From: a virus
Virus record (IMG/VR): IMGVR_UViG_3300045988_067909
Length of the DNA stretch: 64,000 bases
Strand: one strand, 5' to 3'
Positions within the stretch are counted from its first letter, which is position 1. The number at the start of each line of letters is the position of its first letter. Positions 1-64,000 of this stretch are shown piece by piece. The notes below the pieces were generated by a model. The model ran no database searches, was not told the DNA's origin, and saw only the letters and a program-made list of their open reading frames with translations. Made by a program: the position numbers and the translations under genes.

Positions 1-2
1 CA

Positions 3-467
3 ATGTTCGTCAAAGTCGAGGACGAACCAAAAGAGAAAGAGTATATCGATCCACAAGATCGAAAATACACTTTATTTATTTACTTTATTGAGGGTTATGA
101 CCAAGAGAAGACATTTGAATTCATTACAGGTCAAGATGTAGTACGTGAGTATGTAATTGCAAACGTAGATATCATTGACTTTGAAGAATCTCTTATCTCT
201 AACTGGTCTATTAAACCTGAAGACCCAGTTAATGGGTTTAGATCATTGAAAGATTTCATCTTATACTTAGAAGATTTAGGTGATGAAGATGGAAACTATA
301 TTTACAATGATGGATTTAGATTAGGTGACTACTTGGATAGTCTACATGAGATCCAAAATATGAGTGAAACTGAACGACAAAACTATGAAAATGCTGTTCA
401 TTTATCACAACCTGGGTCTAGACTACTTCAAGCAGTTACATCTTTGAACGAAGGGGAAGAAATCTAA
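3..467 (+). CDS. hypothetical protein (acidic); may be 5'-truncated by the window edge
   Basis: Six-frame ORF of 154 aa starting at position 3. No motif recognised. The stop overlaps the start of the next ORF (ATG at 469). Confidence 0.4.
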   Translation: MFVKVEDEPKEKEYIDPQDRKYTLFIYFIEGYDQEKTFEFITGQDVVREYVIANVDIIDFEESLISNWSIKPEDPVNGFRSLKDFILYLEDLGDEDGNYIYNDGFRLGDYLDSLHEIQNMSETERQNYENAVHLSQPGSRLLQAVTSLNEGEEI

Positions 468-468
468 T

Positions 469-1251
469 ATGTATAATCCTAATATCGAGGTGGACCCAAA
501 ATATAATATCACTGCTAATAGTGAAGCTTATAAGATGGGTCAAGCAAGAGCTGAAGAGCATATAGCATTCTTCAGACAAAACAATCAACCTATAATGGTT
601 CCAAGTTTCCCAACTGAACCAACTAGTGAAGCGGAAATATATTTCCGTAGAGGCTATGAGGATAAGTTTAAGGAAGAAACTGGCTTAACTAAACAAATCA
701 TCACTGGTACTAAACCATTTGATGCTAGGTTAGCTAAGGGTAAGAAAGGTAAGAAGCGTAAGAACTGTATTGACCGTGAAATCAATAATAATAAACAGAA
801 TAAGAACTTCTTACTATACTATGGTGATAAAGCCATTAAAGAATACACAAGATTAGCTAAGCAAATCATTACTGATTTTACTCATGCTAATATTGATTGT
901 AATATGTACGTAGAAGTATTTACTAATGAACGCTTTATAGATTCTCTATTACAAGCAGCTCAGTTACAAGCATACTTCTATGGTAGAAACGTACAATATG
1001 CTGAAACATTTAAGCATGTATGTATGGAAAAGGGTGAAGAGTTCAATTACTATGATGATGGGTTCCTGAACTACTATAGAGCTTTAGCACGTATTAACCA
1101 ATTAGTATATACGGCTCTAGTACAATTCAGAGACTATCTCAAGCAAGGAGTGTTCCAACCAGAAATCTTGAATCAAGTCCAAGAAAAGATTTATCAAGAG
1201 CGGTTGGGGTTGCATGCAAGAGACCCTTACGAAAAAATGCGAACTCGATAA
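469..1251 (+). CDS. hypothetical protein
   Basis: 260-aa ORF translationally coupled to its neighbours. Lys-rich internal patch KGKKGKKRKN. No family recognised. Confidence 0.45.
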   Translation: MYNPNIEVDPKYNITANSEAYKMGQARAEEHIAFFRQNNQPIMVPSFPTEPTSEAEIYFRRGYEDKFKEETGLTKQIITGTKPFDARLAKGKKGKKRKNCIDREINNNKQNKNFLLYYGDKAIKEYTRLAKQIITDFTHANIDCNMYVEVFTNERFIDSLLQAAQLQAYFYGRNVQYAETFKHVCMEKGEEFNYYDDGFLNYYRALARINQLVYTALVQFRDYLKQGVFQPEILNQVQEKIYQERLGLHARDPYEKMRTR

Positions 1252-1597
1252 TGATTATACTCTATCTACTCATTTCTCTAAGAGAATGAAAGAAAGAGTC
1301 AATATCAAATCGAAGAAGAAACAGAAGACGTTTCTTAAAAGAGCATTTGAACGTGGTGTTACAATGGAGGAGACGAAAGGACATTCTCTATTGTATCACC
1401 ACCTAAAACGGGTTGTTAGGTACAACCCAGGCTGTAAAAGTGCCATCTATAACAGGTATATAATTGTCTCAACTAATGACAATATGGGCGTAACTGTCTT
1501 GACTCTGCCGGATTGGATTCAAGACATTGTCGATCAATTTGTAAAAACTCTTAAGAGAAAAGGAGAATATACTAGTTATGGAAAAAACTGCAGTTAA
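1214..1597 (+). CDS. hypothetical small basic protein
   Basis: 127-aa ORF overlapping the end of the previous gene in another frame. True start uncertain. Confidence 0.3.
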   Translation: MQETLTKKCELDNDYTLSTHFSKRMKERVNIKSKKKQKTFLKRAFERGVTMEETKGHSLLYHHLKRVVRYNPGCKSAIYNRYIIVSTNDNMGVTVLTLPDWIQDIVDQFVKTLKRKGEYTSYGKNCS

Positions 1598-3110
1598 ACT
1601 AGTAAGAGATAAGCGAAAAGCTGTCAATAGTAATCATGATACTCCTGTCAGTGGTATGCTTGTCTATGGTGATAATAATCACAAATATAACTTAGGCTTT
1701 GTCCCAACTATTTGGGATGACAATAATGAAGTGCTTATTGTAGCACATCAAAATTCAGATCCATCTACAGATACTTACCGTGAACCATTCCAGCTTACAG
1801 TAGTGCCTTATGAAATGATTCAATATCTTCATATCAATATGGATTTACAAAATGCTCGAGCTATTATGAAAGAGTTTGGTTTTGAAGATAAGATTATTAA
1901 TCTCTTCTTAAATGAACAAGCTCCTACAACTGATATGTATGCATTTGGTGCAGTACGTAAAGGTGAGCTCGATGAAATCTACAAACTCAGAGAGGAACAA
2001 GAACGCCAAGCAGAAGCTGCTCTTATGCGTTTACGTAACGAACAACGTTCTCGTGGTATTGGTGTTCCTACTTATGATTTGAAAAACAATCCAAAAGACG
2101 TTCCAATGGCTGGTCCTCAAACAGCACCTAGTGCTCCAGTAGAGGATACAACTAGTGATAACGTTCCTGTAGTTCAATACAGATTGGATGATCCTCTATA
2201 TGACCCTACAGCAGTACATAGTGTAACTCGTGATATTAACGATTCTTATCCATATCCTACACCACATGTACCTGACTTGAAATACTTAGGGGTTCATGTA
2301 GACGAAACTAATACTGGTACAATCTTACCTGTAGCACCAGCTCCTACTCCAGGACATGTTACTCCACCTGTGAGCCCAACACCTGGTCATGGAACTAGTG
2401 GTACAGCAACTCCTGTATCTCCTACTCCAAGTAGCGGTACAGGTTCTACAGCTACACCAGTAACACCTGGTAGCTCTTCTGGCACAGGTAGCACAGGTAC
2501 AACTCCTGTATCTCCAAGTCCAGCTACCCCTACACATGGTTCAGCAGTAACTCCTGCTACACCAAGCCCTACTACGGGTACAGGTTCTAGTACTACTAGC
2601 CCAGTAACTCCAAGTAGCGGTACTACCCATACACCTTCTCAAGGTGGTCAAAGTGGTAGTACAACACCTGTAGCCCCTGCTATTGGTACAACAGTTCCTG
2701 TTACACCTGGCACAGCTACACCATCTCCAACACCTGGAGCACCTACGACTACACCAATTATAGCTCCTCCAAGTGTTCCAGTAACACCACCAGCTACACC
2801 AGTTAATGGTTTAAGTGCTAATGGTGCTATTGACTTATTTACTAAGCTTAATAAAATTATCAGTGACAAGTTAGCAGGTCACCCTATTGCAGCTACTGCA
2901 TTTGATGCTATTACACCTGAATATACAACTACAGCAAGTGATCAAGTCTCCAAGCACGACTTTAATAGTGCACTGGCAGCTTTGAGCACTACACTTGCTA
3001 ATATTCATGGTGGTGTAGCACCATCTATCACAGTAACTGAAGATGCTAACCCTGTAGACCACACTATTGTGGATAACTTAATTGCTACCGTTAAAACAAT
3101 GGTATCTTAA
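1578..3110 (+). CDS. hypothetical protein with a long Pro/Thr/Ser/Gly-rich low-complexity linker
   Basis: 510-aa ORF with RBS-like aaaggagaatatactagttATG. Residues ~250-420 are TPVSPTPG/SGTGSTATPVTP-type low complexity. Opposite-strand ORFs 2325-2537 and 2648-2869 are artefacts of this repeat. Confidence 0.5.
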   Translation: MEKTAVKLVRDKRKAVNSNHDTPVSGMLVYGDNNHKYNLGFVPTIWDDNNEVLIVAHQNSDPSTDTYREPFQLTVVPYEMIQYLHINMDLQNARAIMKEFGFEDKIINLFLNEQAPTTDMYAFGAVRKGELDEIYKLREEQERQAEAALMRLRNEQRSRGIGVPTYDLKNNPKDVPMAGPQTAPSAPVEDTTSDNVPVVQYRLDDPLYDPTAVHSVTRDINDSYPYPTPHVPDLKYLGVHVDETNTGTILPVAPAPTPGHVTPPVSPTPGHGTSGTATPVSPTPSSGTGSTATPVTPGSSSGTGSTGTTPVSPSPATPTHGSAVTPATPSPTTGTGSSTTSPVTPSSGTTHTPSQGGQSGSTTPVAPAIGTTVPVTPGTATPSPTPGAPTTTPIIAPPSVPVTPPATPVNGLSANGAIDLFTKLNKIISDKLAGHPIAATAFDAITPEYTTTASDQVSKHDFNSALAALSTTLANIHGGVAPSITVTEDANPVDHTIVDNLIATVKTMVS

Positions 3111-3185
3111 TAACTATTATGAAATAATTTAGATTTGTAAATTTTAAAATCTATGAAACAAATCTATAATTATATACTATATCTG

Positions 3186-3210
3186 TGTATAGGGAAATTC
3201 CCTATACACG
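3186..3210. promoter_or_regulatory. perfect 10-bp inverted repeat GTGTATAGGG-aaatt-CCCTATACAC, operator-like
   Basis: Palindrome seen directly in sequence. It lies just downstream of an AT-rich tatatactatatct -10-like stretch and about 50 nt upstream of the 3262 start codon. Confidence 0.3.
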
Positions 3211-3261
3211 GTATGGTACTCATACTTTTATTCTATCTATTTGATTATAGGAGGAAACAAT

Positions 3262-4257
3262 ATGTATAATCAAAACACTGGATTTGCAAATCCAACATTC
3301 AACACTGCTCAAATGCCTGTAGGAAATTACGCACCTGTAACACCTACAGATCCAATGACTCAGGCAGACCGTGAGTTGTTGAAACCTCAACAAAAAGCTT
3401 CTTTCTCTTTGGAAATTCCACCAGAAAAAGAAGCATGGGCAAAATGTCCACACAAAGACCACACTGGCTTCTTAACTGTAGCTGATGGTAAAGGTTGGGT
3501 ACGTTGTACACAATGTGGTGAACGTATTCCTACAACACCTTACAGTGATGAAGAAGTTCAAAATGCAGTGCGCACAATGCGACACATTTGGCAACAAATC
3601 AAATTATTCAGCATTACATTGCCAGCTGAAATCAACACTGAATTTATGATGAGCTTACCAATTGCTGAAAAATCTCTTGATTTGTACCATTTAGCATTCA
3701 AGAACTTTGATGATGTATCTCGTGGTATGAGCCGTGCTCAAAATGTACAACCTCAACAAGCTGTACGTCCAGATGCATTCACATCTTTCGACAATATCTT
3801 GAATGGTAATGTACAACCAGCATATGCTAACCCATGGGGTGCACAAGCTAACCCTAACTTCTACAACATGGCCAATGGTGGATACTACAATGCACAAACT
3901 ATGAATGGTCAAATGCCTGTACAAACAATGCCTCAACAACAATGGCAACAACAAGCACAAGCACCATTCGGTTATAATGCACAACCACCAGTTCAAGGTA
4001 TGCCTAACCAAGGTCAAGGCCAAATGATGAACCAACAACAGCAACAACAAATGATGGGCGGTCAAGCATTTAACCCACAAGCACAAATGCAACAACCACC
4101 TGTATCTCCAGTGCAACAATTACAAAACCAACAAGCAATGGTAGCGAATGCTAACCCATTCAATGCTAATGCTTCCGTAGGTGCAACTGTTCCTGGTCCA
4201 GCTGTAGCAGCTCCACAAAAGGAAACTATTACAACTGACACAATCAGCTTAGGCTAA
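3262..4257 (+). CDS. zinc-ribbon protein with Q/N/M-rich prion-like C-terminal domain
   Basis: RBS ataggaggaaacaatATG at 3262 (the ORF track starts at an upstream TTG). CxxC-type ribbon CPHKDH...CTQCGERIP. C-terminal ~150 aa dominated by Q, N, M, P (QQQWQQQAQ, MMNQQQQQQMMGGQ). Confidence 0.5.
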   Translation: MYNQNTGFANPTFNTAQMPVGNYAPVTPTDPMTQADRELLKPQQKASFSLEIPPEKEAWAKCPHKDHTGFLTVADGKGWVRCTQCGERIPTTPYSDEEVQNAVRTMRHIWQQIKLFSITLPAEINTEFMMSLPIAEKSLDLYHLAFKNFDDVSRGMSRAQNVQPQQAVRPDAFTSFDNILNGNVQPAYANPWGAQANPNFYNMANGGYYNAQTMNGQMPVQTMPQQQWQQQAQAPFGYNAQPPVQGMPNQGQGQMMNQQQQQQMMGGQAFNPQAQMQQPPVSPVQQLQNQQAMVANANPFNANASVGATVPGPAVAAPQKETITTDTISLG

Positions 4258-4273
4258 TTATAAATAAAGACAA

Positions 4274-4315
4274 CCCCATAGGAGTACATCTCCTATGGGG
4301 AATCTTTTATTTTTA
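4274..4315 (+). terminator. rho-independent terminator
   Basis: Hairpin ccccataggagtacatctcctatgggg followed by a T-run. Confidence 0.5.
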
Positions 4316-4329
4316 CTGAGGTGATAAAA

Positions 4330-5061
4330 ATGGCTAATGATTGTTATCAAAACGTAGCATTCTATTCTCCTGTAAGAGAGGAGATAGAGATACTTAGAGA
4401 TAAATTGATATCTCTATATAATGATAAGAAAATCTGGCTACCATATGTTCTTAAAGACTTAGGACTATGGGAAACAGAAGAAGACTTTGCTAAATTATCT
4501 GATGACTGTGAAGATGGGACTACATTACGTGGTGAAATGGTATGGCCACCAGATGATAATGAAATTTGGTCTACTACTTTACCTGATGGTACTCTTGTAT
4601 GGTATTTCCAAACAGAGTATTGCAATAAGTGGACATATATTACTACAGGGTTTAATATTCTGATAGATAAGATAGTCCCTAATAGTAGTATTAAGTTTGT
4701 CTACTATGCAGAAGAACCTGGCTTTGCTATATATGATACTAATGACAAAGATCATATTATCTTTGATGATACAGTGAATGTAGATTTAGGCTGGAGTAAA
4801 AAAGAAGAAGGTAAAGATAAACCAGAATACTTTAGCATGTGCGATAATATGTATTATCCACAGACTTATAAGGACGTACCTAAGTATTTGAATGACGTCC
4901 TTAGAGACGAATTCAAGATTACAAACGTTAAACCATTTGTGCCATCAATGTTTTGTAAACCTGGTGAATCCATAGAAACAAGCTTTATGGAATATATTGA
5001 AGAAGAGCTTGGGGGTACCATTGAATGGTGCAATATACAGCCTTTCAATTATGTAGACTGA
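4330..5061 (+). CDS. hypothetical protein
   Basis: RBS gaggtgataaaaATG at 4330. About 244 aa. Followed by hairpin aaagccccagcaatggggcttt at 5067-5090. Confidence 0.5.
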   Translation: MANDCYQNVAFYSPVREEIEILRDKLISLYNDKKIWLPYVLKDLGLWETEEDFAKLSDDCEDGTTLRGEMVWPPDDNEIWSTTLPDGTLVWYFQTEYCNKWTYITTGFNILIDKIVPNSSIKFVYYAEEPGFAIYDTNDKDHIIFDDTVNVDLGWSKKEEGKDKPEYFSMCDNMYYPQTYKDVPKYLNDVLRDEFKITNVKPFVPSMFCKPGESIETSFMEYIEEELGGTIEWCNIQPFNYVD

Positions 5062-5140
5062 CTCAGAAAGCCCCAGCAATGGGGCTTTTACAATATGTAT
5101 TTTTTAAACAAAGATTAACAGTTAAGTGAGAGGTGATAAA

Positions 5141-7525
5141 ATGGCCAAAATAACAAAAGAGATGCAAGATAATATTGCCAATTATGGTGATGACTTTTTA
5201 ACTCTTACTCCAACTGAAGGCGTACGACAGAATATTGGTACTTACCTAGGTTACTCTGGTAATCGAGGATTTATTAATATGATTAGGGAAATCTTTCAGA
5301 ACTCAGCCGATGAGTTGATGAAGAAAGATTCTCCATGTGATGAAATTTGGGTATACTATGATGAGAGAAATCACGAAGTTACCATACAAGATAACGGTCG
5401 TGGTATTCCATTTGACATTATGGTTACTGCATTTACTAGTCAGAATACGTCAACCAACTATGAAAAGAAACCAGGTGCTTTCTCATCTGGCCGACATGGT
5501 TTAGGTTCTAAAGCTACGAGTGCATGTAGTGAGCATTTTGTAGTTAAATCTTATCGTCTAGGTAAAGGACAAGAGATGTCTTTATACTTAGGTGACCCTG
5601 AAACTGCCAAGGTTAAGTCTATCCCTAATAAGGATAACTACCAAGGTACAATCATTACATTTAACCCTATTCATACTATGCCAACTAAGAAACAAGGTTA
5701 CACTGGTTATCAAGCTGGTAAAGTTATTATGGGTGAAATCACTACAACTTGGCAAGATGTATTAGACTTATTAGAAAGTCTAATACCTTTATTAGATATT
5801 GGTGCTAAAGTAAACTACTTTGGTACTGATGTTAATGGTAAATGCCATAAAGTACGTATTGTGAACGATAAAGGTATTGCTGGTATACTAGACTCCTTAG
5901 CAACTAAACCTATGATTGCTCCAATACATATCTCCAAGCTTAAAGAAGATGGACAGATGAAAGCTGATATCTTATTTACTTTTGATAGTACAAAAGCAGA
6001 TGATATCTTTGCTGGTTATGCAAACTTCTGTCCTACACCTAGCGGAACTCATATTAAGGGTTTCGTTGAAGGGCTTACCAAATTCTTTAGAGACTATATG
6101 AATAAATACTTCCTAGGGAAGAATTCAAAACTAAAGATTACAAATGCTGATATTCTCAGTGGACTATGCTGTGTAAATTCTGTATATCACTTGTATCCAG
6201 AATTTACAGGACAAGCAAAGGAAATCATTTCTAATGAAGACCTAGTCCCTTTTGTTAAAGATATCACGATAGAAGGTTTAGACCAATGGGCTAAGACCTC
6301 TTCGTCGGATCTACAAAAACTTTGTAAATACTTTAAAGAAGTAGCAGAACTTCGTACGAAAAATGAAGCAGGACGTGTCCGCATTCAAGTTAAGAATGCT
6401 TCAGCTATTACTGGTCTTCCAGCTAAGTTTGTAAGACCTAAAGGTAAGAAGCATAACGAACTATTCATCGTGGAAGGCGACTCTGCTGCTGGTAATGCTC
6501 GTAATAGACGTGACAATGATTCCCAAGGCATCTTCCCTATTCGTGGTAAAATCATTAGTGCTTTGGCTAAGAAAAAAGAAGATGTACTTAAGAATGAAGA
6601 AGTTGCATCTATCATTTCTATTATTGGTGCAGGTTATGGTAAAAACTTTGATATTAGTAAGTGTAATTGGGAACGTATAGTAATCTGTACAGATGCTGAC
6701 CCTGATGGTGCACATATCCGTACATTGTTATTATCGTTCTTCTTATTATACATGGAACCATTAGTATTAGATGGTCGTGTATATGCATCTGTACCACCTT
6801 TATATGGCGGTAAGATTGATGGTAGGAACTTTAAGTACTTCACTGACCGTACAGAGTACAATGCATACTTACAGAAACAATTTTCAAAGAACCATAAAGT
6901 AACCTTACCTGGTAAGGTGAACTTTACCAATAATCAATTAATCAAGCTATTGAATTCTACAGAGTTCTATATTGAACGTTTAGAGTCTGCAGCGAATTCG
7001 TTCGCCATCAATCCGTATTTATTGGAAGAAATTTTGTTATATGTGGGTAAAGGACTATCATTCAGTCAATTCAAATCTAAGATTACAAAGAATCATAAGT
7101 ATTTGGAATGTAAGAATGATAAAGGCAACTGGACTATTACTGGTCTTTATGAAGATAACAAGTACCAAACTATATACATCAATGACCGCTTATTAAGCTT
7201 CTTTGAAACAATGCATTATAAATTGGTAACTGATATCATTAGTTCTCAACCTAGCCATTATGTAGTCGATGGAGAGACTATGTCCTTATATGGCTTATTG
7301 AATAAGTTTAAAGAACTAGCACCAAAGAACATCACTCGATTCAAAGGTCTAGGGGAAATGAACGAAGACCAATTATATGATACAGTAATCGGTAAAGATA
7401 AAGAAAGGGTTCTCGAACAATATACAGTGGAAGATATCAAATATGAAATTGCTAAGATTCGTGAAATCGATTCTAGTAAGATGGACCTAATTGCAGGGTT
7501 AGATATCTCCAATTACATTTTCTAG
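5141..7525 (+). CDS. type II DNA topoisomerase, ATPase/Toprim subunit (GyrB/ParE/T4 gp39-like)
   Basis: RBS gagaggtgataaaATG at 5141. GHKL ATPase motif EIFQNSADE...VTIQDNGRGIPF. Toprim motif ELFIVEGDSAAG. ICTDADPDGAHIRTLLLSFF matches the GyrB [20 protein letters not shown] block. Confidence 0.85.
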   Translation: MAKITKEMQDNIANYGDDFLTLTPTEGVRQNIGTYLGYSGNRGFINMIREIFQNSADELMKKDSPCDEIWVYYDERNHEVTIQDNGRGIPFDIMVTAFTSQNTSTNYEKKPGAFSSGRHGLGSKATSACSEHFVVKSYRLGKGQEMSLYLGDPETAKVKSIPNKDNYQGTIITFNPIHTMPTKKQGYTGYQAGKVIMGEITTTWQDVLDLLESLIPLLDIGAKVNYFGTDVNGKCHKVRIVNDKGIAGILDSLATKPMIAPIHISKLKEDGQMKADILFTFDSTKADDIFAGYANFCPTPSGTHIKGFVEGLTKFFRDYMNKYFLGKNSKLKITNADILSGLCCVNSVYHLYPEFTGQAKEIISNEDLVPFVKDITIEGLDQWAKTSSSDLQKLCKYFKEVAELRTKNEAGRVRIQVKNASAITGLPAKFVRPKGKKHNELFIVEGDSAAGNARNRRDNDSQGIFPIRGKIISALAKKKEDVLKNEEVASIISIIGAGYGKNFDISKCNWERIVICTDADPDGAHIRTLLLSFFLLYMEPLVLDGRVYASVPPLYGGKIDGRNFKYFTDRTEYNAYLQKQFSKNHKVTLPGKVNFTNNQLIKLLNSTEFYIERLESAANSFAINPYLLEEILLYVGKGLSFSQFKSKITKNHKYLECKNDKGNWTITGLYEDNKYQTIYINDRLLSFFETMHYKLVTDIISSQPSHYVVDGETMSLYGLLNKFKELAPKNITRFKGLGEMNEDQLYDTVIGKDKERVLEQYTVEDIKYEIAKIREIDSSKMDLIAGLDISNYIF

Positions 7526-7537
7526 GAGAGAACTGCC

Positions 7538-8473
7538 ATGATCATATATTATGCAGATACACAGGATGGGCGGTTAGCTGCCCATCTAATACTTCAGAAC
7601 CCGGAGAAAGTTCTGATTGATGAAGAAAAAAGATTAGACCCTGAATATTGTCTATTAAATGACATTAATGATTCTAAGGATATTAAGCTTCTACCATATA
7701 TATTTAAACCTAATGCTACTGTATTAGATAGAGTCAATGAAGACGAAGCTATTATATGTGTCGGTATTGGGTTTAATATAAATAATGCGGTATCTTTACA
7801 CAGATTCAATGCAGTGGTGAATAAAGCTAGACGAGTGGTATTTATAGATTACTTACCAAAGTCTAAGCTTTTAATAGAGAAGTATAAAGATAACGATAAG
7901 ATAGACTTTCATTACTACGAGTACGAGTGTCTATCTAGTATTGTCTGGTATATCATTATGGGTAAGAATGAAAGCATTCCGCTTATCAATGGTATTAACC
8001 AATACACCCATAAGCCTATTCCTGATATTAAGGCTATCTATCAAAAGATGTATATAGCGACTTTATTTAGTGATCCTCAAGACGTTGTATGGGATAATCT
8101 CATGAACGAAACAGAAGAGGAAGCTAAGTATCGATATAAGACTATTGCATATGCATATGATTATATGAAACAACGATTACAGATTGATATTGACCGTGGA
8201 GTATACTATTCTTATATTGGAGATCTTAAAGTAAGATGTATGAGCGTTCAAGATGCTGAATATATTCCATCGGTCTTATATCATAAATCTTTAGTAACCA
8301 TAAACTGGATATATGATGGTGATAGCTATCTATATAAAGTTTATGCTGATTTTGATGATTTTAATTGTGCGGAATTTGCAGCTAAGTTTAACGGTACTGG
8401 AACGAAACACTATGGTGTGTTCAGATCGGATGACTTATTGCTATATCCACATAATAGATCTCGGAGGAACTGA
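7538..8473 (+). CDS. hypothetical protein
   Basis: 311-aa ORF with RBS ggagagaactgccATG. No family recognised. Confidence 0.45.
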   Translation: MIIYYADTQDGRLAAHLILQNPEKVLIDEEKRLDPEYCLLNDINDSKDIKLLPYIFKPNATVLDRVNEDEAIICVGIGFNINNAVSLHRFNAVVNKARRVVFIDYLPKSKLLIEKYKDNDKIDFHYYEYECLSSIVWYIIMGKNESIPLINGINQYTHKPIPDIKAIYQKMYIATLFSDPQDVVWDNLMNETEEEAKYRYKTIAYAYDYMKQRLQIDIDRGVYYSYIGDLKVRCMSVQDAEYIPSVLYHKSLVTINWIYDGDSYLYKVYADFDDFNCAEFAAKFNGTGTKHYGVFRSDDLLLYPHNRSRRN

Positions 8474-8916
8474 TGGCGAGAAAATTCCACTTAGTGTCCA
8501 CAGCACCTGAGGGCACATTACTACCAAAACGTTCAACTAAGCATTCTGCTGGTTATGACTTCTTCTCTCCTATAGATGCAGAAATCATGCCAGGTGCAAC
8601 TCTTAATATCCGTACAGATATTAAAGTTGAAATGAATGAAGATGAAGTACTATTCATTGCTCCACGTAGCAGTTATGGATACAAATATCAAATGGCGTTA
8701 ACAAATACTTTAGGTATCATCGATGCAGATTTCTATAACAATGAGACCAATGAAGGTAATATCAGTATCAAAATTAAAAACAATGGTACTGAACCTATGT
8801 ATTTGGTCAAAGATGAAGCATTCGCTCAAGGTATCTTTGTTAAGTATTTGACTACAGATGATGATGATGTAACTGAAGTACGTACTGGTGGTATTGGTAG
8901 CACTACTAAGAATTAA
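8473..8916 (+). CDS. dut: dUTP diphosphatase (dUTPase)
   Basis: dUTPase motifs are present: SAGYDFFSP (motif I/II), IAPRSSYGYKY (motif III), C-terminal RTGGIGSTTKN (motif V). Start overlaps the previous stop (ATGA). Confidence 0.85.
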   Translation: MARKFHLVSTAPEGTLLPKRSTKHSAGYDFFSPIDAEIMPGATLNIRTDIKVEMNEDEVLFIAPRSSYGYKYQMALTNTLGIIDADFYNNETNEGNISIKIKNNGTEPMYLVKDEAFAQGIFVKYLTTDDDDVTEVRTGGIGSTTKN

Positions 8917-8932
8917 TTGAAAGGTAAAGACA

Positions 8933-9322
8933 ATGAGAAACAATATTAAACCTAACAAACCTGCAACTAAATTATTTGAACTTACTCTTCCTGTAACTTA
9001 CAGTGGTAAACTATCTAATGAAGTAACTGATTGGTTAGTTAATACTTTAGAAACAGGTGAAATCTTCGATATGGTCGAAGTAAATGTATTTGGTAAACGT
9101 AACGTATTTACTCAAAACAAGGAAGCTCTTGGTTCTGTAATCGTTGGTTCTGTAAAAGAATCTGGTTTCAAAGATAATATGCTAAGTATTACTATTCTAA
9201 CTGGTGAACGTAACTATGAAATCATTAAGAATATGAAACAAGCCGATGCGTTTGTATTCGTACGTCCTAATAACAAAGGTTGTTACAAAATCACTAAGAT
9301 TAATATTAACGAAATCCAATAG
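8933..9322 (+). CDS. hypothetical protein
   Basis: 129-aa ORF with RBS aaaggtaaagacaATG. Followed by terminator hairpin agccactatggtaaattacaaccatagtggct (9330-9362). Confidence 0.4.
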   Translation: MRNNIKPNKPATKLFELTLPVTYSGKLSNEVTDWLVNTLETGEIFDMVEVNVFGKRNVFTQNKEALGSVIVGSVKESGFKDNMLSITILTGERNYEIIKNMKQADAFVFVRPNNKGCYKITKININEIQ

Positions 9323-9445
9323 TCTATATAAGCCACTATGGTAAATTACAACCATAGTGGCTTCCTATTCATATCCCAATATGTCAAACTGGGAAACTAA
9401 AAATTTACCAAACGAAAAACATACATATAGACTGGAGGGATATAC

Positions 9446-11797
9446 TTGGCACAAGAAATTAAAGTAAATACGCTAGATAAATTTAGAGAAGACCTGAAGC
9501 TATATGCTATTTATATAGCCAAGCACAGGTCTGTACCTGATTTTCGGGATGGTCTTAAAGATGTACAACGTAAGATTCTATATTCGATGTATGCAGACTT
9601 TCCACAAAATACAAATAGAACTTTTAAATCTGCAGGTATCGTTGGTGAGGTAATGAAATCTTATCATCCACACGGCGATAGTGCAATTTATCAATCTATT
9701 AAACCAATGGTTAACTGGTTCGAATGTAATGTACCGTTAATCAGAAAACAAGGTAACTTTGGTAACTTCCAAGGTGATGGTCCAGCTGCTGCTCGTTATA
9801 CAGAAGTAGCATTAGCTGACTTTGCTAAAGAAGCTTTACTAGATGAATTAGATGGTGTAAATGGTTCTCCAAACATCGTTGACTGGAGTCCGACATTTGA
9901 TAATAGTAAAGTAGAACCTGACTTCTTACCTGCAAAGATTCCATTATTATTAATCAATGGTATCTTTGGTATTGCTGTAGGGTTTAGACCAGAAGTTCCA
10001 CCACATAACTTAGGTGAGGTTATTGATGCAACTATTAAGTTATTAGACAACCCTAATGCTCACGTTGTATTGATTCCTGATCATAATATGCCATGTGATA
10101 TTATCGAAACAGATTTCAAGAAGATTAGTAATAATGGTTTTGGTTCTTATCGTGTACGTGGTCATATTGATATTGGTACTTATGATAAGAAACCTGCATT
10201 ATTCATTCATAGTGTACCTAACTCAGTATACTTAGGTACTATTACTGATAATATCGATACATTAGTATCTGAGGGTAAGCTACCACAAATTATCAATAGT
10301 TTTGAAAACCATACACCAACTAAACTAGAGCATATCTTGGTATTGAAACCAGGGTCTGATCCTAACTTTGTTAGAGATACATTGTTTGCTAATACTAGTT
10401 TAGAATGCTCTTATAGGGTAAACTTACAAGTACAGTTTAATGGTAATATCCATAAGCTTACTTATAAGCAATACTTACTAGAGTTCTTACAATTTAGAAA
10501 GATTACTAAGCTACGTTTGTACTATAATCTTCTTCAAAGAGCTAAGACTAAGTTCCATGAACGTGAAGCATACATTACTCTATTGAAATCTGGTGAGATT
10601 GACAAGATTATCAATATGATCAAGAAACGTAAAGACCGTGAAGATCAACCTATTATTGATTATCTTGTAACTAAGTTTAAGATTACTCCATTACAAGCTA
10701 AGACAATCATCAATACTCAAATCAAGAACCTATCTATGGGTAACTTGAATAGATATATTGAAGAGGCTAAAGAGCTTAAAGCTAAGATGGAAGAATGCTT
10801 AGTTAGGATTCATAGTGAAGAAGCTCTCAACGAAGAGATTCGTAATGAATTATTATATTTCAAGAAGAAGTATGGTGTTCCTAGACGTTGTAGAGTAATC
10901 TCTAAAGACGATATTAATAATATCCCTGAGGGCAAATTTAATATCGTAGTTACTGAATCCAATAAGATTAAGAAGTATGGTGTAAATGAACCATTGAATC
11001 TTAACCGTGGTGAACCATGCTCAGCATTTATCTTGAATGCAGACAATAGAGACAATCTATTGATGTTTGATGGGTTCGGTAGAGTATTCAGTATGCCTGT
11101 ACATAAGATTCCACTAACTGGTAAAGGACAAAATGGTACAGATGCGTTATCTTTGAATAAGAAGATGACATCTATCGTTACTAATATCATTAGTGAATCT
11201 AAGGTAAAAGAATTAGCTAAGTCTAAAGCTTATACTATGGTAGTATTGACACAAGCTGGTTATATTAAACGTCTAGAATTGGATGACTTCTGTTCAGTAG
11301 CATCTGGTGGTCTTATCTATAGTAAGTTAGAGAATGGTGACAAAGTACAATCTATTGTCATTACTCAAAATGGTGATAACCAAATCATTACTTACTCTCA
11401 TAAGAAAGCATTACGATTCAAATCTGATGATATTCCAGTATTGAAACGTGCTACTCGAGGCGTTAAGGCTATGAATACTACTGATAATGTCGATGGTATG
11501 TCAGTAGTCTTTGGTGGTTGTACTAATGCTATTGTAGTAACTCATAATGGTTACATCAATAAGATTGATATTAGTGCATTGCCTATGTCTTCTAGAGCAA
11601 GAGCTGGTAATAATGTAATCAAACTAGGTCGTGGTGATGCAATCAGAGATATCTTAATCGTAAGAGATACAGATGTAGTTATGATTGAATCGGCTACAGG
11701 TAAAGAAGATGTAGCAGTACGTGATATTCCATTAGGCTCTTCTATCTCCAAAGGAAATAGAGTTCCTAATCTTATCCGTGTAGTAAAAAGAATCTAA
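9446..11797 (+). CDS. type II DNA topoisomerase, DNA breakage-reunion subunit (GyrA/ParC-like)
   Basis: RBS ggagggatatactTGGCA (start within 9446-9449). N-terminal block PDFRDGLKDVQRKILYSM matches the GyrA/ParC DGLKPVHRR motif. Catalytic-Tyr context AARYTEV matches GyrA RYTE. Confidence 0.85.
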   Translation: MAQEIKVNTLDKFREDLKLYAIYIAKHRSVPDFRDGLKDVQRKILYSMYADFPQNTNRTFKSAGIVGEVMKSYHPHGDSAIYQSIKPMVNWFECNVPLIRKQGNFGNFQGDGPAAARYTEVALADFAKEALLDELDGVNGSPNIVDWSPTFDNSKVEPDFLPAKIPLLLINGIFGIAVGFRPEVPPHNLGEVIDATIKLLDNPNAHVVLIPDHNMPCDIIETDFKKISNNGFGSYRVRGHIDIGTYDKKPALFIHSVPNSVYLGTITDNIDTLVSEGKLPQIINSFENHTPTKLEHILVLKPGSDPNFVRDTLFANTSLECSYRVNLQVQFNGNIHKLTYKQYLLEFLQFRKITKLRLYYNLLQRAKTKFHEREAYITLLKSGEIDKIINMIKKRKDREDQPIIDYLVTKFKITPLQAKTIINTQIKNLSMGNLNRYIEEAKELKAKMEECLVRIHSEEALNEEIRNELLYFKKKYGVPRRCRVISKDDINNIPEGKFNIVVTESNKIKKYGVNEPLNLNRGEPCSAFILNADNRDNLLMFDGFGRVFSMPVHKIPLTGKGQNGTDALSLNKKMTSIVTNIISESKVKELAKSKAYTMVVLTQAGYIKRLELDDFCSVASGGLIYSKLENGDKVQSIVITQNGDNQIITYSHKKALRFKSDDIPVLKRATRGVKAMNTTDNVDGMSVVFGGCTNAIVVTHNGYINKIDISALPMSSRARAGNNVIKLGRGDAIRDILIVRDTDVVMIESATGKEDVAVRDIPLGSSISKGNRVPNLIRVVKRI

Positions 11798-11805
11798 TTG
11801 TTTTA

Positions 11806-11840
11806 TAGGATGGGAGTGATATCCCATCCTATAATTTTAT
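11806..11840 (+). terminator. rho-independent terminator
   Basis: Hairpin ataggatgggagtgatatcccatcctat followed by aatttta. Confidence 0.45.
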
Positions 11841-11852
11841 CGAGGTGATAAA

Positions 11853-12455
11853 ATGAAACAGCAGAAAGTCATCAAAATATTAGATGATCTTGGTATCATT
11901 ACAGTTACTGAAGATAGTACATATAACGATAAACGTGAATGTGTATATGCTGATATCGATATAATAAATATAAAGTATCTTCTAAGCTTAGAGTTTGATG
12001 ATCTAACTAATCTAACTAGTGTAAAATTAGCACCTAAAGCTAATGATCTAGTAGCACCAGCATTTATAGCTTCTACAGCCAATTCTACTAGAGTTATAAG
12101 TACTAAGGTATTTAAAATCTTTCTATCTAAAGTTTACAGTATTCTTATAAAGCATAAGATTAAGTTGCTTAGAAATAAAGAAAATAGGTTCTATAAACTA
12201 TTCAACAGAAGAACTTATACTTTACATATTGATGATGGCACTGAACTAAACTGGGAAGCCAGATCTAAGGATGGTTGTTATATTATATATGCTAACCAAG
12301 CTGGTTATGGTCAGTATTTATATAATCTATATGAAATACCAAAACCTAATTCTGGTGATTGTTTTGGTCAATCATTAGGAACTTATGTACATTTAGATAG
12401 TCTTCTAGACGTTATAGTGGATGGTGATAAAAATGAAACAGCAGAATGTGATTGA
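11853..12455 (+). CDS. hypothetical protein, member A of a tandem paralogue pair
   Basis: RBS cgaggtgataaaATG. Begins MKQQKVIKILDD. Shares N-terminus and the block YTLHIDDGTELNWEARSKDGCYIIYANQAGYGQYLYNLY with the next gene. Confidence 0.5.
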   Translation: MKQQKVIKILDDLGIITVTEDSTYNDKRECVYADIDIINIKYLLSLEFDDLTNLTSVKLAPKANDLVAPAFIASTANSTRVISTKVFKIFLSKVYSILIKHKIKLLRNKENRFYKLFNRRTYTLHIDDGTELNWEARSKDGCYIIYANQAGYGQYLYNLYEIPKPNSGDCFGQSLGTYVHLDSLLDVIVDGDKNETAECD

Positions 12456-13365
12456 AAAACTCACTCGTTATGGTTTATTACACCCAGATGATAGAAATAA
12501 ACTCATGAATAATGTAAAAAGAGAAATCGGTATAGGTGTCTACATTAGTGGTGTAGAATACGCTCTTATATTAAACTTTGATAGTGAGAAAAACCTAACA
12601 AAAGTAAAACTAACACCTGAGTTAGATAGAGATGATCCATCGTTTGCTATTAATGCTCATATTATGAATGGGGACTCTATAAGAACTGAAGCATTCAGCT
12701 ATCTTATAACAGCAGCTCATGACATAGTATTGAAACATAAGCTATCTATAAGTAGTGATGAGAATAGACTATATAAGTATTACTTCAAGAATAAGGAATA
12801 TACACTATACCTAGATGGTAGTGTTGGTTATGAATTTGGGTGGGAAGCTACAAGTAGAGATGGTAAGTATTATGTATCTGCAAAACAAGCAGGACATGGT
12901 GAATATACATACCAGTTATACCTGAACAAAGGATTAGTGCCTAGTCCTGATACTAGAGTCTATGAAGCAACTTTTATTGAATTAATTAATGTATTAACTC
13001 ATGTACGTTATCTATATGAAGAAGCTAAAACTGACGTTAATAATGGTGATACTAATTTCTTAGAAGAGACTTTAGACTGTTTAAGCCGTCTCAAGATATC
13101 TACTAAAGATGTGATATGTATTGCATATGGTGATGTATATATGTCTTGGGAAACATTTGTTAAGAATGCAGACTTTAGATATGATAGTGGTTTAGGTAAT
13201 ATGGAAATATCAGATAATATTCGTATATACACTAGAGACTATATCATATATAGACACGAATATGATGGTGCAGAAGAATGGAGAGCTATAAGCACTCTAG
13301 AATCTGTAATCTCTAAGAAAACACAAATATCAAACGATACAGAAGTTGACTTTAGAGCTGAGTAA
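12433..13365 (+). CDS. hypothetical protein, member B of a tandem paralogue pair
   Basis: RBS ggtgataaaaATG at 12433 (identical context to 11853). MKQQNVIEKL... block YTLYLDGSVGYEFGWEATSRDGKYYVSAKQAGHGEYTYQLY parallels member A. Confidence 0.5.
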   Translation: MKQQNVIEKLTRYGLLHPDDRNKLMNNVKREIGIGVYISGVEYALILNFDSEKNLTKVKLTPELDRDDPSFAINAHIMNGDSIRTEAFSYLITAAHDIVLKHKLSISSDENRLYKYYFKNKEYTLYLDGSVGYEFGWEATSRDGKYYVSAKQAGHGEYTYQLYLNKGLVPSPDTRVYEATFIELINVLTHVRYLYEEAKTDVNNGDTNFLEETLDCLSRLKISTKDVICIAYGDVYMSWETFVKNADFRYDSGLGNMEISDNIRIYTRDYIIYRHEYDGAEEWRAISTLESVISKKTQISNDTEVDFRAE

Positions 13366-13374
13366 GATTCAAAT

Positions 13375-13410
13375 ACAGGTACTGGAAGTTCCAGTACCTG
13401 TTTATTTTTT
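13375..13410 (+). terminator. rho-independent terminator, family ACAGGTACTGGAAnTTCCAGTACCTGT
   Basis: Perfect hairpin followed by tttatttttt. A near-identical copy sits at 38533-38569. Confidence 0.55.
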
Positions 13411-13774
13411 CTCATCATACTCTCATTTAACCTAACACTACTGTAATAGCAGTGACAGCTGTCTATTACACCCTTATCTGGATTTAACGGTAGCCAGATT
13501 TGGTTGTTACTTCTTATATACCGTATATTATACAGGTGCCAGTATCTTAACAAACGGCCATGTTAGATACTCGTTGCAGTGTTTGCAGGTTTATTATTGT
13601 TTTCCTTGTTGCAATAATAGACAAAGTTTCCTCTTAATGGATTAGGGTAGTCCATAACCTACCCTAATACCATTACTCCTATTTACGTGATACCGTGCGG
13701 TATAATAAACTCCTTACTTAAACTAAAATAGCTTACCCAGTATAGACAGTGTCTATACTGGGTATTTGCCGTTT

Positions 13775-13846
13775 CGTAAAACTTAGTTTTTTCAGTTATA
13801 TACTATAATGGTAATATCATGGTTATATTATTTAGTTTACATATAG
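13775..13846 (+). promoter_or_regulatory. copy of conserved promoter-like repeat (CGTAAAAC...TTCAGTTATATACTATAATGGTAATATCATGGTTATAT)
   Basis: Member of a repeat family of at least 8 copies containing TATAAT. Positioned 15-25 nt upstream of a strong RBS and ATG. Confidence 0.45.
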
Positions 13847-13858
13847 GAGGAATATATC

Positions 13859-14242
13859 ATGAGCATTTCTGTAGGTATCAAACGTGTTGGTGTAGATCAT
13901 AACCACAATCAATATAAATATACAGTTTTGAGCATTGATGAAATCAAAGCTCAAACTGATAGCTTGATTGATTTATTAGATAGATGCAAACCTATCTTGA
14001 CAACACAAAAAGTTCTTACTGCATTAAGAAGTGATAAAGTGGTAAATTATCCACTAGGTCACGAATATGCTATTCTTGAAATGAAGAAGCAAGTAAGCGC
14101 TATCTTCGCAAATATCAGAGCAAAATATGCTCACAACGGTCTTGGCTTCAAGATCGAAACCATTAACAAAATTGAATCTTCTGTAAAATACAGAATTATG
14201 TGCATTATGAAAGATGCATATAAGATTCAAAATCAAAAATAA
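13859..14242 (+). CDS. hypothetical protein (promoter-cassette gene)
   Basis: 127-aa ORF with RBS ataggaggaatatatcATG, directly behind the promoter repeat and followed by a terminator. Confidence 0.5.
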   Translation: MSISVGIKRVGVDHNHNQYKYTVLSIDEIKAQTDSLIDLLDRCKPILTTQKVLTALRSDKVVNYPLGHEYAILEMKKQVSAIFANIRAKYAHNGLGFKIETINKIESSVKYRIMCIMKDAYKIQNQK

Positions 14243-14248
14243 GATAAT

Positions 14249-14300
14249 AAGGCTAGAGGAATTTCCTCTAGCCTTAATCTATTTTATTTTTTTTTATTCA
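14249..14300. terminator. bidirectional terminator between convergent genes
   Basis: Hairpin aaggctagaggaatttcctctagcctt flanked by an A-run on one side and a T-run on the other. Convergent CDS ends at 14242 and 14294. Confidence 0.5.
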
Positions 14301-15013
14301 CGACGGGATATCTTCTTACCACTTAAAGTCAATGGTGTTACATTGCCAATATTGATTAAGTTAGTAGATAGATGTGCACCTAGCATATATACGTTAAGTA
14401 AGTTCTTACTCATAGGATCACTAGGGTCATCAGGGATATCATCTTGAGAGATATAACCCATAGTAGAGATAGTATTATACATAGCTTGTTTAGCTTCCAT
14501 GGAATCTGCACGTGCTCTGGATAACTCTTTAATAGTTGCATCCATGCCACTAACTACAAGAGATTCCATTTCTCTATCAGATGTAATACCATTCTTATCA
14601 TGAGAGATAAGCATACCTGTCTTATTATCACGCATAGCTATATTAGTAGAGATAGCGTTCTTTTTTGTCAAGAATTGTTTCATACGTTTTAGATGTAAGT
14701 ACCCAACTAATGCTTCATGAGATGTAGCACCATGACCATTCTCATCTGTATAGATATATGGCATTTCGACTTTCTCTAAGATAGGTACACCCATTACATC
14801 AGCAGCTTTCTCTACTTGGTCCATAGTTGGTTCAATCTCGAATACACGAGTGATAAATCTAAATGGATATTTACCAGATACAAACTTAGTAAACTCTTTA
14901 TCACTCATATCAGAGAATATCTTTTTATAATAGTCAGTAACTTTACCAGATGGATCCATAGCTAGCATTACATCAAATACTAGCTTTTCGGCTTTCTTTC
15001 TTTGTGGTGTCAT
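14294..15013 (-). CDS. hypothetical protein
   Basis: 239-aa ORF. RBS aggagg in ctaatctataggaggaactaaATG (reverse strand). Confidence 0.5.
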   Translation of the reverse strand: MTPQRKKAEKLVFDVMLAMDPSGKVTDYYKKIFSDMSDKEFTKFVSGKYPFRFITRVFEIEPTMDQVEKAADVMGVPILEKVEMPYIYTDENGHGATSHEALVGYLHLKRMKQFLTKKNAISTNIAMRDNKTGMLISHDKNGITSDREMESLVVSGMDATIKELSRARADSMEAKQAMYNTISTMGYISQDDIPDDPSDPMSKNLLNVYMLGAHLSTNLINIGNVTPLTLSGKKISRRE

Positions 15014-15023
15014 TTAGTTCCTC

Positions 15024-16214
15024 CTATAGATTAGAGAAGTGAATCATTAAAGCGAAATACATTAGAACGGAACGTTGGTAACTGGCTTTTGTAGCAGCAC
15101 GGTTCTTACGTACATGATAACGTCTAGAGCCATTCATTAACCATCGTTCTAAGATTTCCTTAGATCTGATTACTTCTTTGACTTTACTATTAGGTCTAGG
15201 TGCTGTAGTAAATCTTACAAACTCAACACGTTTAACGTCTTTCTTATCTGTGCTTTGGAAGAATAGATATACTAGAAGACTAATGAACTCTTTAACTTCA
15301 GTAAGAGACTTAGTATCATTCTTTAACACCCATTCTATGATAGCTTTGATTTCATCAGTAGATACATTAACGTCAGCTGCCATCTTACAGTAAGAATAGT
15401 TTACACCCATAGTACTAATAGCTTGAACTGTCTTATCAATTACACGTTCAGCCATAAGACTATCAGTATCAGCCAATCTATAGTTATCTTCACTATAGTC
15501 ATCACTAGCATAGTTAAGATATTCATTACGATTTTCAAATGCTTCATAATACAACGTAGCGATATTCTTCATGAATGATTTGATACGTGTATGCAATTGC
15601 TGTACGATATCTTTGATATCTTCATCATCAAAGTCTTCAAACTTATCTTGATATGTCTCAGCCCATGTTGTAGCAATAGAACGTATTGCACCAAATACAT
15701 TACCTTTGACTTTAAGATCGTATTTAGCAGACATCTTATTATTGACTACATAATCCATTACGTGTTTATACTCAATAGGCTGTACAACTTGGAATGAGCC
15801 ATAATGAATAGATGGATAGAAAGACCCAGAGAATGCTATATTAACTAATGATAGGTCTAATTCTTTATAGTATTTCTTTCTATTCATTAAGAAGTATCTA
15901 ACTATACATAGCATAGCTATAGTAGTCTCATCTTTAGCAGCAGCCGGGTTAAAAGACGGAATACTAAAATAGAAAGTATTCCGTAATTCTCTTTGGATGA
16001 CAGAACGTTGAATGCCTAGCATTCTGAAGAATTCATCTCTATCGTTATCAGTAAAGTAAATACGTCTATATGGTGCAATAGCATATAAGTCTTCAGCTCT
16101 AGCTGCAATGAATTTACTGATATATTGTTTATATTGGGAAACCCTTCTAGAGATAGCTTGCTCTATTAGAGGGTATATCTTCTTAAGTATAACTTCGTTA
16201 TCTTGCTTCATCAT
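15024..16214 (-). CDS. hypothetical protein
   Basis: Start taken at MMKQDNEV (16214), which has an aggagg RBS 5 nt upstream on the minus strand. The ORF track extends to 16280 without an RBS. Confidence 0.5.
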   Translation of the reverse strand: MMKQDNEVILKKIYPLIEQAISRRVSQYKQYISKFIAARAEDLYAIAPYRRIYFTDNDRDEFFRMLGIQRSVIQRELRNTFYFSIPSFNPAAAKDETTIAMLCIVRYFLMNRKKYYKELDLSLVNIAFSGSFYPSIHYGSFQVVQPIEYKHVMDYVVNNKMSAKYDLKVKGNVFGAIRSIATTWAETYQDKFEDFDDEDIKDIVQQLHTRIKSFMKNIATLYYEAFENRNEYLNYASDDYSEDNYRLADTDSLMAERVIDKTVQAISTMGVNYSYCKMAADVNVSTDEIKAIIEWVLKNDTKSLTEVKEFISLLVYLFFQSTDKKDVKRVEFVRFTTAPRPNSKVKEVIRSKEILERWLMNGSRRYHVRKNRAATKASYQRSVLMYFALMIHFSNL

Positions 16215-16279
16215 TATCCTCCTTGATTTTATTAAGATGTTTCCGTGAAACACTTTAATAAGCCAAGGAGGAATAAGCA

Positions 16280-17521
16280 ATGTTTATTTATAACGAACAG
16301 TATTTTGGTAAGACACCAAGTCTTATCAAACTAGAATCTATTATCGGAGATATCCGTAAACAAAAGTACAAGAATGATACAGTAGTCGAATCTAAAGAAC
16401 TAGCTAAAGTCATGAAGAATCAATTTGGTTTTGCTAATACTAATTTCTTAGTAGACTTCACTACAGCGAAGAATGCTTATACATTAGTATTCAGAGATAA
16501 ACTAAATGGTATGGGTAAACCTATCTTTAAGAATGGTACATACCAATTTAACCCAAAAGACGGTTATGATCTAAATGTATATTTCTCTTATGGTTTATTA
16601 TGTGATACTAGCTTTACTAATGAAGAGCTAGTAGCCATCTTATTGCATGAGATTGGTCATCATTTCAGTGCTAAAGCTGCTATGTATGAATACAATCTCC
16701 CTAGTATCAAGAACCTAGTTCGTGGTATGACTGATATGAATAAAGCTATCTATAATTTAACTAATGGTGCTAAAGAAGATATCCGTAATATTAGTGATGC
16801 TAATATAATGGCTGGTATCCAGCAAGCATTTAATGGTTTAGATTGTAGATCCGCTTTGGCTTATATTAATAACGGTGTAGTCTTAGTTAAAGATGCTATC
16901 TTAAATGGTAATATCTCAGATGCATTCAAATTCCTAACTGGTGATAAAACTGTAGTCAATAAAGTAATGAATACTAAGTTTGACCAATCAGTAAAGAATC
17001 TTGTTTCTGAATATGATTCCGAAGAAGAGAAGTCTGATGCATTTGCCACTATCTATGGTTATGGTCCTGCATTGACTACAGCATTGACTAAGTTAGAGTC
17101 TAATAAATTAGATACTAGACAAAGCACTACAGAATCTAATGTATTAGAATGGATTCTTAAGTTCTACGTTACATTTGGTATTATAGGTGTATTTGAATTC
17201 TTTATTGATTCAATGGCACATATTGATTCAAGTAAACGTACATTAGCAGCATTAGCTGTATTAAACCAAGAACTTAAGACAGCTAATCTTACACCTAAAC
17301 AACGTAAACGTATCCAGCAAGATATCATTGATATTACTAAAGATTATGAATCATATCTTGAAGCAAAACAGGCTTTATTTAAAAAGACTGGTTACGTTAA
17401 ACTAGCGTTCGTATATAATAAGATCTTATTCTTATACCATACTAAGTTTAATAGTGATAGAAACTTAGAATCCTATCAGCAACTATTGAACTTGTATAGA
17501 ATGGCTTCATCTAGATCCTAA
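16280..17521 (+). CDS. putative zinc metallopeptidase (HExxH motif)
   Basis: RBS aaggaggaataagcaATG. Motif AILLHEIGHHFSAKAAM contains HEIGH. Family not determined. Confidence 0.4.
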   Translation: MFIYNEQYFGKTPSLIKLESIIGDIRKQKYKNDTVVESKELAKVMKNQFGFANTNFLVDFTTAKNAYTLVFRDKLNGMGKPIFKNGTYQFNPKDGYDLNVYFSYGLLCDTSFTNEELVAILLHEIGHHFSAKAAMYEYNLPSIKNLVRGMTDMNKAIYNLTNGAKEDIRNISDANIMAGIQQAFNGLDCRSALAYINNGVVLVKDAILNGNISDAFKFLTGDKTVVNKVMNTKFDQSVKNLVSEYDSEEEKSDAFATIYGYGPALTTALTKLESNKLDTRQSTTESNVLEWILKFYVTFGIIGVFEFFIDSMAHIDSSKRTLAALAVLNQELKTANLTPKQRKRIQQDIIDITKDYESYLEAKQALFKKTGYVKLAFVYNKILFLYHTKFNSDRNLESYQQLLNLYRMASSRS

Positions 17522-17929
17522 CATATAAGTAGCTAAGATTTTTTCATTTGACTCCTAAATAACTAAATGTACTTACCTAGTAGAGCCCTAGTACGGATAT
17601 AATTTGTACTAGGGTTTTATTTGCCTTTTGTAAAAAATAAAATCATATAAACAATATAGTGATAGGTAGCACCTCGTATAATCTATAACTTATAAATCTA
17701 CCTATCAAGAGGCTTATATAGTTGATACTTTCAGTATAGTAGGCTATCTCATAACCATTCAATCCCTACTATACTTCCCTTCTAATCAACTATAAGGGTC
17801 AAGCGCTTCTTCAAGAGTTATCGAATTAACTCACTTTAAACACAACAAGAATACTCCATATAGGCATTGCCTGTATGGGGTTTTCTTGTGTTACCTATAC
17901 CACACTTATATAAAAAAGGAGGATAATTT

Positions 17930-18439
17930 ATGGAAATTGATGGAATGCCAGAAATTAAATTGAGCAGTGTGTCTGCTAAAAAAGCTGTATCTCCATTACG
18001 TGAAGAACAAGAACCACAGTTAACTGTATTCTTAGGTGGTACCTGTAATGGCTCTGTATGGAGAAATGATTTACTTAGAATGCTAACTGACAAGGTAAAA
18101 GCATTTAACCCTGTAGTGTCAGTATGGGATGAACGTGCTAAGTTCGAAGAGAAGTATCATCGTGACCATGATGATGTAAGACTATATTGTATTACACCAG
18201 CCATGTCAGGAGTATACTCTATTGCTGAAGTAGTAGATGATAGTAATAAGAGACCTGAAAATACCATACTATGCGTATTGTATAGTGACTTTGGTGGTGA
18301 TTTTACTTATACTAATCATCAATTAGCTTCTATGAAAGCCTTAATGGATTTAGTAGAGTCTAATGGTGTAAAAGTATTCGATAGCCTATATGATGTAGCA
18401 GTCTACTTAAATAACAGAGCTGAACATATAGCTAAATAA
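17930..18439 (+). CDS. hypothetical protein, possibly nucleoside 2-deoxyribosyltransferase-like fold
   Basis: RBS aaaggaggataatttATG. N-terminal VFLGGTCNGSVWRNDLL resembles the glycine-rich N-terminal motif of Rossmann-like deoxyribosyltransferase/DUF proteins. Weak evidence. Confidence 0.3.
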   Translation: MEIDGMPEIKLSSVSAKKAVSPLREEQEPQLTVFLGGTCNGSVWRNDLLRMLTDKVKAFNPVVSVWDERAKFEEKYHRDHDDVRLYCITPAMSGVYSIAEVVDDSNKRPENTILCVLYSDFGGDFTYTNHQLASMKALMDLVESNGVKVFDSLYDVAVYLNNRAEHIAK

Positions 18440-18461
18440 TTCATTTATGGAGGAAAAAATT

Positions 18462-18593
18462 ATGGCAGATAATAAATATGGCGTAATCAATGAAGTTGGT
18501 GACTTAGGATTAGGTTTCCAAGAGCTTAATGATAATGATCAAAAAGTGCTTCAAGAACAATTGAAGCAAGAACAAGACAAAGATAAAAAATAG
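18462..18593 (+). CDS. small acidic ORF (43 aa) missed by the >=60 aa ORF track
   Basis: Strong RBS tggaggaaaaaattATG. Translation: MADNKYGVINEVGDLGLGFQELNDNDQKVLQEQLKQEQDKDKK. Terminator immediately downstream. Confidence 0.3.
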   Translation: MADNKYGVINEVGDLGLGFQELNDNDQKVLQEQLKQEQDKDKK

Positions 18594-18602
18594 TTGTCTA
18601 AG

Positions 18603-18647
18603 ATATGTAGTAGAGCCTCTTATCGGTTCTACTACATATTTATTTTT
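18603..18647 (+). terminator. rho-independent terminator
   Basis: Hairpin atatgtagtagagcctcttatcggttctactacatat followed by ttattttttt. Confidence 0.5.
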
Positions 18648-18725
18648 TACACTCACTGTAACTGTATATTAATCAGACCCAATTGGGTTAATATAGGTTA
18701 CTTATTTTAATACGAGGTAATTATT

Positions 18726-19991
18726 ATGAAAGCAAAACTTATCGGTATTGGAGCTGCTGGTAATAAAGCAGCTATGCATGCTATTAACCAAGGTGTATTT
18801 GATCGTAAAGATGTTTTACTTTTGAATACAACTCAAAAAGATATGAAAGACGAATTCAACGATATTAATATCGTATTCGGTGATAACCGTGGTGGTTGCG
18901 GTAAAGAACGTGATATGGCTAAAGGATTAGCTATGGAAGCTTTACGTGCAGACCTATTCAAATTAGACTCTTTTCCAGATCCTCAAGATGAAGCTATTAT
19001 CATTGTATCTTCTTCCGAAGGTGGTACTGGTTGCGGTGCTTCTACTATTGTAGCTAAGTACTGTAAACAAGTATTGAAAATGAATGTACACATGTTCGTA
19101 TTCACTGGTTTCGAACAAGATGCTCGTGGTATCCAAAACACTGTAGAATACTTCCAAGAATTATCTGATGAATATACTGTACAAGCTATTAGTAATAAGA
19201 AATTCTTAGATGGTATCCGTAGCAAACAAGATGCTGAACGTGCGGCTAACCAAGAATTCACTCAACGTATGGCAGTTCTTCTTGGTCAAGACTTAGTAGA
19301 ATCTGATCAAAATATTGATGACACAGACTTATATAAATTGTCTACTACACCTGGTTTCATGACTATCGAAAAAGCTAAAGTTACTAGCATTAAGAATACA
19401 GAAGACTTGTATAAAGAACTTCGTAAAATGTTAGACTATAGCAAATCTTTGGAATTCAAGCCTACAGCTAAACGTATTGGTGTAATCTTTGGTCTAGTTC
19501 CTGCGGCTCAAAACATGGACTTGAATACTGATGTATTACGTGAACGTCTTGGTGAACCATATGAATTCTTCACTCATATTCAAGATGCTGAACCTGGTAA
19601 AGAGTTCATTGAATTCATTGCTTCTGGTATTAAAATGCCAATTGATGAAGTTAATAAAGCTTACCAAACTTACTTAGAACGCACTTCTAAAGTTGATAAA
19701 TCTAAAGACTCTTTCTTTGATGAAGCTTCTTCTATGACTATCAATAAAGAAGATGGTATGTTTAACTTTGATAAGACTGGTCCACAAAATATCTCCAAAG
19801 CAGATAAAGATGCATTCTTTGCTAGTTCCAAGCCTGTAGTTAAACCACGTGTAACTGTATCTGCTAAAGATGATTTCTTCAATCAAACTACAGAAAAGGT
19901 TACAGTATCTCCTACAGTTGAAGTTCCAGAAGAACCAGTTAAACCTAAACGTGTAATTATCACTAGCAATGGTATTACAAAAGACTATTAA
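18726..19991 (+). CDS. phuZ: tubulin/FtsZ-family GTPase, phage PhuZ/TubZ-like
   Basis: N-terminal GIGAAGNKAA (G1 GxGxxG box). Tubulin signature-like SSEGGTGCGAS (GGGTGSG). Overall size 421 aa with an extended C-terminus, as in phage tubulins. Confidence 0.8.
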   Translation: MKAKLIGIGAAGNKAAMHAINQGVFDRKDVLLLNTTQKDMKDEFNDINIVFGDNRGGCGKERDMAKGLAMEALRADLFKLDSFPDPQDEAIIIVSSSEGGTGCGASTIVAKYCKQVLKMNVHMFVFTGFEQDARGIQNTVEYFQELSDEYTVQAISNKKFLDGIRSKQDAERAANQEFTQRMAVLLGQDLVESDQNIDDTDLYKLSTTPGFMTIEKAKVTSIKNTEDLYKELRKMLDYSKSLEFKPTAKRIGVIFGLVPAAQNMDLNTDVLRERLGEPYEFFTHIQDAEPGKEFIEFIASGIKMPIDEVNKAYQTYLERTSKVDKSKDSFFDEASSMTINKEDGMFNFDKTGPQNISKADKDAFFASSKPVVKPRVTVSAKDDFFNQTTEKVTVSPTVEVPEEPVKPKRVIITSNGITKDY

Positions 19992-20015
19992 TCCTACCAA
20001 TATACGAGGTGACTT

Positions 20016-20942
20016 ATGAAGGGCATTTATTTTAATAACCTGAAGAATCCTGCATTAGATCCTATTGTAGATACGATGGAATTGAATATGCTATTAGATG
20101 ATCCTTCGGAAGCAGAAAAAGCAGAGATTAGAGATAACTTTGTTAACGAGGTTATGTCTAAAGGATATAATGAAGATGAACTTAAACTATTCATCTTTAA
20201 TAACTTCCATGAGTTCGTTAAATACTCTTATGAAGTTCCTGAAGTAGCTAAGCTTTGGGAAGAACGACCTATGGTTCCTAAGCTAATTAAACAACTGCTT
20301 ACTAAATATACTCCAGGGTTTAGTTTTAATAAGCTAGACCGCATCTATATAAATGGAGTAATCTATAACCATAACGTAGTACATCAGAATGATGAAGTAC
20401 CTGGTATGGTTACAGAAATACTTAATGATTTAGGTATGACAATCAATAAAGACGTATGTGAAATCTTAGACAGCATCTATTATCTTCCTAGACAGTTCTA
20501 TACTATGGCTGTAATAGCAAGATTCTCAGATGTACGTGAAGAAATCAATATTAGACGTATCTTGTTCTTATTGATGATTACCTATGAATATAACACTACC
20601 ACTGTAGATGATATCCGCATCATTCTTGAAGCGTTATTCTATGGTGAAATGACTCCATTGTTTATCATTAATATGCTAGATACTCATAGAAGTGAACAAT
20701 GGTACAACTATAGATATAGAGCGGCTGAAGAAGATACTACATTTGCTCTATATAGAATAGTAAATGCTATGCCTAAACACATTATCAAAGATACTTTGCT
20801 AAAATATAGTGAAGTCTGTGTAGCTAGACAACTCAAACTAGATGATGTGAAATGGACATTGGTAAACTTACCATTAGATGACTATAGAGAATTAGCTATT
20901 ATAGCTGATACTCTAAAGAACGATGGTTATTATTTACCATAA
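20016..20942 (+). CDS. hypothetical protein
   Basis: 308-aa ORF with RBS tacgaggtgacttATG. Confidence 0.45.
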   Translation: MKGIYFNNLKNPALDPIVDTMELNMLLDDPSEAEKAEIRDNFVNEVMSKGYNEDELKLFIFNNFHEFVKYSYEVPEVAKLWEERPMVPKLIKQLLTKYTPGFSFNKLDRIYINGVIYNHNVVHQNDEVPGMVTEILNDLGMTINKDVCEILDSIYYLPRQFYTMAVIARFSDVREEINIRRILFLLMITYEYNTTTVDDIRIILEALFYGEMTPLFIINMLDTHRSEQWYNYRYRAAEEDTTFALYRIVNAMPKHIIKDTLLKYSEVCVARQLKLDDVKWTLVNLPLDDYRELAIIADTLKNDGYYLP

Positions 20943-20944
20943 CA

Positions 20945-21300
20945 ACACAAAAAATAATACATGGGTAGAGAGGATGCCCTACCCATGTATATCTTTATCT
21001 ATACACCATATCTATGATATAGTCGCATGCGCCATAGTGGCACCATATGCTCTATTGGTGTATCTTTATCTGGTAAATGTTCACCAGACTCAGTACCAAC
21101 AGGTATAGATTCAGATGCTAGTCTTCTAGCTTCGAGCTCAGGAATCTGAGCGCAAAGCGAGAGGAGAAACTCTCTGCTCATAGGGGATTCACCTCCTTAT
21201 GACAAGTAGACATAAGTCTACAAGTGTATGGGTAAATTTAGATACGGCTATTGGTACTAGCTGTATCTACCATACACATTTATAGTATACAATCGTAAAA
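20945..21300 (-). repeat. copy 1 of a ~350-bp repeated cassette (promoter, structured leader, 60-aa ORF, terminator)
   Basis: High nucleotide identity to 21305-21715, and in inverted orientation to 47900-48290. Contains terminator catgggtag...ctacccatg and leader hairpins. Confidence 0.6.
20999..21181 (-). CDS. conserved small protein, cassette copy 1 (60 aa)
   Basis: MSREFLLSLCAQIPELEARRLASESIPVGTESGEHLPDKDTPIEHMVPLWRMRLYHRYGV. RBS aaggaggtgaatcccctATG. Paralogues at 21365-21547 and 48031-48228. Confidence 0.55.
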   Translation of the reverse strand: MSREFLLSLCAQIPELEARRLASESIPVGTESGEHLPDKDTPIEHMVPLWRMRLYHRYGV

Positions 21301-21304
21301 CAGT

Positions 21305-21715
21305 TTACATATAAAAAATAATACATGGGTAAGTGGGGATACACCTACCCATGATTATCTTTATCTATACCCCATATTTATGGTATAGTCGCATGCGCCA
21401 TAGTGGCACCATGTGAACTATTGGGGTATCTTTGTCTGGCATCCGTTCACCAGATACAGTACCTACTGGTATGGTTTCGGATGCCAGTCTTCTCGCTTCG
21501 AGCTCAGGGTTCTGAGCACAAAGAGAAAGAAGGACATCTCTTGTCATAGGGATTCACCTCCTTATGACTTATGGGTTATAGTCCCATAAGTGTATGGTTA
21601 TATTTAGATACAGCTACTACTAATAGCTGTATCTACCATACACGTTTATAGTATACAATCGTAAAACAGTTTACATACAGAAACTCCCATATAGGCAATG
21701 CCTATATGGGACTTC
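21305..21715 (-). repeat. copy 2 of the repeated cassette
   Basis: Tandem to copy 1. Same promoter-like TTGTATACTATAAA box, leader hairpins and terminator. One leader hairpin has a different sequence but preserved pairing. Confidence 0.6.
21365..21547 (-). CDS. conserved small protein, cassette copy 2 (60 aa)
   Basis: MTRDVLLSLCAQNPELEARRLASETIPVGTVSGERMPDKDTPIVHMVPLWRMRLYHKYGV. About 80% identical to copy 1. Confidence 0.55.
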   Translation of the reverse strand: MTRDVLLSLCAQNPELEARRLASETIPVGTVSGERMPDKDTPIVHMVPLWRMRLYHKYGV

Positions 21716-21785
21716 TTTTTAATTCTTACATACTAGGAAACAAGAAAGTATATAATACTTTGAAATTATGTAAGGAGGAAGCACT

Positions 21786-23012
21786 ATGAGTGAAGATTTA
21801 ATTTCGATAGTATCTGATAAGATGGGTACATCTAGTAGTACAAGCATTTATGATGTATTATACCCAACAGGGTTCTTTAATGTAGACTATTTGAATGGTT
21901 ATAAGATTAATGGTTATCATAAAGACGGTACTAAATTCTCTTATGATGCATTTGGTATTGTAGATGGTTCTTTTAACTTAGTTGTCGGACGTACTGGTTC
22001 TGGTAAAACAACAGCAGCTATCCAATGGGGTGCTAATATCATTCGTCGTTTTGAAAAGGCAAGAATGTTTATCGCATCTATCGAGGGTGGTATTACTATT
22101 AACCGTCTTGAAGCATTAACTGGTTGGTTTGGGGATGATTTATTTAAACGTGTAAGTATTCGTAATAGTGGTCTTAATGTAGAGAGCATCTATAAAGAAA
22201 TCTTATCTATCTATGATGCTAAGATGGCTAATAAAGAAGAATACTTATATGACACAGGTCATGTAGATTCTCGTGGATTGCCTATCATTAAGATGGTACC
22301 AACTGTATATGTGATTGACTCTGTAGCTAATATGGTTCCAGAACGTGTAGCTAACCGTGGTGAAATGGGTGGTCAAATGGATGCAACTGCTATTGCTAAA
22401 GCTAATACACAGTTCATCAAATTGACTATGCAATTACTTAAGACTGCTAATATTATTGTATTGGCAATCAACCACATCAATAAACGTGTAGAGACTGGTT
22501 TCATGCCAACTAAGAATGATATCCCATATCTTAAACAAGATGAAACATTACCTGGTGGTAAAGCTATTAACTATGATGCTAATAATATCTTCAAATTGGA
22601 TGATAAGAAGATTAAAGAAGAATCTTTTGGTTTCAATGGTAAAGAAATCGTAGTTCAAATGATTAAGTCTCGTACTAATAAAGCCAATATGACTACACCA
22701 TTATTGCTTAACTTTGATATTGGGTTTGACCCATACTTCTCTTTATTATTACTTCTTAAAGATACTGGTCGTGTTAAAGCCAAAGGGGCTTATATGCAAC
22801 TAGATGAGCATGCTGATATGAAGTTTACCAATAAGAAGTTTACTGAAATCCTATTTGATAATAAAGACTTCCAAAAAGTATTCTTTGAAGCGGCTAAAGA
22901 AGAATGTCGTAAGTTGTTAACTCCAACTAAGACTTTAACTGAGTCTGTAGATAATACATTGTCTAATGATGTAATGGCATTATTTAGAGCAATGGACCAA
23001 GTAGAAGAGTAA
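21786..23012 (+). CDS. RecA-superfamily recombinase, UvsX-like
   Basis: Walker A VVGRTGSGKTT. Walker B-like VYVIDSVANMV. Blocks AINH and MIKSRTNKANMTTPLLLNFDIGFDPYFSLLLLL parallel the T4 UvsX segments AVNH and VEKSRTVKEKSKFFIDVKFDGGIDPYSGLL. Confidence 0.7.
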   Translation: MSEDLISIVSDKMGTSSSTSIYDVLYPTGFFNVDYLNGYKINGYHKDGTKFSYDAFGIVDGSFNLVVGRTGSGKTTAAIQWGANIIRRFEKARMFIASIEGGITINRLEALTGWFGDDLFKRVSIRNSGLNVESIYKEILSIYDAKMANKEEYLYDTGHVDSRGLPIIKMVPTVYVIDSVANMVPERVANRGEMGGQMDATAIAKANTQFIKLTMQLLKTANIIVLAINHINKRVETGFMPTKNDIPYLKQDETLPGGKAINYDANNIFKLDDKKIKEESFGFNGKEIVVQMIKSRTNKANMTTPLLLNFDIGFDPYFSLLLLLKDTGRVKAKGAYMQLDEHADMKFTNKKFTEILFDNKDFQKVFFEAAKEECRKLLTPTKTLTESVDNTLSNDVMALFRAMDQVEE

Positions 23013-23032
23013 TTGTATATTATAGTTTTGAG

Positions 23033-23060
23033 CCAGAAGATTCCAGTAATCTTCTGGTGC
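23033..23060 (+). terminator. hairpin terminator
   Basis: ccagaagattccagtaatcttctgg stem-loop after the recombinase gene. Confidence 0.4.
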
Positions 23061-23099
23061 AATTCTATGCTTGTTACATAATGGAAAGGGGTAAGTACA

Positions 23100-25328
23100 T
23101 TGGCAACTAGCGTAAATATTGTAGACGAAATTAAGAAATATGAAAGGAGATTGAAATTCCCAGAAGAGGCATTAGGTAAAGAATTGGCCGAACCTATTCC
23201 AACAGCAGTATCTGGGTCACGTAAATTATTGTATTCAACACAGGCCGATCAAGTTATGTCTTTGAACACACCTGAAGTGCCGTTCTTACAGACAGGCTAT
23301 GAGAATGAGTTTGGACATAAGTCCACATCATTCAAACAATATCATGGTGATGATTTAGTTATACTAGATAAAGTCGATAAGTTTAACTGGATCCCTAATC
23401 ACCATTATTTTCTACTCACATACAATGCTAATAAGAATATCATTGATGCTGTAGAACGATGCTCATACTTACATATTACAGAAAGCTATGGGTATGACCA
23501 AAATACTAAGTACTTAGACTCCCTAGGTATTGGTAGTAAAATCCGTACAGGTGACATCTATCTCAAATCCAAAGGGTTTGATGAGTATAATAACCGTATG
23601 GATGGTGTAAATCTATTAGTTACTTATGCCGCTATCTCAGATACTACAGAAGATGCTATTGTATTATCTGAAAGCTGTGCTAAGAGATTAAGTTCTCCAT
23701 TGTATCATAAAGTCCAAATCATGGTCAATGAGAATGATATCATGCTCAATCTATATGGTAATGAAACCATTTATAAAGTTATGCCTGATATCGGAGAAGA
23801 AGTATCCAATAGTCTTCTATTGGCTACAAGACGTGAGAATAAACAAGAATCCTTGTTCTCTCAAGTATATTCCAGACTTATGGATATTAATATGAATGAC
23901 AATAAGATTACTGCTACAGGTACTGTAGTTGATGTCAATGTCATTACTAATAATCCAGATATGATGGAATCATCCAACTATACTACACAGCTTAGAACGT
24001 ATTGGAAAGAATCTATTCGATTCTCCCAAGAGCTTGTAGATAAAGTGGATATGTACAAAGATCGTTATCCTAATGCTAAGATTGGATACGAACTACAAGT
24101 ACTTTATTCTAGAGCAAAGAGCTTATTAGATGGAGAGAAGTTCTCTCTTGATGGTAAGAAAGCTTTCTCTAATATCTTCCTTGAAGTTGTGGTACGTGAA
24201 AACAATGAACTACATATCGGGGATAAGATTACTAACCGTTATGGTGGTAAAGGTGTTATTAGCCGTATACTTCCAGACGAAGAAATGTTTGAGACTATTG
24301 ATGGACGTAGAGTAGAAATGATCTATAACCAAGGTACTTCTACTAACCGTCTTAATCCAGCTCAGATATTTGAAACAGAAATAAATGCAGCATCTGCCAA
24401 ACTTCTAAGATACTTACCTATGGAAACACCATATGAGGTAAATCAATCATTAGAACGTATTGCTACATTTATGAGTATCTTCACTCTAATGCAAGCTAAT
24501 GCATTCAGGGAATATGTCTATGCCTTGAATGATGATAGCAAGTTAGATTTACTTAAGTCTATGAAGAACGATGGATGTATAATTCTATCAGTATCTCCAA
24601 TACAAGAAAACATTGACCTAGATAAACTAGTAGCTATGTATGAGTTATTCCCTGAATGTGAGATTGATTATGCTTATTGTCAATTACTTGATAGTAATGG
24701 TAATCCTCGTAAGGTAAGAACTCAACGTCCTTTACTAGTGGGTCATCAATACATTGTAAGACTTAAACAGTATGCAGAAGATAAGTTCTCTGTAACTTCA
24801 TTGTCTGCTACAAACTCTAGAAATGAAAATAGTCGTAATAAGAACCCAGGTGAGGGTGGACATAGATTTCCTAATACTCCAGTACGTTGGGGTGTAATGG
24901 AAACATCTGCTATGCAACACATTGGTTCTTGGTTCAATGCTATTATGCTTCTAGTATATAGTACGTCTCCACATGCAAGACGTAAAGCTAAGAATCTATT
25001 AACAGATTCACCATTCAATATCGACGTTAAAGTTGATAGTGAATCTAAATCTAGATCTGTAGAAGTACTTAATGTATATCTACGGACTATAGGCTTAAGG
25101 ATTAGATTTGATAAATATAAGAAAGTGATTAAGAGTATATTTGCTCTTCCATCTTCTATCCCACATATGTTTATCGAAGTTCCTGATGCTGATCGTAAAC
25201 CTACAATTGAAATGGTGGATGATAAGAAAGGGTTTAAGATTCCACAAATCATCTTCAAAGGTGATGACCCTAAACCAAATATGTTTATCAACCCACCTAA
25301 AGAGGAAGAAGAACCTCAGAAGGAGTAA
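23100..25328 (+). CDS. multisubunit RNA polymerase beta subunit, C-terminal part (split rpoB homologue)
   Basis: [24 protein letters not shown] matches RpoB [41 protein letters not shown]...[11 protein letters not shown] matches RpoB [20 protein letters not shown]...VLNPLG...[24 protein letters not shown] matches [13 protein letters not shown]. Confidence 0.8.
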   Translation: [742 protein letters not shown]

Positions 25329-25331
25329 GCT

Positions 25332-27614
25332 ATGTCTGATTTGAGACAAGTTTATATGGATATACTAGGGGGCAACTTTGAGTCTGCCCTTGATCCTCAA
25401 AATGTATATCTTATGAATCATATAGCAACTTGTGCACTTCAAGACGAGAATAATGTACGTCTTGATGATGTAGAGTTGGTATTACGTATAAGCAATGCAC
25501 TATACAATGGTACCGATATTGAAGTGCTACCACTTGAAGATGGGGTATATGATCTCTTGCTAGAAATGTATAAGAGATATAACCCTAACTTCCAAGTTGG
25601 TGGAGCCAATATTGGTATGAATAGTGTACGTAAAGACAAAGATGGTATTGCTGAATATCCAAATATGTTTATACCTGTCCCTATAGGGATTGAGAATACA
25701 TATGGTATGGATATCCTAGCATACGGTAACACATCTAAGTTTGCTACACCATTATCATGGAATAATGGCCAAGTATCTGATAGACAAAGAGACACAGCTC
25801 ATAAGTATCCAGAATTAGTTGGTACTCTGGACAAGTGTAAGTTTGTATTAGACCATCAAGCATATACTGCTGGTGTAGCAGAAGATCCTAATGTAAAGAT
25901 CTTCGAAAGAGATTTCATTGGATTGCATTTCCATAATGGAGTAAATAATCCTAATGATATTCTCAATATAGTTATGGAACTCAAGTATGATGGTATCTCT
26001 ATTGAAGCCGAAGTATCTAACCATGTAGTATCTGCTAGAACTCGTGGTGATTTGGATAATGATAGAGCTACTGATCTTACTAGTGTATTGTATGGGTATA
26101 GATTCCCTAATACTATTCCAGACAACGAAGTCTTTGGTATGAAGTTTGAAGCTATCATCACTAAGTATGATATGGAAAGACTTAAAGCAAAGACTGGTAA
26201 ATCTTATACCAATATGAGAACTGCGGTATCTGGTATTCTAGGTTTAGCTAATGCTAGAGAATACTTAGAATATATTACTTTGGTTCCATTAGGTACATCA
26301 TTACACTTCGATACTAGAGAAGAAGAGCTTATGTTTATGAATAGATACTTTGCAACTAAAGTATCAAATGCATATAAAGCTTTCTCTGGTAGATATGACC
26401 ATGTATTATACATGGTAGACAAGTTCGTTCAAGATGCTGATATGATGCGTCCATATATGACGTTTGCTTATGATGGTATTGTAGTATCTTACAATGATAA
26501 TTATCATAAGCAACTCTTAGGTCGTGTAAATCATGTCAATAAGTATAGCATGGCTATTAAGTTTAATGCTATGAAACGAGTAACTAGATTCCGTGGATAT
26601 TCATATACAGTTGGTTCTAATGGTGTAATCACTCCGATGATTATATTTGACCCAGTAGAATTCAATGGTACAGTCCACTATAAAGCTAGTGGTCACTCTT
26701 ATGAACGATATAAGAAACTCAGTCTTAGATATAATGATGAGATTGAAGTGGCTTATGTAAACGATGTAATGCCATATGTAAGTAAGCTATACAATACAAA
26801 CAATGATAAGAATGAGAAACTCTATCCTATAGAACCATTTATTGATCATTGTCCTGCATGTGGTAGTCAATTAGTAGAATCTTTCTCTGGTAAGACTATA
26901 TCTTGTGAGAATCCAACTTGTCCAGGTATCCATCAAGCTAAGATGGTTAATATGATGGTAAGATTGGATTTCAAGAACTTTGGTCAAGCTGCTATAGAGA
27001 AACTAGAAATCAAGTCTCTTAGAGATCTATTTGAAAATGTAGATGAGACTAGATTATTCAATGCTGGATTTAGAGAGCGTGGTATAGCTAAGTTCCTAGA
27101 CCAGCTTAATGAAATCAAATCCAGAGATAACCTAGACTTCGTTATTGTTGGGTCTTTAGGTTTCACTGATATTGGATTTAGTACATGGTCAAACATCTTC
27201 AATGTAATTCCATTAGATTGTCTTATCAAGCTATCTGATGATGAATTATCTGATAGATTATTGGCTATTCCAGGTATAGGGCAACGTACAGTAGATACTA
27301 TTCTCAAAGAACGTGTAATATTTGCTGATGACTTAGTCTATATCTATACAAAGATACCTAATTTGAAACATAGCATCAATGCTAAGCCAGCTAAACGTAT
27401 ATGCTTTACTGGTATTAGAGATGCTAATGTTGAAGCAGCTTTAATGGCTAATGGGGATATGCCTAGTGAATCCATAACTAAGTCTACAGATTATCTTGTA
27501 GTACCTTACAAGGATTACTCATCTTCAAAGACAGCTAAAGCTGATAAGTATGGTATTCCAATCGTAACTATAGATGAGCTTGTAGCTCAACTAGGGTTAA
27601 ATATAAAAGTTTAA
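25332..27614 (+). CDS. ligA: NAD-dependent DNA ligase (LigA-like)
   Basis: Adenylation KxDG motif VMELKYDGISIEAEV followed by RTRGD. SMAIKFNA matches LigA AIAYKFPA. Cys4 zinc finger CPACGSQLV...CENPTCPG. HhH motif AIPGIGQRTVDTILK. BRCT-sized C-terminus. Confidence 0.75.
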   Translation: MSDLRQVYMDILGGNFESALDPQNVYLMNHIATCALQDENNVRLDDVELVLRISNALYNGTDIEVLPLEDGVYDLLLEMYKRYNPNFQVGGANIGMNSVRKDKDGIAEYPNMFIPVPIGIENTYGMDILAYGNTSKFATPLSWNNGQVSDRQRDTAHKYPELVGTLDKCKFVLDHQAYTAGVAEDPNVKIFERDFIGLHFHNGVNNPNDILNIVMELKYDGISIEAEVSNHVVSARTRGDLDNDRATDLTSVLYGYRFPNTIPDNEVFGMKFEAIITKYDMERLKAKTGKSYTNMRTAVSGILGLANAREYLEYITLVPLGTSLHFDTREEELMFMNRYFATKVSNAYKAFSGRYDHVLYMVDKFVQDADMMRPYMTFAYDGIVVSYNDNYHKQLLGRVNHVNKYSMAIKFNAMKRVTRFRGYSYTVGSNGVITPMIIFDPVEFNGTVHYKASGHSYERYKKLSLRYNDEIEVAYVNDVMPYVSKLYNTNNDKNEKLYPIEPFIDHCPACGSQLVESFSGKTISCENPTCPGIHQAKMVNMMVRLDFKNFGQAAIEKLEIKSLRDLFENVDETRLFNAGFRERGIAKFLDQLNEIKSRDNLDFVIVGSLGFTDIGFSTWSNIFNVIPLDCLIKLSDDELSDRLLAIPGIGQRTVDTILKERVIFADDLVYIYTKIPNLKHSINAKPAKRICFTGIRDANVEAALMANGDMPSESITKSTDYLVVPYKDYSSSKTAKADKYGIPIVTIDELVAQLGLNIKV

Positions 27615-27701
27615 CCCTAGTGAAACAAATCTATAAGTATATATTATAAATGAGATAGTGGTTTGCTATCTCGTTTCTTTTGGTTATAGGAGGATATTAT
27701 T

Positions 27702-28322
27702 ATGATTAAGAACCTAACAGAAACAACTATTTTTCAAACATGGAACTCTCGTCTAGTTGATGAAGTAGGCTTTGATGTTCCATTAGCAAGTTTTAAAGAA
27801 CTATTCCGTCCAATCATCTTCTCTTTGGCTAACTTCTTATCCAAAGTAGGTGGTGCGGACATCACTACATCTGCAGTTACTATTAGTAATACAGATGGCG
27901 TGTTCTTGTGCGCATTGTTGGTTAACCGTACAGTGGACCAAGAAAACAAAACATCCTTTGATGTATCCTTCACTACTGATAAGGAATTAGTTGACAATAG
28001 TGAATTATGTCAATATACTATTGCAGCTTCTGAACGTGAGCTTCAAGAATTCGTAAACAAATTCATCTTGGAAGAAGTTAAAAACCGTTTCCAAACACCT
28101 GAGCTATTATATGATTTCTTACGTGTATTATTCAGTACTATCTTGAATTACACTAATAGCTTGACTCGTGATGAAATCACTGAAGAAGGTCTTGAAATCG
28201 ATATCGAAGATACTATTACTATTGCAGTATCTTTAGATGAAGAGGGTAATCGTGTAGTAGCTATTGAACCAGGTACTGCATTGAAAACCTACGTAAAAGA
28301 TGATAAATGTAACCAGCAATAA
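27702..28322 (+). CDS. hypothetical acidic protein
   Basis: RBS ttataggaggatattattATG. 206 aa. Followed by hairpin ctaggggtatttcccctag. Confidence 0.45.
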   Translation: MIKNLTETTIFQTWNSRLVDEVGFDVPLASFKELFRPIIFSLANFLSKVGGADITTSAVTISNTDGVFLCALLVNRTVDQENKTSFDVSFTTDKELVDNSELCQYTIAASERELQEFVNKFILEEVKNRFQTPELLYDFLRVLFSTILNYTNSLTRDEITEEGLEIDIEDTITIAVSLDEEGNRVVAIEPGTALKTYVKDDKCNQQ

Positions 28323-28401
28323 CAAATAAGATTATACAAATCCAGGGTCTAGGGGTATTTCCCCTAGGTCCTTGTATAATTTTTATTAGCGGGGTTAAAT
28401 C

Positions 28402-29067
28402 ATGAAGCGTGCAATATGTGAAGGGAAACTACTTAGTCTGTATGATATAAATACGGACTATAATGATTACTTTATGAATGATACATCATTCATGGGGTAT
28501 ATTGATGAGGGAACTGGTATTATTTATCCTAGCACAACTCAAACTTACATAAGTAAGAATCCAGGTAAAGCTGGATTCTATAAGCATGGTCCATTCTTAA
28601 AGTTTATCGAACCATCTGATGAAGAGAGAGATAACTTTACTTTTGATAAATTGGAACATGTGGATTGGGATAATACATCTAGTATTAGTGACGTAGTAGC
28701 TAAGTCTAAAGAGGCATTCTCTTTGGACAATAGATTACTTAGTAACGTCACACCAGACAATATCTTTGCACCACCAATTCATTCTGATGACTCTCCAGAA
28801 ATGGTTGGTATGAAAACAGCTATTGCAAAGAAGAAGATTGACTTAGACTTATATGGATATCGTTTTGGTGAGAACTTCAATAATGATAAACGTATATTTG
28901 ATAAGCCATCTATGACTTTAAATAAGTTAGTGACTATCTGTGATAAGACAGATATAGACGCTTATCTCATTCTCAAAGACAAGGATGGGGATATCCCTAA
29001 CCCTATGGGAGAAGAGATAGTAGTAAAACTAACTAATGGAACGGAAGAGGAGGGTAACGATGAATAA
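28402..29067 (+). CDS. hypothetical protein
   Basis: 221-aa ORF whose stop overlaps the next gene's start. Confidence 0.45.
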   Translation: MKRAICEGKLLSLYDINTDYNDYFMNDTSFMGYIDEGTGIIYPSTTQTYISKNPGKAGFYKHGPFLKFIEPSDEERDNFTFDKLEHVDWDNTSSISDVVAKSKEAFSLDNRLLSNVTPDNIFAPPIHSDDSPEMVGMKTAIAKKKIDLDLYGYRFGENFNNDKRIFDKPSMTLNKLVTICDKTDIDAYLILKDKDGDIPNPMGEEIVVKLTNGTEEEGNDE

Positions 29068-30814
29068 TAGTTGGCAAAGCAAGTTCATTGCCGATTATAA
29101 TGATAAGAATCGTCCTAAGTTTAATGACGTATTCTTCTCTAAATCCGATGATGCTATTATCGAAGACCTAAAAGCTATGCTTATATCTTGTCAACGTGAT
29201 AAGTATTTCACAGTCAAGATTCTAGGATTCGATACTATAGAAGACTATGATGAAGTAAACAGACTTCTCATAGAAAACAATGATAATATCACTGTACCAA
29301 TCAAAGATAGCTATCTTAAGATACTTAAGGTAACCTATTATATTGAGGTCAATGGATATAGTGATACATTTGATGTGTATATAGCAGTGCCTAGAGTATT
29401 CGAAGGTGCTTATATCATCTTAAATGGTAATACGTACTTCCCATCTTTCCAATTAGTAGATGGGAGTACTTACAATAATACATTAGCAAAATCATCTAAA
29501 GTACAAAAGATTACATTGAAGACTGTCTTTGGTGCTTTACGTATGATTCGTAATTTCTATGACTATCAGACCACTGATGGCACTGTACTTAACGGTACAG
29601 TATATTCTATCATGTCTAATGGTGCTTCTTATAAGGGTAAGAAGAATGCAGTAGATAGAAAAGTTCCAGCATTCAAATACTTATTTGCTAAGTATGGTTT
29701 ATACGAAGCATTAAGTCTATTTGGATTCGATAATACTATCTTCATTTCTAAAGAACCTTTTGAAGAAGAAGAGAATTACTATACGTTCAAATGTCAAGCC
29801 ACTACTAGCCGTATAGGTTATGTAAAAGTAGCTAAGATATTATTCGATAATGACCGTGTATATCAATCAGCAGTTATAACTATCTTAGATAATCTTCGTA
29901 GTTTGAAGACTGGATATACAGCAGAGTCATTATTCAATAAAGACTACTGGGTTATTTCTCTTGGTGCACATTTCGTTAAGAATAATATGGAATATGAGAA
30001 AGGCTTATCCGCTCTATATTCTCTAGAAGATCAATACGACATAGTCACCAAGAAGAATATCAGATTACCATATGAATATAAATCTAATATTTATATGATA
30101 CTAAGATGGATGATGGCAGAGTTCTCTAATATTCGACTTAAAGATAACACTGATGTTACCAATAAGCGTATTAGATGGTCTGAATGGATTGCGTCTCTAT
30201 ATGTAATGAAACTAAATACAGGTATGTATCGTTTAAATGATATAGCTAGACGTCTTAAATCCGATACTATAATCAAACGTTTTAGACAATGTATCGATAT
30301 CAAACCTATGTACTTAATATCTGAGTTACAAAAGAGTGGTATCAAAGGTTTCCGTAATATGGTTAATGAACGTGATGCTATATTACAATTAAAGTGGACT
30401 TTCAAAGGACCTACAGGTCCTGGTGAAACATCCAATAAGAATCTCGAGGGTAGACTTAAACGTATTTCTCCATCGCATTTAGGCATCTTGGACTTTAATA
30501 CCTCTTCACCAACTGAACCTGGTACTAGTGGTATTATGTGTCCTTTGAATCAAAGTGTATATGATGGATATACGTTTACTAGTGATGGTGAACCTAATAG
30601 CTGGGATGCATCTTTCAATGAACTTAAACAAAGTTATAGGGATGCTATTGGTGTTAAGTCCGCATTTGAATTAGCAGATGATATCGGAGCTGTTCTTGAG
30701 GGAGCAGATGACGGTAAGAATCGTGCTATCTATGAAATGTATCAAATGGGTAAATCCATAAGCCTAGCTAAACAGTCAAACTATCAACCTGGAGATCTTA
30801 TAGTCGAAGATTAA
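29060..30814 (+). CDS. multisubunit RNA polymerase beta subunit, N-terminal part (split rpoB homologue)
   Basis: Start ATG at 29060, translationally coupled to the previous gene. KWTFKGPTGPGETSNKNLEGRLKRISPSHLGILDFNTSSPTEPGTSGIMCPL parallels RpoB LSALGPGGL...[25 protein letters not shown]. Confidence 0.6.
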   Translation: MNNSWQSKFIADYNDKNRPKFNDVFFSKSDDAIIEDLKAMLISCQRDKYFTVKILGFDTIEDYDEVNRLLIENNDNITVPIKDSYLKILKVTYYIEVNGYSDTFDVYIAVPRVFEGAYIILNGNTYFPSFQLVDGSTYNNTLAKSSKVQKITLKTVFGALRMIRNFYDYQTTDGTVLNGTVYSIMSNGASYKGKKNAVDRKVPAFKYLFAKYGLYEALSLFGFDNTIFISKEPFEEEENYYTFKCQATTSRIGYVKVAKILFDNDRVYQSAVITILDNLRSLKTGYTAESLFNKDYWVISLGAHFVKNNMEYEKGLSALYSLEDQYDIVTKKNIRLPYEYKSNIYMILRWMMAEFSNIRLKDNTDVTNKRIRWSEWIASLYVMKLNTGMYRLNDIARRLKSDTIIKRFRQCIDIKPMYLISELQKSGIKGFRNMVNERDAILQLKWTFKGPTGPGETSNKNLEGRLKRISPSHLGILDFNTSSPTEPGTSGIMCPLNQSVYDGYTFTSDGEPNSWDASFNELKQSYRDAIGVKSAFELADDIGAVLEGADDGKNRAIYEMYQMGKSISLAKQSNYQPGDLIVED

Positions 30815-30829
30815 AAGGGAGTGTTTATT

Positions 30830-31066
30830 ATGGCGGTAAAAGATATTTACCATCGTGTGTTCATTATGTCTCGTCAACAAATGGAAGAGCTTAAAGAACG
30901 CAATAATCAACTAGGTTTAAAAACAGAATTCGGTAAAGTAATCGTTAATGGAGTTGAACGTGTATATTCTGATATCATTCTTGATATGGCAGATTGCCGT
31001 TACTCTGATGCGGTTAAAGTTATCGAAGGTGACATTCGTGCTATTAAGCACACTGAAGTAGTTTAA
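30830..31066 (+). CDS. hypothetical small protein
   Basis: RBS aaagggagtgtttattATG. About 78 aa. Confidence 0.35.
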   Translation: MAVKDIYHRVFIMSRQQMEELKERNNQLGLKTEFGKVIVNGVERVYSDIILDMADCRYSDAVKVIEGDIRAIKHTEVV

Positions 31067-31135
31067 ACTAAGTAAGTATATAGTATGGGTCTAATGACTC
31101 ATACTATATACATTATTTTTAAGGAGGAAACAAAA

Positions 31136-32224
31136 ATGAATATTCCAGCTACACTAAGCTTCTCTAAATTAGCAGAAGATCTTAAAAATGCTATCTTCAA
31201 AGATGAAGAAAGATATAGTCTTATGCCTAATTGTGATTACTATGGTGAAAACGCTAGAAATCTGGCTTCATGGATTGGCCGTATCTTTATGGTGCAAGAC
31301 AAAGACATTGATTATAATAAAATACATATTATAATCCATAGATACCCAACAGACAAGTTGATTGGTTTTGTATACTTAGATACTGAAGATGATAATATTA
31401 ATAAAGATGAATTCATCTCAACTATCCGTGTAGATATTGATGGTGAAAATGATTATATGTATAACGAAATTATGCTAATCAACACCAAATCTATATTGAA
31501 TGCATTACAAAATAAGAACTATGATGTATTTATTAGCCTATGCTATGAGCTTACTAAATACATCTATAGAAGTGCTACACCTGAGGCTAATCAGGATGCG
31601 GTAACTGCTATCACATTATACATTGATTTCATGTATAATCAATTATTCTCTGATATGGAAATGCCACATACATATGCTAATAAAGTATACCGTACATTAT
31701 TAGATACAAACTATTGCGACTATAAACCAGTAATTGACGCTATGAAGACATTACGTGGAACTGTTGCTTGTACATACTTCTTACCATTAGTGGGTGAGCT
31801 TCTTATGGAAGCAACTAAGCAACCATACTATACTGAAGAAATCGGTAAAGGTATGGTAGCACGTGTATTTGAAGATGAACGTTTTGAGTTGGTTGTACCA
31901 ATGATTGTCAAGAATTGTTTACAAAAGTTATCTGATGAAAACATATTGACTGCAGCATTAGCACATGCTCCATCTATACTAAAATATCTTGGTGATGAAT
32001 CTCATAAAGAAGAACGTGACACTCTAGTAGCATATATCAAAGAAAAAGTTGATAGCTATGTGAAAGACCATCCAGAATTAGCTGACTTCAAAGGATTCGA
32101 AAACAATGATAAAGCATCTTATAAACCAAATGGTAATTTCATTGTACCTGGTCAAAAGCTAAATGAACAAGCTATCTTAGATGCTAAAAAAGAATTCATG
32201 AAGAATCGTAATAAGAAGAACTAA
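31136..32224 (+). CDS. hypothetical protein
   Basis: RBS ttaaggaggaaacaaaaATG at 31136 (the ORF track starts earlier at a non-RBS codon). No metallophosphatase motifs, so not SbcD. Confidence 0.45.
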   Translation: MNIPATLSFSKLAEDLKNAIFKDEERYSLMPNCDYYGENARNLASWIGRIFMVQDKDIDYNKIHIIIHRYPTDKLIGFVYLDTEDDNINKDEFISTIRVDIDGENDYMYNEIMLINTKSILNALQNKNYDVFISLCYELTKYIYRSATPEANQDAVTAITLYIDFMYNQLFSDMEMPHTYANKVYRTLLDTNYCDYKPVIDAMKTLRGTVACTYFLPLVGELLMEATKQPYYTEEIGKGMVARVFEDERFELVVPMIVKNCLQKLSDENILTAALAHAPSILKYLGDESHKEERDTLVAYIKEKVDSYVKDHPELADFKGFENNDKASYKPNGNFIVPGQKLNEQAILDAKKEFMKNRNKKN

Positions 32225-32225
32225 T

Positions 32226-32507
32226 ATGGCTAAGTCAATGTTTATTCAGGTCCATGAGTGTCCTGAATGTAGAAGTGAATCATTGTATCTTATATCACTT
32301 AAAGGTGAACGTACTCCATATTTGAGCATCCTCAATAAGCATGATGATCCTCATAAATGGATTATGGATTATAAGCATGATTTCAAATTCAAATGTACCA
32401 AGTGTGGTAAAGAATATGAAATCGATTGGAGATATGATGTACCAGTTCCAATAGACTGGTCTACACAGGCTATGCCTAAAGCTCTTGATGAGTTAACTCG
32501 TGGATAA
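32226..32507 (+). CDS. small zinc-ribbon protein
   Basis: Two CxxC pairs: CPECRSE and CTKCGKEY. 93 aa. Confidence 0.4.
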   Translation: MAKSMFIQVHECPECRSESLYLISLKGERTPYLSILNKHDDPHKWIMDYKHDFKFKCTKCGKEYEIDWRYDVPVPIDWSTQAMPKALDELTRG

Positions 32508-32516
32508 AACAAAGTA

Positions 32517-32552
32517 TACAGTATGGGACACTGTTCCCATACTGTATATTAA
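32517..32552 (+). terminator. rho-independent terminator
   Basis: Hairpin acagtatgggacactgttcccatactgt followed by atattaattttt. Confidence 0.45.
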
Positions 32553-32597
32553 TTTTTAGTGATATTTAAACAGACCTCTAATAAGGAGGGATATACT

Positions 32598-35291
32598 ATG
32601 CGTATTACATACATAAGATTAGAGAATTATATAGGCATTTATAATGGACGTGGTGATGATGTATTAGAGATAGATTTATCTCAAAATGTGAATCCTATCG
32701 TGATTATACGTGGCTCCAATGGTAGTGGTAAGAGTACATTGCTTAAATCGCTTACACCGATTAATGATGACTCTAATGCTATTGTTCCAGGGGTAACTGG
32801 GAGAAAGGTTATACGATATTTACACAATGGTATAACTTATGAGATAGAATATGTGCACCCTATAGACAAAGAGGGTAAACGTAAACAGACTAGAGGTCAA
32901 GTCTATAAATATGGGCCTAATGGTAAAGAAGAATTGAATCCGACTTGGAATGTAAGTTCTGCTAAAGATATCATTTATTCTTTATTTAACTTAGACTCTA
33001 ACTTCTTGGCATTAAGTCAACTATCTTCAGAAGATAGAGGGCTAGCTGATAAGAGACCAGCTGAACGTAAGTCATTTGTGTCTTCGATTATTAGTGGTAT
33101 CGAAGCATATAATGCTATGTATAAGATTATATCCAAGAAGCATTCTATGTATAAGAGTCTAATACAATCTTTGACAGCAAAGATTAACCGTATTGGTAAC
33201 AAGGAGGATTTAGATCTTAGATATAATACAATAACTAAGCAAGTTAGCCAAGCTATATCTGATAGAGATGCATCTATACAACGTATAGCTATTCTTAAAG
33301 CTAAACTAGATGAGAACAATGCAGAGAAGTTATTAGAAGAGTATAAGACCATTAATATCAGATACGAATCTATTAAGCAAGATCGTATAGCTCTTACTAA
33401 TACATTAAAACAGTCTCCGATATTTAGACATCAGATTGAGTATATCCATACTGTAGAAGAACGTGCTAAGCGTATTAAAGAATTAGAACGTCAACTAGAG
33501 CAAGATAAAGATAATCTTCCACGTTGGAGAGAAGCATTAGAGCGTACAAATAATGCTCATGACGAATGTGAAAGAAAGATAGCTAATATCAATACAGAAA
33601 TCAATAAGAAGAAATCTAGATTGGAGACTTTTATTGATGCTGATTTCTCAGATGAAGAATTTGGTAGATATAATGAAGCTGTAGCTAATCTTAAAGCTAT
33701 TGAAGATGATATAGCTAAATTACAATATCGTATAGATAGTAAATCTGAGTATGATAGACTTAAAGAGCTATTCGATATGATGGATAACTTCTCTTATGCT
33801 ATCATGGATAGATATGAACGCATTACTAGAGAAGATGTAGACACATTAGTAACCAGAAGCTCATCTTTCTATGAACGTACATTGGCTACTATAACTAAAG
33901 AGATTGAAGAGTGTACTAAAGAACGTATATCCACAGAAGCAGATATTGGATTCTATGAGTCTTTAGTAGAGAAAACTAAGAATCTTGAGCTTAAACCTAA
34001 AGATTGTAAGTTTACTGACTGTGTATTCATAGTAGAAGCTATTGAAGCTGATAAGAAGAAGCCTAAAGATGCTTTAGTTAGATTAACTACTAAGCTTAAA
34101 GACTTAGAAGATAAACTAAAAGAGCTTAATAATGATTTACATCTTACCAATGAAGCTAAATCATTCATGGATAAACTAGAAGCATTAGAGTTTGTATATG
34201 GAAGTAATAAACAATACCTATCTAAGATAGGTGCTGATGATATTTGGAAAGGATTCATAGAATCTATTACCAATAATACTACAGCTAAGTTCTTAGAAGA
34301 GTATGTCTATAGAGCGACTAACTCATATAACTTGCTTGAAGCTAAAGAGTCTGTATCTAAGATAGTAGACTCTCTTAAAGAATCAGCTATTAAGTATAAT
34401 GCTAATAAGTCCATCATTGATGAAATCAATAGTGATATTGATAGAATGACAAAAGAATGTAATGGCTATGAGATAGAACTAAGTGATCTTAGAGGAGAAA
34501 GAGCTGATTATGATCTTTTAGTTATGGAAACAGACTATGCTATTAGAGAATCTGAAACTAATCTTCCTCATTTAGATAGAATTCAAGAGATTGATCTAGA
34601 AATGAGAGAATTGGAGAAGAAAGCTAATGAGTCTAAAGCTAAACGTGATCTAATCAAGGAACTTAATGCTAAGATTCTTGAAGAATCAGCTGTAGCTGAA
34701 AGATGTAAGGATAATTACAATGAGCTTATAGCTCAACGTGATGATATCGCTCATAATAAGATTCTTATTGATGAATATCATAAGGAAATGCAAGAGTATA
34801 CTGATAACTACGAACGTATCGAAGCTATCAAGTATTATGTATCTCCGAATACTGGTATCCAGACTATATTCATTGGTGCTTATATGAATGATATCATGGT
34901 AAAGGCTAATGAATTGGCTTCATGTATCTTTGGTGGTGAATTCGTTATTCAACCATTCGTTATTAATGAAACAGAGTTTAGAATTCCATGCTTAGGTAGT
35001 GGATTGATGAATGATGATATCTCTTCTATGAGTACATCACAAATCTGTATGCTATCTATGATTATTAGCTTTGCTATCTTAGCTAATGCTAGTACTGATT
35101 ATAATATCCTTAAACTAGATGAGATTGATGGTGGTTTAGACACTGAAAATCGTATTCAGTTTATTACCCTACTGGGGAATCTTATTTCGATGGTTGGGTG
35201 TGAACAATGCTTCCTAATCAGCCACAATATGGAGTATTCAGACAGGGTAAGTGTAATAGATATGACAGCTAGACCAGTTGAGGTGAGATAA
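32598..35291 (+). CDS. SbcC/Rad50-like SMC-family ATPase
   Basis: RBS aataaggagggatatactATG at 32598. N-terminal Walker A IIRGSNGSGKSTLL. About 600 aa of heptad-rich coiled coil. C-terminal signature and Walker B region ILKLDEIDGGLD. Confidence 0.75.
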   Translation: MRITYIRLENYIGIYNGRGDDVLEIDLSQNVNPIVIIRGSNGSGKSTLLKSLTPINDDSNAIVPGVTGRKVIRYLHNGITYEIEYVHPIDKEGKRKQTRGQVYKYGPNGKEELNPTWNVSSAKDIIYSLFNLDSNFLALSQLSSEDRGLADKRPAERKSFVSSIISGIEAYNAMYKIISKKHSMYKSLIQSLTAKINRIGNKEDLDLRYNTITKQVSQAISDRDASIQRIAILKAKLDENNAEKLLEEYKTINIRYESIKQDRIALTNTLKQSPIFRHQIEYIHTVEERAKRIKELERQLEQDKDNLPRWREALERTNNAHDECERKIANINTEINKKKSRLETFIDADFSDEEFGRYNEAVANLKAIEDDIAKLQYRIDSKSEYDRLKELFDMMDNFSYAIMDRYERITREDVDTLVTRSSSFYERTLATITKEIEECTKERISTEADIGFYESLVEKTKNLELKPKDCKFTDCVFIVEAIEADKKKPKDALVRLTTKLKDLEDKLKELNNDLHLTNEAKSFMDKLEALEFVYGSNKQYLSKIGADDIWKGFIESITNNTTAKFLEEYVYRATNSYNLLEAKESVSKIVDSLKESAIKYNANKSIIDEINSDIDRMTKECNGYEIELSDLRGERADYDLLVMETDYAIRESETNLPHLDRIQEIDLEMRELEKKANESKAKRDLIKELNAKILEESAVAERCKDNYNELIAQRDDIAHNKILIDEYHKEMQEYTDNYERIEAIKYYVSPNTGIQTIFIGAYMNDIMVKANELASCIFGGEFVIQPFVINETEFRIPCLGSGLMNDDISSMSTSQICMLSMIISFAILANASTDYNILKLDEIDGGLDTENRIQFITLLGNLISMVGCEQCFLISHNMEYSDRVSVIDMTARPVEVR

Positions 35292-35573
35292 ATGAAATCA
35301 TTTATCCAAATAAAAGAGAAAATAGAACGATTCCTTGCTACTGTACTAGTTATCCTAGCACCGATTGGTTGTATATTTGCAGGTCTTGCATGGGTATACT
35401 CATATATAGGGTGTACCCGTGCACATAATAGTATAAGCTATATAGCCTACGATATAATAGGTCCTGCAATTTTAGTTACTGGTTTGGTGGCTATGGTAAT
35501 TTGGACACCTCAGGTTATATGGTACATATTGTCGTATTTATTCAAAAGGATTAAGAAAGCATGGAAAAACTAA
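35292..35573 (+). CDS. small membrane protein (2 predicted TM helices)
   Basis: Hydrophobic stretches LATVLVILAPIGCIFAGLAWVY and IIGPAILVTGLVAMVIW. Start coupled to the sbcC stop. Confidence 0.4.
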   Translation: MKSFIQIKEKIERFLATVLVILAPIGCIFAGLAWVYSYIGCTRAHNSISYIAYDIIGPAILVTGLVAMVIWTPQVIWYILSYLFKRIKKAWKN

Positions 35574-35827
35574 AGAATTTCATTAAACGAGAGATAGTTA
35601 TTCTTCTCTGTGGGCCATTAATAACTTGTCTTGTACTTGTATTGTGTAAGATCCTTAACCATATATCCTTAGAGTTATATGGTGAAGGGTCTTTACCGTA
35701 TATTATGGGGGTACAGGCAGAAACGTTTCTATATACCCTATGTATAATGCTTATACTAGGATTGACGTTTGTAAATATATTTTTATTAATTGCTTCAGCT
35801 ATAATAGTTGAGAAAGAAATCAGATAA
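35561..35827 (+). CDS. small membrane protein
   Basis: Hydrophobic stretches VILLCGPLITCLVLVLCKIL and LCIMLILGLTFVNIFLLIASAIIV. Overlaps the previous gene by 13 nt. Confidence 0.35.
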   Translation: MEKLKNFIKREIVILLCGPLITCLVLVLCKILNHISLELYGEGSLPYIMGVQAETFLYTLCIMLILGLTFVNIFLLIASAIIVEKEIR

Positions 35828-35839
35828 TGGGGTGAAGAG

Positions 35840-36358
35840 ATGTTAGTATCAATGATAGTTGCACATGACTTAAATAACGGTATAGGTAAAGATGGTAAGC
35901 TATTATGGTATATACCTAAAGACCTAAAACATTTTAAGAAAACAACTCTAGGTTGTACTGTAGTCATGGGTAGAAAAACCTATGAATCTCTTCCTAACGC
36001 ATTACCACATAGAGAAAATTGGATTCTCACTAATGATAAATCATATGTACCTAAACAACGATTCAATGACAAGGTTAAAGTATTTCATTCTAAAGAAGAA
36101 GTACTAGCTGAAGCTGAACGTCTTAGAAAGGCTAATATATTTATCATTGGTGGTGGAGAAATCTATAAATTATTCTTAGATGATGCTACTGATATTATAG
36201 CTACAGTGGTTAATGAGAAGCTACCAGCTGACACTTTCTTTCCTAAACTAAAACGAGGTGAATGGGAGAAAGTAAAAGTTGTAAATGAATCTGAAGTTGT
36301 AGACCGTAGACATTATAGTTTTAAGTTTGTAACTATGAAACGAAAGGAGAGAAAATAA
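35840..36358 (+). CDS. folA: dihydrofolate reductase
   Basis: N-terminus MLVSMIVAHDLNNGIGKDGKLLWYIPKDLKHFKKTTLGCTVVMGRKTYESLP is the canonical DHFR signature. 172 aa. Confidence 0.85.
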   Translation: MLVSMIVAHDLNNGIGKDGKLLWYIPKDLKHFKKTTLGCTVVMGRKTYESLPNALPHRENWILTNDKSYVPKQRFNDKVKVFHSKEEVLAEAERLRKANIFIIGGGEIYKLFLDDATDIIATVVNEKLPADTFFPKLKRGEWEKVKVVNESEVVDRRHYSFKFVTMKRKERK

Positions 36359-36705
36359 TGGCATGTATTGATGATGAATTAGCCCAAGTGACCTATGAGG
36401 TTTTAGAAACTGTACCAAAGTCTATATCTAGAACCATGCATGGTATAAACCCATGGTATATTGAAGTAAGTGATTATATATTAACCTATGAGGATAAGGA
36501 TAAATATAAACTTAGTCTTCATCAGCATGGTAAATGTATCTATGGTAAAGCTATTTACAGTTCTCATTACTTTAAAGCATTCGTACAAAAATTGTATGAT
36601 AGCTTATTCATGAGTGGTAAAGTAGTACCAGATACTAGTAATAACCCTTGGCTAATTAAGGTAAGAACTCTACATAATTTATTAAGATCAAGATACGGAG
36701 AGTAA
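36358..36705 (+). CDS. hypothetical protein
   Basis: 115-aa ORF translationally coupled (ATGA) to DHFR. Confidence 0.4.
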   Translation: MACIDDELAQVTYEVLETVPKSISRTMHGINPWYIEVSDYILTYEDKDKYKLSLHQHGKCIYGKAIYSSHYFKAFVQKLYDSLFMSGKVVPDTSNNPWLIKVRTLHNLLRSRYGE

Positions 36706-36710
36706 TTAAA

Positions 36711-37904
36711 ATGAAAAATGAAGAAATCGTAGCTAAACTTAGAGAATCACTTATTAATATTAGTAGTAGAATGGTGGAGCCATTAGTTGCTAGCAAATAC
36801 GAACACGTCTTTATATTAGATAAGGATATATCTGATTGTAATGAGTCAATCAAAATCGAAGTGACTATTCAATCTAATAAAAATATCCCACAAGCTGTAA
36901 TAAAAACTGAAACAAAAACAACTACACCACCTAAAGGGTATAATAAGGAAATAACTATTGATACTACACCAATGATCATTAGTCTTATAGATGACGCTAG
37001 TTTCTCTGAAGTGGCTAAATACATTTCAGACTTAGCATACAATCTAAGTGATGTCATTAATGAATATGCGAATATAGAAGCTCTAGCAGAATTGGAATCT
37101 AGTATTCTAATGGTAAGTCGAGGACTATTTGATTATACTGTCATCTTACCAGAATCTAATACATCTATCGACTATAGAGTAGTACAAGAGCTTTCTGAAG
37201 ATGATAATCTATATGAAGTATATACTAGATTCAATGGTATGATTATGTATGCAAAATCTGCACATTCTATACCTGGAGCAGTATCTGTAATAAAAGATAT
37301 TTACCCTAAAAATATATCTGAATGCTGGTGGAGATTAGATCTCATTTCTTTGATGACTAAGCTATTCAATGTTAAAGAACCAAAGATAATTGATAATAAG
37401 ACTTATGTTGAATATATTGGCGAATTCAGTTTACCAACTAATAGAAAGATTGATTGTAATTGCTGGCTTAAAGTCACAAAAAGCAATATAAATGAACAGT
37501 CTAAACTATATATCGAATCTAACACATTGACTCCGTATATTAGTATCAAAGTAGCTCTTGATGGGTTTGATAATATTGTCGGTTATGCTTATAATGCTAT
37601 GAATAAGATAGCTGGCATTATTAGAATTCTAGATACTATGAAAATTGATGATGGTATGACATTGTATCAGCTATTAGCACGTGCATGTAAGCCTAGTGCT
37701 CATATTGAAATTACATGTCACAATAGTAATATGGTTCTTATCTCTTATTATGAAAATGGTAAGCATAATAATATTTGGGTATCATTCCCTAGTCATAATA
37801 GACCTAATATTACTATTGGGGATAACTATGAGATTAGTGAAGCATGTGATAGCTTAGAAGAAGCTGTACTTAAGGTTATCACTGAAGCACGTAAAGATAA
37901 ATAA
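36711..37904 (+). CDS. hypothetical protein
   Basis: 397-aa ORF with RBS-like taattaaaATG. Confidence 0.45.
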   Translation: MKNEEIVAKLRESLINISSRMVEPLVASKYEHVFILDKDISDCNESIKIEVTIQSNKNIPQAVIKTETKTTTPPKGYNKEITIDTTPMIISLIDDASFSEVAKYISDLAYNLSDVINEYANIEALAELESSILMVSRGLFDYTVILPESNTSIDYRVVQELSEDDNLYEVYTRFNGMIMYAKSAHSIPGAVSVIKDIYPKNISECWWRLDLISLMTKLFNVKEPKIIDNKTYVEYIGEFSLPTNRKIDCNCWLKVTKSNINEQSKLYIESNTLTPYISIKVALDGFDNIVGYAYNAMNKIAGIIRILDTMKIDDGMTLYQLLARACKPSAHIEITCHNSNMVLISYYENGKHNNIWVSFPSHNRPNITIGDNYEISEACDSLEEAVLKVITEARKDK

Positions 37905-37927
37905 CAGTTTCATACGAGGTGAGTGAT

Positions 37928-38524
37928 ATGAAAGAAACAAGTATAGTTGAAAATACGTTAGCTGCTATCGAAGAGATAATCAATATCGAATTTGATATGT
38001 CTCCGGATGAAAGCTATGAACGAAAGTCTTACTATGGTGAGGGTACATTATTCGGTGCAGATATTGGTATATCTGTAATATTCGAAGATGATAATATTAA
38101 ACAGCTTATTATCGAATCTATACCAGGTGGTAATAGTTATGGTATTGGATATGTATCTGTAATTAAGGATGAGCATGAGACATCTGATTTATCTCATTCT
38201 ATCCCATTAGCTATTGATGGTATTATTAAGATGCGTAAGCTCTTAAGATATATTAGCGAAGAAGATAAGCAATTCATTCGTGATAACGAAGGCATTCTTA
38301 CTATTATTGGTAAGACATACACTAATGAGTATAAACAGATTGTATCACAACTAAATACAATGGAATTATGCTTTGAATATATTCCATTGTGTATTTCTAG
38401 TTATGATGGTATCTTGTTAGAATATGCTTTTGATGTACGTACAACTAAAGACTATTCTATTGTAAAAGCTGGTCTTACTATAGACGAGGCTATCAAATAC
38501 GTTAGAGAAAATAGCGGTAAGTAA
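37928..38524 (+). CDS. hypothetical acidic protein
   Basis: RBS acgaggtgagtgatATG at 37928 (the ORF track begins at an upstream GTG). Confidence 0.45.
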   Translation: MKETSIVENTLAAIEEIINIEFDMSPDESYERKSYYGEGTLFGADIGISVIFEDDNIKQLIIESIPGGNSYGIGYVSVIKDEHETSDLSHSIPLAIDGIIKMRKLLRYISEEDKQFIRDNEGILTIIGKTYTNEYKQIVSQLNTMELCFEYIPLCISSYDGILLEYAFDVRTTKDYSIVKAGLTIDEAIKYVRENSGK

Positions 38525-38532
38525 AACAAAAT

Positions 38533-38569
38533 TACAGGTACTGGAATTTCCAGTACCTGTATATTTTTT
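38533..38569 (+). terminator. rho-independent terminator (second copy of the ACAGGTACTGGAAnTTCCAGTACCTGT family)
   Basis: Hairpin followed by atatttttta. Confidence 0.55.
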
Positions 38570-38574
38570 ATAAT

Positions 38575-38650
38575 CGTAAAACTCTTTTTTTTTAGTTGTA
38601 TACTATAATGGTAATATCATGGTTATATATTTATTAGTTAATTAGAAAGG
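38575..38650 (+). promoter_or_regulatory. conserved promoter-like repeat copy
   Basis: cgtaaaactctttttttttagttgtatactataatggtaatatcatggttatatat, followed by RBS aaaggag and ATG. Confidence 0.45.
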
Positions 38651-38661
38651 AGATATATATC

Positions 38662-39183
38662 ATGTATTTACAACAATTAACAGAAACTTCCGGGGTCGAA
38701 ATCACACATTGGTTTGAAAATACTTTCTTTATTTCTAACAATGTTACAAAACGTGGCATCATTGATGTTGGTGATGGTGGTAAAGTCGAACGTGCTTCTT
38801 TAGAATACTTTTCCAATTATATTGGAGCGGTCGAAATTGTTAAATGGGTACCGAATTCCAATAGTGAAATTGAGGAGTATTTTACCAAGTATCTCGCAAT
38901 GGTGATTGCTATGGATCACGATATCGAAAGTGATCCAAACAAAATTGAAGCGATGAAAACATTGCTCAATTTGCACGGTACTTTATTCATTGAAAACGAT
39001 ACTACAGTATTTAAGTTTAAAGACTTAGGCACTATTGCACCGTTTGAAGATGATAGCTGGTACGTCTGTCCTGATGGTGCAGACAATGTACTTTGTAAGA
39101 CTTTAGCCGAAGCGGCTAAAGTGATGGCAGAGTATAAAGCAAAATTAGAAGAGAAACCTGTTCTCTTCAAAAACATTATCTAA
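38662..39183 (+). CDS. hypothetical protein (promoter-cassette gene)
   Basis: 173-aa ORF between the promoter repeat and a terminator. Codon usage visibly GC-richer than the flanking genes. Confidence 0.5.
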   Translation: MYLQQLTETSGVEITHWFENTFFISNNVTKRGIIDVGDGGKVERASLEYFSNYIGAVEIVKWVPNSNSEIEEYFTKYLAMVIAMDHDIESDPNKIEAMKTLLNLHGTLFIENDTTVFKFKDLGTIAPFEDDSWYVCPDGADNVLCKTLAEAAKVMAEYKAKLEEKPVLFKNII

Positions 39184-39192
39184 AAAGAATAT

Positions 39193-39237
39193 CACAGGAT
39201 AGGACATTGTCCTATCCTGTATACTTTTCTTTTTTCT
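39193..39237 (+). terminator. rho-independent terminator, family ACAGGATAG-ACA-TGT-CTATCCTGT
   Basis: Hairpin cacaggataggacattgtcctatcctgt followed by a T-run. A covarying copy sits at 42712-42760. Confidence 0.5.
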
Positions 39238-39264
39238 ATGATACTGAGGGTATAATGATAATAT

Positions 39265-39335
39265 CGTAAAACTGTTTTTTTAGTTGTATAATATAATGGT
39301 AATATCATGGTTATATATTTAGTTAATTAGAAAGG
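39265..39335 (+). promoter_or_regulatory. conserved promoter-like repeat copy
   Basis: cgtaaaactgtttttttagttgtataatataatggtaatatcatggttatatat. Confidence 0.45.
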
Positions 39336-39346
39336 AGATATATATC

Positions 39347-39805
39347 ATGAAATTCGTAATAGTACCTTGGTGGCAAAATGAAGACTATCTTGTAGTAAGA
39401 GCTATCCCTACTACGAAAGTAGAAAGGAACTCTTTAGAGATTCTAAAGTATGACATACAAGACGACTATGGTTATTGGGAACCACAAAAATTAGGGTTTG
39501 AGTTAGGCACTAAATACCTAAACGCCCTAGGATACCCAAACCTAACATTTTGGGGTGAGGATAGTCCGATAGAATGTCGGTTTGACCCAAGAGAACCAGA
39601 GGGTTATCAGTCTTACGATGTCACTGCTGCACCTCGAGATGTCGAGGTAATGGTTGCAGGCTATCGTTTACTAGGTCGTCATCGCAAGGTTGCCCGTATA
39701 CTTAAGGAAGTAAAAAGAAAAAATAAAGTATTCAATGAAGAAATTCTTCGTCATATGGATACTTGGGGATACCAAATTCCATACAGCACAGAGGAAGAAG
39801 AGTAG
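39347..39805 (+). CDS. hypothetical protein, paralogue of 43434-43844
   Basis: Shares AIPTTKVER, ILKYD and VAGYRLLGRHRKVARILK blocks with the 43434 gene. Confidence 0.5.
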   Translation: MKFVIVPWWQNEDYLVVRAIPTTKVERNSLEILKYDIQDDYGYWEPQKLGFELGTKYLNALGYPNLTFWGEDSPIECRFDPREPEGYQSYDVTAAPRDVEVMVAGYRLLGRHRKVARILKEVKRKNKVFNEEILRHMDTWGYQIPYSTEEEE

Positions 39806-39840
39806 GGTTTCCCTACTCTTCTCTCTTTTCTTTTTTTCTT
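39799..39840 (+). terminator. rho-independent terminator
   Basis: Hairpin agagtagggtttccctactct followed by a long T-rich run. Confidence 0.45.
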
Positions 39841-39914
39841 AGAGTAATAAAAATTATGGTTATATAATATAGCTATGACTCATTGGTTATATTTAATTTA
39901 AAGGAGGATTTAAA

Positions 39915-40382
39915 ATGAGTGGATTTATTGTTAGTGAAATTAAGAGTACAGAGCGTACTAAAAGGGACTTGTTTATAGATTTTCATAATTTTATAGGCTG
40001 TCTACCGTTAGGCACACATCAAAAGAAGTCAGTAGATAATGCTAGAAATAAACGTGTTGAAATTATCATAAGTGATACTGAAGATGAGGCTACTTTGATC
40101 ATAAAAGATCTTAATGTGGCTATAGAATATCGTCTATATGATAGACCGTTTGGTTTTAAAACCATTAAAGTAGATGATATTATTTATAATAATTTTGATA
40201 ACCTACATGAGATTGATACAATGGTAATAAAAAAGATAGTAGATAGTTTATTATATTGGGCTGCTAGTGCTTCTGATGGTAAACCGTATATTTTACCTAT
40301 GCATATATTTGATATGGCTACACGTATATATCAAGCATGTATCTTTATTGATTTTGCTAGACCGTTGGATGAGATTAATTAG
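39915..40382 (+). CDS. hypothetical protein
   Basis: Weaker promoter-like element (ttatggttatataatatag) and RBS aaaggaggatttaaaATG. Confidence 0.45.
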   Translation: MSGFIVSEIKSTERTKRDLFIDFHNFIGCLPLGTHQKKSVDNARNKRVEIIISDTEDEATLIIKDLNVAIEYRLYDRPFGFKTIKVDDIIYNNFDNLHEIDTMVIKKIVDSLLYWAASASDGKPYILPMHIFDMATRIYQACIFIDFARPLDEIN

Positions 40383-40394
40383 GAGGATAAAACT

Positions 40395-40895
40395 ATGAGT
40401 GAAATTAAAGATCTTTATGATGGCAAGTATCATCTTGTAAACAATGAGATTCTAAAGTACTTAAATAAGTTCTTTGGAAGTTTTAGTCCACTAGCTATTG
40501 GTGGAGAAACACCTGAGGGTGTAGATATTGAACCACCGATGGAAATAGTGAAAACTATGGAAACTAATTATGGCAATTGTAAGTGTACAATGAATCTATT
40601 AGACTTGAATATGAAATTCCATCTACTAGAAGTAATGGATGCTGAAACTAAAAGATTCACTTACATCTTTTATGCTTTGGAATTACCTACTGGTATCCAA
40701 GCAGGACAATTCTCTATTGGTGCTATAAAAGCAGAAATATTACGTGAAGCATTAGAGTATGTATGGAAGACTCTAATGTCTAGTTCTAAGTATAATGATA
40801 TTGGTATTGATAGTACAGATGCATATGAATTGCATTCTATTATTGATTATATCTATTATACTAAAACAGTAACTAGTTATGGATTCGATTTTTAA
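40395..40895 (+). CDS. hypothetical protein
   Basis: RBS ttaggaggataaaactATG. 166 aa. Confidence 0.45.
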   Translation: MSEIKDLYDGKYHLVNNEILKYLNKFFGSFSPLAIGGETPEGVDIEPPMEIVKTMETNYGNCKCTMNLLDLNMKFHLLEVMDAETKRFTYIFYALELPTGIQAGQFSIGAIKAEILREALEYVWKTLMSSSKYNDIGIDSTDAYELHSIIDYIYYTKTVTSYGFDF

Positions 40896-40908
40896 TAAGG
40901 GGTGTATT

Positions 40909-41409
40909 ATGAGTGAGTTTTTAAGAATAGCTAAAGAAGAAGATTTTGTATATGAAAAATATATACCAAGATTATTTAACGACTTCTTTAGTCGTGTACC
41001 ATTTGACAATGAAGATTTCAATTACTTCATCAAGAAGAATAGAATTGTAAATATACTAGAATCGAGTAATAACTATATCGGTTATGGCATTCATTTACAA
41101 GATATCAATGTATATATTGTATTACAGTTCAAATGTGTTGATGGATACATTACTGATACTAGAGTGGATTATTTTGTATTAGATCCATTTGGTAAAAATC
41201 CAGTAACTGTATTGAATAGGTATGCCTATAAATTAGATAGGGATATCGTTCGTGCTATATTTGATGATATGGCTAAGCTAATGGCAGAATTCAAATTTGA
41301 TTATCCTGAACACAATAGAATAAACGATAAGGAATTCTTTGACTTAGCGCAAGACTATTTTTATTTAGCAACTAAGGATGCTATTTATAATCCACAGGAG
41401 GAATATTAA
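40909..41409 (+). CDS. hypothetical protein
   Basis: RBS taaggggtgtattATG at 40909 (the ORF track start 40879 lacks an RBS). Confidence 0.4.
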   Translation: MSEFLRIAKEEDFVYEKYIPRLFNDFFSRVPFDNEDFNYFIKKNRIVNILESSNNYIGYGIHLQDINVYIVLQFKCVDGYITDTRVDYFVLDPFGKNPVTVLNRYAYKLDRDIVRAIFDDMAKLMAEFKFDYPEHNRINDKEFFDLAQDYFYLATKDAIYNPQEEY

Positions 41410-41410
41410 G

Positions 41411-42106
41411 ATGAACTGGAACTATACTATTGATGAAACTAAAAATAATAGCCCATTAGACTTGGCTAAAGAGATTATAGAACTCGTTAGCCCTGATGGT
41501 TATGGGCATTATAATCAGTATGGTGGATATGAAAATATTCATTATGGAGAAGTAAATATCACACGCAATACCAAATTGCATGAATTAGTATATGCTTCTA
41601 AAAATTATGGTGATATCATTGTCAAAGTAATTGAGCGTAATAATGTTGATGTATGCTATAATACAGTATGTGATATTATGATAGGTGATAAGCAATTCTT
41701 AGTTGATAGTGATCCTAAAGATGAAAGTGAGCGTTATTTCTCTTTCAACTATATGACTTGTGATCCAGAAACTGAAGAATATGTAGAAATCTCTGATACA
41801 GAATGCTTAGTAAAAGATTTAAAATATCTTTGTGAAGCATTGTTAGATATGGTAGAAACTAGTGGTGTAAAACATGGGTATCGGATTAATACTTACATGC
41901 TAAAGTACACACTAGACTATATCCAAATGGTTGAAGATGGTGAATTCGTTATAGATGATTTCTTCAACCATAATGATAGCTATTATTATAGTGCACATAC
42001 AAGAGCACATTATTTTGACGACCCAGAACCAAGACCAAACCCATATAAAGATCCTGAGTTTGATGAAGAATTCTGGGAAGCAGTAGAAAATAGAATGGAA
42101 AAATAA
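41411..42106 (+). CDS. hypothetical acidic protein
   Basis: RBS caggaggaatattaagATG at 41411. Confidence 0.45.
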   Translation: MNWNYTIDETKNNSPLDLAKEIIELVSPDGYGHYNQYGGYENIHYGEVNITRNTKLHELVYASKNYGDIIVKVIERNNVDVCYNTVCDIMIGDKQFLVDSDPKDESERYFSFNYMTCDPETEEYVEISDTECLVKDLKYLCEALLDMVETSGVKHGYRINTYMLKYTLDYIQMVEDGEFVIDDFFNHNDSYYYSAHTRAHYFDDPEPRPNPYKDPEFDEEFWEAVENRMEK

Positions 42107-42130
42107 TTATTATTTAGGAGGACTTTAACA

Positions 42131-42703
42131 ATGAAATTAGAAAACTTAGCATTTAACAAAACTTTAGGATTTGAACCAAAAGTAGAAGATATCAATGTAC
42201 CTAAACAAGGTGGTGGTACACTTAGAATGAAATCCACATCTAGAGAGTTTAGTTTCAATGGATGTCTATATACATGCAAGGTGATAATGGATTCTGATGA
42301 AAATGTTAAATTGATCAGATTGGCATATTCTAAGATTCCTACGGCACCAGTAAGAACACACATTGAGCTTACTGATATAGTAAGTAATGATGATGTCAAG
42401 AAATACTTTGAAACTATCTTACTAAGACTTAAAGTTTCTATAGATCAAATCTATAGAGAAACTAAAGCTGAAGGTGTTTTTGAATACATCAGGGATTTAG
42501 GTGGTATCTTAAAAATAGTAGACGGTAAAGTATATTTTGAATTGGATGGATTCAATATTAAGATTAAGCTAAATAGCAATGAAGAATGGGAAACTTACTT
42601 AAATGATAAGCAAATTTCCACTCATAAGACATTGCGTGATGCTGCTTATGATATAAACGATATTCGCAAAAAGAACTTTGCATTAATCCCTAATATTGTT
42701 TAG
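42131..42703 (+). CDS. hypothetical protein
   Basis: RBS ttaggaggactttaacaATG. 190 aa. Confidence 0.45.
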   Translation: MKLENLAFNKTLGFEPKVEDINVPKQGGGTLRMKSTSREFSFNGCLYTCKVIMDSDENVKLIRLAYSKIPTAPVRTHIELTDIVSNDDVKKYFETILLRLKVSIDQIYRETKAEGVFEYIRDLGGILKIVDGKVYFELDGFNIKIKLNSNEEWETYLNDKQISTHKTLRDAAYDINDIRKKNFALIPNIV

Positions 42704-42711
42704 ATAAACTA

Positions 42712-42760
42712 ATACAGGATAGTACAATGTACTATCCTGTATACTTTTCTTTTTTCTATG
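42712..42760 (+). terminator. rho-independent terminator (family copy)
   Basis: Hairpin atacaggatagtacaatgtactatcctgtat followed by acttttcttttttct. Confidence 0.5.
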
Positions 42761-42784
42761 TTACTAAGGGTATATTTGTAGTTT

Positions 42785-42855
42785 CGTAAAACTCAATTAT
42801 TTCAGTTATATACTATAATGGTAATATCATGGTTATATTATTTATTATACACAGG
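42785..42855 (+). promoter_or_regulatory. conserved promoter-like repeat copy
   Basis: cgtaaaactcaattatttcagttatatactataatggtaatatcatggttatattatt. Confidence 0.45.
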
Positions 42856-42866
42856 AGGAATATATC

Positions 42867-43271
42867 ATGACTACAAACACAAACACAGCAACTTTATCTT
42901 TAGTTTCTTGCCCAGAAGAAATGATGGCTAATTACTTTAGCCGTATTTCTGCTGAAAAGGCTGAAGGTATGAAGAAAGAGATTTTTGCTAAGTCTCAATC
43001 TGAACTAGAATCTCTTGTTAAAGCACTTAACGAGAATTTTAGTGCAGATACTTTTAATAGTGCTTTAGGTGATAGTGTGTCTGAAGAGTTATTTAATGAC
43101 TCGGACAACCTAAGACGCCATCTAAAGGACGAAGCTATTTCCACTATTAGTAAAATCCGTTCTTTCGTTAAGAACGGAAATAAGCAAGCACTATCTATCC
43201 TAGATTGGATGGAAGGGCTAGCTGTAGAACAAGCTAGTGATATCGTTAGAATCATTGAAGATAGACGATAA
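42867..43271 (+). CDS. hypothetical acidic helical protein (promoter-cassette gene)
   Basis: 134-aa ORF with RBS acaggaggaatatatcATG. Confidence 0.5.
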   Translation: MTTNTNTATLSLVSCPEEMMANYFSRISAEKAEGMKKEIFAKSQSELESLVKALNENFSADTFNSALGDSVSEELFNDSDNLRRHLKDEAISTISKIRSFVKNGNKQALSILDWMEGLAVEQASDIVRIIEDRR

Positions 43272-43277
43272 AAGATA

Positions 43278-43320
43278 AGGGTGGAGACAATGTCTCCACC
43301 CTACTCTTATTTACTTTTTC
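43278..43320 (+). terminator. rho-independent terminator, family GGGT-R-GAGACAATGTCTC-Y-ACCC
   Basis: Hairpin agggtggagacaatgtctccaccct. A covarying copy (A:T instead of G:C) sits at 43850-43878. Confidence 0.5.
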
Positions 43321-43348
43321 TATGATACTGGTGGTATAGTACGTATAT

Positions 43349-43420
43349 CGTAAAACTCTTTTTTTTAATTGTATACTATAATGGTAATATTCATGGTTAT
43401 ATATTTATTATTTATACAGA
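43349..43420 (+). promoter_or_regulatory. conserved promoter-like repeat copy
   Basis: cgtaaaactcttttttttaattgtatactataatggtaatattcatggttatatat. Confidence 0.45.
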
Positions 43421-43433
43421 AAGGAATATCATC

Positions 43434-43844
43434 ATGAAACTTATAAAACGTCAATTCGAAGAAAATGCTTATGTATCCACAGTAGCCATCCCAACTACAG
43501 AGGTGGAGCGCAAAATGATCCAAGCATTAAAGTACGATTTGATTTCTGAGGAGCCAGAAATTTGTAACTGGCACCCAGAATGGTTAGGCGAAAGCCTAGC
43601 CATTGAATATGCTAATGCGCTTGGACATAGTTGGGTTGACTTCTATGGTACTGATGAGTACATGGTAGTAGTTGATCCAGAGGGCACGTATGTTATTACT
43701 GCAACCCCTAGTAATTTAGAAACATTGATTGCAGGTTATCGCCTACTTGGTCGCCATCGTAAGGTGGCAATGATCTTGAAAAAGATCAAGAAGCTTGGTA
43801 TTGAAGACATGGTATCAAACATGACACCAGGCCGTCAAGCATAA
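43434..43844 (+). CDS. hypothetical protein, paralogue of 39347-39805
   Basis: Shares VAIPTTEVER, ALKYD and IAGYRLLGRHRKVAMILKK blocks with the 39347 gene. Confidence 0.5.
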   Translation: MKLIKRQFEENAYVSTVAIPTTEVERKMIQALKYDLISEEPEICNWHPEWLGESLAIEYANALGHSWVDFYGTDEYMVVVDPEGTYVITATPSNLETLIAGYRLLGRHRKVAMILKKIKKLGIEDMVSNMTPGRQA

Positions 43845-43849
43845 AAATA

Positions 43850-43896
43850 TAGGGTAGAGACAATGTCTCTACCCTAATCTTATTTTATTTTTTTAA
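43850..43896. terminator. bidirectional terminator
   Basis: Hairpin tagggtagagacaatgtctctaccctaatc followed by a T-run. Convergent with the minus-strand thyA gene ending at 43893. Confidence 0.5.
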
Positions 43897-44204
43897 ACAG
43901 CAACTACCATAGGGAGTTTACCCATATGGAAGTAGTTATCCACAATTACGCTATCTGGAGTAAAGTCATAGAAGTCTTGTACACTACCATTAATAACCAA
44001 TCTAGGCTCTTGTGTTGGTAGATTACCAGACTCATAACGTTTAATTTGTTCTTGTAAAGCTTCTATATGATTCTCATATATATGCATATTATTTACGATA
44101 TGAGTAAACTTACCAGGTTTAAGTTTACATACATGAGCTATCATATGAACTAGCATAGCGTATTGTGTTGTATTGAACGGGATTCCTAATCCCGTATCCC
44201 CCGA
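43893..44204 (-). CDS. thyA: thymidylate synthase, exon 2 (C-terminal part)
   Basis: SGDTGLGIPFNTTQYAMLVHMIAHVC...VAV parallels E. coli ThyA [26 protein letters not shown]...VAI. Reading frame continuous with exon 1 after intron removal. Confidence 0.8.
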   Translation of the reverse strand, partial: SGDTGLGIPFNTTQYAMLVHMIAHVCKLKPGKFTHIVNNMHIYENHIEALQEQIKRYESGNLPTQEPRLVINGSVQDFYDFTPDSVIVDNYFHMGKLPMVVAV

Positions 44205-44491
44205 CAAAGTGTTCTAGTATGGTCGTTAATCATACTACGTTCTCTTATGAACTGCTATATATTTCTATATAGATCAGACTATATCACGATCCGTCCCTGG
44301 TAGGACCCCAAACGTTTCCACCCACTTAGGTGTACTCTACTCACTTACAGATATACTGTATGCTTTCGATAGTCGTTGAACACAAATCTATTATAGATTC
44401 TTCGTAAATGATTATCGTATAAGTAAATTATACGACGTTCCATTTTTAGTAAGGTTATTCGATGTATATTACTATACAAAGGCGCCCGTTA
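44205..44491 (-). other. group I self-splicing intron (no ORF) interrupting thymidylate synthase
   Basis: The 5' exon ends in U (…CAGCGU) and the intron ends in G (…ACUUUG), as required for group I splicing. Intron RNA contains R-like GUUCAACGACUAUCG (plus coords 44363-44382, reverse complement). S-like GAUAUAGUCUGAUC (44271-44284, reverse complement) pairs with R as GACUA/UAGUC to form P7. The 287 nt are too short for a homing endonuclease. Confidence 0.8.
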
Positions 44492-44980
44492 ACGCTGGAG
44501 GAGTATGCAGTTTAATTTATCTTCTTGAACATCCCATAGTGTCTCATAAGCACATGGTTGTAGTGCCATATCTGGGAGATCTTCTATGTTCCAGAGGGTA
44601 ACTATCATACGTCTGCTATCTGGATCAGTTTTAATAGTATTGATAAGATTGTCTAGTTGATTGTATTTAGCAATCTGATATCCATAGGCTTTGCCTATAG
44701 TACCATCTTCTCTCATCCATTCATCCCATACATGACAACCCATCTTTTGTAGCTCACGTACATCATTGGATTGCATTTGCCAGATCCATAATAGTTCTTT
44801 AAGAGCAGTCTTAGCTGCTACAAACTTAGATGATAAGATAGGGAATTCTTCTTGTAAATCAAACTGCATGATTTGGTGTGGTAACTTATATGTCGGAATA
44901 CCTGTACGGTTATTACTATATGTACCGTGGTCTAAGATATTCTTTACAATATCAATATACTGCTTATCTGCGGTTCTCAT
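44492..44980 (-). CDS. thyA: thymidylate synthase, exon 1 (N-terminal part)
   Basis: [42 protein letters not shown] parallels ThyA [38 protein letters not shown]. Catalytic-Cys context [24 protein letters not shown] matches [24 protein letters not shown]. Confidence 0.85.
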
Positions 44981-45060
44981 TTATATACCTCCTGTGGAAT
45001 TAAAAAAAATATATTTATATTAGGGTGTGAACTCTATATTAAATTACAATGTGGTGATAT

Positions 45061-45140
45061 CGTAAAACTTGATTATTTCAGTTATATACTATAATGGTAA
45101 TACAATGGTTATATATTTATTTAGTTAATTAATCAAGGAG
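45061..45140 (+). promoter_or_regulatory. conserved promoter-like repeat copy
   Basis: cgtaaaacttgattatttcagttatatactataatggtaatacaatggttatatat. Confidence 0.45.
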
Positions 45141-45150
45141 GATATTAACC

Positions 45151-45546
45151 ATGGCACTTTTACACGATTTAGAAAATTTAAGTGTGTTATCTTATAATGA
45201 AATTGTTGAAGGTATTAACAATTTCAAGCATACAATGAAAACATACTTAGATGAAACACAAGACATTGTAGACTTATTACTTTTCTTAAGTGATAGTATT
45301 GGGATGAGTATCCCGGTATTTTCAGATGAAGAAAAAGTAAAAATGTTTACCTTGGGTTTTGCATATTCCACGGCTAATATCGCATTATCTATTTTGGCAA
45401 AAAACAGTGCTATCACATTTGAAGAGCATTGTAATCTTGCTGATTTAGTCTTCGATTATCGCAGTGAGTTTGCAGAACTTGTTGCAACAAAAATTATTGA
45501 AGCATTTGAACGCAAATGTGAAGAGAATAAGAATAATGTAGCATAA
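45151..45546 (+). CDS. hypothetical protein (promoter-cassette gene)
   Basis: 131-aa ORF with RBS atcaaggaggatattaaccATG. Followed by hairpin aggggtggtttatccacccct at 45553-45573 and a T-run. Confidence 0.5.
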   Translation: MALLHDLENLSVLSYNEIVEGINNFKHTMKTYLDETQDIVDLLLFLSDSIGMSIPVFSDEEKVKMFTLGFAYSTANIALSILAKNSAITFEEHCNLADLVFDYRSEFAELVATKIIEAFERKCEENKNNVA

Positions 45547-45666
45547 GTTTATAGGGGTGGTTTATCCACCCCTAATACTTAATTATTTTTTTTTGTAATC
45601 AGGATTTGAATTATATAATATAATTACGATACAGTGGCTATATTATATTTTAGAAAGGAGATTTAG

Positions 45667-45837
45667 AATGAGACGAAAGTATAGTTTTGATAATTTTATG
45701 GATATACTTCCATTAATTATCACAATACTAATAGTAACTGTAGTATGGGTTTACATGGACCTAGATTATGACAGACTATTTCATATGATAGCTTGTGTAA
45801 CTGCTGGGTTTATAGTAAGTATAGTATTAGATAGGTA
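45667..45837 (+). CDS. small membrane protein 1 of a 7-gene cluster (56 aa, below the ORF-track cutoff)
   Basis: RBS gaaaggagatttagaATG. Hydrophobic core ILPLIITILIVTVVWVY and IACVTAGFIVSIVL. Confidence 0.35.
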
Positions 45838-45867
45838 ATTTATTTAAAAGAAGGGATGATTAAAAGA

Positions 45868-45992
45868 ATGGAAACTTTATTTAATGGTATTAGATGGTTT
45901 GTAGATGCAAACTATATGATTATTGGTATGCTAGTTATAGCTACTATGATTGCTTTTGTAGAGACTACGAAAGTTGGTGATGATAATGAGTA
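45868..45992 (+). CDS. small membrane protein 2 (41 aa)
   Basis: RBS aaagaagggatgattaaaagaATG. Hydrophobic segment MIIGMLVIATMIAFV. Confidence 0.3.
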
Positions 45993-46552
45993 AGATTCAA
46001 TACATTCTTCTTACATTACTATCTGGTGGGTCTGGTACATATATTATGCTACATAGCGATCAAGACCCTTATTGGCTAAGCAGAACCATTATGTGTTTCA
46101 CATTGGTCGTACTATTCTGCTTTGCTTGGTATCACAATAGATACGTTGATAATATTCGTCTTATACGTGTGACTGCTGATATGCTGGTGAACCATAGCAA
46201 CGAAACACCAGAAACGGTTAAAGACAGAATTGAACAAGCGAAAACAGATGAAACATTATCAGACGTTAAACGTGCAGAAGTTATTAATGGTCTTGAACAA
46301 GTTTTGGAGTTGTTCAAACTATTCAATACTATGCCAACTATGGAAGAGATTACTAAAAGAAGTAATAATAATTGGTATATGGTTATAATCTTAACATTAA
46401 TTCTACTTATTAATGTATCATGGTTAAATGATACGTTCGCTATGATTAGTACATTAATATTAATGGTAGCATACATTGTGCTCCAGGTTCGAAGTATTAA
46501 ATTAGTAAGAGGTAAACCTGATGGAAAAGGAAAAACGTCTCTTTGGAAGTAA
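45986..46552 (+). CDS. membrane protein 3
   Basis: Start ATG at 45986 overlapping the previous stop (ATGAGTAAG). TM segments at the N-terminus (ILLTLLSGGSGTYIML, FTLVVLFCFAWY) and C-terminus (MVIILTLILLINVSW, MISTLILMVAYIVL). Confidence 0.45.
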   Translation: MSKIQYILLTLLSGGSGTYIMLHSDQDPYWLSRTIMCFTLVVLFCFAWYHNRYVDNIRLIRVTADMLVNHSNETPETVKDRIEQAKTDETLSDVKRAEVINGLEQVLELFKLFNTMPTMEEITKRSNNNWYMVIILTLILLINVSWLNDTFAMISTLILMVAYIVLQVRSIKLVRGKPDGKGKTSLWK

Positions 46553-46934
46553 AATCTTCCTAGAAATTTTCTCTTCAGAGCTTATTACATTGATATGCTC
46601 TAATATATTAGTATCTATATTAGTGTATAAAGAAATATATGCATTGGCTTTTATTAATATAGTAATAGGCGGGTATATCATTTCTGTACAAAGTGGAGAT
46701 ATTTCTTCCAACAAGTTCATTATTAACCATTTAGAAGATGGGCTTGTTAAATTTAATGAGCTTACTGGTGGTAAGATTAAAACCAATCTTCTTAATAATA
46801 CTAGTAAGCGTATTGCTATCGAAGAAGCATTAAAGAATGCTGTCAATGGTAGTGGAGAGGTATTTGTAGTTGCTTTATTGGTTACTATAGTGGATATTAT
46901 AGTTTTAGTGTTTAAAGGGTTAGGGGCGTTCTAA
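46521..46934 (+). CDS. membrane protein 4
   Basis: Hydrophobic segments LITLICSNILVSILVY, LAFINIVIGGYIISV, VFVVALLVTIVDIIVLVF. Confidence 0.4.
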   Translation: MEKEKRLFGSKIFLEIFSSELITLICSNILVSILVYKEIYALAFINIVIGGYIISVQSGDISSNKFIINHLEDGLVKFNELTGGKIKTNLLNNTSKRIAIEEALKNAVNGSGEVFVVALLVTIVDIIVLVFKGLGAF

Positions 46935-46935
46935 A

Positions 46936-47097
46936 ATGCTAACCATTTTGATGTATATAATCTTACCAGTGTTAATGGCTTTTACTTTTATGCTAGCGTT
47001 GTATAAAATACTTCATAAGAAATATGAGTATATATTTATTATGGTAATGCTAGCTGGGTTGTTCCACTGGTGGATTACATACCACGGAGGTATTTAA
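46936..47097 (+). CDS. small membrane protein 5 (53 aa, below the ORF-track cutoff)
   Basis: MLTILMYIILPVLMAFTFMLALY...IFIMVMLAGLFHWW. Start is 1 nt after the previous stop. Confidence 0.3.
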   Translation: MLTILMYIILPVLMAFTFMLALYKILHKKYEYIFIMVMLAGLFHWWITYHGGI

Positions 47098-47164
47098 TGC
47101 TAAGCTGAGTATAGTCATTGACTATACTCAGTTTCTTTATGTTTATTATAGTGAGAGGTGTATA

Positions 47165-47497
47165 ATGAAACTTATAATGTGTCTTATAGCTTTCCATGCT
47201 ATAATGACAGTTGGTGCTGATTGGGCTATAAACTATCAGCAAGACTTATATAGAATTCTATTAGTATATGTCCCAGGCATATTAGGTTCTATAGGGATAA
47301 TACTATATATGAATATTAGGCTTAGATTAGATGAAATAGCTGATCATATAGATAAGAGCAAGAAAGCTAGAATAGACTATGCTATGGTTACTAAGACTTG
47401 TCATAACTATGGAAGAAAGCTTATGGTATTTCTAGTAGCAATATATATTCTATGGGTGATTGAGATGATTGTAGTTAATATTATAGGGATGGTATAA
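47165..47497 (+). CDS. membrane protein 6
   Basis: RBS gtgagaggtgtataATG. TM segments LIMCLIAFHAIMTVGA, GILGSIGIILYM, LMVFLVAIYILWVIEMIVV. Confidence 0.45.
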   Translation: MKLIMCLIAFHAIMTVGADWAINYQQDLYRILLVYVPGILGSIGIILYMNIRLRLDEIADHIDKSKKARIDYAMVTKTCHNYGRKLMVFLVAIYILWVIEMIVVNIIGMV

Positions 47498-47498
47498 G

Positions 47499-47858
47499 AT
47501 GGAAAGAATAGCACAAGAGATAATTAAGAGAACTGGATATGTTATTGGTATAGTAGTTATACTACTGCTGATAGTGTTAAATGTAAAAACATTCCCATCA
47601 TTTAGGGAATGGTATGCATTTATATTTATGCCAGGTGCTATATTCTTAATACTGATGACTTATAACTTTATAACTTATAGTATGTCTAAATACTCAATGA
47701 ATGGTAATACTGAACAAGAGATATTACGTAATAGAGCTAAGTCTAAGCAGACTTGTATACGTTTCTCTCGTGGTATTACTGTATATGGTGTTGGTATAGT
47801 CTTATGGTATATGCTAGCCTTCATAGGGTCTATTATAAACAATCTACCACAATTCTAA
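47499..47858 (+). CDS. membrane protein 7
   Basis: Coupled start (TAAGATG). TM segments YVIGIVVILLLIVL, FIFMPGAIFLILMTY, GVGIVLWYMLAFIGSII. Confidence 0.45.
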   Translation: MERIAQEIIKRTGYVIGIVVILLLIVLNVKTFPSFREWYAFIFMPGAIFLILMTYNFITYSMSKYSMNGNTEQEILRNRAKSKQTCIRFSRGITVYGVGIVLWYMLAFIGSIINNLPQF

Positions 47859-47870
47859 GACAAAAGATAT

Positions 47871-47910
47871 CCCCATATAGGCATTGCCTATATGGGGTAT
47901 ATTATTTTTT
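47871..47910 (+). terminator. rho-independent terminator, TATAGGCATTGCCTATA hairpin family
   Basis: Hairpin ccccatataggcattgcctatatgggg followed by tatattatttttt. Confidence 0.55.
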
Positions 47911-48290
47911 ATAAGTAAACTGTTTTATGATTGCATACTATAATTGTGTATGGTAGATACAGCTAGTAACGTTAGCTGTATCTAAATATAACCATACACT
48001 TGTAGACATAAGTCTACGGGTCGAAAGGAGGTGACTCCTATGACTAGAGAACGAGAATCTATTCTCGCTATCTGTGCTCAGATTCCTGAGCTCGAAGCTA
48101 GAAGGCTAGCTTCTGAAAGCATCCCGGTTGGGACTGAATCTGGTGAAAGATTACCAGACAAAGATACTCCAATCGTCCACATGGTACCGCCATGGAGGAT
48201 GCGTCTATACCACAAATATGGGGTATAGATAAGGAGTATACATGGGTAAGGATATAGAACATTCTTACCCATGTATTATTTTTTATACTT
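47900..48290 (+). repeat. copy 3 (inverted orientation) of the repeated small-gene cassette
   Basis: Promoter-like gattgcatactataattgtgtatgg, leader hairpins agatacagctagtaacgttagctgtatct and gtagacataagtctac, ORF, and terminator catgggtaagg...cttacccatg. Matches the 20945-21715 cassettes in reverse complement. Confidence 0.6.
48031..48228 (+). CDS. conserved small protein, cassette copy 3 (65 aa)
   Basis: MTPMTRERESILAICAQIPELEARRLASESIPVGTESGERLPDKDTPIVHMVPPWRMRLYHKYGV. RBS aaaggaggtgactcctATG. Confidence 0.55.
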   Translation: MTPMTRERESILAICAQIPELEARRLASESIPVGTESGERLPDKDTPIVHMVPPWRMRLYHKYGV

Positions 48291-48312
48291 ATTTGTTAGT
48301 GATTTAGTAAAT

Positions 48313-48390
48313 CGTAAAACTTAGTATTTTCAGTTGTATAATATAGTGGTAATAGAATGGTTGTATTATTTAGTATTAATTGAAAAGGAG
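48313..48390 (+). promoter_or_regulatory. conserved promoter-like repeat copy (diverged)
   Basis: cgtaaaacttagtattttcagttgtataatatagtggtaatagaatggttgtattatt. Confidence 0.4.
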
Positions 48391-48399
48391 ATATTAACC

Positions 48400-48687
48400 A
48401 TGATTACTCTATTAAAAAAGTATTATTTAGACCTTACTTTTGTATGCCTAGTTGTATTTGGCTTTGTAGTTGCTACAAAGCTAGTATATTTAACAGGTAT
48501 AGACTGGTGGAATTGGGAGATTCTCCCAGTTTCCGCTAGTCCAGCTCTAAGAGAGACTGCTGAAAACTACATGACAATTGCCCAATTAGAGGTGATTGGT
48601 ATGTATGTTTTCATGGGGTTACTTGCCCCATTCGTTGCGACTATGTATGTAGCATATCGCAACGATCCTGAACTTCATCAAAAGTAA
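48400..48687 (+). CDS. small membrane protein (promoter-cassette gene)
   Basis: RBS aaaggagatattaaccATG at 48400 (the ORF track begins upstream at 48334). TM segments LTFVCLVVFGFVVA and VIGMYVFMGLLAPFVATMYV. Confidence 0.45.
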   Translation: MITLLKKYYLDLTFVCLVVFGFVVATKLVYLTGIDWWNWEILPVSASPALRETAENYMTIAQLEVIGMYVFMGLLAPFVATMYVAYRNDPELHQK

Positions 48688-48693
48688 TAAGTT

Positions 48694-48735
48694 GGGATAC
48701 AGGTATTAAGCCTGTATCCCTTATCTTATTTTATT
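48694..48735. terminator. bidirectional terminator
   Basis: Hairpin gggatacaggtattaagcctgtatccc followed by a T-run. The convergent minus-strand gene ends at 48740. Confidence 0.5.
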
Positions 48736-48739
48736 TTTT

Positions 48740-49768
48740 TTAGAATCCATCATCGAATGATGCGGAACTACCGTTTCTAGCCTGAGAGATTAATGGTGCT
48801 TCTTCTATACGACCATCATTACCAATAACCACTAATGGGAAGTCCATATTAGTATTGGAGTTTCTAGCTGTACCAGTAGCGAAGTTAATACGCATAGCTT
48901 CAAGCAAGAAGTCGTCTGGTAGACTTACATTTTCCACATATTGTTTTGTAGCTAAGTTCATCATCCTAAAGTACTTAGCATCTGTACGTCTATCATATAC
49001 TACAACGACTTTAGTATTAGGGTTAGATTCCATAATCATACGATTTTGCTCTGGAGTGAACTCTTGAGATGGGGATAATTGAGTTCTATCAGATGGAGGA
49101 ATCAAATCAAAGCTTTGTGCACGCTGAGCGATAAAGGATGGGAAGTCCATACCCTGGATAGCTTGTGGTGGAACAAAACCAGTGGATTCCAATTGTTGTC
49201 TTGGAGCATCCAATAAGTTTTTGTATAGACCCATGATAGCTGCATTATCATCACCAGCATCAATCTTAAGATCTTTAACACGAGACAATTCCAATTTAGC
49301 TGCTGTAGTGATATTATCATTGATTGCTTTAATAGCACTTAGCTTAGTACTAGTGATAGTAGAGATTACACTAGCCATATCAGTCATATATTGATATTTA
49401 CCTTTAAGACGAGATGACATACGTAGTTGATTAAACTCAGTTTTAAGTTCATCTTGTAATACACCTAGCTGAGATACAGTCTCTCTAAGCATATCATTAG
49501 TTTCATCATACATCTCAGCAATAGGTACATTAGTAGTTAAGATAGCTGCTTTTTCTTGTCTAACTTCACCATCTTCACCATTCAAAGGTTTAACCTTACG
49601 TGGACGACCACGTCGTTTAGTTGGAACAACTAACTCTTTAGGTGGCTCTTCTAATTTGATACTATTATTATCTCTCATACCACCAAATAACTTTTTCTTA
49701 GGCGGAGTAACTTCAACTTTGAGTTCTTTATTGTCCACATCTGTGGCTGTAGTAAACATACTTTCCAT
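48740..49768 (-). CDS. hypothetical protein with AT-hook-like RRGRPRK motif
   Basis: 342-aa ORF on the minus strand with RBS aaagaaaggaaataaaaatATG on the reverse strand. Motif PTKRRGRPRKVKP. Confidence 0.45.
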   Translation of the reverse strand: MESMFTTATDVDNKELKVEVTPPKKKLFGGMRDNNSIKLEEPPKELVVPTKRRGRPRKVKPLNGEDGEVRQEKAAILTTNVPIAEMYDETNDMLRETVSQLGVLQDELKTEFNQLRMSSRLKGKYQYMTDMASVISTITSTKLSAIKAINDNITTAAKLELSRVKDLKIDAGDDNAAIMGLYKNLLDAPRQQLESTGFVPPQAIQGMDFPSFIAQRAQSFDLIPPSDRTQLSPSQEFTPEQNRMIMESNPNTKVVVVYDRRTDAKYFRMMNLATKQYVENVSLPDDFLLEAMRINFATGTARNSNTNMDFPLVVIGNDGRIEEAPLISQARNGSSASFDDGF

Positions 49769-49852
49769 ATTTTTATTTCCTTTCTTTATAAGGCTTCATA
49801 TTGGTTTTTATATAGACGTTAACTTCGTAATAACTAACAGGAGGAATTATCT

Positions 49853-50275
49853 ATGAAAAGTCAACTAATCTATGATATAAACAAGAAGTTTATTGTAACC
49901 ATTCTAAAGAATATAAAAAACAACCCTAATGATATTGTCTTTGAATTTAAAAACTTCTATCTTTCTATTGATGTAAATAAAGAAAGAGAACAAGCTTCTT
50001 TTGTAATAACTGATAAAGATGGTAAAGAGATTATATCATTCTTTAAGCACTACATGAAGTATACAGCATATAGCAACTGTATGCCAATAGAAGACTTCTT
50101 AAGTGACCATACTACTAATGAAGCATTAAAGGATTTTATATTTGATGGTGGTAAAGCTATCAAATATCTATACGGTGGTGGTCCTGGCTATAGGATTATA
50201 ACCAGAGAGTTATACTTGCTATTAAATGAGCATGCTAAAGCGATAACCAAAGATAATTTCAGTTATATACTATAA
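49853..50275 (+). CDS. hypothetical protein
   Basis: RBS aacaggaggaattatctATG. The 3' end of the ORF contains a copy of the promoter-like core ttcagttatatactataatggtgatac. Confidence 0.45.
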   Translation: MKSQLIYDINKKFIVTILKNIKNNPNDIVFEFKNFYLSIDVNKEREQASFVITDKDGKEIISFFKHYMKYTAYSNCMPIEDFLSDHTTNEALKDFIFDGGKAIKYLYGGGPGYRIITRELYLLLNEHAKAITKDNFSYIL

Positions 50276-50545
50276 TGGTGATACTGTGGTAGTTATTATC
50301 TTATCTAACACACCCCACAGGTGCATAAACTCTAATACCCAACTATACTCCCTTTGGGTACTCTCCTTTAAAATAAATAATATAACCATTGAAAATGAAC
50401 GGAAAAATTATTTATGCACCTATCTATAATATTCCCTATACAATAATGAATATAATCACCCCTCTACCACAGTATCACATTGAACTTCGGCAAGACACTC
50501 CCTTTCGGTGTCTTGCCACCCCTTATTTATTTTTTGCCTATTTAG
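50255..50545 (+). ncRNA. candidate structured non-coding RNA (promoter-like box to terminator, no RBS-bearing ORF)
   Basis: Promoter-like core at 50255-50285. 16-nt long-range inverted repeat ggtgatactgtggtag (50278-50293) / ctaccacagtatcac (50461-50477). Strong terminal hairpin ggcaagacactccctttcggtgtcttgcc with a T-run (50491-50540). The only internal ORF (about 54 aa) lacks an RBS. Confidence 0.25.
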
Positions 50546-50613
50546 CTTGATTTCAACGGGAATAGTAAGTTTTTACAACTCTGACCACATACCATTAATA
50601 GGAGGAAACAATC

Positions 50614-52491
50614 ATGCTTCATATATACGACCAATATTTTGATGGGTCAGACTTAACGTTACTGAACTCATTCTATATAAAATCTAAGAAAGACAAAGCT
50701 GGATGGACATCTCCATATATAGTTATGGTAGCCAGAGACAACTCTACTGGTGAGAAAGTTAGATGTGAGATAGAGAATCCAGAATATATATACTTTGTGG
50801 CTAAAGACCCACAATCAATAACTCATCATTATGATTACATTGAACGAGATAAGGTTATACCAGTTAAGTGTAATAATGGTGAGCTTCTTAAATCTATTGC
50901 AGACAATACAGGTAATATAGAATACTTCTATAATAATATCAAGTCTAGAGACTTTGGTGCTAATACTAAGTTGCATACTTGTAATACAGTATTCTTATCT
51001 GATATGGAATTATCCGATCATTATAGATTTTGGTTTAGTCGGAGATTCCCTAATGAAATTAAAGTTCCACCAACTAAAGCATATTTCGATATTGAAGTTG
51101 ATATCTCAGAGATTGCTGGGGATTTCCCAGAACCAGGTGAAGCACCTGTATCTGCAGTAACTTATATCTTTGGTAATAATATCTATACGTATATTCTTAG
51201 AGATCATCGTAATGTACTTGTAGAAGAATTTGAATTAAAGTATAGAAAAGGTGGATTAGATGGTGAATTGTTTAGTCTTATTCGTTCTACAGTTGGTGGT
51301 AATGATAGGGTTAAACACTTTGGTTTAGAGAATATGAAATGGCATGCTTTATTTTTTGATGATGAAAAGGAGCTATTACATTCTTTATTCGATAAAGTTA
51401 ATGAAGATAAACCTGATTTCATGTTAGCATGGAACATGGCGTTCGACTTGCCATATATCATTGCTCGTATAGAAGACCAATTTGGTGAGAAAGCATCTGA
51501 CTATATTTGTCATCCAGACTTCTATACTAAGGAATGCTATTACTATGTAGATGAACGTGCAGGTCAAGCATTAGCTGAACGTGGTGACTATGCACAGATA
51601 TCTTCATATACAGTATACTTAGACCAAATGATTCAGTTTGCTTCTAGACGTAAAGGACAAGCTGCTTATCAATCTAATAAGTTGAATGATATCGGTCAAC
51701 AAGTTGCTGGTGTAGCTAAGTTAGACTATCATCATATTACTAGAGATATTGGTGAGTTACCATTTAAAGACTTTAAGACATATATATTCTATAACGTAGT
51801 CGACGTTATAGTACAGGTATGTATTGAAAAAGAAACTGGTGATATTGATTACGTATACAATACTACAGTTGATACAAATACTAGATATGCTAAGGCTCAT
51901 AGACAAACTGTATATCTTAATAATCAACGTGTTAAGATATATTACAATGATGGGTTCGTTCATGGTAATAATATCAATAAGTTTAAAGAGAAACCTAAAG
52001 AGAAGTTCCCTGGTGCATTCGTAGCAGATCCTAATCTTATTAGTGATTTTGCTAAGATTAAGATTAATGACCAACCAGTCTTGCTATTCGATAACTCAGT
52101 AGACTTTGACTTTAGTTCTCTATATCCTAGTATTATTCGTGAGTTCAATCTATCAGCACCAACTCAGATTGGTATGATTAAGTTTAATAATGAAGCACTA
52201 AGTGGTGCTAAGTTCATAGAAGATATAGCTACAGATGATAGTATCACATTCTGTCATAAGTGGTTTAATATGCCTAATATAGAAGAGATGGTACATATCA
52301 TCAAGATAAACGCACCAAGAATTCAAACTAAGAAACCATTCATGGCTTATACTGATGGTATACTTGGTGAAGTTGAACCTGATACATATACAACTTTAAA
52401 CATGTTTAGACATTCTGATACAGAAACACAATCTATGTTTAAACCTAAAGAATTATCCAAAGGAGAGATTGAAGATGGCGAAAGAGTATAA
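50614..52491 (+). CDS. family B DNA polymerase, N-terminal portion (3'-5' exonuclease domain plus polymerase motif A)
   Basis: RBS taataggaggaaacaatcATG. Exo I AYFDIEVD. Exo II LAWNMAFDLPYIIAR. Exo III-like IFYNVVDVIVQ. Pol motif A DFSSLYPSII. The ORF ends before motifs B (KxxxNSxYG) and C (YGDTDS) appear. Confidence 0.75.
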   Translation: MLHIYDQYFDGSDLTLLNSFYIKSKKDKAGWTSPYIVMVARDNSTGEKVRCEIENPEYIYFVAKDPQSITHHYDYIERDKVIPVKCNNGELLKSIADNTGNIEYFYNNIKSRDFGANTKLHTCNTVFLSDMELSDHYRFWFSRRFPNEIKVPPTKAYFDIEVDISEIAGDFPEPGEAPVSAVTYIFGNNIYTYILRDHRNVLVEEFELKYRKGGLDGELFSLIRSTVGGNDRVKHFGLENMKWHALFFDDEKELLHSLFDKVNEDKPDFMLAWNMAFDLPYIIARIEDQFGEKASDYICHPDFYTKECYYYVDERAGQALAERGDYAQISSYTVYLDQMIQFASRRKGQAAYQSNKLNDIGQQVAGVAKLDYHHITRDIGELPFKDFKTYIFYNVVDVIVQVCIEKETGDIDYVYNTTVDTNTRYAKAHRQTVYLNNQRVKIYYNDGFVHGNNINKFKEKPKEKFPGAFVADPNLISDFAKIKINDQPVLLFDNSVDFDFSSLYPSIIREFNLSAPTQIGMIKFNNEALSGAKFIEDIATDDSITFCHKWFNMPNIEEMVHIIKINAPRIQTKKPFMAYTDGILGEVEPDTYTTLNMFRHSDTETQSMFKPKELSKGEIEDGERV

Positions 52492-53053
52492 CGTAGACTA
52501 TTACAATAACCTTATAAAGATGCTAAAATGTGATAGCATCTTTAATAGTGAGAATGATAATGTGCTACTTGGGTTTGGTCCTGGTATGTCTTATATGCAA
52601 ATTGTAGCACCACCATCAAATAAACCTATTGAGGGTAATGCTAATATTAATTGTCTTGATTTCAAGAACTGTATGAAACAAGAGAACTTTACATTCTTAC
52701 ATGATAACTATGAGTTTGGTCGTCAAGATATCTTAGATAAGTACTATACTATCTTGAGTTATATGGATACAAAGAACTTAGAAGTCCAATATAATAATGA
52801 AAGATTTGTAGACAAGTTCCAATATTTCTTAGATGCTAAAGCTAGTGATGGTGCTATTAAACTAGTAGTGGAAACTAAGAAAAGAGATTATGTATGTATG
52901 ATTTCTCGTGGTATCTTCCCTATCGTTAAAGGAGATAAGATGGAATTATACTTATATGATATTCCAACTACGTCTAAGTTTAAGCTATTAGTGTTTAGAC
53001 TATTCAAACGTAATGGATATATTATCGACCAAGTATTCAAATTATTATGCTAG
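52469..53053 (+). CDS. hypothetical protein overlapping the end of the polymerase gene
   Basis: 194-aa ORF in a different frame starting 23 nt before the polymerase stop. No nuclease or polymerase motif recognised. Followed by hairpin aggctatggctctctgggtcatagcct. Confidence 0.3.
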   Translation: MKMAKEYNVDYYNNLIKMLKCDSIFNSENDNVLLGFGPGMSYMQIVAPPSNKPIEGNANINCLDFKNCMKQENFTFLHDNYEFGRQDILDKYYTILSYMDTKNLEVQYNNERFVDKFQYFLDAKASDGAIKLVVETKKRDYVCMISRGIFPIVKGDKMELYLYDIPTTSKFKLLVFRLFKRNGYIIDQVFKLLC

Positions 53054-53140
53054 TAATGTATTTTAGGCTATGGCTCTCTGGGTCATAGCCTTTAAATGCT
53101 GAAACATCCTACTAATATGCTACTTTTTTCAAGGAGGTAA

Positions 53141-55429
53141 ATGATGGCTGATGATATTAAAAAAGATACAGCCGAGCAACGTGACTTATCTAAGTCTATT
53201 CTAAATATGCTCAATGGTTTGTATCGAAGAGCTTATATGACTCAACCAGATGCTAAAGATGAATTAGATGCATCGGATGCAAATATATCTGATACAGTAG
53301 AACGTATCATCTCTGACTCCAGTTATAAGACTGGGTTAAATAATATATCTACATTATATGCTAAACTATTACGTTCTCGTGGTGGTACTGCTAGTAGTGA
53401 TGATATGAACCAAATCTTTGGTAATGATATGGAGCTTAGTGGGTCTTTATATAATGCTTTCTTTAACAATAAGAATCTTAAAGACTATGATGCTGAAATC
53501 GATATGATTTGTAAGTATATGCCTAAGCTAGATGCAGCATTAAGTACGTTATTAGACAACGTATTATCTGCTGACCATTTTGCTAAAGACTATATTACAT
53601 TAGCAGAAACTAACTTCTCTATGGTTAGTAACCAAAAGACTATAGTTAATAACGTAGAGCTTATTAAGCATAAGTATAACTTAGCAGAGAAGTTCCAAGA
53701 TATTGCTTATAATGCGATGAAGTATGGTGAAGAGTTCGTATATATTATTCCATATGCTACAGCTATTACTAGACTATACAATAGTAATCAGGCTGCAGAT
53801 GTAGTTAAAGAATCTGTGGAATTTGACCAAAACTTTATTAATACTTATCAAAACCAAGATTCTCGTGATAAGATTAATTTTAATGACTTTAAAATAAACT
53901 TATCTTATTATAATGGATTACTTAACGAGTCTATTGTGGCCAATATCAAGGCAACTGAGAGACTCAAAAGTATCCAGGAGCAAAGTTTTAACGAAGCCTA
54001 TATACCTGTACTGGAGGTTATGAGTGACACGCAGAAAGCCTCTTTACAGAAAGATACAAGTATCTCTAATGCTCTTACACCTAAAGATGAATTAGACGTA
54101 AAAGACTTCTTTGAACCAACTCCAGATGGTATTACTGACCCTAATAAAGCTAAGAAGTATGGTAAAGAGATTAAAGCTGCTGGTGCTTTAATGAAAGTGC
54201 TTAAACGTGAAAATGTTGTACCTATCTATATTGATGATATCTGCTTAGGATATTACTATATCGAAGGAACTGCTAATAATTTCTTAGATAAGGATACTGC
54301 ATATCCTATGGCTGGTATTACTGATCCATTGAATAGTATGGCTATGTCTAAATCTCCAACAGCAGCGTTAAAGAACTCTGGTAATATTAATGATAATATG
54401 CTACGTGGTATTGCTGCTAAAATCTCTGGTATGATTGATGCTCAGTTCATTAAACTAAATAAAGATCTATCTAGAGAAATTTATGCTATTCTTAAATATA
54501 ATAGCATGACTCTCAAAGGAGAGAATGCATTAAACATTACATTCATCTCTCCTGATGATTTAGTTCATTGCTATTATAAATTTGATCCTGAATCTCATCG
54601 TGGTATCTCTCTATTAAATGATTCTATGATTCCAGCTAAGCTATATACTGGTATGTATATCTCTAATACGTTAGCTACTATGTCTCGTGGTTATGATAGA
54701 CGTGTATACTATGTAAAGAACTCTGGTGTAGATACTAATATTTCTCAATTACTTCTTCAAACTATGAAGCAAATCAAAATGACTAACTTTAATATTAGAC
54801 GTTTTGAGAATATGAATAACGTATTGAATATCATTGGTCAATTCAATGACTTCATTATTCCTACAAACGCTTCTGGTGAATCTCCTGTACAGTTCGAAAT
54901 CATGCAAGGACAAAACATTGACCCTCAAACTGAACTTATGCAGAAGCTTGAAGATATGGCTGTAGATGCTACTACAGTACCTGTAGAAATTGTAAATGCT
55001 AGAAACTCTCTAGACTATGCAGTACAAGCATCTATGACATCTAGTAAATTCTTAAAGACTGTAATCAGTGACCAAATCATTACTAATGCATTCTTTAGTC
55101 GTATTATGACACAGTTGTATAGAGCTGAGTACGATGATTCTAAGGCTATTATCAATGTATCCTTGCCACAACCATCTTACTTGAATACATCTAATACATC
55201 TACTATGATTAATAATATGAATGATATGGTTCAAGCTATAACTGATTCTTATTCTGACGATTTCACCGAAGAACAAAAACCATTGTTTATGGCTAATATT
55301 AAGAAAGAAATGCTACGTACGTATATCGACCAAGATATGGTAGATAGAGTGGCTAAACAAACTAAATTACAACTAGCAGCTAAAGCTACTAATGATGATG
55401 GTAGTGATGATAGCTCTGGTGGATACTAA
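53141..55429 (+). CDS. hypothetical large protein (possibly virion-associated)
   Basis: 762-aa ORF with RBS caaggaggtaaATG. No catalytic motif recognised. Acidic Ser/Gly/Asp-rich C-terminal tail. Confidence 0.45.
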   Translation: MMADDIKKDTAEQRDLSKSILNMLNGLYRRAYMTQPDAKDELDASDANISDTVERIISDSSYKTGLNNISTLYAKLLRSRGGTASSDDMNQIFGNDMELSGSLYNAFFNNKNLKDYDAEIDMICKYMPKLDAALSTLLDNVLSADHFAKDYITLAETNFSMVSNQKTIVNNVELIKHKYNLAEKFQDIAYNAMKYGEEFVYIIPYATAITRLYNSNQAADVVKESVEFDQNFINTYQNQDSRDKINFNDFKINLSYYNGLLNESIVANIKATERLKSIQEQSFNEAYIPVLEVMSDTQKASLQKDTSISNALTPKDELDVKDFFEPTPDGITDPNKAKKYGKEIKAAGALMKVLKRENVVPIYIDDICLGYYYIEGTANNFLDKDTAYPMAGITDPLNSMAMSKSPTAALKNSGNINDNMLRGIAAKISGMIDAQFIKLNKDLSREIYAILKYNSMTLKGENALNITFISPDDLVHCYYKFDPESHRGISLLNDSMIPAKLYTGMYISNTLATMSRGYDRRVYYVKNSGVDTNISQLLLQTMKQIKMTNFNIRRFENMNNVLNIIGQFNDFIIPTNASGESPVQFEIMQGQNIDPQTELMQKLEDMAVDATTVPVEIVNARNSLDYAVQASMTSSKFLKTVISDQIITNAFFSRIMTQLYRAEYDDSKAIINVSLPQPSYLNTSNTSTMINNMNDMVQAITDSYSDDFTEEQKPLFMANIKKEMLRTYIDQDMVDRVAKQTKLQLAAKATNDDGSDDSSGGY

Positions 55430-55441
55430 GAGACACAAAAA

Positions 55442-55480
55442 CCCCTATATAGGCATTGCCTATATAGGGATTCTTTTTAG
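55442..55480. terminator. bidirectional terminator, TATAGGCATTGCCTATA hairpin family
   Basis: Hairpin cccctatataggcattgcctatataggg followed by a T-run. Convergent genes end at 55429 (+) and 55487 (-). Confidence 0.55.
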
Positions 55481-55486
55481 TACATA

Positions 55487-56335
55487 TTAACCTTGGAATT
55501 CAGTAGTACCACCAGTATTACCAGTGCCATTGCTAACAAGAGTTTTATGATATGCATTGAAAGTACCACTGTAACGGAATTCGGATTCATTCCAGATAGT
55601 ACCTTTACGTACCCAGTCAAGTAATTGTTGAGCACGTTCATTAATGTACCAGTTAGAGATAGGTACACAGTTGTATTCAATGGACAATTCTTTGAATTCG
55701 TATTGACCTTTTTCAGAGTTATACAATTCAGAGAAGTCAGCATTAGTTGGTTGAGCTGCAACCAAGTAGTATGCTTTTTCGATATGACGCATTGTGTTAT
55801 TAGTTACGATATACATGAATGTGAAACATTCGTTTTCGAAACCAGCATCCAATACGCCTTTTTCGATAAGACCATTGTAGTGTTTAACACCAGTAGTTGG
55901 GTCTTTAATACCACGTAAGTACAATTCATGTACTTTAGTAAGTACAGAACCAGCTTTTTCAAAGAAACGCATGGAGATCTGAGAAGCAGATGGAGTTGTA
56001 ACTTTGTTGATTACGTTAATGGATTGGATACCATTAGTCAATTCTGCAGTTTCAGATTGCATGTTATCGAGACCACTTAAACCACGGAATTCATATTCCA
56101 AGATATGAACGTAAGTATCGATAAGTTTTTTGTAACGAGTATTACGGTCAGCCAATTCAGTTAAGAATCGAGGAATATCCAATACAATAAGTAAGGAGTA
56201 ACCAGATTCGAATTGGTTGAATTGTTGTAAGTTAGCCCAGTCTGTAGTACCACGGAAAAGGGCATAGCCTGTTAGGTCTTTGGTATCAGTTGTACCATCA
56301 AAGATGAAAGGAATTTCACCGTTTGTAAAAGCCAT
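55487..56335 (-). CDS. hypothetical structural protein (possibly tail tube, immediately downstream of the sheath gene)
   Basis: 282-aa ORF 19 nt downstream of the putative sheath gene on the minus strand with RBS aaggaaaggagaactaaacaATG. Function inferred only from position. Confidence 0.3.
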   Translation of the reverse strand: MAFTNGEIPFIFDGTTDTKDLTGYALFRGTTDWANLQQFNQFESGYSLLIVLDIPRFLTELADRNTRYKKLIDTYVHILEYEFRGLSGLDNMQSETAELTNGIQSINVINKVTTPSASQISMRFFEKAGSVLTKVHELYLRGIKDPTTGVKHYNGLIEKGVLDAGFENECFTFMYIVTNNTMRHIEKAYYLVAAQPTNADFSELYNSEKGQYEFKELSIEYNCVPISNWYINERAQQLLDWVRKGTIWNESEFRYSGTFNAYHKTLVSNGTGNTGGTTEFQG

Positions 56336-56353
56336 TGTTTAGTTCTCCTTTCC

Positions 56354-58513
56354 TTATACGTTATCAGCAACTGGGATAGCAATGATACGGAAGATTTCGT
56401 ATTGTACGAAGTCTTTGAATTTAACTTTGATAGAAGCGTATACAATTTTATTAGCTGCATAGATTGTATTTTGTTCCATAACCAATTCGATAGAAGCGAA
56501 TTTGGATTTGAATTTTTCAATAATACGGTTAACGTCAGCTTTGTATTTTTCAAAGTCTTGACCAGTAATGAATTTGTAACGAGATTTAGGACATTCTTTA
56601 CGAATTTCTTTAATTAATTCTTGTACAGTAAGTACGTTGTTGATGAAAGATAATTGAGTGTAACGGTCTTGAGATGTGTATTCGGAAACCATAGTGAATA
56701 CGTTGTTAATATTCATACCATAGTTTACACGCATATCTTCCATTTTTGTTTGTTGATCCAATGTAGGAGTAACTTTAGGAATGAAAGATACAGTTTTGTC
56801 AATAACGTTAGGAATGATCCAGCTATTAGCTTCACCAGCGCATACCAAGTTACGACCATTACCGAAGTGCATACAAATCAAACGAGCAATATCGTAACCG
56901 ATAGTTACAGTGATTTGTTTGTTTGTGTAAGGGTCATAGATATCATAGGATTGGCAATAGTCAGCTACGAAACGAGAACGATTAGCATCAATACCACCGA
57001 TCATATCTTTCTTAGATTTGATTGCCAATAATGTATTCATACCAATACCGTAATCACGGAAGAAGAATACGTCTTGACGGAATTTACACAATTCTACGAT
57101 AGCAGTTTTAACTGGTAATGCATAGTTAGCATCAACTACAACGTCAATTGGAGTGTTATCAGTATTGAAGATATCATCAGAGAATGTACCATCGAAAGCT
57201 TTCTTCATTTCTTCATCGTAAGGAATACGATAAGTTTTGTTTAACTTACGAGCATCTTCTGCATTCAATTTTTCTCTATAAGTTAGAGGGTAACGACCCC
57301 ATTTACCGTTGTCGCCACCTTTAAGGAAGTGACCTTCGGAAACGTTTAAGAATGTAGTTGTTTGGCCATCTTCGTTTTTGTCATTAATGTGAATCTTAGC
57401 GAATTCTTGACCACGATAGTCTTTACCATTCAAGATATCTGCAGTTTTCAAAATATTTTCATCAATATTTGTCATCTTAGCAACAGCTTGGAAGAACAAG
57501 TTAGTTTGGTCTTCGTATGCATGTACTTTGATTTGAGCAGCAGAACGTTTGGATACAGAATCAATGTACAAGTTGTAACCACGTTCTAATTCATCAGGGT
57601 TCAAGGAGAAGATCATGCTTTCTAAAGCAACATCGTTCTCATAAACGTCTAATTTGTAACGAGCGGATTCAGCTGTACGGGATAATGTAGCATCCAAGGA
57701 TACACGGATACGTTTGTTAGAAACACCACGACCATTGTCAGTTACTACGAATAACAAGTAATCGTTCATACGTGTACCAGCAGCAATAGCTTCACCAGTG
57801 AACTTTTCAGCTACTGTAAGAGCATTACCTTTTTTCTTCAATACATAGTCAGCTAATTTCTTAATGTCATTACCGATCTTTTCTTTCAATAAAGTATCAG
57901 AATCGATAGACTCTACAGAGTAGCTGATAGAGCAAGTATTGATGATAGCTTTTTGTACTCGAGGATCAGAATCAATAGTAGTAGGATCAGTGATAGGTGT
58001 ATCAAAACCATCAGCAGCACCTAATTCCATGATTTCTTCTTTGATGTATCGAGGACGATCAGCTTCTTCACGATACAATGCTACGTCAGAAGTTAACCAG
58101 TATTCTTCGTCTTTGATAGGTTTCAAAACACGAACACCGTTTTCTTCAACTTCTTCACGAAGAATATTGAAGTTTTCATCATGACGGTAGCGGAACAATT
58201 GTTGCTTATCTTCTTTAAGATGAGCAATTACTGCAAAGTTAGCTAATGTGGAATCAGGATGCACTACACGTTTTGCATACAAGATACCGCCATTGTTGAT
58301 AACGTTAGCAGCTTGAAGTAAAGGTTGGCCATGGCGTTGGAAAGAGATCTCGCCATATTGCTCGAAGAACTTATTACCTTGGATATGAATATAGTCTTCT
58401 GTACCCTTATCAGAAGTGAAAGCCGAAAAGACCACTGGTCTTGTCGTATTGTCAGATATCTGTAGGGAAGGAATATCGGACTGATCTTCTAGAATGATTG
58501 TAGTACCAATCAT
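56354..58513 (-). CDS. putative contractile tail sheath protein
   Basis: 719 aa. N-terminal region PVVFSAFTSDKGTEDYIHIQGNKFFEQYGEISFQRHGQPLLQAANVINNGGILYAKRVV fits the conserved N-terminal pattern of myovirus sheath proteins (…fG…l…a…ffaNGg…yv.Rv). Size is typical. Confidence 0.5.
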   Translation of the reverse strand: MIGTTIILEDQSDIPSLQISDNTTRPVVFSAFTSDKGTEDYIHIQGNKFFEQYGEISFQRHGQPLLQAANVINNGGILYAKRVVHPDSTLANFAVIAHLKEDKQQLFRYRHDENFNILREEVEENGVRVLKPIKDEEYWLTSDVALYREEADRPRYIKEEIMELGAADGFDTPITDPTTIDSDPRVQKAIINTCSISYSVESIDSDTLLKEKIGNDIKKLADYVLKKKGNALTVAEKFTGEAIAAGTRMNDYLLFVVTDNGRGVSNKRIRVSLDATLSRTAESARYKLDVYENDVALESMIFSLNPDELERGYNLYIDSVSKRSAAQIKVHAYEDQTNLFFQAVAKMTNIDENILKTADILNGKDYRGQEFAKIHINDKNEDGQTTTFLNVSEGHFLKGGDNGKWGRYPLTYREKLNAEDARKLNKTYRIPYDEEMKKAFDGTFSDDIFNTDNTPIDVVVDANYALPVKTAIVELCKFRQDVFFFRDYGIGMNTLLAIKSKKDMIGGIDANRSRFVADYCQSYDIYDPYTNKQITVTIGYDIARLICMHFGNGRNLVCAGEANSWIIPNVIDKTVSFIPKVTPTLDQQTKMEDMRVNYGMNINNVFTMVSEYTSQDRYTQLSFINNVLTVQELIKEIRKECPKSRYKFITGQDFEKYKADVNRIIEKFKSKFASIELVMEQNTIYAANKIVYASIKVKFKDFVQYEIFRIIAIPVADNV

Positions 58514-58613
58514 ATGTTTTCCTCCTTTAAAATCAAAAAATTTTACAGGTTAGTCATATTATAATATTACTAAACTTTTACATCTATGTTGGATATAAGC
58601 CTTATAGGGTGTA

Positions 58614-59354
58614 TTACCCCATAAGGATTTTTTCCATAGGAGAATCAACTGTCTTATCATTAATGATAGCATTGACTACAGCATCATCCCAGTTTTCAGA
58701 TGTAATAGATGAGAATGGTGAAATATATTTAGGTACCATCTTAACTGAAATAGATTTGTAATGATTCATATTTGGGTCTTTAGCTAAACGGAATGGGATG
58801 GATTCATCTTTAGCAGATCTACATACTTGAGAGATAATCATACCAAACATTTGAGCAGATAGACCGAATGAACTACCATTATATTTAATACTATCCATTA
58901 AGAATGTATGTAATTGATCATAAGGGATTGTATTAGGGATATTACCAGTAATCAAGAAGATCTTAAACATGTTTTCCACATTAGTGATATCTTCTGGAGA
59001 CTTAGTATTTAAGATAGCTATATCTCCCTTATGGAAACGTAATAAACGATAGTCCTTAGGGATAGGCGTCTTCTTATCTATTACATAGTCTTTGACTTTA
59101 TCTACTTGGTTAGGCATACAAGATATTACCATAGGGAAGTAAAACATCTTTAAACCTATTTCAGATTTACCATTCTTATCAAATACTTCATAGTTGAATA
59201 GGCCTAATGTATTTACATATTCACCAGCAAACTCAGCATATTTCATATTACCATCAGATCTAAAGTAATCTTCTGGGATATAGAATACTAGCTCTCCATC
59301 ACCATTAAAGATAAGAGAGTCTCCTTCTTTAGTTAAAAATTTAGGTATTGCCAT
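58614..59354 (-). CDS. hypothetical protein
   Basis: 246-aa ORF on the minus strand with RBS aagaaggaggtatatataATG on the reverse strand. Confidence 0.45.
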   Translation of the reverse strand: MAIPKFLTKEGDSLIFNGDGELVFYIPEDYFRSDGNMKYAEFAGEYVNTLGLFNYEVFDKNGKSEIGLKMFYFPMVISCMPNQVDKVKDYVIDKKTPIPKDYRLLRFHKGDIAILNTKSPEDITNVENMFKIFLITGNIPNTIPYDQLHTFLMDSIKYNGSSFGLSAQMFGMIISQVCRSAKDESIPFRLAKDPNMNHYKSISVKMVPKYISPFSSITSENWDDAVVNAIINDKTVDSPMEKILMG

Positions 59355-59488
59355 TATATATACCTCCTTCTTAATGAGTTGTTCAAGTATAGCAGTTTTA
59401 CAGGGTTTTTGTAAACCTGTTTTTTTTTTGATTGTATATTATAACTGTATACATAATTGGTTATATTTAATTTAAGGAGGAAACAATT

Positions 59489-59989
59489 ATGAATATCACA
59501 AGTCCAACTTTAAGACAATTAGCTTACAGTGCAATTGACGACAGAGAGAATCTAAGAACATTGAACGCATTAGACCGTGGTAATATGCCATTTAGAGTGA
59601 CATATAATCAAAACGGCTTAATTGAAATCAGTGTCGGAAACGATGTACGGAAGTTAGACTGTAGCACAGACTTCCGATGCGTCTGTCGTACTATCACTAT
59701 TGATAGCGAGCATTATTACGCAATTAAATGTGTAACTATGTTTGTAAACAAAGAAAGCCATAACCAAGATACGGTTATAGCTATTACAGTAACAGAGTAC
59801 GTAAAAGATTTATTTCAAGAGGATATAGAAAAGATTATAAATAATCTAAAATCTATTGAATCTGAGACAGAAACGATTGGTCGTTTCGATATTACTTATA
59901 ATAAAGGTAATATCATTCTAGAAGACCAAGTTAAATCTTTGACTTATAGATTGGACCATATAGTCCAAACTATATTGGATCTTAAATAA
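59489..59989 (+). CDS. hypothetical protein
   Basis: RBS ttaaggaggaaacaattATG preceded by a diverged promoter-like box (ttgtatattataactgtatacataattggttatat). 166 aa. Confidence 0.45.
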   Translation: MNITSPTLRQLAYSAIDDRENLRTLNALDRGNMPFRVTYNQNGLIEISVGNDVRKLDCSTDFRCVCRTITIDSEHYYAIKCVTMFVNKESHNQDTVIAITVTEYVKDLFQEDIEKIINNLKSIESETETIGRFDITYNKGNIILEDQVKSLTYRLDHIVQTILDLK

Positions 59990-59996
59990 AAAGAAC

Positions 59997-60035
59997 TCCC
60001 AGTATAGGCATTGCCTATACTGGGGTCCTTTGTTT
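59997..60035 (+). terminator. rho-independent terminator, TATAGGCATTGCCTATA hairpin family
   Basis: Hairpin cccagtataggcattgcctatactgggg followed by tcctttgtttttt. Confidence 0.55.
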
Positions 60036-60268
60036 TTTATTAGCACACTGGTTAATAAGATAAGTAACAAAAAGTCATGCTAATAGTGTCTTTTAAAACG
60101 AATGATTGCCTTATTCACCTATCAGGGTAGGATAGGATTTTTGTGTGGTTTGTTTAAGTTATAATGTATTTATGCTTTTTCTGATTAGACGTTTCTATAT
60201 AACTAATATGGATGTGTTTGACTTAAAAAATAAATCTACATAGAAACAAAATTCAAAAAAAAAATTAA

Positions 60269-61027
60269 TTATAGAATATCTGAAAGAATGATGCATTTTC
60301 GGACTAGAATCATTATTGCTTTTTGTGCTTCATTTAATGTAATAGCACCTTGTTCATCTTCGGCTACTAATGTACCAATCGTTCTAGAATTAAGAGTATC
60401 ATTAGATATATGCATACCATAGTCCAATCTCTTAAGTTCAACTTTTTCTATTACTTTATTGACTAGATCATATATATTCATGAAATACTCTTTATCTATA
60501 ATTACTTTATCGTTATACATCAAATTACTTTTTACATCACTTACAAATTCAGGATTACTATCATATACCCCTAGAGTTATACACATAGCACCAACTAAGG
60601 TAAAGCACTTTAATAAGTCATACACATGTAAACGTTCATTGTTCTTATACTTGATCACTCTTCTTCTGTAGAACTTATCAAAGATTTTATCATTAGCACT
60701 AGTGTAGACTTCTAGGAGCTCATTAATAGTTATAGGCATATTATCTTCAATACCAGTATCTAATATATTAATGATACTATCACTAATAATACTATCTAAA
60801 GCATTTCGGACTAGGTTTAAATGTGCTCTAGTAGCGATACTATCCCTATATTGATTTAATTTTCCAAACCCAGATACCTTAGGACGCATATCACTATATA
60901 TAGATACCATATTAATTATACTACAAATGACAAAGCTAATTGTCTTGACCCGGACGACGCCAGGTTCTTCATTATTTTTTACTTGGCTTAAATCGGTATC
61001 ATCAATAGTCAAAATATGTGTTTCCAT
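60269..61027 (-). CDS. hypothetical protein
   Basis: 252-aa ORF on the minus strand. No motif recognised. Confidence 0.45.
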   Translation of the reverse strand: METHILTIDDTDLSQVKNNEEPGVVRVKTISFVICSIINMVSIYSDMRPKVSGFGKLNQYRDSIATRAHLNLVRNALDSIISDSIINILDTGIEDNMPITINELLEVYTSANDKIFDKFYRRRVIKYKNNERLHVYDLLKCFTLVGAMCITLGVYDSNPEFVSDVKSNLMYNDKVIIDKEYFMNIYDLVNKVIEKVELKRLDYGMHISNDTLNSRTIGTLVAEDEQGAITLNEAQKAIMILVRKCIILSDIL

Positions 61028-61064
61028 TATATCACTCGTTCCCTTACATTTTTAAAATATTATA

Positions 61065-63842
61065 TTAGACACCTGTGCCTACTGGAGTTTCAGTGTGTTC
61101 TTCAGTTGTACCAGGAACTACTGGTGTAGCTTCATGGTTTTCTTCAGTATGTCCTTCTTCGGAAGTATGTGTTTCTTCGGATGTACCAGGAACTACCGGA
61201 GTAGCTTCATGAGTTTCTTCTGTATGACCAGCTGTTTCAGTATGAGTTTCACCTGCAACAGGAGCTGCTGGAGATTCTGTGTGTTCTTCAGTATGACCAG
61301 CTTCAGTATGAGTTTCTTCGGAAGTGTGAGCTTCTTCACCTGTAGCTACTGCAGGAGATTCAGTATGTGTTTCTTCTGTAGTACCAGGAACTACTGGAGT
61401 TTCAGTGTGTTCTTCAGTATGACCTTCTTCAGAAGTATGAGTTTCTTCACTAGTACCAGGAACTACTGGAGTTTCAGTGTGCTCTTCCGTGGAAGGAACT
61501 GCTGGAGTAGCTTCATGATGTTCTTCTGTAGTGCCAGGAACTTCAGTATGAGTTTCTTCGGTATGTCCTTCTTCAGAAGTATGAGTTTCTTCACTAGTAC
61601 CAGGAACAGCAGGAGTTACTTCATGGTGTTCTTCATTACCTACTGGTGTTTCTGTGTGTTCTTCAGTTGTACCAGGAACTACTGGAGTTTCTGTATGAGT
61701 TTCTTCAGTATGTCCTTCTTCAGAAGTGTGAGCTTCTTCACCTGTTGTAGGTACAGCTGGAGATTCTGTGTGTTCTTCTGTATTGCCAGGAACTTCAGTG
61801 TGAGTTTCTTCTGTATGTCCTTCTTCAGAAGTATGTGTTTCTTCTGTTGTGCCAGGTACTACTGGTGTAGCTTCATGGTTTTCTTCTGTATGTCCTTCGG
61901 AAGTGTGAGATTCTTCACCTGTTGTAGGTACAGCTGGTGTTTCAGTGTGTTCTTCTGTTGTGCCAGGAACTTCTGTATGTGTTTCTTCACTTGTACCAGG
62001 TACCGCAGGTGTAGTTTCATGATGTTCTTCATCACCTACTGGAGCCACAGGAGTTTCAGTGTGTTCTTCTGTAGTACCAGGTGTATGAGTTTCACCTGTA
62101 GAAGGAGTTGCTGGTGTAGGTGGTAATACAGGGTTAGTATCATCAACTGCAGCGTGAGATTCTTCACCTGGTGTAGGTACAACAGGAGTAGCTTCATGAT
62201 GTTCTTCAGTTGTACCAGGAACTACTGGAGTAGCTTCATGAGTTTCTTCTGTGTGTCCTTCTTCAGAAGTATGTGTTTCCTCTGTAGTACCAGGAACTAC
62301 TGGTGCAACAGGTGTTTCAGTATGAGTTTCACCTGTGGAAGGAACTACTGGAGTTTCAGTGTGAGTTTCTTCAGTTGTACCAGGAACTTCTGTATGAGTT
62401 TCTTCTGTTTTAGGTGGAACTACTGGTTCTACTGGTGTAATAGGTGCTACAGGAGTTTCTGTATTACCGCCAGTAGTGGTACCCTCAGTAGGAGTAGTTT
62501 CTTCTTTTCCTGGAGTTACAGTATGTGTAGTGTCATCTGTACCAGGGTGATTAGGGGTTGTATTTTCTTTTTTATCTTCAGGTTTATTAGTTACAATATC
62601 GTCTTTTGTTTCGACTTGGTCTAATACGCCATCTTTTTTAACAATCACGTTATCTTCCTCTTCTTTCTCAATAGTCTCTTTAACCCAAACTTCTTTAGGT
62701 GGTAATACAAGTCCTTCAAGAACCCAATTACCTTTAGTGATTAAATCATTAGCTAGTCTAGCTACGTCTTTAGGACATTCTGTATTTTTAGGGAAAGCAA
62801 TATGTTTATCTTTTACATCAGGAGATAAAGCATTAATGATATTAGTTACAGTTTTATCTGTAATCTTACTAGAATCAGCTAACCAAAGATCTGTTTTAAG
62901 ACCTTTAGCTGGAGTTAATTCAATATCTTTAAGCTCTTTACATCCTGCAAATAACACATCAGCAGTCTCTAACTTAGTTACATCCAATTTTACAGACTCA
63001 AGTTTCTCACATTGATAGAAAATACCATCAGCAAAACGAAGGTCTGTAGATCCACTTAGATCTACAGAAGTGAGTTCTTTGTTATTATAAAACATATCAT
63101 TTGCTGAAGTGAGTTTACCGATGTTTTCTAATTTAACATTAGCAAGTTTACGGCACTCTCTAAACATTGAGTTTGCAGATACTAGATTAGTAGCATCTAA
63201 TGTACCAGCATCAGCTAATTCATAGCATAATGCAAACATATTGTCAGCTACAATAGTATTCTTAGTATCCAAAGGACGAGGTAACAAGTCTAGCTCTTTA
63301 CTAATGATAGGGAACTTACGATCCATGAAGTTGTAAGCATCATTAGGTACTTTGATAGCTACACCATCATTTAAGAAATCGTAATTTGCTTTAGAGAATT
63401 GTAATCTACGAAGTTTGGTAATATCAATAGATACAACTCTAGAATCATAGTCCATAGAGCAATCAAACTGGATAACTACAGTCGGATCTTCCATGTCCAT
63501 TTTGTTTAGGTTATAAGTAAATGGTGCACGTGTATTGTGCTTTAAGAATTCAAAACATTTAACACGGCCACTTAATTTAACCAATCTGCCATCTTTCACA
63601 TAGTCTATATCCCATAAAGTCGGAGACCCTGCCTCAAGATAGCAAGCATAGCAATGCTCAGGTGTCGCATATTGAAATCGAACAAGCAGTGCTTGTTTGA
63701 TCTCATGTGTTACATCAATGAGTTCAACCCGAGGACATTGGTATCCTCGGGTGTACTCAGCATCATATACTTTTACAAAAGGCATATCTCTTGTAGGATC
63801 GACTTCTAGGAACTTAGGACCATTTTTAAAATAGTCTGCCAT
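61065..63842 (-). CDS. large protein with N-terminal BspA-type leucine-rich-repeat region and C-terminal ~450-aa Thr/Glu/His/Pro-rich tandem-repeat domain
   Basis: RBS taaggaggctttaATG at 63842 (minus strand). LRR-like periodic FxxCxxL motifs (NMFALCYEL, SMFRECRKL, DMFYNNKEL, GIFYQCEKL, VLFAGCKEL). C-terminus made of dozens of imperfect repeats such as GTTEETHTE(T/V)P(A/V)VP and SEEGHTEETHTE. Confidence 0.6.
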   Translation of the reverse strand: MADYFKNGPKFLEVDPTRDMPFVKVYDAEYTRGYQCPRVELIDVTHEIKQALLVRFQYATPEHCYACYLEAGSPTLWDIDYVKDGRLVKLSGRVKCFEFLKHNTRAPFTYNLNKMDMEDPTVVIQFDCSMDYDSRVVSIDITKLRRLQFSKANYDFLNDGVAIKVPNDAYNFMDRKFPIISKELDLLPRPLDTKNTIVADNMFALCYELADAGTLDATNLVSANSMFRECRKLANVKLENIGKLTSANDMFYNNKELTSVDLSGSTDLRFADGIFYQCEKLESVKLDVTKLETADVLFAGCKELKDIELTPAKGLKTDLWLADSSKITDKTVTNIINALSPDVKDKHIAFPKNTECPKDVARLANDLITKGNWVLEGLVLPPKEVWVKETIEKEEEDNVIVKKDGVLDQVETKDDIVTNKPEDKKENTTPNHPGTDDTTHTVTPGKEETTPTEGTTTGGNTETPVAPITPVEPVVPPKTEETHTEVPGTTEETHTETPVVPSTGETHTETPVAPVVPGTTEETHTSEEGHTEETHEATPVVPGTTEEHHEATPVVPTPGEESHAAVDDTNPVLPPTPATPSTGETHTPGTTEEHTETPVAPVGDEEHHETTPAVPGTSEETHTEVPGTTEEHTETPAVPTTGEESHTSEGHTEENHEATPVVPGTTEETHTSEEGHTEETHTEVPGNTEEHTESPAVPTTGEEAHTSEEGHTEETHTETPVVPGTTEEHTETPVGNEEHHEVTPAVPGTSEETHTSEEGHTEETHTEVPGTTEEHHEATPAVPSTEEHTETPVVPGTSEETHTSEEGHTEEHTETPVVPGTTEETHTESPAVATGEEAHTSEETHTEAGHTEEHTESPAAPVAGETHTETAGHTEETHEATPVVPGTSEETHTSEEGHTEENHEATPVVPGTTEEHTETPVGTGV
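61100..62560. repeat. coding tandem repeat array (period about 45-60 nt) inside the 61065-63842 gene
   Basis: DNA-level imperfect repeats of gtttcttc(a/g)g(a/t)agtatg(a/t)gtttcttc...accaggaactactgg. Plus-strand ORFs 61095-62126 and 62154-62624 are Cys/Phe/Ser-rich artefacts of this repeat. Confidence 0.6.
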
Positions 63843-63865
63843 TAAAGCCTCCTTATAATAAATAA

Positions 63866-64000
63866 TTATTTGCGTTTCTTAGGCTTACCTTTACTTTGCA
63901 ATCGATTAAGACGATTAGCTTCTTTTTCTTTAATGTACTCATTCATCGCTTTGTCAAGATAAGTGATAAGAGACACGAAATTATTAATTATTTGTTTCGT
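63866..64000 (-). CDS. 3' end of a minus-strand gene truncated by the window edge
   Basis: Open frame on the minus strand ending ...KKRK-stop at 63866, immediately upstream of the RBS of the 61065-63842 gene. The 5' part lies beyond 64000. Confidence 0.3.
   Translation of the reverse strand, partial: TKQIINNFVSLITYLDKAMNEYIKEKEANRLNRLQSKGKPKKRK

What the first reader, a model, noticed from the sequence alone, without database searches (positions are those of the whole stretch)
18462..19991. Phage tubulin (PhuZ/TubZ-like) with a tightly linked upstream 43-aa acidic ORF
The 421-aa protein has the tubulin/FtsZ G-box GIGAAGNKAA and T4-loop SSEGGTGCGAS. PhuZ-type tubulins centre the replication compartment of nucleus-forming jumbo phages, and TubZ-type tubulins segregate phage or plasmid DNA.

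A short ORF with an excellent RBS (MADNKYGVINEVGDLGLGFQELNDNDQKVLQEQLKQEQDKDKK) sits 130 nt upstream with its own terminator. It is not in the ORF track. It could be an unannotated partner or regulator.

No obvious nuclear-shell (chimallin) gene was recognised in this window.
Basis: partly seen in the sequence, partly recalled or inferred. Interest (0 to 1): 0.65.

Follow-up and report, generated by a model that had tools for sequence, protein, structure and literature searches.

The report
Divergent tubulin operon in oral jumbo phage
A very abundant ~265-kb phage from the human mouth encodes a real but uncharacterised kind of tubulin, made together with an unknown 300-aa partner protein and preceded by a genuine 43-aa gene, in a phage lineage whose cultured relatives lack the protein "nucleus" that phage tubulins are known to position.

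Summary
ORF 18726-19991 is a tubulin/FtsZ-superfamily GTPase: it passes the Pfam PF00091 cutoff, has invariant T1, T4 and T7 motifs, and gives a confident two-domain model. The 43-aa ORF (18462-18593) is a real gene. It is intact with a strong RBS in every clade sampled, and within-clade pN/pS is 0.09-0.16.

The PhuZ label is not supported. The protein has no PhuZ C-terminal domain, and hhalign gives 3.8% probability to phiKZ PhuZ. The closest known relative is phage c-st TubZ (96.7%, with the same GCGKER loop). FtsZ and CetZ are about equally close by fold.

The family is discrete and known only from metagenomes, with about 150 clusters at 50% identity. By RNAP beta, terminase and gene order, the phage is nearest to the chimallin-less AR9/PBS1 group. 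No chimallin was found in about 208 kb sampled of its ~265-kb genome.

A conserved terminator separates the small ORF from the tubulin. The better partner candidate is the all-alpha ~300-aa gene that starts 14-30 nt after the tubulin stop in all clades. The tubulin tail carries 3-4 conserved DxFF motifs.

Best reading: a new variant of phage cytoskeletal tubulin whose cellular role is still open.

The parts
18462..18593 (+). Small ORF encoding a 43-aa acidic protein. Conserved core is [IV][IL]xE[IVQ]GD[LMF]G[LC]G, followed by a charged helix.
   Evidence: GGAGG at 18449-18453 lies 8 nt upstream of the ATG. The ORF is intact at 41-50 aa, with a Shine-Dalgarno sequence, in every clade. Within-clade pN/pS is 0.09-0.16 in 5 clades. 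An HMM of the family finds it directly upstream of the tubulin in the divergent contig L119 (E 8e-7) and not in tubulin-less AR9-like loci. It has no Pfam or PHROG match and no match in cultured phages.
18601..18641 (+). Intrinsic terminator that closes the transcription unit ending with the small ORF.
   Evidence: A 17-bp stem with 5 GC pairs plus a T-run. A hairpin plus T-run follows the small ORF in nearly all clades, with different stem sequences in each.
18663..18694 (+). Promoter-like two-box element (TGTATATTA ... AATTGGGTTAATAT) upstream of the tubulin. This is inferred.
   Evidence: It resembles the recurrent intergenic elements of this phage, such as the one at 59432-59466 and the GTATACTATAATGG...TGGTTATAT family. 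This is sequence resemblance only and has not been tested.
18726..19991 (+). Tubulin/FtsZ-superfamily GTPase, 421 aa. The globular core is residues 1-325 and the disordered tail is residues 326-421.
   Evidence: PF00091 scores 40.1 bits against a cutoff of 33. The AF2 model has pLDDT 80 and pTM 0.79. Foldseek target-normalised TM is 0.76-0.80 to CetZ, c-st TubZ and FtsZ. hhalign gives c-st TubZ 96.7%, E. coli FtsZ 94.5% and phiKZ PhuZ 3.8%.
18744..18773 (+). T1 loop / G-box, GIGAAGNKAA (residues 7-16).
   Evidence: G9 is invariant and I6, G7, A10-A15 are at least 90% conserved across 35 family members.
18894..18911 (+). GCGKER loop (residues 57-62), a family signature shared with phage c-st TubZ.
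   Evidence: G57, C58, K60 and E61 are invariant. c-st TubZ has GCGKERKKA at the aligned position. phiKZ PhuZ has GMGKDRK and E. coli FtsZ has GLGAGANP.
19011..19043 (+). T4 loop / tubulin signature, SSEGGTGCGAS (residues 96-106).
   Evidence: S96, E98, G99, G100, G102 and G104 are invariant.
19311..19328 (+). T7 'synergy' loop, N196-I-D198-D-T-D201. It would supply the catalytic acidic residues to the GTP of the next subunit in a filament.
   Evidence: N196, D198 and D201 are invariant. The motif lies immediately before helix 199-207 and strand 210-218 of the model. It is 41-44 residues after the T6 Asn157, the same spacing as in FtsZ (established knowledge of FtsZ N165/D209/D212).
19701..19988 (+). 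Disordered C-terminal tail carrying four acidic-aromatic short motifs: DSFF (19707-19718), DGMF (19752-19763), DAFF (19809-19820) and DDFF (19869-19880), plus a terminal Tyr.
   Evidence: D328, F330 and F364 are invariant; D343 and F346 are at least 90% conserved. 89 of 91 distinct family tubulins have at least one [DE]x[FM]F motif in the tail, and most have 2-4. The tail is disordered in the model except for helix 358-367 (pLDDT 72-80).
20016..20942 (+). p308, an all-alpha ~300-aa protein co-operonic with the tubulin. It is the candidate partner or adaptor.
   Evidence: It starts 24 nt after the tubulin stop. A homologous 284-308-aa ORF starts 14-30 nt after the tubulin stop in 46 of 48 distinct versions (jackhmmer E<=1e-67). 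Identity between clades is only 17-26%. It has no Pfam or PHROG match. The AF2 model has 19 helices and pLDDT 59.5. There is no significant fold match, and it is unrelated to TubY.
20957..20990 (.). Perfect 12-bp-arm hairpin just after p308, a probable end of the tubulin-p308 unit.
   Evidence: In clade L063 a canonical terminator follows the p308-like gene at the same place.

Best explanation
ORF 18726-19991 encodes a GTP-dependent, filament-forming tubulin of a distinct phage family.

Shown:
- The protein has the complete tubulin/FtsZ two-domain fold.
- It has invariant nucleotide-binding loops (T1, T4) and an invariant NxDxxD T7 loop. The T7 loop is the element that activates GTP hydrolysis only in a polymer.
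- The gene forms a conserved two-gene unit with an all-alpha ~300-aa protein (p308), which starts a few nucleotides after its stop codon.
- In at least two distant clades the unit is bounded by terminators.
- The unit sits in the replication/transcription gene block (gyrase, virion RNAP subunit, UvsX, nvRNAP beta, ligase) of a very abundant ~265-kb oral jumbo myovirus related to the AR9/PBS1 group.
- The 43-aa ORF is a real protein-coding gene under purifying selection. It is always just upstream, but it ends the preceding transcription unit.

Inferred:
- The protein polymerises head-to-tail with GTP into dynamic filaments during infection.
- Its long disordered tail, with 3-4 conserved DxFF motifs, is a multivalent docking region. 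It would bind either neighbouring subunits, as the PhuZ and TubZ tails do, or the co-expressed p308 adaptor, coupling the filament to a cargo.
- The most likely job is spatial organisation of phage DNA replication or virion assembly inside the cell, without a chimallin shell.
For: Superfamily membership and active-site completeness.

A distinct family of its own:
- No match in 50,697 cultured-phage records apart from c-st TubZ at E=3.
- 154 representatives at E<=1e-30, then a score gap.
- Found in only 4 MAGs among 185,579 species genomes.

Closest known relative is c-st TubZ: (out-group proteins carry weak TubZ_C_3 signals).

Operon with p308.

Transcript boundaries.

Tail motifs.

Small ORF is real.

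Phage lineage:
- RNAP beta is about 30% identical to AR9, PBS1, SA1, S6 and phiR1-37, against 21-24% to Chimalliviridae.
- The large terminase is 31-36% identical to the same group.
- The UvsX-nvRNAP beta-ligase and gyrA-g078 gene orders are shared with it.
- PBS1, PALS_2 and phiR1-37 encode msRNAPs but no chimallin (PMC10299810).

No chimallin in about 208 kb sampled.
Against: - No biochemical or cytological data exist for any member of the family. Polymerisation, the tail's role and the cargo are all inference.
- p308 has no recognisable fold or domain, so calling it an adaptor rests only on operon structure.
- About 20% of the genome was not sampled. Four proteins of 547-785 aa remain unannotated, so a very divergent shell protein cannot be excluded.
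- Sun et al. 2025 (PMC12625630) report low-GC oral phages carrying both chimallin and 'PhuZ'. I could not check whether this phage is among them.
- Two family members sit in apparently bacterial contexts (L121), so the family is not strictly viral.
Confidence: 0.55

Rival explanations
1. It is functionally a PhuZ. The phage does build a chimallin-type (or analogous) nucleus, and the tubulin centres or rotates it. The shell gene would lie in the unsampled ~20% of the genome, or be too divergent for the models used.
For: - phrog_4733 'tubulin PhuZ' is the best PHROG match, though weak (E 1e-6).
- The phage encodes phiKZ-type multisubunit RNAPs and a GroEL-like chaperonin. These features correlate phyletically with tubulin in jumbo phages (PMC7824862).
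- Sun et al. report chimallin+PhuZ phages of 200-324 kb, GC 27-59%, enriched in the human mouth.
- Four proteins of 547-785 aa remain unannotated.
Against: - No hit to PF25677, phrog_4795, phiKZ gp54 or solved chimallins in about 208 kb sampled.
- By three independent markers the nearest cultured relatives are the chimallin-less AR9/PBS1/PALS_2 group.
- The tubulin itself fails every PhuZ-specific sequence test.
Confidence: 0.12
2. It is a TubZ-type (type III) partition motor that segregates the phage genome as an episome during a carrier or pseudolysogenic state. p308 and/or the 43-aa protein would replace TubR/TubY as the DNA adaptor.
For: - Phage c-st TubZ is the closest known relative (hhalign 96.7%, identical GCGKER loop).
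- Foldseek target-normalised TM to c-st TubZ is 0.77-0.80.
- The layout (small upstream gene, tubulin, ~240-300-aa downstream gene) mirrors tubR-tubZ-tubY in c-st.
- From memory only, not checked here: AR9/PBS1-type phages are known for pseudolysogeny.
Against: - No HTH or winged-helix domain was detected in either neighbour.
- 43 aa is too small for a TubR fold.
- p308 is unrelated to TubY (0.3%).
- No iteron or centromere array lies near the operon.
- The small ORF is separated from the tubulin by a terminator.
- In most clades a lysin gene sits between the two.
Confidence: 0.15
3. It is an FtsZ mimic aimed at the host. It would co-polymerise with or poison host FtsZ, or sequester FtsZ-binding proteins, to block cell division during infection.
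For: - The best sequence-level PDB hits are FtsZs (profile E 2e-12).
- The T5 (FTGFExDxRG) and T7 (NxDxxD) motifs are FtsZ-like.
- Automatic annotation calls family members 'cell division GTPase FtsZ'.
Against: - Identity to FtsZ is only about 20%.
- The Pfam FtsZ_C domain is not matched.
- The tail lacks the FtsZ C-terminal D-I-P-x-F-L peptide. This is read directly from the sequence.
- The T3-equivalent loop is TubZ-like, not FtsZ-like.
- Known phage division inhibitors are small peptides, not tubulins (established knowledge: lambda Kil, T7 gp0.4).
Confidence: 0.08
4. The 43-aa protein is a direct regulator of the tubulin polymer. For example, it could cap or sequester subunits, as the 40-aa peptide MciZ caps FtsZ.
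For: - It is present in every clade that has the tubulin.
- It stays next to the tubulin side after upstream rearrangements in the window species, and it is directly adjacent in two separate lineages, the window species and L119.
- It is absent from tubulin-less AR9-like relatives and from the bacterial-context homologue L121.
- Its size and its predicted strand-plus-helix composition are compatible with a capping peptide. This rests on analogy to established knowledge of MciZ.
Against: - It ends the upstream unit, which carries the virion RNAP subunit, and a conserved terminator separates it from the tubulin.
- A lysin gene intervenes in most clades.
- The co-occurrence could simply reflect the lineage-wide synteny of the whole block.
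- There is no sequence similarity to MciZ or to any known family.
Confidence: 0.15

Closest known systems
TubZ of Clostridium botulinum phage c-st (PDB 3V3T/4XCQ; tubR-tubZ-tubY partition system)
   Same: - Best profile-level relative: hhalign 96.7%, E 3e-10, 255 aligned columns across both domains.
- Identical GCGKER loop.
- Foldseek target-normalised TM 0.77-0.80.
- Phage-encoded.
- Flanked by a small upstream gene and a mid-size downstream gene.
   Different: - Only about 24% identity.
- No TubR-like DNA-binding protein, no TubY and no centromere repeats.
- The host genome is a lytic-type jumbo myovirus, not a plasmid-prophage.
- The tail is long and acidic-aromatic with repeated DxFF motifs.
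PhuZ of nucleus-forming Chimalliviridae (phiKZ gp39, 201phi2-1 gp59)
   Same: - A tubulin-fold GTPase encoded by a jumbo phage with multisubunit RNAPs.
- It has an extended C-terminal tail. In PhuZ the tail mediates polymerisation (established knowledge).
- A degenerate version of the same loop is present (GMGKDRK).
   Different: - hhalign probability is 3.8%.
- PF22334 is not matched, against 128 bits for PhuZ.
- No PhuZ appears among PDB sequence hits at E<=10.
- BFVD PhuZ-type models score only TM 0.61-0.67 at 12-14% identity.
- No chimallin was detected in about 208 kb of the genome, and the phage lineage is AR9-like.
Bacterial FtsZ
   Same: - Best single-sequence and profile PDB hits.
- FtsZ-like T5 (FxFEGxxR-type) and T7 (NxDxxD) motifs.
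- hhalign 94.5% to E. coli FtsZ.
- Target-normalised TM about 0.76.
   Different: - About 20% identity.
- No FtsZ_C Pfam domain.
- No C-terminal FtsA/ZipA-binding peptide.
- A different T3-equivalent loop.
- Phage operon context instead of the dcw cluster.
Archaeal CetZ (PDB 4B45/4B46)
   Same: Top structural matches: Foldseek E 6e-20 to 7e-19, target-normalised TM 0.76-0.80. Sequence E is about 1e-7.
   Different: 18-19% identity. CetZ is an archaeal cell-shape protein with no phage or operon parallel. The resemblance is at the level of the shared superfamily fold.
MciZ (40-aa FtsZ capping peptide of Bacillus subtilis), as an analogue for the 43-aa ORF only
   Same: A very small protein encoded in a system with a tubulin-family polymer, of comparable size.
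   Different: There is no sequence similarity. No interaction has been tested. This is an analogy recalled from established knowledge, not a finding.

Membership tests
Tubulin/FtsZ superfamily | GTPase domain matching Pfam PF00091 above the gathering threshold | tested here: met
   40.1 bits against a cutoff of 33, residues 4-161.
Tubulin/FtsZ superfamily | T1 GxGxxG and T4 GGTGxG nucleotide-binding signatures | tested here: met
   GIGAAGN (residues 7-13) and EGGTGCG (residues 98-104). Both are invariant or nearly invariant in 35 members.
Tubulin/FtsZ superfamily | T7 loop acidic residues that complete the active site of the neighbouring subunit | tested here: met
   N196, D198 and D201 are invariant and lie before H8 in the model.
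Tubulin/FtsZ superfamily | Two-domain fold: Rossmann-like GTPase domain plus C-terminal activation domain | tested here: met
   AF2 pTM is 0.79 and residues 1-325 are confident. 913 PDB matches have E<=1e-3, and all 50 listed are FtsZ, CetZ or TubZ.
PhuZ (Chimalliviridae spindle tubulin) | PhuZ-type C-terminal domain (Pfam PF22334 TubZ_C_2) | tested here: not met
   No hit at E<=0.1. phiKZ PhuZ scores 128 bits.
PhuZ (Chimalliviridae spindle tubulin) | Profile-level sequence similarity to PhuZ | tested here: not met
   hhalign 3.8% to phiKZ PhuZ. No PhuZ chain appears in hmmsearch against PDB at E<=10. phrog_4733 gives only E 1e-6, against 4.6e-118 for phiKZ PhuZ.
PhuZ (Chimalliviridae spindle tubulin) | Encoded by a genome that also encodes the nuclear shell protein chimallin | tested here: inconclusive
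   No chimallin was found by PF25677, phrog_4795, phmmer with phiKZ gp54 or PDB sequences in about 208 kb of non-redundant sequence from a 260-268-kb genome. About 20% of the genome is unsampled. The nearest cultured relatives lack chimallin.
PhuZ (Chimalliviridae spindle tubulin) | C-terminal tail that inserts into the next subunit to drive three-stranded filament assembly | not testable with these tools
   A long tail with conserved acidic-aromatic motifs exists. Its contacts cannot be determined here.
TubZRC type III partition system | TubZ-type tubulin | tested here: inconclusive
   The closest known relative is c-st TubZ (96.7%), but no TubZ C-terminal Pfam family is matched. Only out-group proteins below the family boundary show weak PF22340 signals.
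TubZRC type III partition system | TubR winged-helix centromere-binding adaptor encoded upstream | tested here: not met
   The upstream gene is 43 aa with no HTH and no family match. It is separated from the tubulin by a terminator.
TubZRC type III partition system | Centromere (tubC/tubS) iteron array next to the operon | tested here: not met
   Only chance two-copy short repeats occur in 17450-18760 and 19950-21000. No tandem array is found apart from the strain-specific 366-nt element.
TubZRC type III partition system | TubY-like modulator downstream (c-st type) | tested here: not met
   The p308 family profile against c-st TubY gives 0.3% probability.
FtsZ | FtsZ C-terminal domain (Pfam PF12327) and conserved C-terminal peptide | tested here: not met
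   PF12327 is not among the hits at E<=0.1. The tail has DxFF motifs and no D-I-P-x-F-L peptide.
FtsZ | Cellular division-gene context | tested here: not met
   The gene lies in a phage replication/transcription block in all phage loci.

The most novel reading that the evidence does not exclude
A tubulin-based cytoskeletal module operates in an abundant human-oral jumbo phage lineage that has no chimallin nucleus. The module would consist of the filament-forming GTPase with its multivalent DxFF tail, a dedicated all-alpha partner, and possibly a 43-aa modulator.

If so, tubulin-driven organisation of phage infection is not confined to nucleus-forming Chimalliviridae. This family would position a different kind of cargo (a shell-less replication factory, capsids or an episome) through a previously unknown adaptor.
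Probability: 0.35. Interest if true: 0.65.

Novelty: new variant of a known kind. Interest (0 to 1): 0.5.

Why it matters
Phage tubulins are so far understood through two paradigms: PhuZ spindles that position the chimallin nucleus, and TubZ motors that partition prophage-plasmids through TubR and a centromere. This family fits neither.

It is large (about 150 clusters at 50% identity) and belongs to one of the most frequently assembled jumbo phages of the human mouth. It has its own conserved partner gene and an unusual multivalent tail.

If its host really lacks a chimallin shell, it offers a tractable case for asking what a cytoskeleton does for a phage without a nucleus, and how tubulin tails recruit cargo. 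It also warns that metagenomic surveys which count 'PhuZ' by loose HMM hits may be merging distinct tubulin families.

Tried and rejected
1. Nucleotide and protein searches of cultured phages for the tubulin and for the 43-aa protein found nothing useful.
2. Rfam searches found nothing at gathering threshold in the window. The p308-uvsX repeat region gave only sub-threshold noise.
3. The exact 25-nt promoter probe against viral contigs hit almost only positions inside the window, so it added little genome sequence.
The permitted shallow alignment gave only pLDDT 59.5, and the fold search returned no significant match. p308's fold remains unassigned.
5. p308 as TubY: rejected.
6. p408 as a chimallin candidate, because it lies upstream of RNAP beta as chimallin does in phiKZ: rejected. 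It is a UvsX-like recombinase.
7. The 763-aa protein beyond the window edge as chimallin: rejected. It is the large terminase.
8. The L094 598-aa ORF as chimallin: rejected. It is a YadA-like adhesin.
9. The 366-nt tandem element as a centromere for the tubulin: rejected. Other clades lack it, with only about 100 nt between the p308-like gene and uvsX.
10. The small ORF as a mere leader peptide for the terminator: considered unlikely. The peptide sequence is under purifying selection, and the distance from stop codon to hairpin varies from 7 to 33 nt between clades.
11. The supplements of Sun et al. 2025 are not held, so I could not check whether this phage is in their chimallin+PhuZ set.
Full report
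**Observation**

The window contains ORF 18726..19991 (+, 421 aa) with GAGG 8 nt upstream. It also contains a small ORF whose mechanical limits are 18447..18593. GGAGG at 18449-18453 lies 8 nt before the ATG at 18462, and homologues start at the same Met. GIGAAGNKAA is residues 7-16 and SSEGGTGCGAS is residues 96-106. A 17-bp-stem terminator with a T-run lies at 18601-18641.

**What the large protein is**

- **Superfamily membership.** It passes the Pfam threshold for the tubulin/FtsZ GTPase domain, with 40.1 bits against a cutoff of 33.
- **Conserved residues.** A 35-member family alignment (A1) shows these invariant positions:
  - T1 (G9);
  - a GCGKER loop (G57, C58, K60, E61);
  - T4 (S96, E98, G99, G100, G102, G104);
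  - an FtsZ-like T5 (F126, G128, F129, E130, D132, R134, G135);
  - T6 N157;
  - an NxDxxD T7 loop (N196, D198, D201).
- **Structure.** The AlphaFold model is confident over residues 1-325 (pLDDT mostly 90 or above, pTM 0.79). It places the T7 motif just before helix H8.
- **Conclusion.** The elements needed for GTP binding and for polymer-dependent hydrolysis are all present.

**Which kind of tubulin**

| Comparison | Result |
|---|---|
| Family profile vs PDB sequences | FtsZ E 2e-12; CetZ 1e-7; phage c-st TubZ 3e-6; no PhuZ and no B. thuringiensis TubZ even at E<=10 |
| Fold (Foldseek, target-normalised TM) | CetZ 0.76-0.80; c-st TubZ 0.77-0.80; S. aureus FtsZ about 0.76; PhuZ not in the top 50 |
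| BFVD PhuZ-type models | TM 0.61-0.67, 12-14% identity |
| hhalign, family vs c-st TubZ | 96.7% over 255 columns spanning both domains |
| hhalign, family vs E. coli FtsZ | 94.5% |
| hhalign, family vs phiKZ PhuZ | 3.8% |

- The GCGKER loop is identical in c-st TubZ. It is GMGKDRK in PhuZ and GLGAGANP in FtsZ.
- phiKZ PhuZ scores 128 bits on the PhuZ-specific C-terminal model PF22334. The window protein does not match it.
- The protein is therefore not a PhuZ by any sequence test. Its nearest known relative is the c-st type of TubZ, at about 24% identity.

**A family of its own**

- There is no relative in 50,697 cultured-phage records.
- The large protein database holds more than 1,000 relatives, many on contigs of 230-310 kb.
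- The exhaustive profile search finds 154 representatives (50% clustering) at E<=1e-30. A score gap follows, and then a few ~380-aa proteins with weak TubZ-type signals.
- Among 185,579 species-representative genomes, the family occurs in only four MAGs.
- One BFVD/UniProt member is auto-annotated 'Cell division protein'.

**The C-terminal tail**

- After the last core helix the protein has about 95 disordered residues. They carry DSFF, DGMF, DAFF and DDFF motifs and a terminal Tyr.
- D328, F330 and F364 are invariant; D343 and F346 are at least 90% conserved.
- 89 of 91 distinct family members have at least one [DE]x[FM]F motif in the tail, and most have 2-4.
- The segment around DAFF is predicted helical, with pLDDT 72-80 inside an otherwise disordered tail.
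- I read this as a multivalent docking region. That is an inference.

**The small ORF**

- **Presence.** tblastn, inspection and an HMM find it in every clade sampled, down to tubulins only 43-48% identical.
- **Form.** It is always 41-50 aa with a strong Shine-Dalgarno sequence. It has a core ...E[IVQ]GD[LMF]G[LC]G... and a charged helix.
- **Selection.** Within-clade pN/pS is 0.09-0.16 in five clades, so it is a real protein-coding gene.
- **Distribution.** It has no match to any family or cultured phage. It is not found in tubulin-less AR9-like relatives.
- **Insulation from the tubulin.** A hairpin plus T-run follows it in nearly all clades, with different stem sequences. In most clades a membrane-anchored glucosaminidase gene also lies between it and the tubulin.
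- **Position.** Elsewhere it follows a virion-RNAP subunit gene (p239, phrog_3233).
- **Conclusion.** It closes the upstream unit. Its link to the tubulin is positional, and a functional link is untested.

**The better partner candidate**

- The ORF downstream of the tubulin (20016..20942, 308 aa) has a homologue in every clade (jackhmmer E<=1e-67). It starts 14-30 nt after the tubulin stop in 46 of 48 distinct versions.
- It evolves fast, at 17-26% identity between clades.
- It has no family match and is predicted all-alpha, with 19 helices and pLDDT 59.5.
- It has no significant structural neighbour and is unrelated to TubY.
- In clade L063 a terminator follows it. In the window a perfect hairpin at 20957-20990 does.

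**What phage this is**

- **Genome content.** The window encodes gyrase B and A, a phiKZ/AR9-type split RNAP beta, UvsX, an NAD-dependent ligase, SbcC, a split family-B polymerase and a tail sheath.
- **Size and abundance.** The genome is 260-268 kb and is assembled very often. One window protein is indexed in 1,336 collection blocks.
- **Nearest cultured relatives.**
  - RNAP beta is about 30% identical to AR9, PBS1, SA1, S6, LPJP1 and phiR1-37, against 21-24% to Chimalliviridae.
  - The large terminase is 31-36% identical to the same group.
  - The gyrA-g078 and UvsX-nvRNAP beta-ligase gene orders are shared with it.
  - Prichard et al. use PBS1, PALS_2 and phiR1-37 as the phages that encode msRNAPs but no chimallin (PMC10299810).
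- **Tubulin module in the relatives.** In the loci examined, those cultured relatives lack the tubulin, p308 and the small ORF.

**Chimallin hunt**

- Nothing in the window resembles chimallin.
- I extended 10 kb beyond each edge and found DnaB, PIF1 and the large terminase.
- I then used a dispersed repeat as a probe to sample other genome regions. This brought the non-redundant total to about 208 kb.
- Every ORF of 500-900 aa was tested against PF25677 and/or phrog_4795. All novel ORFs of 250 aa or more from the probe loci were tested against phiKZ gp54 by phmmer. Four unannotated proteins were compared with PDB sequences. None hit.
- About 20% of the genome was not sampled, and a very divergent shell protein could be missed, so I rate the chimallin test inconclusive but leaning negative.
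- Sun et al. 2025 report oral chimallin+PhuZ phages. I could not check for overlap because the supplements are not held.

**TubZRC test**

The locus has no TubR-like protein, no TubY and no iteron array next to the operon. It is not a canonical type III partition locus.

**Mechanism**

- **Shown:** a catalytically complete tubulin-fold GTPase, its conserved two-gene unit with p308, the transcript boundaries, and the conserved tail motifs.
- **Inferred:** GTP-dependent head-to-tail polymerisation; a tail that binds either the neighbouring subunit or p308; and the coupling of filaments to a cargo. The cargo could be the phage replication factory, capsids or an episome, in a phage that probably lacks a chimallin shell.
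- **Rivals:** hidden nucleus with PhuZ-like function (0.12), TubZ-like partition (0.15), and host FtsZ interference (0.08). Separately, the 43-aa protein as a polymer regulator is rated 0.15.

**Verdict**

This is a real and well-conserved feature. It is a new variant of a known kind (phage tubulin) with an unknown partner and tail architecture, in an unexpected phage lineage. Interest is moderate at 0.5. It would rise if the absence of chimallin and the p308-tail interaction were confirmed.

Noticed in passing
window 20949-21677 (+); related core at 47973-47997 (-): A 366-nt unit is tandemly duplicated (83-85% identity) between p308 and uvsX. It contains strong hairpins on both strands and a TGGTTATAT promoter-like box. 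The p308-uvsX gap is 481, about 860 or 1276 nt in different strains, so copy number appears to vary from 1 to 3. A 25-nt core from the unit (GTATGGTTATATTTAGATACAGCTA) gives five separate stretches on the 267-kb contig. There is no credible Rfam match. It could be a small mobile element or an sRNA/terminator module.
   Followed up: partly
window 13763-13841, 38563-38641, 39251-39329, 42773-42851, 45049-45127, 48301-48379 (+): A ~79-nt element (cgtaaaact...GT[TG]TATA[CA]TATAATGGTAATATCATGGTTATAT) is repeated six times, with a near-copy around 43370-43400. It lies upstream of small genes with strong RBSs. It looks like the phage's own strong promoter class, probably early, and is loosely reminiscent of the AR9 early promoter A(A/G)ATATATATTAT.
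   Followed up: partly
L094:6427-8220 and L094:8287-11013 (another fragment of the same phage population): Two YadA-like trimeric autotransporter adhesin proteins with head, stalk and anchor domains, one of which also has an SLH domain. That combination is typical of Negativicutes such as Veillonella and hints at the host. A 97%-identical tubulin contig was instead binned into a Solobacterium MAG (L118).
   Followed up: partly
L121:2288-3457 (Acidaminococcaceae MAG) and L120: A 42%-identical member of the tubulin family sits in an apparently bacterial context. It lies next to a Wzi capsule-assembly gene, a 435-aa putative lipoprotein and a 955-aa protein with an actin/Hsp70-like DIGGGSTD motif. 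The small ORF, p308 and the phage genes are all absent there.
   Followed up: partly
window 17930-18439 (+): The nucleoside 2-deoxyribosyltransferase-like gene just upstream of the small ORF is only 72-75% identical between strains whose flanking genes are 91-98% identical. The more distant clades show no tblastn match to it. It is a local hotspot of replacement or diversification.
   Followed up: no
window 14294-16280 (-): The genes for the virion-RNAP subunit fragment (p239) and its partner p418 are inverted relative to all other clades. In Staphylococcus phage SA1 and in AR9 the two are fused into one gene (g078-like).
   Followed up: partly
window 61065-63842 (-): A 925-aa protein with BspA-type leucine-rich repeats. 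Its gene contains many diverged internal DNA repeats of 60-150 nt (61078-62428), suggesting a rapidly evolving repeat region in a surface or host-interaction protein.
   Followed up: no
window 8473-8916 (+); L124:17976-18888: The phage encodes a dUTPase, which argues against uracil-containing DNA of the kind its AR9/PBS1 relatives have. In one strain the dUTPase gene is interrupted by an HNH endonuclease insertion.
   Followed up: no
L146:1551-3422: A GroEL/Cpn60-like chaperonin gene elsewhere in the same phage genome. HSP60 has been noted to co-occur with tubulin and multisubunit RNAPs in jumbo phages (PMC7824862).
   Followed up: no

What the first reader, a model, noticed from the sequence alone, without database searches (positions are those of the whole stretch)
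23100..30814. RNA polymerase beta subunit split into two genes in inverted order, separated by an NAD-dependent ligase
ORF 23100-25328 carries the C-terminal RpoB blocks ([18 protein letters not shown]-like [19 protein letters not shown]-like). ORF 29060-30814 carries the more N-terminal [21 protein letters not shown]-like block. The C-part is encoded upstream of the N-part, with ligA and two unknown genes in between.

Split, non-contiguous beta/beta' genes are the signature of the sigma-independent multisubunit RNAPs of jumbo phages (phiKZ-like, AR9/PBS1-like). No beta' fragment (NADFDGD) is in this window, so the rest of the enzyme must lie elsewhere in the genome.

Together with the PhuZ homologue, this places the element among nucleus-forming or AR9-like giant phages. 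It nevertheless encodes dUTPase, thymidylate synthase and DHFR, so it should have thymine DNA. That differs from the uracil-DNA AR9/PBS1 group.
Basis: partly seen in the sequence, partly recalled or inferred. Interest (0 to 1): 0.7.

Follow-up and report, generated by a model that had tools for sequence, protein, structure and literature searches.

The report
Split RNA polymerase beta, AR9-type phage
The two ORFs are the C- and N-terminal halves of the beta subunit of a giant phage's own non-virion RNA polymerase, in the same order and with the same intervening ligase gene as in Bacillus phage AR9, so this is an ordinary but distant, uncultivated member of a known kind.

Summary
ORF 23100-25328 is the C-terminal half and ORF 29060-30814 the N-terminal half of an RNA polymerase beta subunit. 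[quoted passage not shown]

The "inverted order with a ligase in between" is not a peculiarity. The block UvsX -> betaC -> NAD-ligase -> betaN is shared with AR9, Staphylococcus phage PALS_2, Listeria phage LPJP1 and three uncultivated relatives.

The window is about a quarter of a ~260-kb jumbo phage common in metagenomes. It shares only ~30% protein identity with any cultured phage. No beta' fragment lies in the window. In a ~97-99% identical IMG/VR genome, the nvRNAP beta'C and vRNAP beta'N homologues lie ~53 and ~48 kb downstream of betaN.

dUTPase, DHFR and an intron-split thyA are real, so thymine DNA is likely, unlike the characterised dU-DNA relatives. The "PhuZ" is only a divergent tubulin/FtsZ-family protein.

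Verdict: new member of a known kind. The open question is whether this AR9-type enzyme reads thymine promoters.

The parts
23100..25328 (+). nvRNAP beta subunit, C-terminal fragment (homologue of AR9 gp089; corresponds to E. coli beta ~668-1308)
   Evidence: Pfam Rpb2_6 1e-16; phrog_3295 3e-91; PDB 7S00_C 1e-68; 29.8% identity to AR9 gp089; conserved ED, GKGV and R-x-G-x-ME motifs
29060..30814 (+). nvRNAP beta subunit, N-terminal fragment (homologue of AR9 gp105; reaches E. coli beta ~558). The ATG at 29060 overlaps the stop of the upstream ORF.
   Evidence: phrog_2943 4e-26; PDB 7S00_c 6e-41; 27% identity to AR9 gp105; public gene calls give 584 aa; RBS GAGGAGG and ATGAATAA overlap; AR9 R363 (-10 base pocket) conserved
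25332..27614 (+). NAD-dependent DNA ligase (AR9 g095 homologue). It starts 4 nt after the betaC stop, with no terminator between, so it is probably co-transcribed with betaC.
   Evidence: Pfam DNA_ligase_aden, OB and ZBD; phrog_3869 2e-84; tblastn to AR9 77195-79003, E 6e-59; terminator-like hairpin only after it
27702..28322 (+). Clade-specific 206-aa ORF of unknown function, its own transcription unit
   Evidence: No Pfam, PHROG, PDB or AR9 hit; positional counterparts in L011-L013 align at 19-30% identity, only L011 significant by tblastn; flanked by terminator-like hairpins 27648-27676 and 28344-28372
28402..29067 (+). Clade-specific 221-aa ORF of unknown function, always immediately upstream of betaN and overlapping its start by 8 nt (translational coupling)
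   Evidence: Conserved in L011, L012 and L013 directly before betaN, 33-38% identity with 33 invariant columns; no PDB, PHROG, Pfam or AR9 relative; AF2 model unusable, pLDDT 36
30821..31066 (+). 81-aa ORF, last gene of the betaN transcription unit, followed by a terminator-like hairpin at 31076-31111
   Evidence: 57% identical counterpart after betaN in L011; hairpin
21786..23012 (+). UvsX/RecA-like recombinase (AR9 g086 homologue), left anchor of the conserved block
   Evidence: phrog_97 2e-40; tblastn to AR9 g086 3e-48; homologues precede betaC in PALS_2 and LPJP1
23013..23024 (+). Promoter-like motif TTGTATATTATA, 76 nt upstream of the betaC start; probable early (vRNAP) promoter
   Evidence: TTRTATANTATA: 15 copies against 1.43 expected, all intergenic and co-oriented with the next gene; resembles the AR9 early-promoter core TATATTAT
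14294..15013 (-). Virion-RNAP beta C-terminal fragment homologue (RNAP domain of AR9 g078, without the HD domain); belongs to the second RNAP set
   Evidence: phrog_3233 'RNA polymerase beta subunit' 1.3e-36, full length; tblastn to AR9 g078, 63316-63717, E 7e-18; 64% identical in L011
27624..27635 (+). AACAAATCTATA: match to the AR9 late-promoter consensus AACA-N6-TA, upstream of the 206-aa ORF
   Evidence: consensus from PMC7598289

Best explanation
The two ORFs encode the two halves of the beta subunit of the phage's non-virion multisubunit RNA polymerase (nvRNAP), the AR9 gp089/gp105 type.

Inferred from AR9 biochemistry and structure: the halves are made as separate polypeptides. They assemble with two beta' fragments, and presumably with a gp226-like sigma-like subunit, into an enzyme that needs no host RNAP, alpha or omega. 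That enzyme transcribes late and middle phage genes.

Shown here:
- Both ORFs are homologous to the AR9 nvRNAP beta chains.
- The split site is the same as in AR9.
- The beta active-site motifs are conserved.
- A beta'C partner and a separate virion-RNAP set are present in a 97-99% identical genome.

The gene layout is inherited synteny rather than a functional rearrangement. betaC is co-transcribed with ligA. betaN forms an operon with a clade-specific 221-aa ORF upstream (translationally coupled) and an 81-aa ORF downstream.

Inferred: betaC is an early gene read by the injected virion RNAP from a TTGTATATTATA-type promoter. The assembled nvRNAP then starts at AACA-N6-TA promoters found in front of portal, sheath, protease, DNA polymerase and other operons. 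The betaN arginine equivalent to AR9 R363 would help form the -10 base pocket.
For: Homology and split point:
-.

nvRNAP rather than vRNAP:
- 244 against 38 bits.
- A vRNAP betaC homologue lies separately in the window.
- A vRNAP beta'N homologue with GGDYDGD was found in the near-identical IMG/VR genome.

Partner subunit:
- An nvRNAP beta'C homologue (AR9 g154, E 1e-42) lies next to g152, g153 and g156 homologues in IMGVR_UViG_3300007186_000004, a 97-99% identical genome.

Genes are functional, not decaying:
- Full-length 96-100% identical copies on 14 IMG/VR contigs, plus two truncated at contig ends.
- More than 635 related clusters at 39-52% identity.

Synteny:
- AR9, PALS_2, LPJP1, and three clade relatives.

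Operon structure:
-.

Promoter motifs:
- TTRTATANTATA occurs 15 times against 1.43 expected.
- AAACA-N6-TA has 12 intergenic hits against 2.7 expected. Nine are in sense orientation 29-85 nt upstream of genes that follow an intergenic gap.
- The AR9 consensus and the role of gp105 R363 come from PMC7598289 and PMC9209446. R363 is conserved here.
Against: - The nvRNAP beta'N (catalytic DxDGD) and the gp226-like subunit were not located. Only ~110 kb of the ~260-kb genome could be read.
- None of 120 IMG/VR loci matching the AR9-type NRNP-36aa-D[FY]DGD signature belongs to this clade.
- Identity to AR9 is only 27-30%, so functional details are extrapolated.
- The AACA-N6-TA motif carries little information and intergenic DNA is AT-rich, so the enrichment may be overstated.
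- Expression timing and non-virion status are not measured.
- AR9 gp105 K375 has no clear counterpart.
Confidence: 0.88

Rival explanations
1. The two ORFs belong to the virion-packaged RNAP (vRNAP) that transcribes early genes, not to the non-virion enzyme.
For: Jumbo phages of this type carry two RNAP sets, and sequence alone cannot show packaging. A vRNAP piece lies only 8 kb away in the window.
Against: betaC scores 244 bits against AR9 nvRNAP gp089 but 38 bits against vRNAP gp189. The best solved relatives of both ORFs are the nvRNAP chains of 7S00. The vRNAP betaC homologue is a different ORF, 14294-15013(-). The split site is the nvRNAP one, and the review states that vRNAP and nvRNAP beta split at different sites (PMC7598289).
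Confidence: 0.05
2. The ORFs are decaying remnants of a once contiguous rpoB-like gene, and a full-length beta is encoded elsewhere.
For: About 150 kb of the genome was not examined. betaN has no Pfam hit.
Against: Both ORFs are intact and 96-100% identical in 14 independent IMG/VR assemblies. They are conserved at 39-52% identity in more than 600 clusters. The catalytic-site motifs are invariant. The same two-fragment arrangement forms the active AR9 enzyme (PDB 7S00; PMC9209446).
Confidence: 0.02
3. The element is a phiKZ-like, nucleus-forming (chimallin) phage, and the enzyme is a phiKZ-type nvRNAP.
For: betaC hits phiKZ gp71-73 (7OGP_C, E 6e-15). A tubulin-family gene is present and is conserved in the closest relative examined, L011.
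Against: AR9-type relatives score far better (1e-68 against 6e-15). About 100 kb is collinear with AR9. betaN finds only AR9-like phages (21 records, no Pseudomonas phage). The tubulin is not PhuZ-like. No chimallin Pfam hit among the window ORFs scanned with Pfam, most of those of 115 aa or more.
Confidence: 0.05

Closest known systems
Bacillus phage AR9/PBS1 non-virion RNAP beta subunits gp089 (betaC) and gp105 (betaN), PDB 7S00/7S01/7UM0/7UM1
   Same: Both fragments are homologous end to end, with the same split site. Gene order and strand are the same: UvsX g086 -> betaC g089 -> NAD ligase g095 -> betaN g105. The beta' genes lie far away. A second, virion RNAP set exists. There is an early-promoter-like TATATTAT core and a late-promoter-like AACA-N6-TA motif. 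R363 of the -10 base pocket is conserved.
   Different: Identity is only 27-30%. The block is compact (3.7 kb between the halves against 8.1 kb). The ORFs between ligase and betaN are unrelated: AR9 has Ku, HU and Ugi there, while this phage has two clade-specific ORFs, one translationally coupled to betaN. AR9 has dU-DNA and encodes Ugi, dCMP/dCTP deaminase and dTMPase. This phage encodes dUTPase, ThyA and DHFR. The vRNAP betaC homologue here lacks the HD domain fused to it in AR9.
Staphylococcus jumbo phages (PALS_2, S6, SA1) and Listeria phage LPJP1 nvRNAP genes
   Same: The same UvsX -> betaC -> ligase -> betaN order on one strand, with similar identity (23-30%).
   Different: In those phages the nvRNAP beta'N gene follows betaN directly. 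Here that position holds an unrelated 379-aa ORF (hhalign probability 0.1).
phiKZ non-virion RNAP beta fragments gp71-73 (betaC) and gp123 (betaN), PDB 7OGP
   Same: A split beta made as two polypeptides, a five-subunit enzyme with a sigma-like fifth subunit, and thymine DNA.
   Different: A much more distant sequence relative (E 6e-15, against 1e-68 for AR9). betaN gives no detectable hit to phiKZ-like phages. The phiKZ late promoter (TATG at the start site) is different. phiKZ forms a chimallin nucleus.
Bacterial RpoB (E. coli beta)
   Same: Conserved blocks: NRRIRS / HPTHYGR in betaN; [18 protein letters not shown] and QRFGEME in betaC.
   Different: RpoB is a single 1342-aa polypeptide that assembles on an alpha dimer and uses host sigma. 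Here there are two polypeptides and no alpha or omega.

Membership tests
AR9-type jumbo-phage non-virion RNAP, beta subunit (gp089 + gp105) | Both fragments homologous over their full length to AR9 gp089 and gp105 | tested here: met
   7S00_C E 1e-68 (24-668 against 18-646 of 665); 7S00_c E 6e-41 (17-521 against 5-482 of 496); tblastn
AR9-type jumbo-phage non-virion RNAP, beta subunit (gp089 + gp105) | Split at the nvRNAP-specific site (between E. coli beta ~560 and ~668), giving two separate genes | tested here: met
   Profile-to-E. coli mapping; alignments start and end at both protein termini
AR9-type jumbo-phage non-virion RNAP, beta subunit (gp089 + gp105) | Closer to the nvRNAP than to the vRNAP paralogue | tested here: met
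   244 bits to gp089 against 38 bits to gp189
AR9-type jumbo-phage non-virion RNAP, beta subunit (gp089 + gp105) | Conserved beta active-site and hybrid-binding motifs (ED; R-x-G-x-K-G-V; R-x-G-x-ME) | tested here: met
   Invariant E184, D185, R380-Y-G, K384-G-V, T593-P, G598 and M600-E in the clade + AR9 alignment
AR9-type jumbo-phage non-virion RNAP, beta subunit (gp089 + gp105) | Partner nvRNAP beta' fragments in the same genome | tested here: inconclusive
   A beta'C homologue (AR9 g154, E 1e-42) was found ~53 kb from betaN in a 97-99% identical genome. beta'N was not located; about 150 kb was not readable.
AR9-type jumbo-phage non-virion RNAP, beta subunit (gp089 + gp105) | gp226-like sigma-like promoter-specificity subunit | not testable with these tools
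   No hit in the ~110 kb available; the rest of the genome could not be fetched
AR9-type jumbo-phage non-virion RNAP, beta subunit (gp089 + gp105) | Late promoters with template-strand 3'-UUGU-N6-AU (AACA-N6-TA on the coding strand) | tested here: inconclusive
   The motif is enriched in intergenic DNA (23 against 7.4; the stricter form 12 against 2.7) and sits 28-92 nt upstream of portal, sheath, protease, DNA pol and other genes. Its information content is low and no transcript ends are available.
AR9-type jumbo-phage non-virion RNAP, beta subunit (gp089 + gp105) | Uracil (dU) DNA template required for promoter recognition | tested here: not met
   DNA chemistry cannot be read from sequence. 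However, the phage encodes dUTPase (3e-15), DHFR (3e-49) and an intron-containing but complete ThyA (2.5e-54). These are incompatible with the PBS1-type dU pathway (PMC12697855). This lowers 'is a dU-dependent AR9 enzyme', not 'works like AR9 nvRNAP'.
AR9-type jumbo-phage non-virion RNAP, beta subunit (gp089 + gp105) | Absent from virions | not testable with these tools
   Needs virion proteomics
Chimalliviridae / phiKZ-like nucleus-forming phages | Chimallin shell protein and PhuZ tubulin | tested here: not met
   No Chimallin Pfam hit among the window ORFs scanned. The tubulin-family ORF has no PhuZ match in the PDB and no hit in 50,697 phage genomes. The rest of the genome was not examined.

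The most novel reading that the evidence does not exclude
This widespread, uncultivated clade would carry a natural thymine-reading version of the AR9-type template-strand promoter recognition system. It would have the same AACA-N6-TA late promoters and the same betaN arginine in the -10 pocket. Its gp226-like subunit would have a small residue in place of AR9 V206, the substitution that was engineered (V206G) to make AR9 nvRNAP accept T. In addition, the clade-specific 221-aa protein translationally coupled to betaN could be an extra nvRNAP-associated subunit with no counterpart in AR9 or phiKZ.
Probability: 0.3. Interest if true: 0.6.

Novelty: new member of a known kind. Interest (0 to 1): 0.33.

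Why it matters
The finding extends the AR9/PBS1-type two-RNAP transcription system. That system was known only from a handful of cultured dU-DNA phages of Bacillus, Staphylococcus, Listeria and Yersinia. Here it appears in a very large and prevalent clade of uncultivated ~235-280-kb phages: more than 635 betaC clusters, and one window protein indexed in 1336 blocks of the assembly collection.

The UvsX-betaC-ligase-betaN block is shown to be an old syntenic core.

The useful open question concerns DNA chemistry. The characterised relatives need uracil in the template strand for late-promoter recognition, whereas this phage carries a complete dTMP-synthesis set. It is therefore a natural test case for how that recognition pocket adapts to thymine.

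Tried and rejected
- Megablast of the region against 50,697 phage genomes gave no match.

- Search for the nvRNAP beta'N:
  - A profile of LPJP1, AR9 and PALS_2 beta'N found 141 proteins. None was identifiable as this clade.
  - The two low-identity hits checked were a distant AR9-like lineage (P0238, on L019; terminase 32% identical) and a chimallin phage (P0240, on L020).
  - The search for related loci with that profile found only 2 loci.
None shares more than 39% identity with genes of this phage.
  - One abundant 529-aa beta'N species from HMP-type samples sits on 16 contigs, none of them contigs of this phage.

- Walking with the search for related loci did work. It gave the vRNAP beta'N and nvRNAP beta'C.

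- The 379-aa ORF after betaN was tested as a degenerate beta'N, because Staphylococcus and Listeria phages have beta'N at that position. It was rejected (hhalign probability 0.1).

- The two unknown ORFs:
  - Profile searches against the PDB found nothing.
  - HMM searches against all AR9 ORFs found nothing.
  - The AF2 model of the 221-aa ORF had pLDDT 36 and was not used.

- gp226: ORFs next to the g231-g233 homologues were compared with AR9 g226 and g227. No similarity was found; one of them looks like a radical-SAM protein.

- Sigma-70-type promoters are not enriched (59 against 62.5 expected).

- The plain octamer TATATTAT is not enriched (20 against 22.6). Only the longer TTRTATANTATA is.

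- The first whole-window Rfam pass missed the thyA intron. A local pass found it.

Full report
**1. What is there**

The region carries a run of same-strand ORFs:
- 21786-23012 (408 aa)
- 23100-25328 (742 aa)
- 25332-27614 (760 aa)
- 27702-28322 (206 aa)
- 28402-29067 (221 aa)
- 29036/29060-30814 (592/584 aa)
- 30821-31066 (81 aa)
- 31085-32224 (379 aa)

The 742-aa ORF matches Pfam RNA_pol_Rpb2_6 (E 1e-16) and phrog_3295 'RNA polymerase beta subunit' over its full length (E 3e-91). The 592-aa ORF has no Pfam hit but matches phrog_2943 (E 4e-26).

- 7S00 chain C, E 1e-68, covering residues 24-668 of the 742-aa ORF.
- 7S00 chain c, E 6e-41, covering residues 17-521 of the 592-aa ORF.

Bacterial beta subunits follow at about 1e-15 to 1e-10, and only for the C-terminal ORF.

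Profiles of each ORF with its relatives map onto E. coli beta as follows:
- The N-fragment covers residues 443-558, with the NRRIRS and HPTHYGR blocks.
- The C-fragment covers 668-835 and 1049-1308, with the [18 protein letters not shown] and QRFGEME blocks.

Most of their residues are invariant in an alignment of four clade members and AR9. The ligase is confirmed.

**2. Which RNAP**

A local tblastn of all window ORFs against the complete AR9 genome (assembled) gave these results:
- betaC scores 244 bits to gp089, annotated non-virion RNAP betaC. It scores only 38 bits to gp189, the virion RNAP beta.
- betaN scores 155 bits to gp105, the non-virion betaN.

So this is the nvRNAP set.

The same comparison, together with PHROGs, showed that ORF 14294-15013(-) is a homologue of the RNAP domain of AR9 g078. 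That gene is the virion-RNAP betaC, which in Bacillus phages is fused to an HD domain (PMC7598289). The matches are phrog_3233 at E 1e-36 and tblastn at E 7e-18. A piece of the second RNAP is therefore already in the window.

**3. The 'inverted order with a ligase' is conserved synteny**

The same order is found in every relative examined:
- AR9: g086 UvsX, g089 betaC, g095 NAD-ligase, g105 betaN, all on one strand.
- Staphylococcus phage PALS_2: 066 (UvsX-like), 067 betaC, 075 ligase, 088 betaN.
- Listeria phage LPJP1: 183, 182, ligA, 175.
- Three uncultivated relatives with 39-49% identical betaC carry UvsX, betaC, ligase, a ~200-aa ORF, a ~210-220-aa ORF, then betaN. SbcC follows in the two whose loci extend that far.
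- phiKZ: the betaC gene (gp71-73) also has the lower gene number than betaN (gp123) (PMC8287921).

Beyond the block, about 100 kb of this genome is collinear with AR9 in large segments:
- g002, g007, g016, GyrB, GyrA, g051/52, g078, UvsX, betaC, ligase, betaN.
- Then an inverted segment: SbcC, DNA pol exo part, portal, sheath, terminase.
- Then g233/g232/g231, vRNAP beta'N g145, DNA pol g152, g153, nvRNAP beta'C g154, helicase g156.

The arrangement is inherited, not an oddity of this element.

**4. Whose genome**

No cultured phage is close. Megablast finds nothing. The best protein identities are ~30% to Staphylococcus SA1/S6/PALS_2 and Bacillus AR9/PBS1.

The identical betaC protein lies on a 260,470-bp ENA contig and 17 other contigs. 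It also lies on IMG/VR contigs of 259-267 kb. One window protein is indexed in 1336 blocks of the assembly collection. The betaC family has more than 635 clusters at 39-52% identity, many on 200-280-kb contigs.

By their numbering, many of the IMG/VR samples look like Human Microbiome Project assemblies. That is my own knowledge and was not tested. Human oral metagenomes are reported to be rich in unclassified jumbo phages (PMC9160773, PMC7782811).

GC content is ~34% and genes have strong AGGAGG ribosome-binding sites. The host is unknown.

**5. The rest of the enzyme**

No beta' fragment is in the window:
- No family hit among the ORFs scanned.
- No tblastn hit with AR9, LPJP1 or PALS_2 beta'N.
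- No DxDGD or NRNP peptide in six frames.

In Staphylococcus and Listeria phages the nvRNAP beta'N gene follows betaN. Here that position holds an unrelated 379-aa ORF (hhalign probability 0.1).

I extended the sequence stepwise from the window's downstream end:
- The first 10 kb came from the ENA contig that carries the window (L015; its overlap with the window is identical).
- The next ~20 kb came from IMGVR_UViG_3300007186_000004 via the search for related loci. Its betaC is 99% identical, and its overlap with L015 is 97% identical in DNA.

This extension found:
- A vRNAP beta'N homologue (AR9 g145, E 2e-55, with GGDYDGD), ~48 kb downstream of betaN.
- An nvRNAP beta'C homologue (AR9 g154, E 1e-42), ~53 kb downstream of betaN.

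The nvRNAP beta'N and a gp226-like subunit were not found. About 150 kb of the genome could not be reached.

**6. Local organisation and likely expression**

- betaC's stop and ligA's start are 4 nt apart, with no hairpin between.
- Terminator-like hairpins are enriched, 16 against 4.2 expected. They follow ligA, the 206-aa ORF and the 81-aa ORF.
- betaN's ATG (29060) overlaps the stop of the 221-aa ORF (ATGAATAA) and is preceded by GAGGAGG. This is classic translational coupling.
- That 221-aa family always sits directly before betaN in the clade. It has no detectable relative in AR9, the PDB, Pfam or PHROGs. An AF2 model was unusable.

A 12-nt motif, TTRTATANTATA, occurs 15 times against 1.4 expected. 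It is always intergenic and co-oriented with the next gene. One copy lies 76 nt upstream of betaC. It resembles the AR9 early (vRNAP) promoter core, extracted from the annotated AR9 promoters. Sigma-70-type promoters are not enriched. I infer that betaC-ligA is an early unit read by the injected vRNAP, as in AR9. This is inference only.

**7. Likely promoter specificity of the assembled enzyme**

The AR9 nvRNAP recognises template-strand 3'-UUGU-N6-AU, which reads AACA-N6-TA on the coding strand. The -10 U is buried between gp226 and betaN gp105, stacking on R363. Thymine is excluded by gp226 V206, and the V206G mutant accepts T (PMC7598289, PMC9209446).

In a 93-kb composite of this genome:
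- AACA-N6-T[AG] is three-fold enriched in intergenic DNA (23 against 7.4).
- AAACA-N6-TA is 4.5-fold enriched (12 against 2.7).
- Nine sense-oriented copies of the stricter form lie 29-85 nt upstream of genes that follow an intergenic gap. These include portal, prohead protease, DNA polymerase, UvsX, GyrA and the 206-aa ORF.
- The looser form also precedes the sheath gene.

The arginine equivalent to gp105 R363 is conserved in the window's betaN and its relatives. This is suggestive, not proof. The motif is short and intergenic DNA is AT-rich.

**8. DNA chemistry**

dUTPase (8473-8916), DHFR (35840-36358) and ThyA are confirmed.

thyA is on the minus strand in two exons, interrupted by a group I intron (RF00028, 44255-44501, 52.4 bits, E 4e-12). 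The spliced product is a complete ThyA, with the PCA active-site block in exon 1 and the GLGIPFN...HIY block in exon 2.

A phage dUTPase plus ThyA plus DHFR is the opposite of the PBS1-type pathway, which uses a dUTPase inhibitor, dCTP deaminase and dTMP phosphatase (PMC12697855). Thymine DNA is therefore likely. If so, an AR9-type promoter pocket must accept T here. That is the one interesting open point, and it is directly testable at the V206-equivalent residue.

**9. The 'PhuZ'**

ORF 18726-19991 is a tubulin/FtsZ-family GTPase (Pfam E 6e-10). A counterpart sits at the same position in the closest relative examined.

It has no tblastn hit in any of 50,697 phage genomes. Its solved relatives are FtsZ (2e-7) and TubZ (2e-4), not PhuZ. 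No chimallin was seen. Placement among nucleus-forming phages is unsupported.

**10. Verdict**

The feature is a distant new member of the known AR9-type nvRNAP family in its ancestral gene arrangement, so interest in the feature as stated is low to moderate.

What is mildly new:
- The size and prevalence of the uncultivated clade.
- Its thymine-type nucleotide metabolism.
- The clade-specific ORF coupled to betaN.

Noticed in passing
window 14294-15013 (-): A 239-aa homologue of the virion-RNAP beta C-terminal fragment (RNAP domain of AR9 g078; phrog_3233 E 1e-36). It lacks the HD domain that is fused to it in Bacillus jumbo phages. This is evidence for the second RNAP set inside the window.
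   Followed up: partly
window 43893-44980 (-), intron 44255-44501: Thymidylate synthase is split by a group I intron (RF00028, 52.4 bits, E 4e-12) at the LLQRS|GDTGLGIPFN junction. The spliced ORF is complete. The whole-window Rfam pass missed the intron.
   Followed up: yes
window 18726-19991 (+): A tubulin/FtsZ-family GTPase, with a counterpart in the closest relative examined, L011. It has no match in 50,697 phage genomes and is closer to FtsZ and TubZ than to PhuZ. The cultured AR9-like phages searched have no detectable homologue.
   Followed up: partly
window 20943-21785: A tandem duplication of a 366-bp unit (84-85% identity). Each copy carries a 60-aa minus-strand gene with its own RBS and a TTGTATACTATA promoter-like motif. 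Function unknown.
   Followed up: partly
window ~13770-13850, 38570-38640, 39260-39330, 42780-42850, 43345-43420, 45055-45130, 48300-48345, 59420-59470: A ~70-bp conserved intergenic module (TCGTAAAAC...TTGTATACTATAATGGTAATATCATGGTTATAT) precedes small genes of unknown function. Its core, TTRTATANTATA, occurs 15 times against 1.4 expected. Probably the early (vRNAP) promoter plus leader.
   Followed up: partly
window 53100-53115, 58580-58595 (-), 59375-59390 (-), 21735-21750, 27624-27635, 3155-3170 and others; also L015, L225, L259: An AACA-N6-TA motif (the AR9 late-promoter consensus) is enriched in intergenic DNA upstream of portal, sheath, virion protein, protease, DNA polymerase, UvsX and GyrA.
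   Followed up: partly
window 31085-32224 (+): A 379-aa ORF of unknown function occupies the position where Staphylococcus and Listeria relatives encode the nvRNAP beta'N. It is poorly conserved (23-24% identity in relatives) and is not beta'-like.
   Followed up: yes
L014 17976-19318 (98% identical strain; corresponds to window 8473-8916): In a closely related strain the dUTPase gene is called as two pieces flanking an HNH_3 endonuclease ORF. This suggests a mobile intron or intein insertion that is absent from the window's copy.
   Followed up: no
window 61065-63842 (-): A 925-aa protein with BspA-type leucine-rich repeats (LRR_5, E 8e-8) lies next to the tail and structural genes. It may be a receptor-binding or host-interaction protein.
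   Followed up: no
window 17930-18439 (+): A nucleoside 2-deoxyribosyltransferase-like protein (PF15891, E 1e-7) lies near the dNTP-metabolism genes.
   Followed up: no
L225 5148-6212 (-) (near-identical IMG/VR genome, ~78 kb in window-extended coordinates): A 354-aa ORF with a CxxxCxxC motif (radical-SAM-like) sits between the g231-like gene and the vRNAP beta'N gene.
   Followed up: no
L019 10001-11763: In a different, distant AR9-like lineage the nvRNAP beta'N is interrupted right after the NRNPS block by ~280 nt. The DYDGD-containing end is a separate 90-aa ORF. This insertion site differs from that of the AR9 intron.
   Followed up: no

Follow-up and report, generated by a model that had tools for sequence, protein, structure and literature searches.

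Why should a series of short phage genes carry, one after another, nearly the same stretch of DNA in front of the start codon, and which polymerase reads it? Both questions are raised by the window, i.e., the whole stretch of 64,000 nucleotides analysed here, which is part of an uncultured jumbo phage (~260 kb) from human oral-type metagenomes with Bacillus phage AR9 as a distant relative (~30% amino acid identity). The ~90-base repeat appears most likely to be the phage's own early promoter joined to a common mRNA leader, and it is a known kind of element, yet with unusual additional conserved parts.

Multiple copies of the repeat had been reported in an earlier note, and the motif-model scan proposed there, run on the window as a position-weight scan, returned 11 copies (18–52 bits), exclusively on the plus strand, with cores at 13797, 38597, 39285, 39861, 42807, 43370, 45083, 45612, 48335, 50264 and 59433. 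The coordinates given earlier are all correct and every listed copy is real, while the copy at 45612 had been missed. Besides the 11 copies, only two matches in the window score above 8 bits (12.2 and 10.3); in shuffled sequence 0–4 matches do so (counts only), and no repeat copy is expected by chance. The 30-mer TATACTATAATGGTAATATCATGGTTATAT occurs five times with at most three mismatches and never in shuffles. Ten of the 11 copies are intergenic, 54–68 nt 5' of an ATG having a GGAGG-type RBS; the copy at 50264 overlaps the final codons of ORF 49853–50275. A strong hairpin closes every module and terminator-like sites number 27 as compared to 4.4 ± 1.9 expected. The architecture of independently transcribed modules of promoter, RBS, short gene and terminator was judged correctly. 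A single short gene follows most copies, but operons of five and about seven genes follow the weak copies 39861 and 45612, respectively, the partial copy at 50264 heads a non-coding RNA instead of the protein gene assumed earlier, and the genes, although short, span 94–173 aa rather than 110–175 aa. The repeat modules (family A) comprise the following features:

13775–13858, plus: family-A promoter and leader (CGTAAAAC box 13775, core 13797, predicted +1 13813, SD, ATG)
13859–14242, plus: cassette gene, 127 aa; relatives have an unrelated gene of 110–123 aa in this slot
14249–14275, plus: terminator hairpin AAGGCTAGAGGAATTTCCTCTAGCCTT, then T-run
38533–38561, unstranded: bidirectional terminator hairpin that opens the array
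38575–38661, plus: family-A promoter and leader (core 38597, predicted +1 38613)
38662–39183, plus: cassette gene, 173 aa, family C0; in all relatives and only in this phage clade
39194–39220, unstranded: terminator hairpin
39265–39346, plus: family-A promoter and leader (core 39285, predicted +1 39301)
39347–39805, plus: cassette gene, 152 aa, family C1, GC 0.40
39796–39822, plus: terminator hairpin, overlaps the stop codon
39845–39914, plus: weak copy (core 39861, predicted +1 G 39877), heads operon 39915–42703
42712–42742, unstranded: terminator hairpin after this operon
42785–42866, plus: family-A promoter and leader (core 42807, predicted +1 42823)
42867–43271, plus: cassette gene, 134 aa, C2; unrelated 129-aa gene instead in L015 and L031
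43278–43302, unstranded: terminator hairpin
43349–43433, plus: family-A promoter and leader (core 43370, predicted +1 43386)
43434–43844, plus: cassette gene, 136 aa, C1 paralogue, GC 0.42
43850–43876, unstranded: bidirectional terminator common to cassette 43434 and minus-strand thyA
45061–45150, plus: family-A promoter and leader (core 45083, predicted +1 45099)
45151–45546, plus: cassette gene, 131 aa, C6; unrelated 123-aa gene instead in L019
45553–45573, plus: hairpin AGGGGTGGTTTATCCACCCCT, then distal T-run
45596–45667, plus: weak copy (core 45612, predicted +1 G 45628), heads operon 45668–47858
47871–47897, unstranded: terminator hairpin after this operon
48313–48402, plus: family-A promoter and leader (core 48335, predicted +1 48351)
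48403–48687, plus: cassette gene, 94 aa; terminator 48694–48720
59410–59488, plus: weak copy (TGTAAACC box, core 59433), then gene 59489–59989

The conserved element ATGGTTATAT at the 5' end of the leader, which is not known from AR9, is complementary to the start-codon region. The 5'/TIR duplex has a mean energy of −9.4 kcal/mol in 55 leaders versus −5.3 in 51 other TIRs, and of −8.4 versus −4.5 when only the window is considered (p = 1.4e-4). Three leader classes compensate one another (Fisher p = 1.8e-7, uncorrected for the ancestry that the leaders share). In the copy at 45083, 5' AATGGTTA pairs with TTAACCAT at the start codon, and the weak copies at 39861 (5' ACTCATT with AATGAGT) and 59433 (5' CATAATTG with CAATTATG) form this pairing from unrelated sequences; only the copy at 45612 lacks it. 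RNAalifold found no consensus structure for the leaders, and within family A there is no variation at most stem positions. An alternative places the conserved parts at the level of DNA, with the CGTAAAAC box and the direct repeat ATGGTAATAT/ATGGTTATAT as operators for a phage DNA-binding regulator rather than RNA-level elements. Two ATGGTWATAT units indeed straddle +1 one helical turn apart (11 bp spacing), TGGT at +8 to +12 is kept despite a differing pairing partner and is also found in the promoter family B and the non-coding RNA described below, and variable flanks surround the conserved CGTAAAAC box. However, no candidate regulator was found, and the downstream unit has a start-codon complement in nearly every copy, with variants that compensate, neither of which is predicted by a DNA operator. 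We consider it unlikely that operators are the explanation, and note that the operator and RNA-pairing readings are compatible rather than exclusive. On the operator view, a regulator would switch this promoter subclass on or off.

Besides pairing with the start codon, which we prefer as the reading of the leader, the polymerase has to be considered, for which the earlier note had offered either an extended −10 sigma-A promoter or recognition by the phage's own multisubunit RNAP. The core of the repeat, AGTTRTATAMTAT-N6-R-ATA, aligns with the early promoter of the AR9 virion RNAP, AAATATATATTAT-N6-G(+1), a consensus derived from dRNA-seq and primer extension on chloramphenicol-insensitive transcription (PMC5312081). 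The common core is also present in a second promoter family, B (47932 on the plus strand, 21657 and 21291 on the minus strand), and at three core-only sites (3171, 23014 and 27638), and all 17 window sites are in register with promoters extracted from AR9, including the upstream T-run and R-ATA at +1:

47915–48039, plus: family-B promoter (core 47932) and structured leader beginning GTATGGTAGATACAGC
48040–48228, plus: gene, 62 aa, one of three small-protein paralogues; terminator 48238–48276
20999–21310, minus: family-B module (core 21291, 60-aa gene 20999–21181)
21365–21676, minus: family-B module (core 21657, 60-aa gene 21365–21547), tandem 366-nt duplicate of the preceding module
23011–23099, plus: core-only early-type promoter AATTGTATATTAT-N6-G between UvsX-like and nvRNAP beta-C genes
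27635–27701, plus: core-only promoter AAGTATATATTAT-N6-GATA, heads a gene run including nvRNAP beta-N (29036–30814)

Two genes for subunits of the non-virion RNA polymerase (nvRNAP) lie in the window, homologues of AR9 g089 and g105, and the promoter at 23011–23099 precedes the g089 homologue at the site that corresponds by synteny to AR9 promoter P087. The window sites resemble AR9/phiKZ-related early promoters in their AT-rich core (TATATAYTAT), 6-nt spacer and purine start followed by ATA, as well as in lying between a terminator and early operons, among them operons with nvRNAP genes; an AT-rich motif of the AR9-early kind precedes early operons in all jumbo phages encoding RNAP (reviewed in PMC7598289). 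They differ in that core variants in the window replace a T of AR9 by C or A, and in that family A adds the CGTAAAAC box in the −35 region, an invariant AATGGT spacer and a conserved transcribed element; neither the box nor the strict spacer has a counterpart in AR9, and AR9 early leaders are unstructured, whereas those of the window phage are predicted to fold onto the start codon. A virion RNAP gene was not tied to contigs of the clade of the window phage and was seen only on contigs of two relatives with DNA polymerases 45–46% identical. The window phage encodes thymidylate synthase, and uracil DNA may therefore be absent.

Could the repeats nevertheless be strong host sigma-A promoters in the early style of T4 or SPO1, with TATAAT/TATAMT as the −10 element and immediate host transcription? 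TATAAT is perfect in eight of the 11 copies, TATAMT in the core likewise makes a good −10 hexamer, and a start ~7 nt 3' of it nearly equals the predicted one. Yet there is no −35 hexamer (the position 16–18 nt upstream is variable and the conserved box GTAAAAC matches TTGACA at three of six positions at most), the TG extension is absent, and three copies (39861, 48335 and 59433) have lost the final T of TATAAT while retaining the AR9-like core. A sigma-70 scan of the window called no copy's own promoter; the only such site within a repeat unit (38547–38574) takes its first hexamer from the upstream terminator stem, and overall these sites are not enriched (67 versus 77 expected). Moreover, transcription in AR9-type phages is independent of host RNAP (PMC5312081). 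Because the core is of the AR9 type and lacks a −35 hexamer and a TG extension, a phage polymerase is favoured over host sigma-A, which we regard as distinctly unlikely; of the two options offered earlier, the phage's own RNAP thus gains support, also through the P087 synteny. Start site and timing of the repeat promoters are inferred only, from sequence.

Apart from an AR9-type early promoter with a pairing leader, one might suppose that recent origin or homogenising recombination, with a duplicated junction evolving in concert, is the only reason why the repeat is conserved, the minimal promoter alone being functional. Copies within one genome are highly similar and cassette exchange shows recombination at repeat sites, but this reading is very improbable in view of the absolute strand and position bias and of 53 non-redundant copies from relatives that keep conserved blocks with variable spacers between them across genomes 70–97% identical and even in a relative with a cassette protein only 56% identical. 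The array with its promoter and leader heads is a hypervariable region. The same slots hold different genes, or none, in different relatives (module 39236–39824 is missing as a whole in several and contains a different gene in others), and the exchange junctions coincide exactly with the conserved promoter/leader up to the ATG on one side and with the stop codon and terminator on the other. This cassette logic is that of the T4-type PeSLs, with a different promoter class. PeSLs are also composite repeats of terminator, early promoter, SD and ATG, are concentrated in a hypervariable region before ORFans, and contain the ends of insertions, deletions and replacements between close relatives, but their promoters fit the host sigma-70 −35/−10 consensus, which the window repeats do not (PMC2839356, PMC4122927). 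They also belong to another phage lineage with another presumed polymerase.

The copy at 50264 precedes a predicted, covariation-supported RNA of ~200 nt that is not known from AR9:

50249–50279, plus: partial copy, T-tract and core 50264 without CGTAAAAC box
50280–50476, plus: structured non-coding RNA; P1 joins nt 1–13 to the 3' end
50488–50516, plus: its covarying terminator hairpin, ~100 nt upstream of the DNA polymerase gene

Read in reverse complement, segment 50361–50391 matches the family-A leader from its 5' element through the Shine-Dalgarno sequence, and the RNA may be an antisense partner of the common leader. It, and it alone among the elements described here, recalls the P1 c4 antisense RNA (Citron and Schuster 1992, cited in PMC8546580), likewise a phage small RNA with exposed segments complementary to a ribosome-binding region in an mRNA of that same phage. 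The window RNA differs in having its own promoter and terminator and in its putative targets, which would be at least 10 mRNAs, reached via the common leader.

What do the cassettes encode? None of the proteins matches a PHROG, Pfam or PDB fold, and the 43434 protein, modelled with confidence (pLDDT 90), has no known fold relative. As proposed, 39347 and 43434 are paralogues (43% identity, E = 5e-30). GC-richer codon usage, ascribed earlier to several genes, is clear only for these two (0.40 and 0.42 versus 0.335 ± 0.028); 38662 and 48403 show a mild GC enrichment, and 13859 and 45151 none. The comparison with the SPO1 host-takeover module and with lambdoid morons holds only as an analogy: clustered short genes with their own promoter and terminator, some of deviant GC, are the common feature, whereas the cassette proteins resemble those of no phage family, the promoters are not of the sigma-A type and, in contrast to morons, the genes are not additions to a prophage. 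The cassette genes may be early effectors.

On balance we think it probable that the repeats are AR9-type early promoters with leader heads, read by the virion RNAP, in cassettes swappable by recombination. Each repeat would form a complete expression cassette head from ~40 nt upstream to ~50 nt downstream of the start, with the terminator of the preceding unit, the CGTAAAAC box at about −38 to −31, the T-tract and the core AGTTRTATAMTAT followed by the 6-nt spacer, purine plus ATA, ATGGTTATAT, an AT-rich stretch with the Shine-Dalgarno sequence and the start codon. By homology with AR9, the core would be an early promoter read by a virion-injected RNA polymerase, and the small genes would therefore be made at once and without the host polymerase. 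The 5' leader element would fold back on the start-codon region, as energetics and compensating variants suggest. Since head and terminator are near-identical across units, homologous recombination between phages swaps, adds or deletes the gene between them, as the comparison of relatives shows, and the array is thus a hypervariable store of clade-specific, putatively early genes.

A 30-mer core of the repeat that heads the short genes between about 38533 and 48735 (family A) occurs five times in the window at three or fewer mismatches and not once in shuffled sequence, and a repeat search clusters six to nine copies. When a position-weight matrix derived from the copies was scanned over the window, as the earlier note had proposed, 11 sites scoring 18-52 bits were returned, all on the plus strand. 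Only two other matches exceeded 8 bits (12.2 and 10.3), and shuffled windows yielded 0-4 matches above that value per scan, a figure that refers to the number of matches and not to their scores. Ten of the 11 sites are intergenic and lie 54-68 nt 5' of an ATG preceded by a GGAGG-type ribosome-binding site; the remaining one, 50264, overlaps the final codons of an ORF. Every copy is co-oriented with its downstream gene. Terminator-like hairpins number 27 in the region versus 4.4 ± 1.9 expected, and each module has one on its 3' side. The repeat thus exists as the earlier note had described it, except that the copy at 45612 had been overlooked; the modules with their own ribosome-binding site and terminator are likewise borne out, although the single genes span 94-173 aa and the weak copies 39861 and 45612 head operons. 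Genes 39347 and 43434 are indeed paralogues (43% identity, E = 5e-30). The elevated GC content ascribed to several of the cassette genes is clear in these two (0.40 and 0.42 vs 0.335 ± 0.028) and mild in two others, but two further genes are not richer. Membership in an SPO1-type module or among morons found no support.

The module terminators, together with the hairpins at 4265, 13727, 17845, 21676, 47862, 55434 and 59989 (family D9), are near-perfect palindromes of 12-14 bp with GGCATTGCC, GACAATGTC or AATTT/GAATTTCC as recurring centres and can therefore work bidirectionally. A conserved block, TTTTTCTATGATACTGRGGGTATA, is located at 39226-39264, 42746-42784 and 43310-43348 between the terminator T-tract and a CGTAAAAC box. 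This block is similar to the 3' arm of the terminator 5' of 13775 (TCTATACTGGGTAT) and may be a scar of past cassette joins.

Megablast retrieved no close deposited phage at the DNA level. The window proteins, among them topoisomerase II subunits, an NAD-dependent ligase, DNA polymerase, tail sheath and portal, are those of an AR9/PBS1-like jumbo phage, and homologues of two AR9 non-virion RNA polymerase (nvRNAP) subunits, g089 and g105 (27-30% identity), indicate that the phage encodes a non-virion multisubunit RNAP. The exact motif is present in 31 IMG/VR stretches with source contigs of up to 267 kb, contigs of 255-269 kb from ENA and JGI encode cassette proteins, and the one search that gave sample names led to datasets with the labels GOLT18 and ZHAN15, which we take to be human pregnancy-microbiome and oral/gut sets. 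We are therefore dealing with a common uncultured clade. Several other features of the window were recorded. ORF 18726-19991 weakly matches a PhuZ-type tubulin (phrog_4733, E = 1e-6); if true, this would be a marker for jumbo phages that form a nucleus or use a spindle. A 925-aa ORF (61065-63842, minus strand) without a PHROG match consists mostly of degenerate repeats of ~39-75 nt and encodes a Thr/Pro/Glu-rich repeat protein; repeats of 45-48 nt also occur inside ORF 1578-3110. The thymidylate synthase gene (43893-44980, minus strand) is interrupted at ~44255-44501 by a group I intron (Rfam RF00028, 52.4 bits, E = 4e-12) that a whole-window gathering search did not pick up. The window intron has no homing endonuclease, while that of relatives L034-L037 contains one of the GIY-YIG/NUMOD type; the intron core matches unannotated stretches of Streptococcus, Lactococcus, Staphylococcus, Vibrio and Acinetobacter phages.

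Early promoters of AR9, which were located with dRNA-seq and primer extension and are independent of protein synthesis, are attributed to the injected virion RNAP and follow the consensus AAATATATATTAT-N6-G(+1) (PMC5312081); according to a review, an AT-rich motif lies ahead of early operons in every RNAP-encoding jumbo phage (PMC7598289). Nine of the promoters that we extracted from the annotation of the AR9 record were aligned with 17 window sites. These included, besides family A, sites at which the core occurs in other settings, which are listed here with the nvRNAP genes.

Core sites outside family A and nvRNAP genes in the window
3171: core without long flanks, from the promoter alignment
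23014: core without long flanks, between a UvsX-like gene and the g089 homologue
23100-25328: homologue of AR9 g089, nvRNAP subunit, from protein comparison
27638: core without long flanks, heading the gene run in which the g105 homologue lies
29036-30814: homologue of AR9 g105, nvRNAP subunit, from protein comparison
47932 (plus), 21657 (minus) and 21291 (minus): family B, a second promoter family with the same core, driving three paralogous genes of ~60 aa

The window core, AGTTRTATAMTAT, agrees with the AR9 13-mer AAATATATATTAT at 10 of 13 positions, and the two sets of sites correspond in register: an upstream T-run, a AGTTRTATAMTAT-type core, six bases and then a purine, usually followed by ATA. 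This position, 6 nt 3' of the core, is A or G in 17/17 window sites. Placement is that of early operons as well, since the copies are co-oriented with their genes and both the g089 homologue and the run with the g105 homologue have a core site ahead of them; the core at 23014 sits where AR9 has its validated promoter P087. The family-A core is thus supported, by sequence comparison, as a promoter of the AR9 early type, and of the two polymerases considered in the earlier note the phage's own multisubunit RNAP is favored by the AR9-like core, the AR9-type placement and the presence of nvRNAP genes. The other, host sigma-A acting on an extended -10 element, is a poor fit. The repeat does hold a TATAAT, the final T of which is lost in three copies that retain the AR9-like core, and there is neither a TG at -15/-14 nor a TTGACA-like hexamer 16-18 nt 5' of the -10. 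A sigma-70 scan of the window called an own promoter for none of the copies; the sole site within a repeat unit (38547-38574) takes its first hexamer from a terminator stem, and sigma-70-like sites are not enriched (67 vs 77 expected). For the AR9-type reading, the gene for the virion RNAP is of interest. A beta'-N homologue was not found on contigs of this clade by a pattern-based scan that could overlook a diverged or intron-split gene; look-ups and profile scans showed such homologues to be abundant in other jumbo clades, and on two contigs with such a homologue the DNA polymerase shares 45-46% identity with that of the window. As the virion RNAP gene is not linked to contigs of this clade, the polymerase is assigned by homology and bracketing and not by demonstration. 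The AR9 late motif AACA-N6-TR, with 37 and 13 sites at or below expectation, is uninformative on promoter classes, and hairpins at the predicted +1 leave the start site unfixed because they reach a few pairs 5' of it.

The family-B genes encode paralogues of the type M.RE.LLSLCAQ.PELEARRLASE...WRMRLYH.YGV (20949-21700, minus strand, and 47915-48280, plus strand). The core promoter is the same in all three modules, each of which also has a long structured leader and a terminator, and two of them form a 366-nt tandem duplication.

In 53 non-redundant family-A copies gathered from relatives, the blocks follow each other in the order CGTAAAACT, 3-5 variable bases, T-run, AGTTRTATAMTATAATGGTAATA, 2 variable bases and ATGGTTATA, a pattern retained even in a relative whose cassette protein is just 56% identical. 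Such block-wise conservation argues for function and not for recency. The CGTAAAAC box, at about -38 to -31, has no established counterpart in AR9; other promoter types have related GTAAAC or GAAAC boxes at slightly shifted distances.

Clustering of the genes behind all family-A copies across relatives revealed that the same slot, named by its core position, holds unrelated genes in different relatives.

Alternative occupants of slots among relatives
Slot after the 173-aa gene: a gene for 152, 188 or 204 aa, or none
Slot 13797: 127 aa or 110-123 aa
Slot 42807: 134 aa or 129 aa
Slot 45083: 131 aa or 123 aa

Between relatives, homology stops at the start codon and restarts at the stop codon and terminator. 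In a base-by-base alignment of slot 13797, terminator, promoter, leader and ATGA are identical, the coding part is unrelated, and identity resumes from the TAA. Several relatives lack module 39236-39824, the junction lying within the terminator T-tract. The same behavior is known from the PeSLs of T4-type phages (PMC2839356, PMC4122927). As there, an intergenic stem-loop terminator is combined with an early promoter and followed by Shine-Dalgarno sequence and ATG at its end, insertions, deletions and replacements between close relatives terminate inside the repeats, and the repeats stand upstream of preferentially ORFan genes in hyperplastic regions. PeSL promoters, however, conform to the host sigma-70 consensus with -35 and -10, which those of the repeat do not match, and for this reason we regard the array as an analogue of PeSLs and not as a member. 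Neither PHROGs nor Pfam yielded a match for the cassette proteins. Homologue searches with the 173-aa family (C0) and the 39347/43434 paralogue family (C1) found members only within this clade, and a confident structure model of C1 (pLDDT 90) has no fold relative in the PDB and a single BFVD match, an uncharacterized metagenomic protein.

Under the AR9 start rule, family-A transcripts are predicted to start with AAUAUCAUGGUUAUAU, and this 5' element has its complement in the start-codon region. The resulting duplex averages -9.4 ± 1.0 kcal/mol in 55 non-redundant leaders, whereas the start regions of 51 other genes give -5.3 ± 2.1; within the window, the ten leaders reach -8.4 and pseudo-leaders taken from 48 other genes -4.5 (p = 1.4e-4). 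Variants on the two sides compensate each other: leaders with TC-ATGG carry ATATATC-ATG, those in which the C is missing (ATGG preceded by CA, GA or TT) carry TTAACC-ATG, and TG-ATGG goes together with ATCATC-ATG (Fisher p = 1.8e-7 for the association of classes, a statistic that ignores shared ancestry). Two weak copies achieve the same pairing with unrelated sequences, ACTCATT with AATGAGT in one, retained ahead of a different gene in one relative, and CATAATTG with CAATTATG in a second. RNAalifold found no consensus structure for 28 leaders because the pairing register varies between classes and the pairs are AU-rich, and we therefore relied on duplex energies, comparison of classes and the independent weak copies. 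Given this result, the absence of 5'/start-codon pairing in copy 45612 and the fact that AR9 early leaders are unstructured when folded whereas those of family A are predicted to fold back, we consider the fold-back onto the start codon probable, not proven. It could serve 5'-end stabilization, translation gating or both.

No gene is present in the 340 nt 3' of core 50264, the partial copy, and this stretch has an unusually stable fold (z = -3.3).

Structured RNA of the window
50280-50535: RNA of ~200 nt (50280-50476) with its own early-type promoter and a covarying terminator, 5' of the DNA polymerase gene

The RNA belongs to no Rfam family. Its homologues in the clade fall into three length classes (about 195, 245 and 270 nt), and the promoter and the motif ATAACCAT are retained in all of them. 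RNAalifold predicted a 13-bp helix between nt 1-13 and the 3' end, a second helix of ~12 bp and the covarying terminator, with 52 pairs, 20 of them with compensatory changes, for four sequences and 27 pairs, 11 of them compensatory, for seven. A family-A leader, from its ATGG element through the Shine-Dalgarno sequence, has its reverse complement in a conserved segment of the RNA, CTCCTTTAAAATAAATAATATAACCATTG (50361-50391), with exact complementary runs of 18, 16 and 12 nt to leaders 42807, 13797 and 45083, respectively. Segment/leader duplexes average -17.9 kcal/mol vs -6.4 ± 1.6 for shuffled segments, and divergent types of the RNA reach -17 to -27 with the leaders of a divergent genome (vs -8.8 ± 2). 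In the four-sequence consensus, the anti-SD lies within a stem and ATATAACCATT in its loop. Apart from this RNA, two family-B leaders are the only places where the 10-mer occurs in sense orientation; scanning for the loop with a 15-mer was discarded as too unspecific. Own promoter and terminator, covarying structure and an exposed segment complementary to the family-A ribosome-binding region are sequence features of an antisense sRNA and suggest, as a hypothesis that the sequences support well, that 50280-50476 is a trans-acting antisense RNA for the entire cassette family.

Many human-microbiome jumbo-phage contigs of 230-248 kb in IMG/VR (loci L233-L297) have a DNA polymerase 41-56% identical to that of the window. 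In the 515 nt 5' of this gene, the core promoter motif is absent except in L291 and L292, and ATAACCAT except in L264 and L274. Loci L041 and L042 from other clades have TATATATTATA ahead of genes.

Shared leader and 50280-50476 RNA might, as a tentative proposal that we rate as somewhat less probable than its opposite, constitute a post-transcriptional circuit. The start codon of a family-A early mRNA would be closed by the mRNA's own 5' end, and the early-transcribed structured RNA, which carries the reverse complement of the leader with the anti-5'-element (AUAUAACCAUU) in a loop and the anti-SD (CUCCUUU) in the neighboring stem, would pair in trans with the whole set of cassette mRNAs. The most likely effect would be a block of the ribosome-binding site or directed cleavage, and hence a joint shut-off of the early effectors. 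As binding would occur via the shared leader, one small RNA would thus control every gene recombined into a slot.

The element is most likely a jumbo-phage early promoter arranged as PeSL-like exchangeable cassettes. Relative to the known promoter type it has three additions, namely the upstream box, which is unexplained, and, as new proposals, the self-pairing leader and the antisense RNA. Cassette shuffling in the style of PeSLs is accordingly not bound to host-type promoters. A standard "plug-in" head of promoter, self-pairing leader and matching antisense RNA is suggested to place any newly acquired gene under common transcriptional control and, given its leader and antisense RNA, perhaps under post-transcriptional control as well. 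Handles on promoter recognition by the poorly understood virion RNAPs are offered by the CGTAAAAC box together with the transcribed element. A widespread, uncultured, human-associated family of jumbo phages thereby obtains an early-promoter model, which can be used on metagenomes to predict sets of early genes for host takeover or anti-defense.
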